The notes under the pieces were generated by a model. The model made no database searches. It had not been told where the DNA came from and saw only the letters and a list, made by a program, of their open reading frames with translations. Below are positions 1 to 64,000 of a DNA stretch of 64,000 nucleotides, piece by piece. The stretch lies in NCBI GenBank assembly GCA_013239625.1, contig MU056905.1, forward strand, positions 2,129,967 to 2,193,966, in the 5' to 3' direction. Numbering within the stretch: position 1 is the stretch's first letter; the number at the start of each line of letters is the position of its first letter. This DNA is from Lama guanicoe (Eukaryota). The position numbers were made by a program, and so were the translations under genes.

Positions 1-11
1 AAGAGTAGATT

Positions 12-60
12 CACACACACGCACACACGCGCGCGCACACACACACACGCACGCACGCAC
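12..60. repeat. Compound (CA)n/(CG)n/(CGCA)n microsatellite
   Basis: cacacacacgcacacacgcgcgcgcacacacac... Confidence 0.9.
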
Positions 61-199
61 CCATAGACACAAACGGTGCCCTCCAAAGTGCAGAAATATC
101 TTTAGTTAGGTGGCTGGGGATTTGCCCTGAGATTTATTTTGATAGACAAACATGTCTTATTTAGTCATATTTTAAATATGTAACTATAATATAAAGATA

Positions 200-545
200 T
201 AAAGAATGAAATCTTGGCGATTGTGACATGGGTGGGCCTCTAGGGCATCAGGCTAAGTGAAACCAGTCAGACAGAGAAATACAAGTGCTGTATACTCTCT
301 CTTATACATGGAATCTAAAATAACAAATACATTTTCAAAAATTTAAAAACTAAGCTCATAGATACAGGGATCAGACTGGTGGTTGCCCGAGGTGTTGGGT
401 GTGGGAGGTGTGAGAAATAGGTGAACAAAAATACAACCCTATTGCTGTTAGGATGGATAACATCAGAATAATTGAGGATACCAAGGCATGGAGCAACTGG
501 GACACTAACACACTGCTGGTGGAAATGCAAAATGGTGTGTCCTCT
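200..545 (+). mobile_element. LINE-1 3' fragments
   Basis: GAATGAAATCTTG...GCTAAGTGAAACCAGTCAGACAGAGAAA...GGAATCTAAAA...GGTGGTTGCC and CACACTGCTGGTGGAAATGCAAAATGG are typical L1 ORF2-end and 3' UTR sequence. Confidence 0.8.
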
Positions 546-719
546 TTGCAATATGTATATGTGTGAATGTGTGTGTATGTGCGTGTGTGTGTGTAACAAT
601 ATTCAATCTTATATGCTTTCAATGACATCTACTTCTGGAAAAGCTTAAATACATTAAATAAACTTATTACCCTTCCAGATTTAAGTACCAGATAGGAAAA
701 TAGAGGAGAGAGTAACATA

Positions 720-1275
720 TGGAATGACACGAGAGGATGCAATCACAAAACCCAAAGAGTGAAAAACTCTACAGGACAATTAACCTAGTTTATTTAACAA
801 ATAAATTGCCAAAAAAAAAAGATGAAGGGCTAAATGATGTAAAGGATATATTATTTAAAGGACACAGCACCTGAATAAACATGTATGGACTTTATTTGTA
901 TTCTGAATTGAACAAATTATAAACATAACTAAGAATACAGGGAAATTTGGATGTTCACTAAACTTCGTGATGTTAAAGAATTATTGTTAAGTTTTTTAGA
1001 TATAAAAATAGCATTTTTGTCATTTTCTAAAGAGTCTACCATTTAGACATAAATACTGAATTATTTACTAATGAAGTCATGTGATCTTTCCTCTGGAATT
1101 TCCTTTCAAGTAATTTTAGGTGGATGAAGAAAGTAGGTGGAGTTATGGATGAAATAAAGCCGATCCTGAGACAGTAATTGCAAAATCTGGGTGGCTGGCA
1201 TTCATCATAATAGACTAATAAGAGTCTGTTATGTTGTTCTTACACTGTTATATCTGTTCAAAAATTTACATAGCC
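720..1275 (+). mobile_element. Old L1M (L1MC-like) 3' UTR fragment
   Basis: AT-rich tract with AAAACTCTACAGGACAA...AACAAATAAATTGC and ATACTGAATTATTTACTAATGAA, resembling L1MC 3' ends. Confidence 0.55.
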
Positions 1276-1639
1276 AGAAAACAAGTCAAATTTAACGTTT
1301 GTCATCATTGGGAAAATGGTGATCTTCCATTTAGGGCATAAGCAATAGATCGCTCTTAGATATACAAGATCTCAGCTGTTACAAAAGATCAGATTGGAGT
1401 TATGGATGAAGTAAAGCTGGCCTTCAGATACTAGTTGTGAAATCTGGGTGATGGGCATGTACATTCTGACACATAAGTAACATATATTGAACCTGCGTTT
1501 GGGACAGAGTCTAACTCCTAGCCTCAGTGATTTGAGAATTGTCTTATTGTATTGAATCAATCAAAAATCAAAAGCAGGAGAATTTTCCCCTGGCTAAAGG
1601 AAGACAAAAATGCATTCTTCATATTTTATATCTTTTCTA

Positions 1640-1829
1640 ATAAGCTGGGTATGATTTCACAGTTTCCAAAGCCCAGCTCTTCCTACCCTGCAAGCTCACC
1701 TTCCAGGACTGAGCCCAGAATATTTCTCCCTACACAATGGCTACTGAAAGCCCATCTCATATTTTAACTCCTCTCAGCTCTGCCCTCCAGCCTCTCACAT
1801 CTTCCTCAGCCTTCTCATATTCAGGAACC
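1640..1829 (+). promoter_or_regulatory. Decayed KRT6-type proximal promoter; TATA position reads TACACAA (1731-1737)
   Basis: CCTGCAAGCTCACCTTCCAGGACT resembles the K6 promoter as I recall it; TACACAA lies about 100 bp upstream of the ATG, the same spacing as the TATA-like boxes of the three other genes here. Confidence 0.55.
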
Positions 1830-4800
1830 ATGTCTTGCAGATCCACCGTGAGGAGCCAAAGCACCAGCCGCCGGGGCTTCAGTGCCGGCTCAGCCCGAGT
1901 CCCTGGGGTCTGCCGCTCTGGCTTCAGCAGCGTGTCGGTGTCCCGCTCCAGGGGCGGTGGTGGCCTGGCTGGAGTGTGTGGAGGAGCTGGCTTTGGCAGC
2001 CACAGCCTCTATAGCCTGGGGGGCACCAAGAGGATCTCCATCGTAGGGGCAGCTCTGCCATCGGTGGTGGATACGGCAGCAGATTTGGAGGTGGCTGTGG
2101 CTTTGGCTTTGGAGGTGGAGCTGGGAGTGGATATGGTTTTGGTGGTGCAGCTGGGCTCGGTGGTGGAGCTGGCTTTGCTGGTGGCTATGCGGGTGCTGGA
2201 GGCATCCAAGAGGTCACCATCAACCAGAGTCTTCTCACTCCTCTGAACCTGGAAATCGACCCCACCATCCAGAGAGTGAGAACTGAGGAGCGGGAGCAGA
2301 TCAAGACCCTCCTTCATCGACAAGGTGAGCCAGGAGCACCTGCCCTCCACCGGGATTTCAAACTCCCCAAACTAGGGAACCAAGAAATGCCCTATCTGGG
2401 GGGGAGATGCGGGAGAGAGGGAGGAGGGGATTCAGGCTAGCTTTCCACTTGGATGCAGGGCTGGCTCCATGTGGACCACAGGCAGAAGGTGATGGAAATC
2501 GTTTAGGACTACTGAGTCCCTTAAATGCCTCTTATTCTTGTCTAAGAAGAACTCTCAACTCTTGATAATCCTGAAGCAAAGAAAAGGAAATGAGAGAGTG
2601 GAATGGGTTAACATTTACTACTGAAGGGTCTACAATGGGATACAAAGGCCAGTCACAATCTGCTCTGAGGAACTGGCCTACCTTTCCAGGAACAAGAAAA
2701 AAAGAAAGAAAGAGAGGAAGGAAGGAGAGAGAAGAAAAGAAAAAGAAAACCATTTTTCATCCTTACAAGAAAAAGAAACACTTGAGATGTACAAATATCT
2801 AAAATCTGTTTTAAAAAAGAATTTATTCTAGAAACAGAGTATGACCATCTATCAAAAATGTTTTAGAAGAAGTACATGCTTAGAAGCAGTACATGTGCTA
2901 AATGGGAGTTCAGATTAGAATCTAATCATTATGTAACATTTGACATCCCTTTTACTGAAATCTTCTGGGGAAAAAAAAGCTCTATACAATATATCAGATA
3001 AAAACTATTTTAAATTACATTTTTGATTCTGCTTGTCAAGAGAAAGAGAGGAAGTAATGAAAAATCCCTGATAAGCACAATAACTTATAGGGCAGGAACA
3101 GCTCAAAGGTCCGTGGGGGAATTTCATCAGTGAGATCTGCTGGTGGAGAAGGAAAAAGATCATGGGAACACACCCCCCAGTCTAAGTCTCTATATATTCT
3201 CTTAGTAGCCCAGCACCATGGACACCACCCCAGCCTGCTGGGAAACCTAGTAATACAGACACCTTTCTTTCTGTGTCTGGCAAGACACCAAGTGGATCCT
3301 GCTGCAGGAGCGGGATCCGAGCCCATGAGGCTGACCCTGGAGCCCACAGTTAAGCAGTACATTAACAACCTCAAGAGGTAGAAGGAATCTCTTCTCTTCT
3401 TTAGTGGCCACCTGGACTCAAAGCTCAGGCACACACAAAGTCTGGTGGAGAATTTCAAGGACAAGTGAGTTACAGGAGAAAAATTAACTCAGTTTTCTGA
3501 AGCCCACACTTCAAGTCTATTGAGTGACTAGGTCCGGTTGTGGGCATGATTGCTTAGGAAAAAATTTCCAGTGGACATTAAAATTATAAATTGTTGTCTA
3601 AGAAAAACTGGAATGACAAATATGGGCAATGGATTTCATTATCAAGTACACCCTAGGGGAGAGGATGAGAGAGCAGTCACATCCCAGGCTCCTTGGACTG
3701 ATAGTTTGATTCAAGAGTTATCCATTAATAAAAAATTATGGGTCAAGAAAAACTCTTTCAAAATCCTTTACTCACTGGCTCAAGCACCTCTCCTCATCCT
3801 TTCCTTCTAGATATGAAGGAGAAATCAATATGCCTGCAGTGCACAGAATGCATCTGTAACCCTGCAGAAGGTGACCTGATCAATGTTTGGTGTCCCAGTC
3901 CCTTTGTTGAAGGCTGGAAGAGCCCACACCTGGGAGGAGAAGATACTGGGTGAGCTGGGAGTGGGGGTCAGCTGACTCCAAGTTGTTCCTCCTTTCCCAA
4001 GATGTGGATGCTGCATAGATGAGATTGAACTGTCCACCAAGATAAATACCCTTGGGGATCAGATAGATTCCTGCTTTGAGATGGTGAGCACTTTACCCTG
4101 TTTGATCATTGATTTGTTTATGTTTCTGTTTAAGAGTCTGAGTGGATAGAATATTGGGGAGTTGGATCTCATAGATGTATCACTGGAAGCAGACATACTA
4201 ACAATCCATATCTTGTAGGAGTGCTCTCAGATGCAGTCCCATAGCTCAGACATTTCTGTGGTCCTCTCCACGGACAACAATCGTAACCTGGACCTGGACA
4301 GCATCACCTCTGAGGTCAAAGGCCTATACGAGAAGATTGCTCACGTGAGGCAGGCTGAGGCCAGATCCTTACACCAGAGCAAGGTGAGAAGTCACCAGCA
4401 ACAGGGGAGGAATTCTGTGCCCTTCCCAAATGGTTACACTCGCCTGCACCAGTCTACTGCAGCTTTTTGAGGGGAGTCTGAAATACAAAGACAATGGATA
4501 ATTTCATAGGAGATTTGTCATTGCTCAGTTCTTGTAGACAATGAAAGAATTTACAATTAAGCCTATTGAGTAAAAATAAAAAAGGAGTTTAATGGTACTG
4601 CACTACTGAGTTTTGCCTTCAACCTCTTCTTGATTGTGAATCCCATAGATACCATGAAAGAACATCACTAGTTTATTGAAAAACTAGGTGCTCGGTGATG
4701 GTACTGAACCATTCAGTGGTTCTGCAGCAAACAATCTTGTGCCATCTACTTTTTCTAGAGGAGATGTAACATCGTTTGGTATCAGACATCTGGGAATTGG

Positions 4801-5208
4801 AAGGCATTCTGGATATATGGAAGCCCCCACACACTGCCTCTCCCCCCGTGCACAATGCTTCTCTATCCTTCTGGACTACAGTATAAGAGCTGCAGGTCAA
4901 GGTAGACAGACAAAAGGATGACCTGTATGCCACCAAGCAAGAGACTACTGAGCTCAACCACAGGATCTGGAGACCGATCTGAGATAAACCACCGCCACGT
5001 GCAGCCCACCGTCTCTGGCGGCTATGGCGGTGCCAGCCGTGTCGGCAGTGGCTACTCCCACAGCAGCAGCAGTCACAGCCTTGCAGGTGGCTTCAGTTCC
5101 AGCAGTGGCAGAGCCTTAGGAAGTGGCCTCAGCTCCACCGGGGGCAGCAGTTTCACCATTAAGTACACTGCCACCTCCTCCTCCAGCAGGAAGAGCTACA
5201 AGCATTGA
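1830..5208 (+). pseudogene. KRT6: KRT6-like type II keratin unprocessed pseudogene. Exon remnants: e1 1830-2324, e2 ~3284-3464, e3 3811-3870, e4 4001-4083, e5 4219-4383, e6 4882-~4992 fused to e9 ~4999-5208; e7 and e8 absent
   Basis: Head [34 protein letters not shown] and tail [17 protein letters not shown] are K6-type. Lesions seen: 1-nt frameshift near 2043; 17-nt deletion in LNNKFASF near 2311; start of e2 lost and TAG at 3379; e3 is 60 nt instead of 61; e4 acceptor is CAA, has TAG at 4016 and is 83 nt instead of 96; e6 joined directly to e9. The paralog letter cannot be assigned. Confidence 0.93.
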
Positions 5209-5715
5209 AGTCTTCCTGTTGGTGCTTGGTCCAACATTGCCTCAGTCCCCTTGTCCAGCTGCATCACCCTCTCCTCAGGTTGCTGCTTCTCTCTTACCTC
5301 CAGCTTCTCTTGGTCTATGAGTTAGAGCTGAAGTTGCTAAATCCTCACATCCTCTGTCCCTGCCAGCTTCACCGGAGCTTCCATTACTCACCATCCGAAG
5401 ATCAACAATCAGCATCTCAAGATGTGTAGATACCCTTTTGCTTTTCCCATCTTTTTATCAGTTATATCAGTCTGCCACGATTCTGGGAAGAAGATGACTT
5501 TGCCCTTCCTGAAAACTGAAGCTCAGTCTGAATCATGCTAATAGAATAGGGAATCTTCCCTTTAACTTTCACTGTCCGGCCCATTATCACTAGACTCAGG
5601 AGTTCGCCATAGAATGAATAAGTTATCCTCCCCAACAGTATCTCAAAACAGTACTGACACTACCCACTCATGTGCATTTATATCCCTGCTCTCTTTGCTT
5701 TCTTTTGTTGTGTTG

Positions 5716-5721
5716 AATAAA
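5716..5721 (+). terminator. Poly(A) signal of the KRT6-like pseudogene
   Basis: AATAAA about 510 nt after the stop, followed by GT/T-rich sequence. Confidence 0.6.
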
Positions 5722-5849
5722 GCAGATTTCTAATATAAAGATTCTGTGTTAGTTTGTACTGCTGATCACGTGTTGGTTCTGAAATTTTCTCATCCCATAC
5801 ACTGATTCTCATCTTTGGAGACCTCCCTCTCAGCCCCACTGACAGCCTA

Positions 5850-7060
5850 CCTGGCTTCACACCCAACTCTGTCGGTCAACAGCATGCGATACTCAGTTAT
5901 CCTGTGGGTGGATGACGACCAGCAAGCATTCAGCCCTCTGCTACTTGGGGCTATTTCTCAAAATGGAGTCCTTGAAAAAGCATTGGGAAAGAAAGGGAAG
6001 CCAGGGTCCTGGAAGCTGGGTCAGTATGATCTGATAACTGAGGGGTTTTGTTTTTCTACCTCCATAATTTGGCTGCTTGGTCCCCACCCTGATCTCTGAG
6101 ACTCCCTCAGAGATCCCCTCCTCCACAGCCCCGACCCACCACTGGGAAACCACAGCACTGATCCCACAGAACAGAGGCCAGTTGGCAGAAGGAAAAATGC
6201 TTGATTCTGCTCTATGATAATACAGATTTTTGCCACAAAGCTGTTGCTTTGATACATCTGAGATGTATCAGTCCAACCAATCGGTACGGAAAGGAACATC
6301 CCCAGATCCTGGGGGATGGAGTTAAAGCCACGCAGTACTAAATGAGTTGGAATGGATATCCTTTTACCCCAAGATAGTTGGGTACCACTGAGGAACTCCT
6401 CTTGACCAATGCTGGTTAAAATTCATAAAACTGTATTCCTAAAAACAGTGGATTGTACCATCTGTAAATTATATTCCATAATTTTGAAACAAAATGAAGC
6501 TGTCAAAAAAGTCAATGAAATAAATTAATAAAACCTCCAAACATGTTGTTTAGAGATTCTGTTTTGAAGTGCCATTGGCAAAAGATGAGACTGAAAGATA
6601 GTCCATGTTGACAGATGACACTCAGATTAGCATGGAGGTGGTCCTGGGTGAAAATATTCTTTTTTTGTGATGAGATAGCCAAACACCATTTTCAGTGTAA
6701 ATTTTTATACAAATTTTGACAAGCAAAACGGGTGTTAGAGGTTCATTATATTCTTCCCAGATATCAGTGTCAGGGTTATAATTTTGACTTTTAGGCAGAA
6801 ACAGACTCTCTGCATTTTTGGCCATGTTTACCCAAGCTTATTCTAGAATCTGGTTCCTCAGGCTTTCCATATCAGGTCCTTCCCTGATAGCACAAAGCAA
6901 GGAAAAAATCCATAAGACCAAGAACAATCGATTCAGTTATAATATTTTTTGCTAATGTGAAGCTACGGTAGAGTCCCACTGCCCCGGTTACAAATCAAAT
7001 TGCAGTCTAGCAATTTATTCCATGGTTGTCCACAAGTGGGCTACAGCAGGTCACTAGACA
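5850..7060 (-). mobile_element. Degraded endogenous retrovirus internal (env-like) remnant, interrupted by an L1 tail at about 6410-6500
   Basis: Frameshifted minus-strand peptides WEEYNEPLTPVLLVK/NLYKNL/TENG, KICIIIEQNQAFFLLP, IRSY/DPAS and E-YRM-LL occur in the order expected for class I (ERV3-like) env. Recognised by eye only. Confidence 0.45.
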
Positions 7061-7399
7061 GAAGCTTCAGGGATAGAGGAGACCTCTGAGGATTGGTGAC
7101 CTTCCTACCCTGCTATCACACAGCTGTAGGGTTTGACGTCAAAGGCATGATGGAAGCAGAGTTTAGGAACTGCCAGGCTGTACAAAATCCCAAAAGCTGG
7201 TAGGGAAACTGCCCAGTGAGCCAGGCTCAGACTCTGGTTCTCCCTCCCCATGTGAGAAACTCCTTGACAGCAGGTGACTTATAGGCCTCCCTCCCTACCG
7301 TGGAGTGAGGGCCGGATGAGTCCCCAGTTCTGTGGAGGCCAACCACATGCCAGCAGCCTGACAGTCCCAGCAGGCGTTACTGTGTCAGTCGCCTGTGAA

Positions 7400-7810
7400 T
7401 AGGGCCACCTGACAAAACAGAGGATGCCTAGTTAAATTTGTGTTTTTTTTCTCTTTTTTTTAAACATTTTTTATTGATTTATAGTCATTTTACAATGTTG
7501 TGTCAAATTCCAGTGTTCAGCACAATGTATCAGTCATTCATGGACATATACCCACTCATTGTCACATTTTTTTCTCTGTGAGTTATCATAACATTTTGTG
7601 TCTATTTCCCTGTGCTGTACAGTGTAATCTTGTTTATCTATTCTATGCTAGTTAAATTTGAATTTCACATAAAGAGCAAAACCATTTTCGCCTAAGTAAG
7701 TCCCAAATACGGTATGGAGCCCACCTATACAAAAGAAATGTATTGTTTACCTGAATTTAAAATTGAACTGCAAATGTTAGATTCCTATTTGCGAACTAGG
7801 GCAATCCAAC
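7400..7810. mobile_element. MER53-like hAT MITE split by an L1 insertion
   Basis: Near-palindromic ...GGATGCCTAGTTAAATTTGAATTTCACATAAA...TTGTTTACCTGAATTTAAAATTGAACTG... Confidence 0.7.
7441..7647 (-). mobile_element. Young 5'-truncated L1 3' end with a perfect 13-bp TSD (CTAGTTAAATTTG at 7428-7440 and 7648-7660)
   Basis: Poly-T, then TTTATTGATTTATAGTCATTTTACAATGTTGTGTCAAATTCCAGTG; exact flanking direct repeat. Confidence 0.85.
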
Positions 7811-8612
7811 CTATGAACTACAGACATATCTGAGCTAATGGCATTAAATTACAGACGAGGGCACTGCTGACTAGGCTGCTGCTCCGAACTCCTATTGTGA
7901 AGGGGCAGACTACAGGCAAGGACAAACCTAAGATCTTTCCCTCCACGCCACCCCCTCCCTGCTACCTGAGGCACAGCCCCAGGCTACAGCTACTCCTCTG
8001 CGCCCACACAGCCCTGGGCTCCTCTGGGGGTTCTCGCAGTTCCATGTCATCATCGGTGATTCCTAGTATCCATGGCTTCCGTGCGTTTCTACAATTTCTC
8101 AGGCTTGATCCTGGGGGAAGGAGACAGCAATACAGCCAGTTGGCCATTTTGGCCAGAACTTGAGCCATAGACTGTTGATTATGTAGGTGATTTATTAAAG
8201 GATGTTAATGTGAAGAAAAGGGTGACAGCAGATACAAACGTCAAAATGTTAGTGATTGATTCTGAGAAGTGGGAGTTTGGGTAAATGTTATTTTACCTTT
8301 TGTACCTTTTTGCTCCATACAAATATATCCTCATTTGCCCCCATTGAAATACGACTTTAATTGCATACTGAAATTCACACATTTTCTCTTCTGTTCCATT
8401 CAGCTCTTTGTGTGATCACACCACTGTCATTACTAAGGCTTTCCATTCCTTGACGGTTTCTGATACAGCGATTTCTACTTGTCATTTGTTTTCAATGTTT
8501 TCTGGTTATCCTCGTGCATTTAGTTTTGTGGCTGCTGTTGCTATTTGGTTTCCCTAGGTATCTTAATGGTCTTTGCCTTGTGAATTAGAACCCTTTCCTT
8601 CTGTCATATTTT

Positions 8613-8953
8613 TTTTTAAAATGAAGTACAACCAGTTACAATGTGTCAATTTCTGGTGTACAGCACAATGTCCCAGTCATGCATATACACACATATATTT
8701 GTTTTCTTATTCTTTTCCATTAAAGGTTATTACAAGATATTGAACATAGTTCCCTGTACTATATAGAAGAAACTTTTTAAAAATCTATTTTTATATATAG
8801 TGGATAACATTTGTAAATCTCAAACTCCCAAATTTATCCCTTCCCACCCCCTTTTCCCAGTAACCATGAAATTGTTTTACTATGTCTGTGAGTCTGCTTC
8901 TGTTTTATAGGAGTTAACAGTGTCCTTTGTTTCTTTCTTTTTTAAAGATTCTA
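8613..8953 (-). mobile_element. L1 3' end, camelid-type
   Basis: Poly-T then GAAGTACAACCAGTTACAATGTGTCAATTTCTGGTGTACAGC...GGTTATTACAAGATATTGAACATAGTTCCCTG; candidate TSD CATATTTT at 8605 and 8954. Confidence 0.85.
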
Positions 8954-9882
8954 CATATTTTCTAATCACTGAAAGGTAGTGCCTGAGAGTTTCTGATTTA
9001 TGTCGCCAACCACCCTGCTAAACTTTATCCCAGCTATGATTCAGTGACAAGAAAGAGGCAGAGCCAAGATCCAAGGACTGATCTGCCTCCTTTCATAATC
9101 TGCACTCTTCCCAGGTCTAGGGAGGTGCCAGCTCGCCCACGGACTCTTGGCTCCATCATTTCCCTCTCTGACCATATGGAGAGGTGCAGGTGTGGACAAG
9201 GAGGGACTATGACCTGGCATCCCTCAATGCTGCAGCCCTTCCTGGCTTTGCTTGCCATCTGGTGGAGATGCCATTGGGCTGGGGTGCTAAAAGCAGGCAC
9301 AGGAGTGGGTTCCTTACCTCAAATGGGCATCTGCTGGATCATGACATCAGCTGGTGACATACCCAGCACCAAGGGCAAACACCAAGCAGTGCTGCCCTTG
9401 AGCTTGAGAATCCCAGCCCACACTAGGAGGAAGAGGAGTGACTGCCTCTGCCCAACTTGGCACAGCATCCCACTCTCTCCTCCTACAGCCTGGATGCCAC
9501 CCAAGCTTTATTGTGTCTTCCCTTCTCCTGAGAGCCCTTATCAGTCTCTGTAGCCTTATTTTTCCTACTCTGACTTCTCGCTTATTCCTTGGTCATGAGG
9601 GAGTGACGAGTGGGATGTGACCTTCTTTAGCCTGTATGACACTCGTCTCAAAGCATGTTTTCCAAACCTCATTATATGCTCACATACACCCTGTGTCACA
9701 GCAACCCAGCAAAGTCACTCTGCAATGCAGTGTAAAGTCACCTGCGGCATAGCTACCTTCTGGACACTGCAGGTAATTTAAAGGAAGGTAGATGATTTGT
9801 TTAGCACTGATTGAATTCAGCTGAATTATGTGCCTACTCTTGGAAAAAATCTCTCACCTGGCAGAGTCAGAACTACACCCAT

Positions 9883-9884
<2 letters not shown>

Positions 9885-9920
<36 letters not shown>

Positions 9921-9927
9921 ACACACA
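9885..9927. repeat. (CA)n microsatellite
   Basis: About 21 units with one GA interruption. Confidence 0.95.
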
Positions 9928-12900
9928 TCCCACGTAAATGGAGGCAAAGGTGACGTGTGCCAAGTATGAAGGTGGGTGAGCAACGGCAGGTCCAACTTCA
10001 GAGAGACTGAGCGAGTGTAAATGCCTGCAAGTGAAGGGAAATTTTAAAAGATGTAGGGCAACCACATTTTAGAACTAAATTCAGAGAATATAGATACCTA
10101 AATAAACTTATCAAGGTAGAGCGTAGAGGTGCTTATCTCATGGAGACATCACATGCTCCAGGAAAACAAAACAAAACAAAACCAACAAAAAGATCTCCAT
10201 TCATTGCAGAGTCATACCCTCTAAATCATTCCAGAAAGAATCTACAGAAATGTCACAGCTTCTCTGGAGAGAGGATTTTTCCCGTTTAACATTAGTCCAT
10301 AGGAACCCTTTGATACTGAGTTGAATTCTCCTTGCTGAGGTTTAAGGGTTTTCCCTGGTGGCTACAGATCGGCCTCCTAGCATAATGCCGTTCACCTCTC
10401 CACACACCTTCCATTTCCCAATTCGCTTGTCATTTTCATTCGTCTCTGGGCTCATTCCAGGTAGGCGGACTCTTGCTTAATAAACCAGTGCTCGGGGCAA
10501 ATGGAAAGCACTTTGAAGCATTCCTTTAAAAGGAATTAGTGTCTCTCATTGGCCAGATGGGAGCATATTCCGAATATCCATGGGGGATAATCACACAGAG
10601 AGCCCTGATGTGGGGTCATATACCATTTCAGCCCTTTTCCCGGAAGGGAGGTGGGAGCAGTGCTCTGGCCGCTCGCTGTAACCTGCATCACAGACATGGC
10701 GCTGGCCCCTTCTGTGGAAACTATTTCTTCCCATCAGATTCCAGACATAGACCTGGTTTTGCAGAGGGCTTTTTCCTGAAAGCCCTCCTGGGAAGCTGTG
10801 TATCAGTCAATCACACTGCGGGTGATAAGGAGAGCTGGCCAACTGGAAGAGTCGTCTGCTGAATCCTTCCAAGAGGTGAATTCTTTGGCAGTAATGAGTC
10901 ATGGGTCTTAATTTTTCATGCCTTTGTGTCTGGGCTTTTGAATATTTACCTTCTTAAAGCAAAGCACCGAGAGCTACCTGTTCTCTAGTTACCTTGAGTC
11001 AATCGCTCCCAGCTTAATGGCTCTCGGTTTCCCAGCACCATTGTCATTGTCACCATCCTCATCATCAGTGTGTGCTCACTCGGTGCCTGCAGGTCAGCAG
11101 GGTGTCAGACAGTCCAGAAAGAGGCAGGGACTCTGAGACCAGGGGCCCAGCCCTCCGGAGGATAGTGGAAAACACAGCCCCACACCCAGAAGGTTCCCCC
11201 AGTGGAAATACCCAGGTAAACAGCGCATTACCGAGATGTCTCAGACAGTAAAGCAGCTTTACAGACAAGGTGGGTGTGCGTTCAGCAGATCAGCACAATC
11301 CCATCTCAAGGCTCTGTGGACGAGTCACTCTGTGATAGATCAGTGAGAAATGTCAAACCACGCCGGCTCCCCCTCCTCTCCTCCCGTGCTCAGGAGGCTG
11401 TGTCCTCTCGCGTGAGCCTGAACAGTGGCCCTTGGAGGTACGTCTGCAGCCCTCAGCAGCCATCCTGGGACCAGTCATGCCGCTCACTGTCTGAGTTTCA
11501 CATTTTGAAATTCAGTTTCATGCCACTTTATATGACTTTTAGTGCCTCATATATATCTGTTTGATCTTCCTCACAGCCCAGCAAGCCCCCGGGGGTGGAC
11601 ATGGTGCAGAGCAGCTGCCTGTTATCTAGCAGGGATTGGGTTGGTATGGGCACCAGCCCTGTGCTAGGGGACAGGGGACAAGAGTCCAAGTTCCAGCTTC
11701 ACTCTCAACTTCTCATGGGACTCTGGGCCTCACTCTCCTCATCCCCCAAAAAGGGACCTCTGTAACGTGCACTTCGTGAACTTTTCTGGAGCTGAGGCAA
11801 AGAGCAAGCACCTGGATTCCAGACCCAAGGTCACAGCCTGGCCTCCTGGACACCCAGCGGGTGTGTCACAGCTCCAGGTGCCAGTCCCATGCCTACTTCT
11901 ATCCATTCGCTGACATTCTATCATCATGGCCTATTTCCTGGATGTAGGGGTGGTGACGGGGCCCCCTTCACTATCCCAGGGACTAGCTCATTGTAAGTCC
12001 CACAGACATTGGCTGAAAGAAGAAATGAACAAATGCATCTTGCCTGAAGGCTCAGGTCAGAGTAACTGGGGCTGAGAGAATGAGATTAGAAAGCAGGAGG
12101 GAGGAAAACCTTTCCATGATGTCCACATTCATGAGACACTGAGGCAGGGCCTCGCCCAGCACGGGGGTGAGGCTGACACTTCCGGCTGCTGCTTCCCAGC
12201 TGATGACGCACACTCTCACCCTCCGCAGCAGCCCCTGAGCCCAGGAACGAGCCAATGGGATGGCGTAAAGAGCCTCCCTGGGTGCTCGAGTATCACTCAG
12301 CCCACCCAGCCGGTGCCCACAGGCTGTGGCGACTTGCCATGTTTACGTCGCCGGAGTTTCTAGGTATTGTGTTTCTCTGCTCCCAGACGGTTCAGGAAGA
12401 GCCACCCCGGCTTCCCATTCCTCCCCAACTCTCCCCTCCCAGCAATGGTCCTGTTCAGCAGTGCCTCTTCAGCACCAACCAGAGGGACTTGGTGAAGTGC
12501 CCCACTTCCGGGGACAAAGGAGGTCATTAAAGTGGCCAGAGGTTGATGGCCAAGACACACCAGATGCTTCCAGGTGCTTACTGTGGGGGCACACTGTGAG
12601 GGCCCTCGAGACACTGGCATCGTCCCACCCCCTCCCTCCGGGAAGAACCCCACCTGTGCTTCCCAGGCGACAGGGGCTTTTCTCAGCAGGCTCTAATGAT
12701 GTGAGTGGGGCTCAGAGCAAATGAGGCGTCAGAGCGGTCAGGAGCTCCGACTGGGCTACCAGTGGCCCCATGGCCTTCCATGGTTCCTGCTCTGGGTTTC
12801 TTCCTCTCTGAGGCTCCTTCAGCTCTAAAGAGTGACTCTGTTCCTTCGCTTCACCTCTCCAGTCAGCACCACATTCACGTGTAGATGATCGTTTTGTGAA

Positions 12901-13514
12901 TGTTCTTAAGATGTATGTGTCCGTGTGTCTGTGTGCTTCATGCATCCATATCCATCAGGTGTATCTCAAACTCCTCATCGTGGAGGGCAGGGGCTGCTCC
13001 AACTTGCTTCTGTTAAGCACACATTTGAATGGAAAGAGCATCCCACTTTGCTGCTAAAATTGATGAAGGGGGCTTGAGGGCTTCCTGCCCACCTGTCCCA
13101 GGCTCTGCACTCGCCTATTGAATCTGGGCCCAAGTGAGAGGCCAGGTTTCCGTGGAAGGGAGCAGACCAGGTGAGGGCTAGTACATGCAAGTGCACGTCC
13201 CAAGTCCTCAATCTTGGTGGTAACTTGAGGTCAACTGGCACGTTGAAAGAAGAATTGTTGGCACTGAATGTGGGAGCAGAGGGGGCTGTGAGGTGGAGGT
13301 CTGACCCCTGTAGAGGCAGGCTGGGTGGTGCCTGTTAGAGACACCAAGTCGGCTGCCCTGGCATGAATGGTCAAGGTTGAAGAGTGTTTCTGGTGGGATA
13401 TCTCAGGTACCATCACAACAGAATTACCTTCTCTACACTCAGCCCCTGAGAGTTGTAAGTTGGGAGACCCAGGTTGTGACTGTATCTACCAACGACCTCA
13501 GCCTCCTTTCTCTC

Positions 13515-13620
13515 TCAGTGTAAGCTCCAGGAGGGAAGGGGTTGGTCTGCTTTGCTCACTACTTTATCTGCTGTGGCTGGAACAGGGAGGCATATAGCAG
13601 GTGCTAGTAGGTATTAGCTA
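13515..13620 (+). mobile_element. L2 3' fragment
   Basis: GTAAGCTCCAGGAGGGAAGGG...GGCATATAGCAGGTGCT. Confidence 0.6.
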
Positions 13621-14501
13621 CAGGCAGGACTCTCCGAGACCATAGGAGGGGGCAGTCGAGGAGGGATCTAGCATATTGAAGGATTGGGGGTGAGGGGAGG
13701 GGGCCTGGGTCCTCAGATGCTGTGCCCAGGGCTCTGTGCATTAGGCCAGCCTGCTCTAGGGGATGACCCGATCCCCTGTGCCCCCTCCCCCCTGCCCTCC
13801 TCTGGCCCCAGCCTGGTTGGAAAGCTCCTTGGTGCATCCCGCACACTTAGAAGGCAGGTCTCTAGGCCATCCTCCCCTCCTCCCCAACCTCAAGCCCTGG
13901 TTGCCAACCTGGCCCAGTAGCCTTGAAATCCACCAGAGCCAAGGGCCTCAGGGTCCCTCTGAGATGGGAGAGGCCATCCTAAGCAGAAGGTGCCAGGAAC
14001 GGGGAAATGGAGGAGTCTGGCCTTCCCAGCCTTGGTCACCAGAGCACATACCAGGCTTTGGAATCCACCACACCTTAAACCTCAAGAAGACTCCTCCCAG
14101 ACAAACGCAACAATACAGGGTTGGAAAGACTCAGGAGATTTGGAGAACAAAGAGGGATGCGTTAATAAGGCTCTTCCTGAAGTTAGACTACCTGTGCCAG
14201 GTGAATTCTCCCATCCTATGTAGGTGTGAGGAGGCAGGGCAGGGGAAAGGACGCACCCCAACCCTCAGGGGTCACCTCAGAGGTGACCCCTGACCATCAG
14301 GAAGCCAAACAGGTGGGAAAGGATGCCAATGTGCAAGCCAAGCACAGGCCTGCTCAGGGAACGGGGGTGAAGGTCCTCGGCACAATTTATTTGAGAAGGC
14401 TTCTCAGGGGAGAGTTCAAAGCGGAATTCTAAAGGAGGTTAAAATCAAAACAAAAAACCTCATTGGTAGGAAGGAAAGCAAGGGTGTTCACAGTCTCTAA
14501 C

Positions 14502-14650
14502 TTTTTTAAAAAAATTATTTATTTTGGGGTGTGGGGGGGGTTAGGTTTATTTAATTAATTATTTTTTTTTTAATGGAGGTATTGGAGATTGAATCCAGGA
14601 CCTCCTGCATGCTAAGCACATGCTCTACTATTGAGATTGACCCACTCCCC
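14502..14650 (-). mobile_element. tRNA-derived SINE (Vic-1-like)
   Basis: Reverse complement matches the + strand SINE copies (...GTAGAGCATGTGCTTAGCATGCAGGAGGTCCTGGATTCAATCTCC, then an A-rich tail). Confidence 0.85.
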
Positions 14651-15700
14651 AGTTTGGGGGTTTTAAAGGCTGCTGGAGAGGCCAGGGTGTCCTAGGCATT
14701 CATGGAGACATCATCCACCAGGGTAAAGGTCACCACAAAGGTCAAAGGTCATAGAAGAGGAAGTGAAAGAGGAAGAGAGGTAAGACTTAACTATTTCTAT
14801 CTGCTTCAGCAAAGTCAGCAAGTAAGACCATCTGGCTTTGGACGGAGGAGTCCAGGTGGAAATTTTAGAGAGAGGAAGGAGGGAAGGAAGGAAGTGAGCA
14901 ACCCCAACCAAGAGGTGAGGGCTGAGGGGAATAAGAGTGGAAATGAGACGAGATGCTGGTGCCTGGAATGGGCTCCCAGGAGCGGGCTTGCGAAAGAAAG
15001 GCATGACCCAGGAGGGAAGGCAGCCTGGAGCAGCTTCCACACGGGGAGCTCGGGGGCCCCCATTCCCATGGACACACCAGCTCAGGCACTCCCAGCCTCA
15101 ACTCTGCCCCAGCTCTTGCTCCACAAAGAACTCTGAAGAGTTTATTCAGCACGGTTCAAGAAACAAGTGTCCCCTCTTCTGGGAGAATTATCATGCCATG
15201 AGTACAGAAAACAAAGACAATGATTCTTTCCACCTCAGACACACGCACCACCCCAGGGAGGACCTGGACACATTGGCAACCAGGTGAGAGAACTCCTGTG
15301 CTCCTCCTGGCCTGTATCAACAAAAGCGATGATTCACGGATTCCTTGTGGAAACTGAGACTCTCAAACAATCTCTCAGTGGAGAAGAGGCCCACCCCCCG
15401 GCCTCAGTCCCAAGGTGGAAATAGTCCAGAGAACAGAGAATGCCGCTCCAAGGGCTAAGCTGCCATTCCAGGCAGGTGAGCTGCTGCCAACCCATCAGTT
15501 GTCCCTGCAAAAGGACACCTGTATGGAGAGACCCTGGGATCGAGCTCTGCTTCTCTCTAGCTCAGCAATGATGGTCAGCTTCACTTAACCATTCAGGGAC
15601 TCAGTTTCCTCATCCACAAAACAGAGACTGAATCCATTTCAGCTCCTCTCTCACTCTCCCATCCTTCAAACCCACTGCAGGAAGCAAGAAGGCAGCAAGA

Positions 15701-16430
15701 GAGAGGGTGCAGAGAAGAGGGAACCCTCCAACACTGTTGGTGGGAATGTAGTTTGGTGCAGTCACTATGGAAAACAGTATGGAGATTCCTTTAAAGACTA
15801 AAAATTGACTTAACCCTATGATCCAGCTATCCCACTCCTGGGCATATATCCAGAGAAAACTCTTAACTCAAAAAGACACCTGCACCCCAATATTCATAGC
15901 AGCACTATTTACAATAGCCAAGACATGGAAGCAACTTACATGTCCATCAACAGATGCTTGGATAAAGAAGATGTGATATAGAATACTACTCAGCCATAGA
16001 AAAGAACGAAATAATGCTATTTGCAGCAACATGGATGGACCTAGAGATTATCATACTAAGTGACAAAGATAAATACCGTATGATAACACTTATATGTGTA
16101 ACCTGAAAAAATGAAGCAAATGAGCTTATTTACAAAACAGAAACTGACTTACAGACATAGAAAACAAACTATGGTTCCCAAAGGGGAGGGATAAATTAGG
16201 AGTTTGGGATTAGCAGATACAAATTACTATGTGTAAAATAGATAAAGAACAATGTCCTTCTGTATAGCACAGGAAAACCATATTCAATATTTTGTAATAA
16301 CCTACAATGAAAAAGATGAAAAAGAATATATATATATATATGTATGTACATACAACTGAATCACTATGCTGTACACTAGAAACTAACACAACATTATAAA
16401 TCAACTAAATGTCAATTTTAAAAAAAGAAA
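15701..16430 (+). mobile_element. L1 3' fragment (ORF2 end plus 3' UTR)
   Basis: GGGAACCCTCCAACACTGTTGGTGGGAATGTAG...ATGGAAAACAGTATGGAG...GCAACATGGATGGACCTAGAG...A-tail; degenerate TSD AAGAAggcAGCAAGA / AAGAAattAGCAAGA. Confidence 0.93.
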
Positions 16431-17130
16431 TTAGCAAGATCAAAGAAGATCTAACAATTTCTCTGTCTGACTCCCCCTCCCCCCCGCCCCAGTGGTGGGA
16501 TCGGGGAGGTGAGATGCAAAAGAAAGGGAGTGAGGAGCCTTGGAGATGCCGTATCAGCTTAGACTGATGGGGGCTGGAAGGCATGGTCAACAGGACTAAC
16601 AGGGCAACAAAGAACAAGTCCTCTAATCAGTGCAGACACTGAGCTCTTTTGATGGATGATGGAAGGGTTGGAATCCCTGGCCATCAACAGGAGGAGGAGC
16701 CGGTCAGGCAGATTCTGGAACAAGGCAGCCTCGAAAAGAGCCAGAAGGCAGTGCTTTACAGTGTACCACCTTTTCATAAGTTATTCAGAGTGCTTCTATT
16801 TTGTTTTCCCAACAGGACCAGGAGCCTGTTATGAAAGAAAAAGGATGTGTATTGTGCTTCTTCCAAATCTGCACAGGACTTGCTGCAGGACGGACACCCT
16901 GCTGGTGCTTCCTGTACACACGCGGGATGGTATCAGGAGAGAAGACTCAACAAACATTTGGCTCAGCATTTATGCATCCTCTGCATTGCAAAATTTGTTT
17001 CCCCACTCAAGCAATCATCACAAACCCCACTTTCCAGACACCCCAATCAAGGCCCAGAGAACTTTTCATGACTGGGCTCGTGGTTCACCACTAGGAAGCA
17101 GCAGGACTGGGATTCCATCCCATCTTCCCA

Positions 17131-17285
17131 GGGGGAGGGTATAGCTCAGGTGGCAGAGCACATGCTTAGTATGCATGAGGTCCTGGGTTCGATCTTAACC
17201 CCAGTACCTACTCCAAAAATAAATACATAAACCTGTTACCACCCCCCCAAAATTATTTAAAAATTAAAAAAAAACCCCACAAGCT
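17131..17285 (+). mobile_element. tRNA-derived SINE (Vic-1-like), TSD CATCTTCCCA
   Basis: GGGGAGGGTATAGCTCAGGTGGCAGAGC (A box)...GGGTTCGATC (B box), A-rich tail; direct repeat at 17121-17130 and 17286-17295. Confidence 0.9.
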
Positions 17286-17970
17286 CATCTTCCCACTCTC
17301 ACGACTTTTCCCCATGTGAGCAGGGGGCCTGGTCTTGATAGTCACGCTGTACTAGAGTAGATAGGACATATGTGTGGGCACAAACACACCCATAATGTCA
17401 TGTGTGACCCACACAATAGAGATGGCAGCTTCCGAATAAAATAAAGAGGCAATCAAAACAGAGTGGATTCCTAAGACAGATGGGTATTGAGCAGGATTTT
17501 CAAGATCCAGAGGGACATGTTGGGCAAGAGGGGGTGGGATCGGCAGAGGGGTGGTGGGAGGAATGGGGAATAATTGCTGGGAAAGTGCTCGGGAGTAAGA
17601 TGCGCACCTAAGGAACAGGAAGGAACAGGGAGAGTGAGCCGCAGTCACTGGGGTTGACACAAGATGTTTGCACAGGAGGGAGCTGGTCCCAGGCCTAAGA
17701 AAGTGGTTTAGAAATGAGGCAGTGTTTTCTGAGTCCATTACAAGATGCGTAATTAGGACATGACTGCCAGCAATTAATGTGCCTCTCATTCATCTGCTGA
17801 TCAAGTTGTGACTGGAAAAGCATTTCCACGTAGGGGAGGGATGCCAGGGAACCAACCAGCGGCTTTTACACTACTTCCAGAGGGGAGCTGAGTGTGGGTT
17901 CAGGGCTGGCAGACGCCGAGGGGATGCCATCAGAGGCCTGCACAAGCATGCCCCACCCCTCCTGGAGGCC

Positions 17971-17977
17971 CATAAAA
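17971..17977 (+). promoter_or_regulatory. TATA-like box of KRT75 (CATAAAA)
   Basis: About 100 bp upstream of a strong Kozak start, GCCACCATG at 18070. Confidence 0.75.
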
Positions 17978-18069
17978 GCCCAGGGGGCTCCCCAGCTGCC
18001 CTGTCTTCTCTCTCCCACTCAACACGAACCCGCATCAGGAGCCCTCCTCGCCAACCTCTCGCAGCCACC

Positions 18070-21000
18070 ATGTCCAGGCAGTCCTCCATCACCTTCCAGG
18101 CCAGCAGCCGCAGGAGTTTCAGCACAGCCTCGGCCACCACCCCAGCCACCGGGCATGCCCGCTTCAGCTCTGTCTCTGTGGCCCGCTCCCCGGGGACCAG
18201 CGGGGGGCTGGGAAGGACCAGCAGCGCGAGGGCTGGCTTTGGGAGTCGCAGCCTCTATAACCTTGGGGGGACAAAGCGGGTCTCCATTGGTGGGTGTGGC
18301 AGCAGCTTCCGAAGTGGCTTTGGTGGCCGAGCAAGCGGCGGGTTCGGGGTGGGCGGTGGATTTGGCTGTGGGGGCCCTGGCTTCTCCGTCTGCCCCTCTG
18401 GAGGCATCCAAGGGGTCACTGTCAACCAGAGTCTCCTCATGCCTCTGAACCTGGAAATTGACCCCACCATCCAGCGGGTGCGGAAAGAGGAGCGTGAACA
18501 GATCAAGACCCTCAACAACAAGTTCGCCTCCTTCATCGACAAGGTGAGCCGGGGGCTGCATCTGGTCCGTGGGGGTGGGGTGGCTGGAACTCTCGGAGTC
18601 CCGATGGCCCATCCTTCCTGTGGGAAAAGTGCATCCGCTCAACAAACATCTCCTGAGGGCAGAGGCATTTGCGGGGGTAGGGGCAGCCTGCCCCACAGGA
18701 CCTGTGGGAATTTCCCCTCATCCCCCTGGGGACTGTTGCTGGCTGGTTCAGTCAACACCAAGGGAAGAGTGGAGTTGTTGAGTCCACTGGGCAAACCAGC
18801 CTAACCCAGAGCAGACAGCGCAGACATGCTCATCCAGGGATGGAGGTCCCTATCAAGGCCTCCAAGCCCCGCTGCACTAGCTCTATGGAGCCCCAGAGAA
18901 CATCAGGGGAACCTCGAGGGCTTTCCCACTTTAACTTGGAGTTGGCAATTACATCATTGGCAGATGAGTATCAGATGAAAAGCGTACTTTTCTTCTCTCC
19001 CGTCTTAATTGGGGATGGCTGGCTCTGCCTCCCCGGTTTCTCAAGACTTTCTTCTCTTCCTTCCCCATCCAGGTGCGGTTCCTGGAGCAACAGAACAAGG
19101 TCTTGGAGACCAAGTGGAGCCTCCTGCAGGAGCAGGCCTCCAAGACCGTGAGGCAGAACCTGGAGCCTTTCTTTGAGGCCTACATCAACGACCTCCGGCG
19201 GCAGCTGGACAGCATCACCACTGAGAGGGGCAGGCTGGATGCTGAGCTGAGGAACATGCAGGATGTCGTGGAAGATTTCAAAGTCAGGTGAGTGTGAGTC
19301 CCTTCTGGTCACATTCAGTCGTCCCAGGATCCCTCTTCATTAGGACCAGAGGGGTACAAAGGAGGAAATGCCCACGTCAGGGAGGTTTGGAACTTGCCGT
19401 CATTATCCCAAGAGATGAAGACAGCATGGTGTGGGATAACAAGGGGACTCTCATCTCATGCATCACTATTAACAAGAAGCCCATTCTTAACTCTCTGCAG
19501 GACCGAGAAGGGATATCTGTGTCATCTAACAAAACATTGCTACTCTGCAAAGCAATGTGTTAGTTTACAGTTAGCATATTATTTAACTCCATTGGCCATG
19601 AGTTCTGTTACTGAGATGCTTACATTTCTGAGATGCACCTGAGAGTATAAACCAGGCAGTCTGATCCTCCTCAAGGAGGCAAATTTGACTGGCTGTCATC
19701 CAGGCTGCAGTAGGTGAGGTATCCAACAGAAAGGATGGTCCTCGCCGATCCCTTAGCCGGCTCGCCCTGAGTTTCTGAGTTAGAGCAACCCCTGCTTACT
19801 GAAAGCACACTATTTAAATGGTTGCCCTGAGGTTTAGCAAAAACATATCAAAATCAACTGGAACAGCGTCCTAAACAGACACAGTCTACCCCCACGGTCC
19901 AGCAGGCACCTGAGGCAGCAAAAGTTTTTAAAGATTGGAGGTATGCCTCTCTAAGAAGATGGAGTTGCCCAAGTACTTCTTTCTCTTCCCATCAGCTCCA
20001 GGCTCACCTTCTAGTCTCACAAAAGAAAAAAAAAAACAAAAACTCTGGCGGAAGAAATTATTCCCCTTTTATAGAGGAAGGAATAGTGGTTAGGTGAATC
20101 ACCCAAAATCACATGCAGGTCAGCAGAAGAGCTGGGGAGGATTTGAGGTGTCTTAACTCTTGCTAAGGTTCAGTCAAGCCCTTGCTCAACGACACGCCCC
20201 CTCTCTGTGCTCACAGGTATGAGGATGAAATTAACAAGCGCACGGCCGCCGAGAATGAGTTTGTGTCTCTGAAGAAGGTGGGTGGAAACGTCTCCCAAAG
20301 AAGATTCAAAGCTGAATCTTGAAGTGTGAGATGACCTACCCTTGGGCCACCCAAAAACAGGGACAGCAACCTTGAGAATAGCTGGAAAAATCAAATCTGC
20401 CAAAACGCTCCCTTCATATTTATGGCCTCAGTGACCCTGTTTGGGTTTCTGTTAGCCCAGGGAACTCAAGCCAGCAGTTCCCAGCAATCACCCACCCCCA
20501 ATTCCAAACCCCAGAGTTGCTCAGATCTAATCTAGAAGGGCCAGGAAGGAGCCTGCCCAGCTTCTTTTGGACATGCTGCCTGGGGCCAGGGTCTCAGAGG
20601 GGCATCCTGTGCTATCATTCCAGGACGTGGATGCCTCCTACATGAACAAGGTGGAGCTGGAGTCCAAGGTCAACTGTCTGACTGATGAGATCCACTTCTT
20701 CCGGATGCTCTTTGAGGCAGTAAGAGCCTACAAGTGTTTTGGAGGGTAGCAAGGAGGGAGTGCTGGTTCCAGAATCCCAGGCTATTGGGTAACATTCCCA
20801 AAGGCTCAAGACCCATCTCTCCCTTCCCATCTCAGGAAAGTTCAAAAAAGCAAGCTGCCTCTCAGTTCATTAGTCAGGTGCTTCTTGGCCTTTGAAGATG
20901 TCTCATTCTGGGCACTGCCACTCTGAGGCAGAGACCTGGGTCTGTGGAAGAGGACGAGGGGTAGGGAGTGATGAAGTCACACTGTGAGCTGGGGCAGCAG

Positions 21001-24000
21001 GGTCCTAAAAATCACCCTGAAGAAAACTTTAATGCTGGCATATGAATCACATATTTCATATTCAACTTGATATAATTTGGATTCACAGAACATTTACCTA
21101 CCTTCCATACTCAGGGTAAAAACACAGAGGGGAGCTTTGAGAAGGGACGCTGGGACACACTCCCATCACACTGATCTATGACTCAGAGTCTCCTCAGGGT
21201 TTGGCATGGGAGCCCCTAAATGGCTGGCATGAGAACTAGAAGAATCCCTGCCAGGGATGCCAAGGAAGGGATTCCTGGCTTAGATGGGTGGTCAACTGCC
21301 TGATTTCAGGACCCCTTCTTTTTTATGCTGGGGTGACACTGAGTTTACTGGCTCTGCAGGAGCTGTCCCAGATCCAGACCCACATCAGCGATACATCTGT
21401 GGTCCTGTCCATGGACAACAACCGCAGCCTGGACCTGGACAGCATCATCGCCGAGGTCAAAGCGCAGTACGAGGACATCGCCAACCTCTGCCGGGCAGAG
21501 GCTGAGTCTTGGTACCAAACCAAGGTGAGTATGAGCACCTCCGTGAGAGGCTCCAAGGCTAGTTCTCTGAAGCCCCAGATCATCATCTAACCACTAGCCA
21601 TAAGCCCCGGGAAGTGTGACCATTTCCGTTTCTTTCAACTTGGCAGAAGAGTCTTTGATGCTATGAAAACTTAGCTTGAAATGCGCATGGAAACCTGGAT
21701 ACACATGCACACTGATATGTGGTCAGTCCATGCTGGGTGCTCAAATGGACACCACCCCCTTACTAAGTGGTTGGGGGCTGGGTGAGACTCTGAAACAACC
21801 AAGAAACAGTCATAAAGCTGTTTCTAACGGGCGTGTTTATTCAGTATATGTTTACAGAACTCTTGCAACATGCTAAGCAGGGTTCCAGAGTTCTGAATGA
21901 ATAAACTGCCAAAGAAACCCAAGGTCTGGGAGGCCATGAAGTGAATGAACAGTCACAGACGGGAAAAAGACAGCATTAATAAAACGCTTCCAAGAAAGGG
22001 TGGACTTTCAGTCTGTCTTGGAAGCAGCAAGGGACGAAAGATTGTCAAGGACTAGGGAGAGGTTTAAGGCTGAGCAAGCAGCCCTGTGGGGCTGGAAGGT
22101 AGACATGAGCACTTTGCTGAGCAAGAGAATTTGTAGTGAGAAGAGGGAGGTTGGGATGCCCATAGAGAGCCACTGTCCAGAGGTGCAAATGGCCAGAAGG
22201 TTTAGACTTTGGAGGGGTGGAGTAGCCGGGATGGTCTAACCCATGAGATCAGTTCTCTGCCAAATGTAGATGATTTTCCAGGGCAGCTGCTCGCCTATAA
22301 GCTGGCTCCCTTCCTTGCCTTGCTCTGGGCACTGCCTTAGTCCCTACCACTGCAACCTCCTAGAAAGGAAGCAGGGTGTCAGGAGCCAGGGGTGCACAGG
22401 GCAGAGGCAGAGGCAGAGGCAGCCCCTTGACAGTGAGTGGAGGTGGGATGCGCTTTACCACAGGGTAAATGATTCCTTTTGTTGACGAGGCCCTTGTTCC
22501 CTTTAACTGTGCATATCTAGAAACCAAGAAGCTGAGCTATTCAGCACTTTCAAAACTGGACAGATCTTCACTCAGGCAGGGGTTCCTCTTCCTTTGAGAA
22601 AGGTGGTTTTCTCCAGTCTGAGGAGACAGGATGCATTTATTCCTCCTGAATGAGTATGTCCTGGATCCGCACCATTAGACAGAGAGCCACTGAGATGGAG
22701 GATTCTGTTACAAAGTCTTCAGGACGAGGTCCTCTATAGCCTGGGCTCCATCCAACACCATCACCCTCCATCTCCCTATTTCCCCAGTACTGGCGTCTGG
22801 GGGAAAATTCTTGGTCGCAACTGGTCTGGATGTACACCTCATGACCAAGAACTCCCCAAGGACAGTTACCAAGCCACCCCTGATCCCTAGAGCTTTCCAC
22901 ACTCCTTCCTGTCCCAGGGGGCTTCACACACAGGCCATTTCCCTTGTCTGGAATAGTCTCCCCTAAGCCAATCACTTAGGTCACTCCTTCAGCACACGGC
23001 TCGAGCATCTCCACCCCTGAAAGGACTTCCCTGACCATTGCCCGCTACTTCCATATCTAGGTCAGATTCCTTTATCACACTCTCATAGGCCCCAGCTAAC
23101 TTCCTAAGGGACACTTGTCTCAGTCTGGAACTATAAATTCGATAATATGCTGACTTGACTATTGTTTATCTCTCCCAATAAACTATAAAACAAGAAAAGC
23201 AGGGGTCTGATTATGCTCTTGTGATATTCCCAGAGCCTGGGACATGGCTGGCAAGTAGATGGACTCAAGAAATGAGCGAGGGGAGGGGATAGCTCAGTGG
23301 TAGAGCGCGTGCTTAACATGCATGAAGTGCTGGGTTCAATCCCCAGTACCTACATTTAAGATAATAAATACTCCCCTGCCCCTGAAAAAAAGAAAAGAAA
23401 AGAAATGAGCAAGGGAATGTGTGGATGATGAGTGAATGGATGGCCCGCTCGGGGCACTGAGGGCCAGGCTGTGCACACAGGAAGTGCCCACGTCAGCACT
23501 GTACGGGGTGACTGACTCTGTTCTGGTTCTGGTTCTGTCAGTACGAGGAGCTGCAGGTCACAGCGGGCCGGCACGACGATGATCTCCGCAACACCAAGCA
23601 TGAGATCTCCGAGATGAACAGGATGATCCAGAGGCTGAGAGCCGAGATCGACAGCGTCAAGAAGCAGGTAAATTCTGGCAGGACCGAGCGCTCCCCACAC
23701 ACTCATTTTTTCCAGGTCAATTTGCCACCCTTACAGGACTCCTACCCAAGAAGCACCACACCTCCAGGGGCTATCAGTAAGGCTCATGGCTTTCTCCTTT
23801 CTTTACAGTGCTCCAGCCTGCAAACAGCCATCGCCGATGCAGAACAGCGCGGAGAACTGGCCCTCAAGGATGCTCGGGCCAAGCTGATGGACCTGGAGGA
23901 GGCCCTGCAGAAGGCCAAACAGGACATGGCGAGGCTGCTGAGGGAGTACCAGGAGCTGATGAACGTCAAGCTGGCCCTGGACGTGGAGATCGCCACCTAC

Positions 24001-27000
24001 CGCAAACTACTGGAGGGCGAGGAGTGCAGGTGAGGGCAGACGCACCAACTCCACCCCCGCTGTCTCGGCATTCCGAGGTTACTGCAGGCCCCTCCTTGCC
24101 TGGAAAAAGGAGGAAAATGTAGGTGGAATTGGGCTGTGAGAAAGAATACAGGTGCAATTTCTTTCCAGGTAGTAAATCATTATCAAATTCCCATATTTGA
24201 GGTACAAACTACTTTTAGCACCACATAGAAATCTAGACCCTGATCTGATCTAAACAATCAAATTCTATCAAAGGAGAAATCTGGTCACATGGCAGGTCTG
24301 GATGTATGGTATGAAAGACTGGACTGAAGATAAACTAGGCTTTGGGCTTTGAGGTCTACCACTAACCAGCCACGTAAGCTTAGGAAAGTCAGTGTCTCCT
24401 CTCTGGCCTTCAATTTCTTCAGTGATGGAATAGAGAGGCCAGGTCACATGATCCCCAAAGCTCAATGAGAACCTTGTGCTCTGCCAATTACCAGCTGTGT
24501 GACCAAGGACAAATTACTTGACCTCTCCATTCCTCACCTGTAAAGTGGGGATGACCATCGTTTCTATCTCATGTCACTAAGAAGGTTAAAGTGAGGGACT
24601 ACACATGAAGCTCTGAGAAAATGCACGGGACACAACAAATGGTCAATAAATGTTAGCTATCTTTCGATTTTGTGGCCAAAGACGTGGGCTTTGGAGTCCA
24701 ATGCATTTGACTTCAAATCCAGCTTTGTGATCACGAGCAAGTTAATTAATCTCTGACCTCCAATTTCTCCATCTGTAAAACCAAGATAATAATACCTCCT
24801 TAATGGTGTTGTTGAGAGAATTAAGTGCCATAATGTCGGTAACAGGTAGGCAGCTCTCTTTAAGATCCTAAGTGTATGATTATGAATGAATGCCACTTCT
24901 GTCCTCAAGATGCTAAAGCAAAATTACTCTAGTTGCTTCAACAATGATAGACTGATTATTGCTATTGTTACACGTATGACTCAGACTCGTCTCCACACCT
25001 GTTAATAACCTCAGTGCGTGACAATAGCCCATTGTTGAAAAAGAGATCTTGTTCGATGACAGCCCTGCCTTTCCAACTGACACTAGTGTACGCTTAGTTT
25101 TAATTTTCTTAAGGTGACTACCCAGTTTACACCAAAAATGTGTTTCTGAAATTACAAGTTTTACTCCTATGAACCTCAAACTCCGCATGATTTCATTCAT
25201 TAGTTTGTAATTTTTACTACTACCGGTATTTAAATAATTTCAAACCCATGACTTCCACAGTAACAATAATTAAGGGGTTTTTTTTTAGTGCATTTAAAAC
25301 AATTGCCAAAATGTCTTTTCAAATGCCCACAAGCTGCTGGATGCTACAGTAACCTTCCTTCTTCCCCTCCTCCCAATCAGGCTGAGTGGAGAGGGTGTTT
25401 CTCCAGTTAACATCTGTGAGTATGACATTTGGAGTGTACGTGCCCGGGGGCTGCCGAGGTGGTGGGCATGCTGGAGGGTGGTGGGGATGCGTGGGCCATT
25501 GGAGGGCATCCCACCGATGGAGTTCATTTTGAGCACTTTCGAGGCTCTGAATTGGTTAAAAAGAACTGCATTAGGAGAGAATCTTTAATGTCACAATTCT
25601 TACCTCTCTGCAAATGAGACGATGCCACAGAGGGAGCAATGGTAAGGTTGCTGTAACACCTCCGCACTGGTTTGGAAGGACCCTGGCTGCACCTCACCTC
25701 CCAGAATTCCACACCTTTCTTGCAGGGGTTGCAAGTCTAGCTCAGAGATGAGTGCTCGCTGCAGGCAGGATTTATGAAAACTGCCATCTGCCCTCAGCCT
25801 TTGGAGGGAGCCTTCGCACTGGGCACTAGAGCACTGTCAATTAGGCGCCCCTTCCTGGAGAAGCCCTGCTGCTCAGCTTAATTTGACAGAGTGTAACTGT
25901 AGTTACCAAGGATTTCCAGGCAGTGGGAGCTTCGTAAAACCTGGCAGTTGGGTGTAGCTACTCAGACACAGGAGAAGCATTAGTTTGCAGGCTGGTAAGA
26001 GCACCAGTCATCGCTTACAGAGCTCAGTGCTGGCACCATGAGGCCAAGAGAGGACTCTTCCAGCTCACACTCTGCAAGTGAGTTCATTTCTCTTTATGCG
26101 TGATTCACCAAAGCCATTGATTATATTAACCCTAGACTCTAGAAGGCAGATCCCTCTGAACCACCCAGGGGTCCTGCTTCCCTGAGGTCTTTGTCTAGTG
26201 GCTCCAGAGACCCTCAAAGCTAGTTTTGGGAATGGAGGACATAACCTCTAAAGTTTCCTCTGTCTTGACAGTACCTAAAAGTCTGTATTTCATAAGGTCA
26301 CCACAACACAGTACCGCAAACTGGGTGGCTTAAACCAACAGAAATGTATTGTCTCACAGTTCTGGAGGCCAGAAATCCAAAACTGGGCTGTCAACAGGGC
26401 CCTGCTCTCTCTAAACCTGTACGGAGAACCCTTCCTTGCCTCTTCCCAGCGTCTGGTGGTGCTGCCAGTTCCTCCATCACTCCAGTCTCTGTCTCTGTGG
26501 TCATGTGGCCATTCCCCTGCCTCTGTCTTCATGGACATCATCCCTCTTCTAACAAGGACGCTGGTCACACTGGATTGGGGCCCACCCTAATAATTTTATC
26601 TTAACCTGATTACATCTCCGTGGTCTTATTTCCAAATAAGGTCACATGACAGGTAGTGAGGATCAGGACTTCAACCCACCCTTTGGGAGGACACAGTTCA
26701 TCCCACAACAGAGCCCATTTTTCGTTTTAACTTTCCTTCTGAAGAGCCGGAGGGAGGGTACTAGATGTTTAAGGTGATGGGTGGTTATGAAAGTTAGGAA
26801 AAGAGCGGGTTGGCGGGAGGAAAGGGGCAGAGCTGGCTGGCTGGCCAGCAGGTCACCTGTCAATGGGTCGGTCAAAAATATTCCAGCCCCGCTCTGGGAT
26901 TCAGAGCATAGACCAGGGGACACAAAGGGAAACCCTACTATGAGCTTCCAGAAGGAGGGGAGACACCAGAGCCAGGCCCTCAGAGGCAAGCGAGGACAGA

Positions 27001-27549
27001 GCAGCAGGGGAGAGTGCGGGGGAACCAAAGGAGAAGGCAGGTGGACAGCTTCCCAGAGGAGAGACGTCCCCAGTAGGTTCTGGGAGGAAAAGAGAGGCCC
27101 AAGAAGCAGAGAGGAGGCAGGAAGCCGTTCTGGGCTGGGAGAATGCGGGGCGCTGGGGCACAGGGCAGTGACCTCACCAAGTGGGCGGGAGAGCGGGAAG
27201 AAGGGAAACCACCCGCCCGCACCCCAGCGGACTTCGGGGCACTGGCCCTGATGCCCCAAGTGTCCTTTCTCCTGCCCTTGATCCTGACCACGTCTCCTCT
27301 CTTCCGGCAGCTGTGGTCACCTCCACCGTCTCCAGTGGCTACGGCGGTGGCAGCGGCATTGGAAGCGGAAGCCTGGGCCTTGGTGGGGGCAGCAGCTTCT
27401 CCTTCAGCACCAGTGGCGGGCACAGCCTGGGGGCGGGCCTGGGGGGCGCTGGCTTCAGTGCCTGTAGCAACCGGGCCGTCGGGGGCAGTGGCTCCAGCGT
27501 CAAGCTTGTCTCCACCACGTCCTCCAGCCGGAAAAGCTACAAGCACTAA
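18070..27549 (+). CDS. KRT75: Keratin 75 (K6hf), 543 aa. join(18070-18543,19073-19287,20217-20277,20624-20719,21360-21524,23542-23667,23809-24029,25381-25415,27311-27549)
   Basis: Head [26 protein letters not shown]; rod motifs [26 protein letters not shown] and [18 protein letters not shown]; e8 [13 protein letters not shown]; tail SSSRKSYKH. All introns are GT-AG; exon sizes 474/215/61/96/165/126/221/35/239 sum to 1632 nt in frame. It sits next to a KRT6 locus, as in the known cluster order. Confidence 0.96.
23278..23399 (+). mobile_element. tRNA-derived SINE (Vic-1-like) nested in an L2 remnant (about 22970-23445), KRT75 intron 5
   Basis: GGGGATAGCTCAGTGGTAGAGCGCGTGCTTAACATGCATGAAGTGCTGGGTTCAATCCCC; TSD AAGAAATGAGC at 23267 and 23400. 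Confidence 0.9.
24335..24850 (+). mobile_element. Three adjacent MIR remnants in KRT75 intron 7
   Basis: Repeated MIR core, e.g. GCTGTGTGACC...TTCCTCACCTGTAAAGTGGGGATGA and TTTCTCCATCTGTAAAA...GTTGTTGAGAGAATTAAGTG. Confidence 0.7.
26284..26710 (-). mobile_element. MaLR solo LTR (MLT1-like) in KRT75 intron 8
   Basis: TG...CA ends; AAACTGGGTGGCTTAAACCAACAGAAATGTATTGTCTCACAGTTCTGGAGGCCAGAAATCC; TATTTCCAAATAAGGTCACA. Confidence 0.88.
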
Positions 27550-27983
27550 GGGCAGGCAGGCCGTTCCCTCACCCCTGCCCCAAAGCCCGCTCCGCCAGCT
27601 CACCGGGCCTGCCTGCACTGGTCCCCACTCTCCTAGGTGCTGTTCCCTGCCTCGCTTCCACGAGGCTCAGCTGTGCTCTCAGGAAGCCTGGCATCCTGGC
27701 TAAACCCCATTCCCCAGCCTAAGCCAGTCTCTGCCCTCTTGACAGTCCCCAGACTGCTCCTGGCATCCACTCTGTGCCAAAGCCTGCTCACTTTCAAAAC
27801 TCACAGCTCATCTTTCGAAGGCTCCCCGTCAGCTCCACCTCACTCCCTCCCTCCCTCCAGATGCAGAGATGGGTAGTCTGTCTCTCCCAGGCCATCTCCA
27901 TGTCAGTCCACCCATCTCACGATGCTTAAAAGCTGCCTGCTGGGAGTGAGGGCTCCCTCTCTTCCCCCTCCAGGAATGTGTCT

Positions 27984-27989
27984 ATTAAA
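27984..27989 (+). terminator. KRT75 poly(A) signal (ATTAAA)
   Basis: First hexamer seen after the stop, about 435 nt downstream, followed by GT-rich TGTGTTTGG. Confidence 0.65.
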
Positions 27990-28989
27990 TGCATGTGTAA
28001 TGTGTTTGGTATCCAGCCCTCTGTTTGGAATGGTGATGGAGCGCAGAGCAGTTCCCCTCCTCCTCCAGACCTCTTCCCAGGACGGGGAGGGCTCAGAGCA
28101 CACCAGAACTTCCCCCTTCCCCTCAGAGCTAAGAAGGCTGACTGGGGAGATGGGAGGGACAGGAGGGCAGAGCACTGGCCAGACTTCCTCCCCAGGCTTC
28201 CGCCCACATCCTCCTACCTCTTGTAAGGGTGCCTCCTTTGAGAAGCCCAAGCCCCTGGGCAGAAGCTCTTCCCAGCCTCCCCAGTCTGTTTGTCATGCAG
28301 GGCAGTGCCGTCCCCTCCCAAAACCAGACTGTGTTCTGAGGCCACTGACGTAAGGTGGGCAGCCCAGCCCTTTGCCAGAGAAGGGTCGATTGTTCCCTGA
28401 CAGCTTCCAACTTGCAGACCTGAGCAGGGAAATAACAGGCCAGAAGAGGAATTAAAAGTCAGCCCTGGGGGAAACGCTTCCGCCCAGCAGACGGGCCATT
28501 TAGGCCCATAATTGCAGGCAGCGTGAGACACCCAAGAAGCTCCCACATTCCTGAGTTTACTGTCTCCGGACCCCTCCCATAGGGCGTGAGCCCCTGGCAT
28601 TGTCCAGAGTGGGGCCAGCCCGTGTGGGCTTGGAGGGCGTGGGGTCAGGACTCAGAACCACATGCAGAAACCAGGAATCTGAAACAGAGCAGTCCAGGGT
28701 GAAGGAGCAGGAGATTAAGCGGCAGGGAAGGGAGAGGCCATGAACCAGGATGAGAGAAGATGAATGTAAAACAAGGAGCTAAAATTTGGAAGGGCTGGGA
28801 GGGAGAGGATGGCAGGAAGGAAAGAAATGACACTGAGAACAGTTGTTAAAGACCCGGGGATGAAGGGTAGAGCGGAAAGGAATTGAGAATGAAATCCTGA
28901 ATTTTCTCCTTCCCGGGGACAAGCCACCTCCCCTCCATCGGTGTCAGGTACTGCGATCTACCGTCAGTACCCTGCTGTCACACCCCTGG

Positions 28990-29300
28990 GTCCTAAATGG
29001 GCTTCATTGCTCACTAGTCATGTGACCTCCATCAAGTTTCTTCACTACCCTACATCTGTCTCAAGTGCTTCATGGGCAAAACAGGAATAATAATAACAGC
29101 TAATAACAGCTACCCTGTGCTGCTGTGTGAGGTTTCAATGAGAAGATGGGTGTAAAGCAGTTACTTACAGCAGCTGCTCAATAAATGTGGGCAATTATTA
29201 TTTTGGTCATCCAACCTCACAATGTTATTATAAGAATCAAATAACTTAATGCTTGTGACTGACCTGCACATGGTCTGGCACAGACTAGATCCTCAATAAC
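28990..29300 (+). mobile_element. MIR remnants upstream of KRT90
   Basis: CTCACTAGTCATGTGACCT...GCTCAATAAATG; GTTATTATAAGAATCAAATAA. Confidence 0.6.
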
Positions 29301-29591
29301 TTATTTCCCTTGTAAGTGACCATGATGGGGAGGGCAGAACTGAGTGCATGGATTCAGAGTTTAAGACCTGAGAACAGAGGAGCTGATGGGAAGTCATGGG
29401 AGGGTCTGCAGTGTGTGCTGCGAATCTGGGCTGGCAGGAGGAGGGTAGGCGGGCTTGGGACCCAGGCCTGCCCCAATTCCACATTCCCAGGGCTGGTCCT
29501 GCCCTGGGTGGGATGTTCCCCATGATGATGAGAGGGGCAGGAAGATGGGCTGTGGCCAGACATGCCATTGAAATGAATTCAACAGAGTGGT

Positions 29592-29668
29592 CTTTGATCT
29601 TCTCTGGCCAAGCCCAGTTCTTGGAAGGGATAAAAGTCAAGGAGAGGAGGGGAAAGCGAGACTTTGAA
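29592..29668 (+). promoter_or_regulatory. KRT90 core promoter: TATA-like GATAAAA (29629-29635) flanked by two TCF/LEF motifs, CTTTGAT (29592-29598) and CTTTGAA (29662-29668)
   Basis: Direct motif matches; TATA-like box about 97 bp upstream of CCCACCATG. Confidence 0.65.
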
Positions 29669-29725
29669 GGCTTCTCATCCCTTTGACATTTTCACTCTTC
29701 TGACCCTCTGGCACCAGCACCCACC

Positions 29726-32700
29726 ATGACTCAACGATCCTCCATCACCATCAAGTCAGGGGGCACTCGGAAATTCAGTGCATCCTCAGCTAGCCTCCTT
29801 CCAGGCTGCCGCGCCAATTTCAGCTCTGTCTCCATGTCCCAGGGCAGGAAGAGCTTTGGGGGTGGCTTTGGAGGTGGTTTCGGGACCAGGAGCCTCCACA
29901 GCTTTGGGGGTAGTAAGAGGATCTCCATCGGTGGGAGCTACCGCTCCGGCCAGGCCAGCTTCGGAGGTGCTGGCTATGGGCTGGGTCTTGGGGGCATTGG
30001 GTACAGGGTAGGGGGAGCCAGCAGTGGCTTTGGATTTGGAGGTGGGATGATATGTGGCGCTGGAGGCATCCAGGAGGTCACTGCCAACCAAAGCCTCCTG
30101 ACCCCTCTTCACCTGGAGATCGATCCGTCCCTCCAGCGGGTGCGGACGGAGGAGAAAGAGCAGATCAAGACCCTCAACAACAAGTTTGCCTCCTTCATCG
30201 ACAAGGTGAGGGGCCAGTGGGGTCCCTACCAGGAAAGCGGCTGACACCCAGGGGGGTCTCTGCTTTCTGTGTTCCTCTGAAGTCTTGGGGGTTGAGAAGA
30301 CTGCCGACAGGGTAGAGGACAAAGTGATTTCTTACTTTGTTGAGATGAGAGAACTGTCCATCTCCAGACTCTAGAGCTGTCTGACCCACAGTAAGAACTT
30401 TGCCCTCTTGATGGATAGTGATCTTGTACTTGGCTTAAAATTAGACAGTGAAAAAGAATCAGTTTGGAAGGCAGGAGATAAAGGAAGGAAAGGTTCCAAG
30501 TTCAGCTCACAGAAATGGGCTGGGGTATGTTTTCCTGCCATTTGACAGGGACAAGGCCTGGGCAGCGTCTCTAGTGATTCAGGTGTGGTTGGCGGGGGGC
30601 ATGCTCAGTCTTTCAGAATTCCTTTTGGTGGGAGGAGAGGTCTCCCTGCTGTTGGTCTAGTGTCCTAGGGATCTTCCCAGTTCCAGCGGAAGAAACAGTC
30701 TAATTTACACCACCTCCAGTTCACACCTGAACCGGTTGGTTTTCCCAGGGAAGAACAAGTTCAAGGATCCTGGATCATTCAGGCTCCATACCTGGAGTCT
30801 GGAAGAAATAGCACTAAACCAAAGAAAAAGAAAAAGAAAGAAAGAAAGAAGAATGTCAGGGACGGAGGGCAAGTAGCCCAGGATCCATCCTCAGCTCTCC
30901 TGCTAGGAGCATCCCTAAATTCTTGGGCCTCGGTTGGGTTGGACAGATGGACTCTAAGGTCCTCTTGCAGATCTAACAGGACATGAAATTCCTCATCATT
31001 TGGACCTAGACCTTTGAAAGTATAAAGTTAACCAAAGGTACTGGTGAGGACTTCATCACTCATGCCCCACAGTCAACCTGGTGTTTGCACCAACAGATGT
31101 GAGATTTCCAGGAGTCCAGTTCTTCAGGGAAGGATGTGGGCCCTGCCTTTCCTGGGTTCATCTGGAGGGGTCCTGGGGAATGAGGGGATGGGGCTGGGGA
31201 GGACTTGGAGCCAGGACAAGGAAAGAGGAAGTAGGGAGCGGGGAGTGGGGTGCGTTTGTTACAGACCCTCTGCAGGCACACAGCCAAAGTCTTGGAGGCT
31301 CTGTTTTTCCATTCTCTGAGGCTGTGTGTCATTCCAGCTACTCCCAACAGAAGGATTTGTTTAGGCAGAAAGGTTTTGTGTATTCCCAAGTCTACCTCCC
31401 GGACTGAGGAGCAAATAAATGCAATTCAAGAAAACCAGATTAGTAGCACAGGACCACAGGGACCTAAGAGAGCTGAGAAAAGAAGGGGCTTGCCCAAGGC
31501 CATACAGCAGTGAGGGACATGGCTGGGATTGTGCCCAGGCCCCCTCAAGACAACTCTAGAGTGACCCATCCCAGCATTCCTGGACTGGTGAGTCCAGATT
31601 CTAGGTCTGGAAAAATCATGTTGGAAAGAAAATGAATCCAATTTTCTGCCAAGACCCTCCTGCCCATTTAACAGGAAACAAAATCTCAGTAACGTGGTCA
31701 AGTATCCTTCCCTTCAGCTACTGCACATCAACATGGTTTTGTGTATTTAGACAGTTTCCAGCCTCTATGGCCCTACTTACTGACCCATCTTCAAACCAAG
31801 CCACTGCCTGTCTCCCAGGCTCATTGCACCAACACTGGCTTGGCTTTAAGTTCCGGTCTTCTTCCAGACTCAAGACAAAGGGGAGGAGCCTGACACCTGG
31901 ACTTTGAGGTCTTGCAGGACCCCTGCAATGTTGAGGGTCCTGTATCTCAGAGCCCTCCAGGAGACTGATGCTGCAGGGAAGTGCTAACAGTCTCTTATCT
32001 CCGGCTGGGGCAGGTGCGGTTCCTGGAACAGCAGAACAAGGTCCTGGAGACCAAATGGAGCCTGTTGCAGGAACATAAGACCACCAGGGCCAACATCGAG
32101 CCCATGTTTGAAGCCTACATCAGCAACCTGAGGCGGCAGCTGGACAGCCTGGGTGGAGAGCGCTTGAGGCTGGAGACAGAGCTGAAGAGCATGCAGGATG
32201 TGGTGGAGGACTTCAAGATCAAGTGAGTGGGGGCTCAGCCCTGAGGTTCCAGGGGAGGCTCTGCTCTCCGGAAGTGCCCAGTCCAGTGGGAAATAGGGCA
32301 CACACTTTGGGACTGGAGGTGGAATCAGAAAAAGAACTGGGACCCTGAAGTCAAGAACATTGAGGCTTTGGGAAGGGGCTGGGGTTAGATGGTAACTAAC
32401 ACGGGCACAAAGGGCATGATACATGCAACGTGGTCAGCTCTGCAGATGAGGAAATGTAAGGCTCTGAGATAGCAAATGACTCATCCAAGTTTATACAAGT
32501 AGCAGCTCATGAGTTATGAACTCATAGAATCTCATACTCACATTTGTTTGGCTCCTTCCCATTGCTGACTTCACAAGTTCATGCATCCACCACAGCCCTG
32601 GCTAAGGTTGGGGAATGAAAGAAAAGGAGGCCTATTTGCTGCCTTCTCCCTGGAACTTCACACACACACACACACCACTAAATATAATGGTATGTTTCTA

Positions 32701-35700
32701 CTATAGATATGAGTAATTTCTCATTTATATTGTTTTAATTTATTTCTAATGTTCTTGGTCCAAACAAAATAAGTGACTTGATAAGTTTTGGTTGCTGTTT
32801 GTATAATGGAGTAAGAATCCAGGTTTTAGAGTTGTGCTAACATGATAGCCACTAGCTACTTAAATTTAAACCAAGTAAAGTTATATAAAATTTTAAATTC
32901 AGCCCCTTAATGACACTAGCCACATTTCAAGTGCTTAGGTGCCACATGTGACTAGTGGGTCCCATAGCAGATGCAGATACAGAGCATTTCCATCACCACA
33001 GAAAGTTTTGTTGAACAGCACTATAGAATAGAGCACCAGATTTAGAAACTTGGTTCAACCACTCACTAGCTCAATGACCTAAAGAAAACTAACCTCTCTA
33101 AGCTCCAGTGCCTTTGTCTGCTAAAGGGGATATTAATAGTACCCATCTCATAGAGGCATTGAGACTGTTAAATCAAAACGTGCATATAAAGTGCTTGGTA
33201 GGCTGCCCACTGTCTGACACATAATAAGCTGCTGTTAATACGTGTTAGCTATTTTATTGTATTGATGATTAGGTATATGTGTGTACGGATGCAAACATAG
33301 ACAAGAGAAGCAGATGGGTAATTTATAACAGCATGCAAAGGTGGGGTAACAGTGATTCAATCCAAGAGGACTTCCTGGAGGAGGAGGTAAAAGCTCAAGG
33401 TTGAGTGGGGGATGTGTCGAAGAGCCCTCTCCTGGTTAATGGACAGCAACGTTCCAATGGCAGGTGTCTAAGAGCCCTGTGCAGGGCCACATGATTCTTG
33501 CCCTCTGGCAGGGGGACTATGAACTGGGAAACACAGGACAATTGCATGAAGTCAGGTGAAGAAAAGATGGTCAGATTTAATGAAAAGACACCTCAAGGAA
33601 ACAATAAGGCGAGCAAGATCAGTTTCCCAGAGCGCTGGGGAGGAGGCACAGTACTGAAGAGTCAGTGAGTCAGTGGCAGAAAGAGGTTTCTTAGATACTT
33701 CTGGACAGTAGAGGCAATAAAAATAAAGGTGGAGATTTTGGATGTATAGTCGTGTGGGATAGTACTTTGTAGTTCTAAAAACATAACGAGAAGCCGATTC
33801 ATAGGTGGGAAAGAGCCTCTGAGAGGTTAAGGGACCTGCCCTGGGTTATTCAGCTAGTAGGTGGAGGAGACAAGCCCAAACCACAGCCGTCAGGAGCTGC
33901 CAAGAGGGTGGGATTGGCTGATGCTTAGAAGGCAGGGTTACCTAAAGCAGATGTGAAACTTCCTTCCCAGAGATCAGAGGGTGAGGGACAGTGGGGACTG
34001 GGGTTGCTGCCTAGGGGCAAATTGAAAATGAGGAAACTTGGTGGAGAGGGTAAGTGGGAGGTGTCTTATTAACCTGAGGGCTGCTTCCCAGGCTGCGGGT
34101 CAATGGCTGAGAACAGGACAGTGAGGCAACGTGAGGATGCCCCGGGGTGCAGGCGCCAGCCGAGGCCTGGGCCGCCGGCCTTACTGCTCTCTCTTCCCCC
34201 TCCCATGGCCCTTGTCTGGCTTGGGGTGAGACCATGGGGTAAGAGGAAGCAGCACACGCCTTCACGGGACCTCTGTGGAGCAGAGCTGTGAGAAAGCAAC
34301 CTCACAGGGAACGAGAGGTGGTTCTGTTTTGCTGTTGCTTTGCATTTGGGTTTTGTCTGCGCAGCGTGGATGTTTGATGGATTTGGGATTGGGGGGCCCA
34401 CGAGAGCTATGCTGTAGCAGCACGTTTTCCAAGTCTTCCCTGGAAACCCACCTACAGCCCCTGCCTTGGCCCTCACGCCCAGAATCCCTCGCTCTGAACA
34501 CCCATCCGCTCCTTCATCCTTCCCGCAGGTACGAAGAAGAAATCAACAGGCGCACAGTGGTGGAGAATGAGTTTGTGGTGCTCAAGAAGGTGAGGGGACA
34601 GGGATGCTCCCTCCTGACTCTTGGACCCTGGCAGCCCCTTCTGGGAGTGACAGCTGCCACTTAAGCCAGAGGCCCTGTATACATGGCTTCATTTAATTTG
34701 CATGATCTTAAAAGCAGGTCTTACTTTAGAAGTGAAAAAATTCAGGCTCAGGGAGGTTAAATCGGTTGTCCAAGGTTACCCAGATCATCAGAAGCGAGTC
34801 CAGATCCAGGACACCAAAGTCTGAGCTGTAAATCACTACACCAGTTCTCTCCCCACGTGGGTCTGGTGCAGGGAGAGGCGAAGCAACATGAGCCTTGTGC
34901 GGAGCTGAGTCTCCAGGACCTCAGGTCAGGCTTAGGGGACAGGCATGGGACGGGGACCGACTCCAGGAGTTGTGGACCTTCCTGCTCAATGAGGATGTGC
35001 AGAGGGAGGGAGAGGGCCCGCCCCAGAGCTAATCTGGAGGAAGAGGAAAAACAGAGCAGCAGTGTGTGGAGGGGAGGAAGGGGCAGGGTGTGAGGAGGAG
35101 GGGAAGCCTGGGGGTGGGGGAGGGGGCTGGGAGAATCAGGAGGCAGCGGAGGACCGGGATGGGTCGTCTTCACCGTGGGAAGGTGACATGTCTTTCCACG
35201 TGGTACCAGCTGATAAGCAGGTGGGCATCCTTGAGTGCCCTGGTCCTCACACAGTTTGGACCCCCCTGGACGTTTCACTCCATACACAGCCTGGGATAGG
35301 GAAACACTCTCATCCCTGGCAACTAAAGTTCTCCAGCCAAACTCACAGACGGAGGGTCTGGCTAGCCCAGGATGGGTGGGACTCGGAGTGACAGCATGTT
35401 CTGTGCCCAGGACGTGGACGCCGCCTACATGAGCAAGGTGGAGCTGGAGGCCAAGGTGGAAGCCTTGATGGATGAGATCAACTTTCTGAGGGTGTTCTAC
35501 GATGCGGTAAGCCATGCCAGGTGTTCCCCCAAGAAGGGCTGGAGGTTGGGGGCCTCAGCTGGGCATAGAGGCCACCAGCCCCTTCCAAGGCCTCCTTTCT
35601 ACTCCTCACCCAAGTTGGAATTGATGGAGCAGATACCACTTCCCCTACCAAAGGAGAACAGAGGTTTCCCAGGGCAGCTGGTGGATCAGGCAAGGTGAGA

Positions 35701-38700
35701 AACTGAAGCATGTGCTGTGGGCCTGACAAAAGAACTGCCTGCCGTTGAATGACGTGCAGTTCCATAGAGCTGAGCAACCTGGCACCCAGCCCAGCTCAGA
35801 TGTATTACCTGCTGCTCTTCCTAGAGTGGAGGCAATTACGCAAATCAAGTGGCAATTGATGAGCCCTCAGGTGCTTCTAGAAGCACCCAATGCAAATGCC
35901 TGGCTCTCCTGTAGACACATTTTGCTGTGAACCTCTGGACACCCGACCCTGCCCGGGGCTGCAGGCACAGCACTGGGCAAACACAGTCAAGGCCCTAAGG
36001 TCTGGGAGCTTCCGTGATGGGAGGGGAGACAGGTGGTACAGGGAATCAAGTCAGGATACCATTTCAGGCATGATAGGGGCGATGGAGAAAACGCCAACAG
36101 GAAGCAGCAGCAGGCAGATGGTGGGTGATAACCTGAAGGAACTGGGGTTCCAGAAGTGCCAGGAGGAGGCCCAGGTGGCTGGAGTAGAGACAGAGTGAGG
36201 CGGCAGATGGGATGAGCATGTCGGGGAGCGGGTGGGGGACAGGATGCACTGTGTGCCACAGGCAAACCTGGTAAGGACAGGTGATCCGCCCTTGGGGTAC
36301 ACGTCTGATGCCCAGCAGAAGTTGGTCATATTCCAGGAGCAGGAACATGGGATCTGCATCTGTAGACAGCTTCAATGATCATCCCACCCACTCGGGGCAA
36401 AAAAGACATCATTTTCTCTGCTCATTCACTTCAGTGCCAGGGTGGTGTTGGCTCCCAATTCCGAACAGCAAGCCTGTGGGCTGAGATCTCCCCACCCCAC
36501 CCACTGCCAGCTTGGTCAGCTACCAGGAAAAACTATTTCAGAAAAACCAATTGCAACACAGCAACAATAAAATAATCATTTCTTGAAGCAGGAAGTGCAT
36601 GAACCAATTGTTAATGAGGAAAGGAAAGGGATATTTAGATTTGGGCTTTGGATCAGTGGTTCTCAAATTTTACAGCTCGTCAGAATCTTCTAGAAGTCTT
36701 GTTCGAGCACCAATTCTCAGGAAGTCTAGGGTGGGGCCCAAAATGTTGCATTTCAATCAAGTTCCCTGGTGATGCCGATGTTGCTGCTCTGAGGATCACA
36801 TTTGGGGAAACACCACCACCCTACATGATCCCGGAAAGTGATCACTGACAAACTAATCGTGGGTTTTCTGTTTCAAAACCCACCTTATGTGTATTTAATG
36901 CTCACAGAAATCACGGGCAGCAGCACTCTGACCAGCCCCGCTAGACTCAGAGACGCTAGCCAACCTGCCTGGCAGAGCCAACGCTTGATTTGTCCAGTCT
37001 TTCTGCTGTTTCGAGCTGGTTTCCACTTCCCATCCCCGAGGAGCAGGGAGGAGCAACGTTGGGAAATGGGGCTGGAACACAGCACAGCTTTCTGGCTCTT
37101 TCTGGCTCAGATTTCTTTCACAAGATGATTACTTTATTTGGTGAGAAAGGCTGCGTTTTCTCAGAACGTGAGCCGTTGTGGCACTGACAGGTCGCGGCAA
37201 TGTGCACTGAGAATGGGAGTAATTTCTGGAGAAATTCCCTTGGCTGCTGCTCCCTCTGTGCAGATGGGGCGGCAACAGAGGACGGGCGTAAACCCAGTGA
37301 CCTCCCTGATGTCCTTCCCAGCCCTTTCAGACCTAAGCAGGCTGGCAGGCCGACAGTGTGAGTGGGGCCCTCTATGCCAGAGCCTGGGGGCTGGTCACAG
37401 CCTCCCCCCCCCACACACACATGCTCACACATGCACACGCACGCACACACCCTGCCTCAGCTCTCCTGTCTCGGTCCTCGCAGGAGCTGGCTCAACTTCA
37501 GGCCCAGATCTCTGAAACCAGTGTGGTCCTGTCCATGGACAACAACCGCAAGCTGGACCTGGACAGCATCATCGCTGAGGTCAAGGCCCAGTACGAGGAC
37601 ATCGCCAACCGCAGCCGGGCTGAGGCTGAGTCCTGGTACCAGATCAAGGTGAGACATCGAGGTCAAGTTTGTGAAACAGTCATAAAGAACTGAGATTTCA
37701 AAGGCAAATTTAAGAAGAGCCTTGTCCTCCAGTCTGATGGGGTCAAAGGGATCTGAGTTCAGTTCAGGGCTTACCCTCTGTTCTGAATACTCTTCAGGCA
37801 GCACCGTCAGAACCTGGGGGAACAGCCAGACAAAGGCAGGAGGTGGTCAGACCTTCTGCCACAGGGAGGATGGACATAACTCCACTGCCCTACAGAGGAG
37901 AGGTGCGGGACTGCTGGATAGTCCCGGCCACCAGTGCCAGCAGGAACGAGAGAGGGAGGGTGGGAACAAGAGGCAGGTTTAGCTTCCTGAATCAGGAGAG
38001 GAGAACCAGCTGGGGCCAAGGGGCTGGGGCAAAGGCTGGCTAGGGGTCACACAAGGAGAGTTTCCAAGTTAGAGCGAACACGCTGAGCTGGGGAGTCCTG
38101 GGGATATGAGATGTGTTGCCAAGGAAAACAAATAGGAAAGAGCTTTAAAATCCGAGAGTGACAGGAACCCTGGCATGATGCGGAGTTTGTGAGAGTGAGC
38201 TACGTGGTGGTGAAGAAGGGGAATGAAAGATGGGATACAGGAAGAAGGGTCCGGCTATAGGGTGGAGCCTGCAGATATGGAGAGTGAGGGGCAGCGCCAA
38301 GAGGCAGTGGGCTGGACTTGATGGAGAGAGCGGGGTGGGGTGCGGGGGTGCACAGGGACATGCCTCCAAGCAGCGCATCGGAAGCCTGCTGAGCCCTGGG
38401 AAACCCCCACCTCCTCTCCTCTGGCCTGACCATCCCGCCTCCTGCCTCCCCTTCCCCGCAGTACGAGGAGCTGCAGCGGTCCGCCGGCCGGCACGGGGAC
38501 GTCCTCCGCTCCACCAAGATGGAGATCTCCGAGCTGAACCGGGTGATGCAGAGGCTGCGCTCTGAGATTGACAACGTGAAGAAGCAGGTAGGGCTGAGCT
38601 CCCAGCAGCCACCCCATCCCTCCCTGCTTCTAGGCAGACCTGGCCTGGTTTTAACACAGCCCCGGCAGAGAGAAGCCCCGCACCCCCAGCCGAGTGACCG

Positions 38701-41351
38701 TCCAGGAGTGTAAACGTGCAGTCTCCCCACCCACCAGGGACATCAGGACCTTCCTTCTGAGATCTGTGCAACATCAGCTCCTCTAGGAAAGGTGCTGTCC
38801 TCTGGAGGTGTGCATGGCAAAGCTCTGACTTGCTTTACTTACCCACAATCCAGAGAAGTTCAGCATTGAAAGGGACCCCAAACCATTTCTCCATCCCCTC
38901 TAATCCTCAGCTTATCCAAGGCAAACAGACATGAATCTTAGCTTTCAAGATGATGAAAGCTTCTTGGCATGAAATTTCAGAAAATCCTTCCATATTTTTA
39001 ACCTAAAACCCACATCTGACTGCTTTCCCTGTGTCCTCCCGGCAGTGTGCCGCGCTCCAGNNNNNNNNNNNNNNNNNNNNNNNNNNNNNNNNNNNNNNNN
39101 NNNNNNNNNNNNNNNNNNNNNNNNNNNNNNNNNNNNNNNNNNNNNNNNNNNNNNNNNNNNNNNNNNNNNNNNNNNNNNNNNNNNNNNNNNNNNNNNNNNN
39201 NNNNNNNNNNNNNNNNNNNNNNNNNNNNNNNNNNNNNNNNNNNNNNNNNNNNNNNNNNNNNNNNNNNNNNNNNNNNNNCTCCTCCTATCACGGTTCAGAT
39301 AGATGCCACCAGAGCACTGGAGCGATGCCACAGAGGCCGAGAGCCCCACGGTGCCAGGCCCCAGATAGAAAGGCCCAGGGCAGAAACACGATTGAAATGC
39401 AGATGCTCCCTGCAGGCAACCTGTGGTTGCAGGCGCTCCCATAGCTCCTGGGGCACCCAGGGCAGGGACCAGGGTGAAAGGCTTCAGGGAGAGGTGTCCC
39501 TGACTACCTGGAAGGCCATAAACAGGGCCATTTCTACCCAGGCCTTGTGACAAATGAGGCCACACTCAGAATGAGGTTCAGGGGCTCCATATTTGCCCAG
39601 AGATGCCAACCATCTGACGGTCCCTCTAGACATCGTGAGCATGGGATCCTCTTCCCATTTCTCTGTGTATCTTGACCTGATCTCTCTTCTGGATGTCCCC
39701 TCCCAGATGCACACCAGCTTCCTACAGCTTACGAGATGAATGAAATGCTTGTTAAGCACAGTGCCTGGCACACAGCCAGCCCTCTGTGCTGATAGCTTTA
39801 AATACAAAGAACCCAAGGCTCTCTAACTTCTCAGCGAATGAAATGTCTCTTTCTTTCCCCACCTGCAACAGACTCACTGGAGAAGGTGTCGGAACCGTGA
39901 ATATCTGTGAGTAAATGTCTTGAGATGGCAGGAAAGTGGGCGACAAAACGGAAGCTAAAGGCATCACCAACAAGGATTTGGTGACTAGATTGCGAGCAGG
40001 CTGGGGCGAGACATCATTGAGGCCGTTTGGGGGGCTCTGTGGAGACCCCCCTCTCCTTTGGCCCTTCCTCCCAGTGGGCTCGAGAGAGAGTCATGGTGAC
40101 ATCCACCCCAGAGGTCCCAGTGACATCACGTGTCCACAGGAACGGACTCCAACCTGGTCTCAGAGGACCCTATTTGTGGGACAGGACTACGCACAGAGCA
40201 GTGGGTCCCCCGTCTGAGTGCCTGATTCCTCAGCTAGTTCCCGCAGGAATTCAAACCTGCAGAGCTAATAAGAGGCTGTTAAACAGCCTAAATCTGAAGA
40301 CCTGTGTTTAGAATTGAAGCCAATTAATTGAACAAGTAGAGCAGGGAAGCTTGGCCTGAGGTCCCAGGGGGAAAGCCAGGGGGAGTCATCCTGTAGGAGG
40401 ACCCAGACCAGCAGGCTCAGGTGGCATCCGCGGGGCACTGAGCCCTGGGCTCAGGAAGTGGAGTTCCCTTGGGCGCCACGTGAGTCAGACCACATGAAGG
40501 AGGCTGGTAAACCAGGACGGGGGAGGGCTTGAAACCAATGAATACAGGGAACACCGATGCTGCAACTGGAGAGACAGATACTGAGAAGGGAGGTGGAAGA
40601 GGCGTCTTCAGATGTTTGGCAGGCTGCGAAGAGCTGCATCCCGGGACAGTGAGCTCCGATTCCCTGAGAGGATTTGCAACTAAGCCACTGGCTCTCAGTG
40701 ATGCAGTAGTGGGGATTCCAACCCAGAGGCAGGTTCACCTGGGTGGCCTTCGGGCCCCTCCCATATGGGGGCCTGTGATCCCCACACAGTTTATGGGGCC
40801 TCGCATTCCATCCAGCATTAGAGCCCGGGGTAGGGATGAAGGGCAAACAGCACAGAGACCCAAAGTGCTGGGTTCTGGCAGATGTGACCTTGGCATGCTA
40901 CTTGTACCTGTGCTTCCTCCCCTATAAGATGGGGGTGATCAGAATAAGGGCGTCCTCTCAGGCCTGTGGAGGAGACCAGTGTGGTCACAGCTGGGAGCGT
41001 TCTGACACTTGCCATGCCCTGTGTACATCGAGGCAGCGTGTGACGGGGACAGCGAGGGTCCTCGTGGAGCGCTGTGGGAGGGAGGCGGCCAGGGTAGGAG
41101 ACCCGAGCTGGGGAGGAGCCTGCCAGTGTGCTCTGTGTCTTCTCTCCACAGCCGTGGTCTCCTCCTCCGGGGGCTCAGGCTACAGCGGGGGTGGTGGCCT
41201 CTGCATGACGGGGGGCAGCTATGGCAGTGGCCTCAGCTACGGGGGCAGCGGCGCCAGCTTCAGCTCCACCAGCGGCCGCAGCATGAGCGCCAGCAGCTCC
41301 AGCATGCGCATCATCTCCAAGACCTCGTCCACCAAGAGTTACAGGAGCTAA
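29726..41351 (+). CDS. KRT90: Type II keratin KRT90/KRT124, about 530 aa. join(29726-30205,32014-32222,34529-34589,35411-35506,37484-37648,38462-38587,39046-~39266 [mostly N gap],39872-39906,41152-41351)
   Basis: Gly/Ser-rich head [24 protein letters not shown]; intact rod motifs; canonical exon sizes and GT-AG sites; no stop or frameshift in sequenced exons; tail [19 protein letters not shown]. The name comes from synteny between KRT75 and KRT82, where human has KRT90P (formerly KRT124P). Only the first 15 nt of exon 7 (CAALQ) are sequenced. Confidence 0.87.
32830..33022 (-). mobile_element. MER3-like hAT-Charlie DNA transposon, followed by a MIR (about 33030-33255)
   Basis: CACTAGCCACATTTCAAGTGCT...CCACATGTGACTAGTGG...CATTTCCATCACCACAGAAAGTT. 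Confidence 0.8.
36654..36815 (+). mobile_element. MER5A-like hAT-Charlie element
   Basis: CAGTGGTTCTCAAA...GTCTAGGGTGGGGCCC...TTGCATTT...AAGTTCCCTGGTGATGCCGATG. Confidence 0.8.
39061..39278. other. Assembly gap (218 N) covering most of KRT90 exon 7
   Basis: N run. Confidence 1.
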
Positions 41352-42948
41352 AGGGCCCCCTGCCCCGCTGCCTGACCCCAAGACCCCCTGATTCCCAGCC
41401 CTAAAGCCTGCTGCTTTGCTGACCACCCCCTGCACAGAATCAACAGGAGGCACAGGGAGCGGGAAGTGGTCTGTGAGTTCCAAGGCCATCTTGTCCATCT
41501 CTCTGCCTCCAGACAAGTCCCCACAAAGGTACCTCACTCACTTTTCAGCCAAGAGCCCTCCAGGTTCCACAAGCATCCATTCCAACTGCCATGTGCCCAA
41601 GACCGGGGCTGGGACATTCTCTTCAGTAGCCTCCTACTGTCTGACCCAGATCCCCTGCAACCACAGTCCTCCCTGGGGCTGCTTATAACAGACCTTGGTG
41701 CCCCCAAAGAAGTTGAGTGCAGTCCGGGCCAGTGCTTTCCCGCCACACACAGAACATCTGCCCTGCAGGATCCCTCAGACCAGGAAATGTTGCAAACCCT
41801 GCCCACATATTCCCTCCTCACCTCTGTCCTCCTTGTCCCCTCCAGGCACCCAGCCATATCCCCCAATAACTCCCATCATCAGGATATTTGAATGAGAAAT
41901 CAACATCCTTCAAAATATTACCAGCTTGATTATTCATAGTAGATCAAAATAATGTTATCAAGAACTCCGAAGTTCTCCATGGCCCGGGGCTACATTACGT
42001 GAGAGTTCAAAGTCAAATTCCTTCCACATCTGCCCATTTAAGCCAATATTAGAATTTCTGTCCCACAGAGAATGTCCTGGTGATGAGGGGGAGGGAAGCA
42101 GGCTCACGTGAGGCTGCAGGAAACGCCTGCAACCAGCACATCAGGCACCCAGTTAGCCTGTATCAGAACTGCCCTGGGAAATGGTCCTCCCCCGAAGAAG
42201 CCCCTGAGCTCAAGAGTTTTCTCTTTCCTTGGTGCTAGCCACATCTCTCTTCTGGGAAGTTTTCTTTCCTTTCTAGCCAGCCCTTTTCACCTCCTCCCTC
42301 ACCCTCAGTCCCCTTTCTGGTCATCCTCTACAGCCGCGTGTGTCTCCTCTCTCAGTTGCCCTCCCTTCCTCTCCTCACCCTTATTTCTCTTTTCTTCCTC
42401 CCCTACTCATCCATTGGCAATACATTTCCTGCTCTCAATCTCCCGACCTGTCTTTTTCTATCTCCCTGTCTCTGTAATGTCTAAGATGTGGATTTGCCTG
42501 TGCCCAGCCCTGGCCAGAGGCAAAGCTCTTTAAGGCAGGCTGCCAGATTCCCTTTCCACGGGGAGGGCGCAGGATAGCAGACCGGGAAGAGAGAGGGAGT
42601 TCTTCCTTTGGTGTTTCTCCTTGCTCTGAGAGGGGCGTTGCTCGGCCCCTTGAAGAAGCAGAGGTGGGGTGGCGGTGGAATAAGGATGCGAGGAGGCACA
42701 GGGATCTTTTTGAGTGGCCTTTAAGGGTGATTTCCCCATTGAGTCTGAAGAGTTGTAAGCCCTCAAGACACCTGCCATGTACTCAAGACCAAAACACATT
42801 CCAAAAGCATACAGACAGGCTGCCATGCTGCTGACCTGAAGACAGGAGAGTTCACGGTTTCAAAAAAAAAAAGTCACTCCCGCTCAGTCAGTTCAAACCC
42901 GTCCGAACTGCCTGCTCCTTGTGCTTGCCCACTCCCTGAAATCGCTTC

Positions 42949-42954
42949 AATAAA
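42949..42954 (+). terminator. KRT90 poly(A) signal
   Basis: First AATAAA I find after the stop at 41351, followed by GT-rich GAGTCTGTGT; implies a 3' UTR of about 1.6 kb. Confidence 0.6.
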
Positions 42955-43940
42955 CTGTCACCGAGCTTTCAAGGTCTTGACTGAGTCTGTGTCCCATCCC
43001 ACACTCAGAGGACGACCCTGGAAATGGAGTTCTTCGGGAGCAGGGCCCTTCCACCCACAACGCTTACTCCAGAGCAGGATGAGAATCCCCTTCCGCTGCC
43101 ACCGAGCAATAGGAGCCCCACGCCTCTTCTGCCTCCCACCCTCGCCCGTGGTCTCTCGTCACACCCCTTACCCCTCCAAGCCCCAGTGTTCCCTCCCCAG
43201 GACTGGGACCCAAAGTCAAGACGATGTAAAAAGGGACAATGTGAAATATCACAGTTAGACTGAGAGCTCTCGAGCACAAGAAACATTTGTGTTCCAGTCT
43301 CCGAATCCAGAGGTGGGGAAGCCAGGAAACACAATGTGTATTGACAGCAGACCCCTGATTCCTAACCCCGGCTACTCCCCAGAGCAGTAGGGCATGATGA
43401 CATCAGAAAGGATGGGGTTGGATCCCAGCCTACCCCGGACAAGCTGTGTGGCTTGGGAGTTACTTAAACCCTCTGCTCTTCACTCTCCCTATCTGTAAAA
43501 TAAAAGCTACGTCATGGTGTTGTCATAAGAACTGAATGAGATAATGGCTGTATAGTTCAGGGTGGTCCCAAACGTGGCAAACACCCAATAGATGTTACTA
43601 TTATCGTGTTGACTCACTTTTGACCCGGGAGAAGGTCACAGTGTGGAAGGGAAAGACCAGTCAGCCACAGCAGTGGTTTCACTAATGGGACTGATGGAAA
43701 GGCGGAGAGGCGACAGAGGGAGGAGGTGTTTCAAGCATCTCCAAAGAGCTGTGACCTGGGTGCCAGGGAGGGAGCCTGTAACCTGCATCTCCCTGAACAA
43801 TTCCTGAGAGCAATGACCATCCCCAGGGATGCCCTCGGGCAAGAGCAGACTCAGCCTACCTCAGGGAGGCTCAGGACAGGGTGGGAAGACAGGCGAGGGA
43901 GCCCCCCTAATGGCTGACATCAGTGCATCTTTAGGGGGCC

Positions 43941-44499
43941 TGTTGGGAGATGGAGGGAACAAAAAGTGCCCAACCAACTGAGAAGGTATCTTGAGACCAA
44001 AGAACGAGGCAGGCAGCTCCATCTAATCAATGGATCAGTTTATTACAGGGTAACTTATTATAGGGTGGGATGGGGTGGACAGTGATTTGGAAGCATCCGC
44101 AGCTGCATTCTGTACCATCAAGGAACCATTGGGACAATTTTTATAGTTAACTTGGGGTACTGGGGTAGGTGCTTGGAAACAAGACTTGCATTCCTAAGTC
44201 AGGATTTATGAATGTGGGTGGGGGTATAGCTCGGTGGTAAACTGCGTGCTTAGCATGTGCGAGGACCTGGGTTCAATCCCCCGTACCGCCATTAAATAAA
44301 TAAATAAACAAACCTAATTACCTCCCCCTCAAAACAAACAAACAAACAAACGATTTACAAATGGTTAACTAGTCTCATGAGTGCCAGGAATATGTCAAGG
44401 AAGGTCTTCAACATTGTTTGGGGACTAACAGAGCAAAGGGGCCACCTGGTCCTAATGATTATTAAACAATATCTATTAACTACAAAACCCTTGATGACA
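43941..44499 (-). mobile_element. Probable ERV solo LTR upstream of KRT82, carrying a SINE insertion
   Basis: TG...CA ends; minus-strand AATAAA (TTTATT near 44038); LTR-like composition. No clear TSD. Confidence 0.45.
44215..44351 (+). mobile_element. tRNA-derived SINE (Vic-1-like) with (CAAA)n tail
   Basis: GGGGTATAGCTCGGTGGTA...GCTTAGCATGTGCGAGGACCTGGGTTCAATCCCC; degenerate TSD GATTTAtgAATG / GATTTAcaAATG. Confidence 0.9.
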
Positions 44500-45084
44500 G
44501 AGAAGTGACTCACTGCCCAGTACAGTCCTGGGTAAGCTCAGCAGAAGTTCAGGAGGAAGCGCACAGGCCCAAGATGGTGTCAGTTATGCTAACAGCCATA
44601 CAAGGCCCAAAGAGTCCATCCTCTCCCCTCCTCAAGCACAAGGCATCCCCTCTTGAGTCCCCTGCAGCCTTTCTTGGACTAACCTGTCGCTGGAGACAAG
44701 AGTCTGTGTCTGGAGCCTTCTACCACAGGAGCGCCAGTGGGACGAGGTTAGCTGAGCCAGAGCCAGGACCCTGCCTGGCCTGAGGAGGGCCAGGGCCCTG
44801 TCTGCTTAGGGAGGCTTCTCTCAGCCCAGATCCTTCCTCCTTGGAAGCTCCTAGGATCACCCATAGCGGGCACCTGGGTCTGGAGCATCTGCAGAAAAAC
44901 TTAGAAACAGCCTTGGGGATACAGAACATCCTCAAGCACCTCCAATTTGGTCTCTAATCCCAGAGCAGCCAGGGTTTATAACTCATGCCCCCATGAAGTG
45001 GCATAAAGTCCCGACTCTCCTTTTCCAAGAGGCCGAGCCACTGAATTAGCCAAACGTATCTGTCTGGTTGACCCCTTTCATCAC

Positions 45085-45290
45085 CCCTGTAAACAAGGAA
45101 GGAGGACATATAGGATTTTTATGGGGCCCACCAGCATTGACCATTGGCTCCAGCTCTTTGCTCTTTGCTACCCTAATTATCCACCTTGGTACCTAGCAGC
45201 TGCCAATATGCCAAGCTCATAAACCTGATTTCATGGTGATCTGAGGTGTGGCCCAGCTCGGCCCTCCATCCCCTACCAGATAAAAGGACG
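45085..45290 (+). promoter_or_regulatory. KRT82 proximal promoter: forkhead TGTAAACA (45088), HOX13-type TTTTATGG (45117) and CTCATAAA (45216), CCAAT (45203), TATA-like GATAAAA (45279)
   Basis: Motif matches upstream of the ATG at 45365; HOXC13 is an established regulator of hair keratin genes. Confidence 0.6.
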
Positions 45291-45364
45291 GAGGCTGAGC
45301 TGACCCGATAACTCGCACCTCCACCCTCCTGCCAGTGCCCCGTCTCTCTGCCCCCGCCCCCGCC

Positions 45365-48300
45365 ATGTCGTGCCGCTCCTTCCAGCAGGGCTCCAGAGGT
45401 GGCTTCAGCTCATGCTCAGCTGTCCTCCCCCAGATCATCACCCACTATGCAGTGAGCAAGGGGCCTTGCAGGGTCGGGGGTGGTGGCGGGGGTCTCCGTG
45501 CCCTGGGCTGCCTCGGCTCCCGGAGCCTGTGCAATGTGGGCTTCGGGAGGCCCCGGGTCGCCTCCAGGGGTGGCCTGCCTGGCTTCGGGTACAGAGTGGG
45601 CGCCACCTGCGGGCCTCCTGCCTGCATCACCCCTGTCACCATCAATGAGAGCCTGCTGGTCCCACTGGAGCTGGAGATCGACCCGACAGTGCAGAGGGTG
45701 AAAAGGGACGAGAAGGAGCAGATCAAGTGCCTCAATAACCGCTTTGCGGCCTTCATCAACAAGGTAAGGGGCGGGCCCGGGGCTCCAGGGCCGTGGGAGG
45801 CAGGAAGAACCTTGTGTCCGCTCCAGAGGGGCAGGGAGAGTGAGACTGCAGAGAAGCCGCTGTGGATCCACCGGCCTCCCCTGTGCTCCGTGACCCCTAA
45901 TCGCTGAAAGCTGGTCAGATTAGGCTCAGCACTTGACATTTCTGCTTGCTAGTCCTTTTTTTTAACATGTCATCTCTCTCTGAATATTATCTGATAAAAT
46001 CACAAAGGGGCCTGAGATCAGACTACAAGAGGAACTTCCAGAGCAATGATAGATACTGAGAGAAGCAACCAAGAGGCAAAGACCTGTCCTCCCTGATGAG
46101 CCTTTAATGAAAGAGCTGCCTTCTGGGTGTCTGAGCTGGGGTGAGACCCTTGGGCCTGGAGGCAGGGATGGGCACTGTGACCCCAGAATTTGCCATTAGC
46201 TTAGGCCTGGGATGAGGAGAAGGTGAAACAGTCAGAGCCAGGGACACGACAGGACCATGACCAAAGTCTTACATCTGTCATTCCAGAGCCACAGCTCTGA
46301 AAGTCTTCAGGGAAGGGTGACATGCTGCCTTTGGAAGGTGCCAGACTGGCCTGTCACCCTCAGCTACCTCTGGGCCTGTCCCCACTTCCCAGGGAGATTC
46401 TTTGGGTCAGGATGCATGCCAGGGGCTGGGTCAGTGTTTCTGGTGACCCCAAGGTTTAGGACAAAGAGTCCTGGCCCGGCAGTCAGGAGAGACGGAGGCC
46501 CGGGGTTAGCTCACTCCTGACAGTTACCCTCAGGCCCTCTGCAAACCACTCACCTCCCAGTCGCAGGAACCCTGCTGCCCAGTGGGAAGGGGGTTGGTGA
46601 TGATGCGAGAATTGAAGGAGGTAATATATACAAAAGTGCTCCAAAAAAAAACTTGTTCTAGTACAGGGGAATTGTTGAACTTATTCGTTTGAAAGCTCTT
46701 TAAGTTCTGGTTGTAAACCCATTCCAACAACGTGGGCCCCAATTGTCTGCTACGTCAACCACATTCTATGAGGCTGGGGGCATCCTGGCGATGGGGCCGT
46801 TGACCAGAAGCAGGGCAACATGGTGAGATGCAAAATCCCAGGGCGCAGGCTGGAGACCATGTTCTCCCTGCCAGTGACCTGGGTGGCTGTGGCCAACTCA
46901 CTCAGCTTCTCCTAACCTCGGTTTCCAAGCCACGAACATGGAGGAATAGGCCAGTAGCCCTCCACATTACAGTGACAGGGACATTTTCTGGACTCAGCCA
47001 TACAGGATGGGGCAGAGTAGGTCAGAGTGCTAGGACGCAGCCTTTGATCTTCCTCCCCTGGGTGGCCCTGGGCGCTCCTGGGCCGTAATTGAGGAAACCC
47101 CAATTTCCAGTGTAATCACAGGCTTACATTAGTACGATGTACAAAATGCTTCCCATATGATCCCAAGTAAGAGCTTTAGGCAGCAAAGTGAGGGCTGGAT
47201 TGGGTTGGCCCAGGTTACAGGTCTCGTGGGAGGCAGGCAGGCAGGGCTGGAAGGAGGGTCTGCTCAGTTCTCTTGGGGCAACCCTCTTTTCACCACTGCA
47301 TGTGACCGTGCGTGGAAGGTGGGGTCCCACACACTGCCGCGGGCAGGAAAGAAACAGAGACACAGAGACACAGCCGCAGGGGCCGGTCCGCACAGAGACC
47401 CTGAAAGCGCTGGCCCATCGAGCAGTGCATTGGGAGTGAGAGTGAGCGCACAGACCGATCTCACTGCCCCCACCCCTGCCCCAGCACTTTCTCTCACCAG
47501 CCGTGGTCCCCAGGGTCCCTGCCTCCCCACAACATCCTGTCCTTGGCTGCAGGTCCGGTTCCTGGAGCAGAAGAACAAGCTGCTGGAGACCAAGTGGAAC
47601 TTCATGCAGCAGCAGAGGTCCTTGCAGAGCAACATTGAGCCCATCTTTGAGGCTTACATCTGTACCCTTCAGAGGCAGCTGGACTCCTCGGCCGGGGACC
47701 GGGCCCGGCTGGAGTCAGAGCTCTGCAGCGTCCAGGATGCACTGGAAGCCTACAAGAAAAAGTGAGTTGGCTCTGCTGTCACCTGGTCGGGGACATAGGG
47801 CAAGTGACATAAACAGTCTGGGCTCCAGTTTCCCCACCTTTAAAATGGGAAGCCAGAAACTTAGTTCACCAGGTGGTAGCGCAGGTAGGTGGGATAACGT
47901 AGGCAGAGCATCCAGGGTGTCTGCCTGCTGGCACGGCAGAACCTCCAAAACTCTGAACTTGTCATCATCTGCCTTCCCACCACCCTCTTCCTCTCTTTGC
48001 GTCAAACAAGCTTTCTCCTGCATTTCTGGGCTCTACCTTATCTTCCAGCAGTCCCTTTGCAGACCCTGAACACTTCCATTTTCCTCAGCAGATCCCCAAA
48101 CCCTCCTTCTCCTCCCTTCAAGCTTCAACTCCCCTGTTCCTTCACCCTGATGAGCCTCTCTCAGTGTTTCTTCACGACATCCTGCTAATATATCCCACTC
48201 CGCAACCGCCTGTCGCAGCTGGAAGCCATCGCCCCTTCTCTCACTTCCAGGTGCTCCGTCTCCCTGTCTCCCTCCCAGTTCTTGGTGGTTAAGGGTATGT

Positions 48301-51300
48301 AGTCGGCTCCAGACCTGACTCACACAGCAGCAGGTAGCTATGGCACATGTCAGTGAAGAGCTCACCGGCTAATAGATCCAGTGCTTCTTGTGAGAAGTGG
48401 AGGCCCAGACAAATTGCCATATGGTCCTGGGTGGGTGTCTTATGTGAGTGGGGAAGGGTCAAGAGAGATACATTTCCATTGACAAGAGACGTACGAGTAT
48501 GCAGAGAGCCACGTTAGGGACACACATGCTGCAGGTGTCAACTATATGTCTACTCGGGGCCAGCTGCTGTGCTGGGCAGTACGGCTGTGATAGAGTTGGG
48601 AAGATCTGGCTGCTTCCCTCAAGCTGTCCTGGTCCAGTAAACGCAGACCTCTGTGCGTGCGTGCGTGCACATCAAAAGCTACAGCGTGGTACAAGGCAGA
48701 AGAGGGGAGGAACCCCAAGAGACTGAGAGAGCAGAAGGGGCCCAGGAAGGTTTCCCAGGGGAGGGGACATTTTGCAAAGGGCCTTGAAGGCCATGTTTCA
48801 TTCCAGTTGCTTCTTGTAGAAGAGGAGCCCAGAGTAGACCCTAGAAAAGGAGACAGGAGCAGGTGACAAGGAAGGACCAAGTGAGAGAGAACAAGTCAAG
48901 CACACTGTGACAGGCGAGATGCGGCGAGACCGTGGCTGGGGTGAGGCCAGCGCTCTCAGCAGGAATGATGCCTTTTGTGATGGATAAGATACGAGAGGTG
49001 GAGGAGATATATTTTGCAGCTCCAGATGAGGACTTTGGGTTTTAAAAGTGGGGCAATTGGAGAGGGATGAGAGCAGAGGGGATTTTTAACAAGAATAGCA
49101 AACGCACAGTACCCTGTGCCAGCACTGGCCTGGCTTGGCAGACGTTAGCTTGTGTGATATTTTTAACGCACAGCACCTCTGTGAGGCAGAACCAGTGTTA
49201 TCCTCATTCTACAGATGATGAAGCTGAGGCCCAGGGAGGCCAAATCACTTACCCAAAGTCACATGACTAGCACAGGACAGAGCCAAGATTGTAACCCAAG
49301 CGGCCGGCTCAGCGCCCAGTGCCTTTGCCGCAGCCGAGTTCTGCTGGAAAACGGAAGGAGGGGCTCCAGGAAGTGCAGGGAAGCTGAGTCATTCTGCCTG
49401 ACTGAACCCCCTGATCCTGATTCCGTTGCCTTGGGGGCCAGTGAGTGGGCGAGGAGCTCCCTTGGAGCCCAGAGGAAACAATCAAGCTGTCTCTGAGGAT
49501 CTGGTAAAGTGGGTAATTGCTACCTCTGCAAGTGAGCTGCAGGTAGAGGCCAGGCTCAGAACTCCTGGGCAGCAGAGACACAGGATCAGTGACTGCAGTC
49601 AACTCGGAACAGCTCAGAAAAGACAGCTGTGCCCGCAACGGGCAGCCAGCTCTTCATCGTCTTCCCAGAGGAAATGACTAGATGAAGTAAGCTTCCTCAG
49701 CAGCAAGATAGAATAAAGGGTAGCCTTCAGAAGGACTTCCCAGAGAATGATTCATCACAGGGACAGGTTGCTGGGCAATAGGGTAGGGGGTAAACTTGCA
49801 AAGGGACAAATGAGAGTCTATGATAAAGATCATCTTGAGTAGCTGGAGGAGCCAGAGGTGTCCAGAGACACAGCTGAACCTGGTGCCTCCTTCAGACAGT
49901 CAGTCAGTGAGCGACGAATTTGCCCCCTTAGGCTCCTTTCCTCAGGCCTCGTACCAACACCCCTTCCAAACCCTACGAGCCCAGATAAAACATCTTTTTC
50001 CTGCCCATTCCACCAGATACGAAGAGGAGCTCTCCCTGCGGCCCTGTGCTGAGAATGATTTTGTTGCCTTGAAGAAGGTGAGGGAGGATGTACGCCTCCT
50101 AAGCTGGACCAGTGGGCCTGGGGGCCACTCAGCCTCTGGACGGTTCCCAGACGTGCCTGCAGCCCGCCCACCCACAAACCCCGATGCCAGCCCCACTGGC
50201 CCTGGAAGAGAGGAAGGCCAGCCTCCCACCCCTGGCAAAAGGGCAGTGACTGACCTGGCCACCACCTCCCACCTCACATTAAGGGTTGTGTCTACACCTG
50301 CCCAAGAAGCTAGAGATGTAGCTACCAAAACTCTGGCTCACACCTCCAAAAATGAAAGCCATCATGATCAGCCCTCAGATAGATAGCTCCGTATTTTCTG
50401 GCCTGAGTTCCAGCTCTAAGGACCTACATTCAAAGCTCCTGGAACCCTACTTCCTCCAAATCCTTCCCTGCTGGGATGCCAGGCCCAGGCATGGGGTCCT
50501 GGGGCTGGCGACCCCTCTCTACATCTGAGCTTTGTCACCCCTTCACATCCATACGGGCCTAACTGGGGAAAAGTGGGTCCCACACCTGCCACCAGCTTGC
50601 CCGGGAGGTGGCCCCAGGTTATGATTGTCACTGCTCTGGCTGCAGGATGTGGACACGGCTTTCCTGATAAAGGCTGACCTGGAGACCAACGTGGAGGCTC
50701 TGATCCAGGAGACTGACTTCCTGAGAAGCCTGTATGATGAGGTCGGCCAGAGACCAGGCCGGCTGGGTGACGGGGTGGGGAAGCCCCTGCCCTGTGGGTA
50801 CGATTCAGGACAAGCTGACTTAAAAGTGAGCAGATGACAAAAATCGCATGGGACAGTGGTTCTCAGGCAGAGAGACTCGCAGAGTCGGATGGCCCAGACC
50901 TTGGCTCTTGGGTCTCTGTGTAACTGGAGGGTGGGGATGGGGAACAGGTCAGTGATCGAAGGCCAGGACAGCTAGGCAAAGTCCCTGCAAGTCTGCTGCG
51001 GGAAGGCCAGACCCTCTCCTCCCCACCCCCTTTCTCCCCCACGTTACCCTCAAAGAGCTCCCCGATTCTCACCCGGGCCACCCCCCACCCCCAGGAGATC
51101 TGCCTGCTCCAGTCTCAGATTTCAGAGACCTCGGTCGTTGTGAAGATGGACAACAGCAGGGAACTGGACCTGGACGGCATCATCACCGAGGTCAAGGCCC
51201 AGTATGACGACATCACCAGCCGCAGCAAAGCCCAAGCGGAGGCCTGGTACCAGCGCCGGGTGAGGCCCACGGCGGGCAGGAGGGGCCCCGGAGTCATGCT

Positions 51301-54300
51301 CCCCCAGGAAGCGGGTGAGGAGGTAGTGAGAGCCACGCTGCAACCAGCCCTGCTGTTTCCGCCAGGCACTAAGTCCCAGGCCCCAGGCCAGGTCTCCGCT
51401 GAGCGTGTGGGAGACCCCGCAGACAGCCCAGGCCTGTCATCAGGACGCCCCAGCTTTATTCACCCACAGACTCGCTGAAAGTGCTCCTCTAAGTAACCTT
51501 TACGGAACACTAATTGGCAGTGATGGCAGAGGGCTCTGGGCTTCAAGGCGTAGGTGGAGGTTAATGGCATGGAGTGGTTACTAATGGTAGAGCAGAAACA
51601 GTGATTAAGGTGGCCTCATACTACGGTAATGAGGGGCTTGCTGGGAAGCCAGTTGGTGTCCCCGAGGGCAATTCGATTTAACAAGTATTATCATCTCAGT
51701 CTCAGCCATCCATCTGTGAAAAGCCCCATTCATTCACTCACTCACTCACTCACTCATTCACTCATTCAACAACTGTTCATTGAGCATCCATCGTGCACCA
51801 AGCACCATTCTAGATGCTGGAGACCCACAGGGAACAGAACAGACAGCACCCCCTGCCTTCGTATCTCTTTCATTCTAGAGGCAGGGGCGGAACAGACATA
51901 TAAGTACAGTGAATGTATGTCAGATGGATGCGTGCTAAGGAGAAAATAAATCAGGGTGACACGTAGGGAGTGCGTTGGGAATACAGTTTCAAATAAGGTG
52001 GCCTGGGAAGAAGGGCCTTACTGAGGTGTGTGGCACCACGAGGATTCTAAGAGTCAGACCAGCCCTGTTCTCAAGGAGAATTACAGTCCTCCAGAGAGAA
52101 ACGCGTAACCAACCAAACAGAAATACAAGGAAGTTAAGATCGAATGACAGGCTAAGGGAGTCTGACCATGATGGAAGCAATAAATTACATCTGGAAAGGC
52201 AGAGGCACTGGCATTGGATCTGGCTCTTGAAGGCCAAGTACGATTTCAATAAGCAGAGCATGGGGGAAGGGTACGCCTGGCTGAGGGCCAGCAGGAGCCA
52301 GGCTGCGGAAGCATGAAAGGGAGGTGCCGGTATGAAACACCACAAAGGAGATGGGGCTAGAGACACAGGGCCAGATCACAGCAGAGCCACAGAGCTTGGA
52401 CTTTTTTCTGAAGTCAACGGGGACCAGTGTCCAGGAAGTATCCTGAGCAATGTTCTGCCCTTTGTCTGGAGATCCATGGTTATCAAGGTATCAAACCCTG
52501 GTCTGGAGTCAACTCCCTATGACTCAGTCTGTGGCCTATCCACGACCAGGTCTCACTCCAACCTTTCTATCCAGTCAGGTGGGCTACCCATCAGTCAGGT
52601 ATGCTCAGGGAAACCAACTACAGTTTCCCCTAAGTTAGACCAGAAAGCTAACTCTATTATTTAATAATTGTATTTATCTGTAAAACAAATTTCACTTGAT
52701 ATTTAGCTTTTTTCTCAAATAACTTGAAGTACAGAAATAGATTGCCTGTGGATGACACCAGGGTTCTATGCTACCATCAGGAATACAGGCTCCTTCTAGC
52801 TTTCCATTCTGCCATTCTTAATGCATTGCTTTAATCTTCATGGTTGCCTCATGTCCCAAGATGGCTGCAATACCACCAATCTCACATGTTCATTCCAGGC
52901 AGAAAGAAGAACCGAGGGCAAAAGAAATATGCCAATTGAATCATCCCTCACTATAAACAGCTTTCCTGGAAACCCTATCTAGCAATGGCCATAGGCATCA
53001 TTGATGAGAAAGCTGCGAAATATTCTCTTACTGGGGCTTCTGTTTGAAGAGGAGAGTGGATATTAATTAGGCAACTGCAAGCTTTCCCACAATAACTAAA
53101 GAGAGTGATTTGTGCTTAACTCTTGTTATACATTTTCTATGCAAAATGCTCTCATCCTTTATAAGCAGGAAATATAAAGTTAGCTAATTTTTAAAAATTT
53201 ATAAATGTAATCTATAACACTCTATTCAGAAATTAGCTTCAAAGTGCAAGGTTAAAAAAAAAGTATTAAGCCAAGATAAGAAGTAACACTGCATTTTGTT
53301 TTCAATTGTTTTGAAAGAGAATATACACATCTGGTGGGCAGACACGGTGTGTCCTCAGTCTTCAGTCTGTTAAACCCAAGACCTGTTAGATCCCAGACTG
53401 AGCACAGAAACCCCTTCCACGGTCCACAGCAGGGGTGGAACAAAAGGAGGGAAAAAGAGAGAAAAAGATGAGACACAGAACAGCTAAATAGAAGGGAAGC
53501 CAGCCTGGAGCTTAGAGAAGAATTTAATAAAGCCTGGAGGTTCAGGGCTGGGAGGTGAGAAGGGACCGAGGAGCAGCACAGGAAAAGACCGCAAAATGGA
53601 CCAGAAATGGGAAGGGGATGGGGAGCAGGACAAGTCTAAGAATCCAGAAGCACCTGAGCCAGGAAGTCACAAGGCGAGAGACTCGGGACAGTGTGAGAAG
53701 GGGCTGGGAGGTGCCACAGTGTAAGCACCCAGGTTCTGACCTCCCTGTCCCGCAGTATGAGGAGCTGCAGCGCACTGCCGGGAACCACGCGGACGACCTC
53801 CACAACCGCAGGAACGAAATCCTGGAAATGAAAAAGCTGATCCAGCGGCTGCAGCAAGACATTGAGAATGTCAAAGCCCAGGTGAGGCTCATTCCAGGCT
53901 GACCCACCGTCTGGTCCTGGTCGTGCGGGCGGGTCCATCCCCCCTGGGAGCCCAACTGAGGAGGGAATGAACTTGCACTGCCTCCCCTGGAGGGAGCGAG
54001 CCCTTTCTACAGAAGAGCTGAGCCACAGCAGGACGAGCAGCCTCAGGAGCCGGCAAGGTCCACAGCAGGCTAAGCGACTTTTATCAAGATGAAATAGCAA
54101 GGAGCTCACTAAATGGGAGTGTGGAAAGGGTGCTCTCCAGGCCCCTTCCAACCAAAGACTCTGTAATTCTATGCTCCTGAAATTCAAGGTGACTCTGCAG
54201 ATTCATAAAACAAGACTCATTCTGTTCTCCTAGGCTAGTGAAGGCCAGGCAGATGCTTAAAATCTATTAACATTTATGATTATTTAATGTTTAATTAAAA

Positions 54301-56105
54301 TATATTTATTATTTAAAGTTATTAAAATCTATTAGCCATAAAGCAATCGCTCAGCATATCTAAGAGGAGACTCTCAGATCTCCCTGAGGTGTTCTAGACA
54401 GGAGAACTGGTCCCAATCCCCTGGAGGAACTAGATGTCACAATCCTAGGGTGAAGCCCCAGCAGATTGGAATCTGGCCCGTAACCATGACTGGAGGAAAA
54501 CCTCAGTCTTCCGCCTGTGTCTCTCCTTTACTCTCACACAATTACACTCCCACTTTTGACATCAGTTGTATGGGGGAGTTTCCCACATCAGCCAGTTCTG
54601 CAACACCAGCTGGGTGTTCTACCATTTAACTCAATTCTGACACTCTTTACCTAGAGATAGCATGAGATCCCACAGGTCAGGGGCTGCCCACTAAGTCCCA
54701 CAAGACTGCCGCCACTTCAGATGCCCATCACAGGTCCAGGTGGTGCTCCTGGTGGTGCCAGGAACCGGGAGCAGAGACCAATACGATTATATATTTTTTC
54801 TGTTATCTCACAATGACCATGCTCTGCCTGTTCTGAGACTCAGTCCACGGCTCCAGGGCCCCCAGTAATGCCTTTCTCTGCCCTGCCCCCAGCGCTGCAA
54901 ACTGGAAGGCGCCATAACCGAGGCAGAGAAGCAGGGCGAGGCAGCCCTCGAAGACGCCAAGTGCAAGCTGGCGGGGCTGGAGGANNNNNNNNNNNNNNNN
55001 NNNNNNNNNNNNNNNNNNNNNNNNNNNNNNNNNNNNNNNNNNNNNNNNNNNNNNNNNNNNNNNNNNNNNNNNNNNNNNNNNNNNNNNNNNNNNNNNNNNN
55101 NNNNNNNNNNNNNNNNNNNNNNNNATGCGCACCGGGTGTGTACATCCCCCCGCCCTCGGGTTGCTGCTGCTGTGACTGCTCATCCTGCAGTCGTCAAAAG
55201 CCTAAAACAGCACACAGCCTGCAGGCCCTCCTCATTGACGGGGTCCGTGGTGCGGGCAGGCAGAGGGGGGGCCGCGCGTTTCCTGGCCTCGTTCTCTGAT
55301 GCAGTTACCTTGTCTTCCTTTTCCTCTCCCCCTCCCCAGGCTGTGTGAAGGCATCGGGCCCGTGAATATCTGTGAGTAAATGAGCACTCCTCAGGGGCTC
55401 TGCGGTCTTGAGGGCTGATCAATCCAACACAGACAGACCACCCTGCCCGGGCCCAAACCTCAGCGTGCCTGCCCCACCCAGAGGAAGAGTCCTGTCTGCC
55501 CGGAGCTCCTCGGGGATGGAGAGGCTCTCCCTCGGAGCTGTCCATATGTTTGGCAGTCAGAATTAGGAGCAGATATACAGCATGATCCCAGTGCTTCAGG
55601 GCCCGGAAGCTGCCAGGAACCCTCCAGACAAGGGGATGCTTTTCTGGAGAAGGGTGTTAAAGTAGACTCAGACAAGTAGAAACAGAGAGGGTAAAACAGA
55701 AGCTAGAAGACAGACATGTGGGGAACTTCCAGCACTTTACATGGATGGGGTGGGAGCCATGGAAGTTGGTAGCTAGGGTAGGAGTGTCCTTAGAGGTGGG
55801 GACATGGCCTGGCTCAGATGTTTCGGGGCAATGTCCTTAGCGCCACGTGGTGCAGGGCCCTGAGCATCCCTTCCTTCTCCGCAGCCGTGAGCAGCTCCAA
55901 AGGCGCTGTCCTCTACGAGCCGTGCGTGGTCAGCACACCCGCGTACTGTCCAGGGGGCACCAGTTTCCTCGACAGTAGTGGGGGCTGCAGCATCGTGGGC
56001 GCCGGTGAACTCTACACACCCTGCGCGCCCCTGGGCTGTGGGGGCGGGCGGGGCTCTAGCCTGAAGCTAGCAGCTGGGGGCGGCTCCTCCTGCCACAAAT
56101 GTTAG
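45365..56105 (+). CDS. KRT82: Keratin 82 (type II hair cuticle keratin Hb2), about 509 aa. join(45365-45763,47553-47761,50017-50077,50646-50741,51095-51259,53756-53881,54893-~55113 [partly N gap],55340-55371,55885-56105)
   Basis: Head [36 protein letters not shown]; [43 protein letters not shown]; [10 protein letters not shown]; e8 [12 protein letters not shown]; tail [18 protein letters not shown]...SCHKC. These are K82 hallmarks. Exon sizes are canonical with GT-AG sites. Confidence 0.95.
49110..49300 (-). mobile_element. MIR
   Basis: CCTCATTCTACAGATGATGAAGCTGAGGCCCAGGGAGG...CTTACCCAAAGTCACATGACTAG. Confidence 0.8.
51727..52420 (-). mobile_element. L2 fragments with (TCAC/TCAT)n tail, KRT82 intron 5
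   Basis: CATTCATTCACTCACTCAC...TTCATTGAGCA...CCAAGCACCATTCTAGATGCTGG. Confidence 0.75.
52755..53092 (-). mobile_element. Old MaLR LTR (MLT1J/K-like)
   Basis: CAGGCTCCTTC...CTCATGTCCCAAGATGGCTGC...CATTCCAGGCAGAAAGAAG. Confidence 0.65.
54480..54745. mobile_element. ERV LTR fragment (MER21-like) in KRT82 intron 6
   Basis: CACCAGCTGGGTGTTC...AATTCTGACACT...AGTCCCACAAGACTGCC...CACTTCAGATGCC. Confidence 0.7.
54985..55124. other. Assembly gap (140 N) covering the 3' part of KRT82 exon 7
   Basis: N run. Confidence 1.
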
Positions 56106-57219
56106 TGCAGCTCCAGAGGCTGGAAGCCCAAGGGGCAGGGCACCAGCCCCCAGCCTGGATGTTGCCCCCACCCNNNNNNNNNNNNNNNNNNNNNNNNNGA
56201 TGTTGCCCCCACCCACCCACCCACCCACCAGAGTTGAAGACAGGAATATTTCAAAATCCCACCTTCCTATACTAACCAAAGTTTTCCCTTGAGTTTACAC
56301 TGGGAGCTGCCCCATAGGTATCCTCAAGCGTCATCTTTCACTGAGGTGTGTGCAGACCCTGAACTAGACCCTGGGGTGCGGGTGGGATGCAAAGAAAAAG
56401 AACGCATCCCCGTATCCGTGGACGGCTGGCAATCAGGCCCCAGTGTGGCCAAGAGAATGGCCGCAGCCCCCAAACACTTCTCTTCCCCATGAGAAGGCCA
56501 AATGGGCACATCACAGTTCTGCTTTGTGGATTATCCCATGGAAATTTCCCCACCAAGCCAGACTCCCCTACCCCTGGTGGTTCCCCACCTGTCTTACCTC
56601 TGGCTCTCATGCGCCTAAGAAAAGTAAAGTTCTTTTAACATCCACCTCATACATGCACATTTGCAAATATCCAAAAAGAGACAACCCAGAATCCCATTCT
56701 GAATTCCAAAGCCAAGGGCCAGGATTTCAGGATCACTTAGGATCTGTCAGTGGTCATCAGCTAGCACACAGAATCAAGAGTTGGTCTTTGGGCATAGGTT
56801 TATCGGCTCAGGTGTGTTGAACTTGCACTATAGAAATCCATCTTTTCCCTGAGCTCACATTGGCAGCCAATGGCTGAGAAATGCCTATCACAAAGGCCAG
56901 GAGACATGGAATATTTCTCAACGAAGGGAGACTGACTTTATCTGTTCAAAGGGAATCAACCTAACCCCTGCCCGTGTACATAGCCACCCCTGTCCTGCTC
57001 CCTCTCGAGTTCTGCTTGCTTTGGTCTAATACGAACATGATTTCCTGGCTACAGTGATGAGGGACTGCCTCAGCGGACTTGGAGGCTCTGGTTCAGGGGC
57101 TGTGAGGAAGGAGGAGGTGCTCACCTGCCCTCCATCTCCCCGTAGTGCAGCATCTGCAGAAGCCCCACCCACCCAGGGATCCACCGTTCAGCCATGAGCC
57201 TCTGGGCACTTCTGCCCCC

Positions 57220-57225
57220 AATAAA
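57220..57225 (+). terminator. KRT82 poly(A) signal
   Basis: AATAAA about 1.1 kb after the TAG; a second AATAAA lies near 57396. Confidence 0.6.
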
Positions 57226-58497
57226 CTGACTGTTCACAGGCTACAGGAATCAAGATTATTCACCCTCTTCTGTGGAGGGCATTGACGTGGAAAGAGAACT
57301 ATGAGCCGCTTTTGGGGGCCGGGGGCCAGGGGAGGGGAAATGGAAGGTATTATACAAATGCAAAAACTACATATGAATGACTGGCAAGTAAATGGAATAA
57401 ATGTGGATCTAGATTCTAATGAAAATCTGCCCATCCCACCCCAATAGTTGGTGAGTCACTTGCCATGTTAGAAGCCATGGGCCTCGTACCCATAAGACTC
57501 CTCACCACATGGTCCCCTGCATATGTCCTAGGGAAAGGCCATGGGGCCCCTATCATGTCTGTACTTAGCGGCCTCCAAGCCTGGGCTTTGCTTCCCCATC
57601 CTGGACTATGTGTCCCAGGTGCTCGGGGCAGGGCCGCTGCAGGCCTGGGGAAAGCAGGGAAGATGGGTGGCTGCTTGGCCAAGGAGGAGCACCCCCATCC
57701 TCCTCTCCCTCTCAGGAGCCCCAAGACCTGGAGATGAGACTCAGTGGCAGCAGTGCCACCCTCTTGTTGCCCCACTGATTCCCCAGGACCATCCCCCCAC
57801 CACAAACTCCCCCACGGGACTCCCCTCTCCTGAGCATTGTGATGCAGCTCCCCTTCTCGCACAGCCTCGCACAGGGCATCTCTTCTGTGCCAAGCCCTGC
57901 ATTAGAAGCTGGCGATGCCACGGTGACTATGACACCTTCTGAACCCCGGAGGGGCTCTCTGCCTCTCAGGGGAGTCACAAGTAATGAGAAGCAGAGAGGA
58001 CAGGAGTGACAAGGGAAAGCATCTCCCGATTAGGTCCGGCAAGGGAATCAGAGACAGGTTCACAGAGGAGATTGCAAGCACAGGGTCGGGACGGACAGGG
58101 GTTTCAGATTGGCGGGCAGCATAGTCAAAAGAACCCACCCACTCACTTTTTCATTCACTCAATATATTTATCAAGTACCTGCCATGGGTCAGCTCCGCCC
58201 AGGGGCTGGCTACACAGTAGTGAATAAGGCAGACCCAGTCAGGGCCCGCCTACCAGTGGGGACAGTAGACACAGTATCCAGAGGCCGTGGTAGGGACNNN
58301 NNNNNNNNNNNNNNNNNNNNNNNNNNNNNNNNNNNNNNNNNNNNNNNNNNNNNNNNNNNNNNNNNNNNNNNNNNNNNNNNNNNNNNNNNNNNNNNNNNNN
58401 NNNNNNNNNNNNNNNNNNNNNNNNNNNNNNNNNNNNNNNNNNNNNNNNNNNNNNNNNNNNNNNNNNNNNNNNNNNNNNNNNNNNNNNNNNNNNNNNN

Positions 58498-58918
58498 ATC
58501 ACGGAGGAACGGATAATCAAAATTTGATCTATCTATACAATGAAATAACTTATGGCCATAAAAAGGAATGAAATATTGATACATGCTACAATATGGATGA
58601 ACCTTGAAAACACATGGTAGATAAAAGAAATCAGACATAGGGACCATGTATCTATGATTCCATTCATGTGAAAGCTCAGAATAGGGAAATCTGTAGAGAT
58701 GGAAAGCAGATAAGTGATTGCCTAGGGCTGGAGGAAGGAGAAGATGGGGTGGGGGTGAGAGTTAAAGGTTTCTTGTTGAGGTGATGAGAATATTCTAAAA
58801 GGGACTGTGGTGATGGCTGCACGTATCTGGGAATATATTAAGACCACTGAACTGCACATTTTAAAGGAGTGAATAATATGATACGTGAATTATATCTTAA
58901 TATAACTGTTTTTTAAAA
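58498..58918 (+). mobile_element. L1MB-like 3' end; its 5' side runs into the N gap at 58298-58497
   Basis: AAAAGGAATGAAATATTGATACATGCTACAATATGGATGAACCTTGAAAACA...GATTGCCTAGGGCTGG...GTGAATTATATCT. Confidence 0.9.
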
Positions 58919-59978
58919 ATGGGGCCCTGGCCTGAATCCATGCTTCTGGGGCTTACAGCCTAACCAGGAGTACAGACCTAAAATAGGAAATTACAGGTGC
59001 AAGGCTTTTTGTAAAGGACAACATAACTGAGGGGCCCACCCTGATCCCTGGGCCTCAGGAAGCTTCCTAGGAGGAGGGATAGGCAAGCTGGATCCCAAAG
59101 GCCAGCAGGACAGAGGGGACAGAAGGAAGCAGGGCGGAGGCTCCAGGCTGAGGGCTGAGCAGCCACCATGAGCCAGAATGCACGGCATCTGACCGGTGAG
59201 GGTTGGTGATTCCTGGGACGTACATCCACACCCGGGGAAGGAGAGGGCGGAACGAGGCCTCATGACCTCCTTCCCACTAGCCCTGTGACTCTGGACCGGG
59301 CCCTAGAGCCAGCTAAGCTCCTTGCTGATTAATAACTCAGAGATCTGAACAGTACAGGGATGCTCTGGAGTCAGCAAAAACAGAGATTCCAGCAGACCTC
59401 CCAACTCTATCGCAAAGATGACTACCCAGAGCCCAGGAGACATCCCAGTGGAGGAAAGGAGGAGAGGAGGGAGGGAAGATTCCCCAACTCTCGCTGCGAG
59501 GTTGGCTCGGGCCTGGCGACCATCCCTTTGGGGATTCCCATTCCAGAGTGGCCTAGGCCCCGGGGGAAGGAAGGCTTGTCTGGAACAGTCCACCAGGCAG
59601 ACTCATCCCAATTGGGAGGGCGCCCAGCTCAGTCCTGGACGTGAGCTTGAGGCCGGAGCACGTCCCTCTGGAGCTTTCACCAGGGGACCCCCTCAGTGCT
59701 GTGCTGGGCACCCCCATTCTCCCTTGAGACCCAGGGAGGAGGAGGCAACTCTAGGCAGGCGGGACAAAAGTGCCTCCTGGTGGTGGCCCAGCAGCTCACC
59801 TCCATTCACCAGGGCAAACATCTGCGCTTCTCCCAGGACCCGCCCCGCACCAGGTGCTGGGATGCTGGGAGCATCAGGCCCTGGCCCTGCCCTCGGGAGG
59901 CCAGGAGAACAGTCTGTGTGAAACCAGGGCCTCACTGCAGTCCGTTCCGCCTGGAGAATCCAAATTCCAGCCACTTCC

Positions 59979-59998
59979 AGAGCGCCCCCTAGAGGACA
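59979..59998 (-). promoter_or_regulatory. CTCF consensus motif
   Basis: Minus strand reads TGTCCTCTAGGGGGCGCTCT, close to the CCASYAGRKGGCRS core. Confidence 0.65.
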
Positions 59999-62211
59999 GG
60001 TGGTGAATGACCCCAGGAGGCCTGGGGAGGGTGAGGACCAGGAATGGAGTCCCTTGTTTCTGGGTCTGTCTCCCCAGAATGGCTCCCATTCCCTTGTCCC
60101 TCTTCTCCCCAGGAGGCCCTTCCTTGCCGCACCACACCCTCCCTCAGGAGCTGCTGCCTCTCCCTCAAAGGCCCTCGTCTCACCCAGATCCCTCCCTCAT
60201 CCCAGTCCCATCCGTGGCCCCAGGTGGACCCTCTCCTGCCACTCTCCACTTGGTGCTCGGATTGGGGGAAATGGGGGCAGAAACGGAACTGTGAGCAGAG
60301 GAGGGGAACTCAGGATCACTGAGTCTGACAGAAGGAAGCGGGCAGCGCCCAGCAGGCAGCCCAGCACCAAAACGCGATGTCGGGCACACATCATCTCCCA
60401 GTGAAGGTGCAGTTTTTCAAAGCAGACTGACCTGCACACCCATAAGGAGCATCACTTCATCCCAGCAGGTGATAACTGTGTGGGCAGGTGAGGAATTTGG
60501 GTCAAACCTGGAAAAATCATCCTGCCTGAAAGTGTGGGGATGGGCCCAAGCAAGAGGGGGATTTTATCTCTCCTGAGAGGTGTTTTGATTTCCTCCACTC
60601 ATCATTAGTCTGACAGGGCGGAGGGGTGGAGGGCCTCAGCCTCTCCCATTGTCCCCCTCCTTCTGCCAGGGGACTCCTGAGCTTCTCTTCCCACCAGGGC
60701 AGGTCCCAGCATGAACACCTCCCAGTGAGTACCTCTCCTCAGCACAAACTTGTCCCCAGGCAAAACGGAAGCATTCTGAAGAAGGCGGCTTTTAGCAAAG
60801 GCCTTTCATCATCTGGGATTTCCCTGTCACCCTCCTTCCCTCCCACTCACTCGCACGCTGACAGCCACACACACACAGCCACAATGTGCCCAGGGTTCCC
60901 AGGCTCTGCTCAGCCAACCGAGACGGCACCCTCCCCTCCCACCCGCTCCTCCCCACGCAGATAGCAATGAGCCAGCAATGGTCCTACAGTAGCGCAGTGA
61001 GGAGCTGGGGCTGGGCTCAGTCAGCAGATCTATCTCAGGATGACGACCAGACTGACTCCTAAAAGGAAAAAGAAACTGTCAGAGCAGCAAAAACCCAGCC
61101 CAGAGTTTCCAGAACAACTCCTCCCCTCTCCCCTGCCCCACCTGCCACCCCCCCACCAAAAATGGCTGAGGGTTGTGTTATGCACCGACTGGCAAAATAA
61201 TGCCTCAGAAGTATAAATTGCTAATGGTGACAGCTCATCCCAGAATGGGGGTTACGCTTGACTGGTCTCAATTACCCCCACCCCACCCGGCCGGTTAGGG
61301 TTGAAGAAAGCTGAGACGCAGGGTGGCCCCAGGAATGGCTGGTGAGGCAATGATGCCACAGCCACTAGAGCGGGAAGGAGGTGGGGTGCTAGGCGGGAAC
61401 AGGGATGACTGCTTGCAAGTGAAAGGAGGACTATGCAAAAGAGAGGAGAAGGGGCAGAGAGAGAAAAAGAGGGAGGGAAGGAGGGAGGGAGGACAGCAGG
61501 GGAAAGAATGGCTGACAATAACCACACGAGGCTCCCCACACCATACACCCCAAACATTTGCATATGTAGCCCTCACAATACTGTGCAGTAGGTATAATTC
61601 CATTTTACAGATGAGGACACTGAGGCTTAGAGAGGCTAAACAGTTTCCCCAGGTCATTGGTCTCACGTGGAGGGTGAGTGTTTGCACAGTGATAATAAAA
61701 AGCAGACTTTTACTTGGGTGTATCATTGTTTATAAGTTCTTTACAGATAAGCACCCTTTCTGTCTGTACCTGGAGAGTGCCACGACCTTGCCCTGGGTGC
61801 ACCACCGTCCAAGGTCACACTTGGCAGGTGGCAAAACTGGGATTGCCCCCATTTGATTCCAAGGCTGGGTCAAGCCTTCTGTCCCCAGCCTGGCACACTC
61901 ACCGGTGTCCTCCATGCCATCCCTTCTGCCCTCCTCCCAACTTTCTCCTTCCCAGTCTCCTGGATCCCCTTGCCTGCCCTCAGAAGAGGAGGATGCCCTT
62001 TCCTGCAAGAGGCCAGATTCACGCCCCAGGAGCTTGGAGCTGGAGGGCAAACTGAGCTGGTCCCCTCTGAGCGCTTGGATTTCTATACCCCACCATCCTC
62101 AGAGCCAGAGTCTCCTCTTCCTGAAATACCTGCAAAACCAAATTCCTCTTTTTTCTTTTCCCACTCCTTGCTCCTCTCCCCATTTTCCTCCTGCTTTTAA
62201 ACTTTGAAGTG

Positions 62212-63550
62212 TCTTCATTCATCCAACAAAACCATATAGCACACCGCTCACCCCTGCCCCGTTCTCCTATGCAGGGGACGAGGAGGTGGTAAAACACACA
62301 CAACAGTGCCTGCCTCCTGGAGCTTATGTTCCAGCCTGGAAAGACAGATGATAAATAAGCGAATTTGTGTAGGAGAGGCTCTCAGATGTTGAGAACCACG
62401 AAGGAGAAAAGGAGGGGGGTGGGTGATAGAGAATACGTGGGGGAGGGGGCTTCAAATGGAAGAGAACCAAAGGATCAAGACCTGGAAGAGTTGACAGACC
62501 AGGCCATGCAGCTATTTCAGGAAAAAGAGTTCCCAGCAGAAAAAAAAACAGCAAGTGGGAAAATGTGTGAGCGGGAGTTTTCCTGCCTGTTTGATGGACA
62601 CATAGGAGGCCAGCGTGGCTGGAGCAGGGTGAGCAGTAGGATGGATGGAGGGGAGTGAGGTCAGGGAAGGGGAGGGGGAAGGCTATGTAGAGTCCCACAT
62701 GGCATTTACTCTGAGTGGGATGGGAAACCCACTCAGAGAGGGGTCTGAGCTTAGAAGTGGCATGCCCTGCCGTATTTTTAAAAGACCACTCTGACTGTGG
62801 TGTTAAGGAAAGACAGAAGGGGCAAAGGAGGAAGCCAGGCTACTAGCTAGGACCTAGGACACTTCAACAGACCCTGTGAGGAGTGATGGGCTTGGACCAA
62901 CATGGTAGCAGTGGGATGCTGAGAGCCGGTAGAAGCCCAGATACATTTTGAAGGTAGGCTTTGCCAATGGATTGAATGTGAGATATGGGAAAAGCTGAGG
63001 AACAGGAATGGATGAATCCTAGATGTTTGGACTGTGCAGGGATAGTGAGTCTGGCAAGTAGAAAGTATTTCGTAGGAATAATTAATCAGGAGGACAGTTC
63101 TGGATAGATTAAGATTGAGAGGCCTAACTGATACCCAAATAGAGATACTGATCAAAGCATACATGTGGAGCACAGAAGGGACGTCCGGGATAGAGATACA
63201 CCTTGGCGGTCATCAGTGGATGGGTGGTATTTAAAGTCGTGGGGCTGTATGATGTCACCGAGGGAACTAGCATGGATAAAGATGTGAGCAGGCACAAGGG
63301 CTAAGTCCAAGGGTGCTGTGGTGTGTAGAGGCTGGAGAGGTGAGAAGAAACTGGCTAAGAAGACAAAAAAGAAGTGGCTAGTAATGTGGAAAGAAAATCA
63401 GAAGAACGTGGTATCTGGAAATCAAAAGAACAAATTGTTTTTTTAAAAAAAGGGAATGATCAACTATGCCAAATACTGCTTAAATGAGGGCTGAGAACAG
63501 ACCACTGAATTTAGTGACATGGAGGTCACTGGCAATCTCCACAAGAGGTA
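62212..63550 (-). mobile_element. Long L2 remnant
   Basis: TTCATTCATCCAACAAA...GGAGGCCAGCGTGGCTGGAGC...TTTACTCTGAGTGGGATGGGAA...GACATGGAGGTCACTGG. Confidence 0.8.
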
Positions 63551-63594
63551 TTCTCTTTTTCTCCTTTTAGACATACACCTGACAGCTGCATCTA

Positions 63595-63845
63595 TGCAAA
63601 ATAGTAGTAAACAAGGAACAGAAGGAAACGTCCTCAACTTTATTTTTAAAAAAACTGCAAGAAACTTACAACTAACATCATTAACAGTGAGAAATCTTAA
63701 GCTTTCCCACCAAAAATCGGGAATAAGGCAAAGATGCCCCCTTTCACCACTACTTTTCAGCATCATGCTACAAGTCCTAGCTAATACAGTAAGACAAGAA
63801 AAGGAAATAAAATGTGTGGAGATTAGGAAGGAAGAAAATAGTGAA
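63595..63845 (+). mobile_element. L1 ORF2 (reverse transcriptase region) fragment
   Basis: GGAATAAGGCAAAGATGCCCCCTTTCACCACTACTTTTCAGCATCATGCTACAAGTCCTAGC encodes GIRQRCPLSPLLFSIMLQVLA, a variant of the L1 RT motif GTRQGCPLSPLLF. Confidence 0.9.
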
Positions 63846-64000
63846 GACCTGGGCTGGATAGTTCCAAGCAAAAGCACACATCGCCTTCCAAGTAGAATCC
63901 CAAGCAAGCATCCAGTCAAACACAAGCCGCCCAGGCACAGACAAGTAGGGCAAACCACGTCCAGGTTTGGCCACGACAGGGTCAACACCTGTCTCTGGGT

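Follow-up and report, generated by a model that had tools for sequence, protein, structure and literature searches.

An intact KRT90/KRT124 gene in the guanaco, a genome with a broken KRT42

The camelid gene located between KRT75 and KRT82 is intact and is the one-to-one orthologue of Krt90 in mouse and KRT124 in horse. It was analysed in the window, a 64,000-nucleotide stretch of the Lama guanicoe assembly, whose camelid origin is confirmed by the 99% match of its first KRT90 exon to alpaca. The preferred reading, to which a probability of about 0.7 is assigned, is that this orthologue likely acts in the nail-bed epithelium, where it would pair with K14 or K17.

Gene structure and reading frame

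The gene lies on the forward strand, and all its exons could be mapped together with both neighbours, in agreement with the nine-exon type II keratin described in the first-pass annotation. Exon 1, encoding the head, H1 and the start of coil 1A (29726..30205, 480 nt, 99% to alpaca XP_006203073.1), has a single full-length match in the genome and is followed by exons 2 (32014..32222, 209 nt), 3 (34529..34589, 61 nt), 4 (35411..35506, 96 nt), 5 (37484..37648, 165 nt) and 6 (38462..38587, 126 nt, holding the D351V change), exons 2 to 6 each being bounded by AG and GT. Exon 7, in coil 2B (39046..39266), is visible for 15 nt, with N from 39061 and its end set by the 221-nt norm, and is followed by exon 8 (39872..39906, 35 nt, AG/GT) and the coding part of exon 9 (41152..41351), whose Gly/Ser tail runs to the TAA and resembles that of horse K124 (PMC9662738). 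Upstream, KRT75 (18070..27549, forward strand) is open with 543 aa, while downstream KRT82 (45365..56106, forward strand), so named from gene order and clustering with hair keratins in the rod tree, is open in exons 1-6 and partly N in exon 7. Exons 3-6 and 8 of KRT90 have the same lengths as in neighbouring KRT75. With nine exons, and with rod exons of conserved length, the gene has the structure of a type II keratin, the length of exon 7 being taken from the norm and supported by the profile search.

The absence of lesions in the sequenced exons was likewise upheld, since no stop occurs in the 384 codons upstream or the 77 codons downstream of the N block (461 visible codons), and AG is present at 8/8 acceptors and GT at 7/7 visible donors, the exon 7 donor lying in the N block. 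If exon 7 measures 221 bases, the open frame comes to 530 aa, as in the proteins of alpaca and camel. The rod-start motif is undamaged in the window, PF00038 (Filament) and PF16208 (Keratin_2_head) are precomputed on the alpaca protein, and this protein also has the helix termination motif that closes coil 2B, at a position hidden by N in the window. The N block had been regarded as a gap to be closed by long reads or PCR; it is no assembly gap, since a Pfam search of the genome gives a Filament match there (C8676:2169003-2169233, window 39037-39267), covering profile positions 237-313 over 231 bases with 110 bits and no stop. A stop or frameshift inside 39061-39278 had been set beforehand as a refuting outcome; the frame is open and free of stops as far as this match reaches. 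As exon 7 is known here from this match, with its letters not visible, the match bears on the open frame and not on substitutions or the donor; the exon is also open in the alpaca and camel proteins.

These results conflict with the table of Sun et al. 2017, in which alpaca has a pseudogenic K90 and an intact K42 (PMC5540548, supplement 1); its alpaca sheet has the same order with a gene between KRT75 and KRT82. A pseudogene would also be in line with the LOW QUALITY flag on two Camelus RefSeq entries and with the hidden letters of exon 7. However, the visible codons are free of lesions and the frame over exon 7 is open, the 530-aa alpaca and dromedary models are complete and unflagged, and neither a gap nor an X interrupts the alignment of the flagged Camelus protein. 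The same table, which was built with human queries (PMC5540548), also gives K90 of cow, sheep, elephant and panda as pseudogenes, yet cattle have a 531-aa model. A pseudogene is hence very improbable, and the alpaca status of the two genes in the 2017 table is reversed by the present results: K90 is intact and K42 is broken.

Orthology of the camelid gene

In a rod tree of 48 sequences, with 343 of 577 columns kept and paralogue names resting in part on gene order, all 14 of 14 K90/K124 rows form one branch (support 100/99), which includes horse K124 and rat Kb15 (Krt90), extends to marsupials and lies outside the group of K5, K6, K75, K1, K4, K71 and K79 (99/93). Several rows of this tree are not cleanly trimmed to the rod, the K85-like model is some 22 residues short, exon 7 is missing from the rows of K82 and K89-like, and mouse Krt90 (formerly Kb15) has no row itself, its rat counterpart Kb15 (NP_001008825.1) sitting in the same clade as the camelid gene. 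The KRT90/KRT124 identity proposed earlier is established by this tree and by the tail, which matches the equine K124 epitope region at 11/14 positions (PMC9662738). The equine K124C antibody cross-reacts with mouse. Horse KRT124 (XP_001504447.2, 521 aa) shares the clade, the nine exons and a similar tail that ends in the K124 epitope (PMC5573215; PMC9662738), and differs from the window at 54 of 452 residues compared. Over the 461 visible residues, the window differs from alpaca at 3 and from each of four Camelus proteins at 18. The tail peptide put forward as a unique marker contains internal R and K and so would be cleaved by trypsin, and similar tails are found in other mammals.

The same gene is already predicted as protein-coding in alpaca, as 'keratin, type II cytoskeletal 75-like' (XP_006203073.1), and in Camelus, as 'keratin 5(-like)', in entries named after the wrong paralogue, the names shown having no link to K90/K124. 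The expected mislabelling by automated annotation was therefore real, with 'K75-like' and 'K5-like' both in RefSeq use, and the RefSeq name 'K75-like' as well as 'K90p' and the intact 'K42' of the 2017 table can now be corrected. That RefSeq name and the adjoining position could suggest a recent duplicate of KRT75, a reading whose probability is negligible in view of the separate K90/K124 clade with its marsupial members. Grouping as a recent KRT75 duplicate had been set beforehand as a refuting outcome, and it is ruled out by the rod tree, in which the gene is not inside the K75 clade.

Human KRT90P (formerly KRT124P) is the stated orthologue (PMC5573215, PMC6759161), as the first-pass annotation held for this dead human gene. 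The notability drawn from its death in humans was overstated, since an intact K90 is the ordinary state in non-primate mammals and primate loss is the exception. At least 57 mammalian K90 orthologues from many orders are present among the 120 matches listed, and the K75-K90 gene order recurs in a fused model of Mus pahari and, as a decayed relic, in one of tarsier. The dugong K90 protein is flagged LOW QUALITY and manatee K90 has an altered rod-start motif, both being animals that are not known to bear nails. Nor is this the least characterised gene of the window, as had been claimed, given the published mouse mutant and localisation in horse and mouse.

Putative promoter element, 3' end and transcript-like evidence

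A predicted TATA-like element, GATAAAA (29629..29635, forward strand), stands 97 bases before the ATG, which has A at -3, and similar elements stand before KRT75 and KRT82. The 3' UTR (41352..42972, forward strand) measures 1.6 kb and is covered from 41376 to 42972 by contigs of the RNA-like runs X2 and X3. The first AATAAA after the stop (42949..42954, forward strand) is the poly(A) signal, with the A tail added after 42972 and starting 18 bases past AATAAA in RNA-like contigs of a related species. In run X3, 19 loose A follow 42972, while the genome has only 2 A among the 20 bases that come next, hence the tail is non-templated. Of the earlier claim for this region, the TATA-like box and start context stand, and the poly(A) signal exists at a distance of 1.6 kb downstream, outside the coordinates originally given to the gene.

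Four of the 22 listed public runs were compared with the window (X1, X2, X3 and X13), X1 giving one 151-base contig and X13 short chance pieces only. These runs are RNA by the tool's guess, with no library record, and being 96.5-97.1% identical to the window they come from another species. Their contigs cover the 3' UTR only, leaving introns 7-8 and exons 8-9 uncovered, with no splice joint among them. Judged from this UTR cover, KRT90 may be transcribed and polyadenylated in a related species.

Probable nail-bed function and the proposed type I partner

A type II chain needs a type I partner to form the filaments that link desmosomes and withstand shear. Horse K124 occurs only in the hoof lamellae, the equivalent of the nail bed (PMC6759161), so that its earlier description as a hoof-lamellar keratin is borne out by Armstrong et al. 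2019, and mouse K90 labels the nail bed and the hyponychium, with a tail frameshift in the witch nails mutant leading to nail bed degeneration (Sundberg et al. 2022, PMC9662738). The IMPC null mouse has no reported digit lesion (PMC9662738), and K90 may therefore be dispensable. The tissue has been demonstrated for horse K124 (PMC6759161); as in mouse and horse, camelid KRT90 would probably work in the nail-bed epithelium beneath the nail, dimerising with K14 or K17 as substitute type I partner, in filaments that would hold the nail plate to its bed.

The need for a substitute arises from KRT42, which in guanaco carries +2, +4 and -1 frameshifts with a first stop at codon 186, so that the intact KRT42 expected of a K42-K124 nail-bed pair is absent from this genome. 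Both alpaca RefSeq models of KRT42 are LOW QUALITY, with traces at the same places as the guanaco lesions, while in two Camelus GenBank models the frame is open at each of the three lesion sites, though these models have odd exon 4 ends and radical changes of their own. KRT16 is also decayed by stops and shifts, whereas K14, K17 and a K9-like gene have open rods. With KRT42 and KRT16 both broken, the likely partner of K90 is K14 or K17. The K42-K124 pairing was itself suggested from protein amounts (PMC6759161). The broken state of KRT42, the presumed partner, had been missed in the first-pass annotation.

The nail bed is, in our judgement, seldom sequenced. Transcript-like contigs turn up in public runs from two studies of a related species, as they might if K90 were re-deployed to the padded sole, skin, tongue or forestomach, instead of or besides the nail bed. 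Low-level KRT124 reads from RNA-seq of dog and horse skin (PMC5573215) and the marking of hyponychium in mouse (PMC9662738) point the same way. However, horse K124 antibodies are nonreactive with chestnut, glabrous skin, tongue and oral mucosa (PMC6759161), and a K9-like gene with open rod is available here. Such re-deployment appears improbable, and the suggestion of a foot-pad keratin finds no support, given the chestnut and glabrous skin results and the K9-like rod.

Sequence change in the South American lineage

KRT90 itself is of small consequence, being the orthologue that was to be expected of a nail-bed keratin already described. The broken KRT42 turns South American camelids into a natural setting for the question of whether K124 needs K42, which bears on hoof-lamella mechanics, laminitis and the primate loss of both genes. 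Horse has an intact 453-aa K42 and mouse retains its K42 (NP_997648.2), unlike guanaco, and humans lost both KRT90 and KRT42 (KRT42P), of which guanaco lost only KRT42. Flagged K42 entries are also known from seals, bats and squirrels. Tentatively, and with odds clearly below even, South American camelids might represent a natural uncoupling of the K42-K124 pair, in which K42 died in the stem lineage after the loss of K16, and K90 either took K14/K17 as partner while changing faster or began to decay. If so, llamas and alpacas would show, in living animals, the mid-point of the primate double loss, tied to a low-load nail, and would offer a ready model of the partner that K124 requires. The portion of PMC7051995 consulted contains nothing on nails.

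The last of these outcomes, in which orphaned K90 drifts in early decay toward a primate-like double loss after the death of KRT42 in the stem, is unlikely as compared with continued nail-bed function, and draws on several changes. Shared derived K90 changes number 9 on the South American branch and 2 on that of Camelus, with 3 unpolarised, and the window is farther than dromedary from 4/4 outgroups. On the window's lineage, 7 changes hit positions that at least 30 of 34 orthologues conserve; changes at conserved sites include K141T, D351V, V120A and N16K, residue 141 being K in 34/34 others, T here and M in alpaca, and residue 351 being D in 32/34 non-camelid orthologues. Sirenians, moreover, show K90 and K42 both decaying. 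However, the excess of 9 versus 2 is not significant (binomial p = 0.065), with 8 versus 9 in the K75 control (Fisher p = 0.11), and the alpaca-camel K90/K75 distance ratio of 0.68-0.76 is inside the 0.18-1.40 range of 18 pairs. The K90 frame has stayed open in guanaco and alpaca while KRT42 took three frameshifts, and between alpaca and dromedary the K90 rod differs at 4/301 positions versus 11/303 in K75.

The KRT90 locus and its orthologues

The gene at 29726-41351 is KRT90 (K90, also KRT124/K124), a type II keratin gene of nine exons lying between KRT75 (18070-27549; open, 543 aa) and KRT82, the next gene in the window. As the first-pass annotation had described, no sequenced exon carries a lesion: the 461 visible codons contain zero stops, the splice sites are canonical (8 of 8 acceptors and the 7 donors that can be read), and the rod exons have standard type II lengths. 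Exon 7 is mostly N, with 15 of the 221 expected bases visible, and a stop within this block had been named as grounds for rejecting an intact gene. A whole-genome Pfam Filament search lists a stop-free match of 231 bases (positions 237-313) over the hidden exon, and because of this match real sequence with an open frame is placed there by its coordinates; the frame closes at 530 aa if exon 7 has 221 bases. Compared with the genome, exon 1 has a single full-length match among 30, the remaining 29 covering the conserved rod start only.

In the protein search with exon 1, the best 120 of 1197 matches were examined and each was scored against references for K90 and K75, whereby 59 were K90-like (57 mammalian and two borderline reptile). 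Within these best 120 matches, K90-like sequences span camelids, pig, ruminants, horse, rhinos, carnivores, pangolins, bats, moles and rodents, as well as colugo, treeshrew, afrotherians, xenarthrans and marsupials, with zero from primates. In a fused tarsier model, the remnant of a decayed K90 comes after K75. Between the window protein and alpaca XP_006203073.1 there are three residue differences, against 18 for each of four Camelus proteins, which places the host among the South American camelids. The horse orthologue has 521 aa, the length listed for KRT124 in a curated table (PMC5573215), and its C-terminus is the sequence that the equine K124 antibody recognises (PMC9662738). In a rod tree of 48 sequences, with paralogues modelled from this genome, the 14 K90/K124 sequences form a single branch (support 100/99) outside the K5/K6/K75/K1/K4/K71/K79 group. 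This bears out the proposed KRT90/KRT124 identity and rules out a K75 duplicate, another outcome named as fatal to it; from these sequence comparisons, K90 is an old therian lineage.

Derived K90 changes number nine common to this genome and alpaca and two in Camelus, with three unpolarised (9 vs 2, p = 0.065); the K75 control has 8 and 9 (Fisher p = 0.11). Several South American changes hit conserved sites (K141, D351, V120, N16), and alpaca and dromedary rods differ at 4/301 sites. Together these substitution counts are a hint, not a result, of faster K90 change in this lineage. The RefSeq K90 of Camelus ferus and bactrianus (P0003) is flagged LOW QUALITY though its protein has no gap or X, and carries R421Q in coil 2B.

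Decay of the presumed partner KRT42 and of KRT16

KRT42, the presumed partner (minus strand; L019:135-7077 on contig C1600 of this genome), was identified by its start, which matches the equine primer, and by its best single-gene matches, which are K42. It carries three frameshifts (+2 bases at the exon 1 end, +4 in exon 5, -1 in exon 7), with the first stop at codon 186. Both alpaca RefSeq KRT42 models are LOW QUALITY with traces at the same places, and hence the lesions are not the fault of one assembly. The frameshifts are apparently common to this genome and alpaca. Two Camelus GenBank models (P0294, P0295) are open at all three lesion sites, with oddities of their own; they share a Q-to-R change in the rod-start motif and have several species-specific radical changes, and Camelus K42 may likewise be weakening. 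KRT16 (minus strand, C1600:3809270-3811700) is in an advanced state of decay, several of its exons having stops and shifts, and open rods are found for K14, K17 and a K9-like gene. A LOW QUALITY K42 also occurs in other mammals, in eight of the 120 entries listed (two each from seals, whales and sirenians, and one each from a bat and a ground squirrel), and therefore its loss recurs. In dugong and Amazonian manatee (P0045, P0039, P0402, P0408), a degraded K90 accompanies the flagged K42.

This status of K90 and K42 contradicts PMC5540548, a survey begun with human queries, whose table places a 'K90p pseudogene' between alpaca K75 and K82, lists alpaca K42 and K16 as intact, and gives K90p also for cow, sheep, elephant and panda. 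Retention of camelid K90 without K42 was not found in the literature searched; subscription papers and supplements (e.g. PMC6367960, PMC6662840) may hold it. The gene is real and was correctly named, and is otherwise ordinary: its orthologues have been described, many mammals keep it intact as this one does, and alpaca already has a predicted copy. Some interest attaches only to its uncoupling from K42.

Expression and presumed function

According to PMC6759161, K124 and K42 are the main horse hoof-lamella keratins, in agreement with the hoof-lamellar role given in the first-pass annotation; K124 is reported absent there from haired skin, coronet, tongue, oral mucosa, glabrous skin and chestnut, and its pairing with K42 is suggested from amounts. 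The same paper has both genes as pseudogenes in primates, in line with the claim that the human gene is dead; the absence from humans, together with the loss of K16 from cattle and elephant, is also described in PMC11816140, PMC8733776 and PMC6367960. In mouse, K90 is a marker of the nail bed and the hyponychium, and a tail frameshift causes nail-bed degeneration, with no digit lesion reported for the IMPC knockout (PMC9662738).

The structure and orthology of K90 and the loss of its presumed partner are direct observations. By analogy with mouse, horse and general keratin biology, K90 would most likely be made in suprabasal nail-bed cells and, because K42 and K16 are gone, dimerise with K14 or K17, its filaments helping to keep the nail plate on its bed.

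Four of 22 listed runs were aligned to 39279-43400. Two RNA-like runs from two studies (X2, X3) cover 41376-42972, with zero cover of introns 7-8 and coding exons 8-9 in the aligned region. Beyond 42972, which lies 18 bases past AATAAA, the X3 contig runs on into 19 loose A; the genomic sequence at this point is not A-rich. With the RNA nature of the runs being the tool's guess, this fits a polyadenylated K90 transcript with a 1.6-kb UTR. At 96.5-97.1% identity to the window, the contigs come from another species, probably Camelus.

Other features nearby

Upstream of KRT75, a decayed K6-like gene (about 1830-5208) has a rod-start deletion in exon 1 and lacks exons 7-8, and its later exons are interrupted by stops and shifts; further upstream, two K6-like genes have open head and rod (L007, L008). 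KRT75 exon 5 (21360-21524) carries R325L and S326C in a conserved coil 2A stretch, where alpaca and camels retain R and S. Short tRNA-like repeat copies, which we take to be a camelid SINE, lie at 17132, 23283 and 44220.
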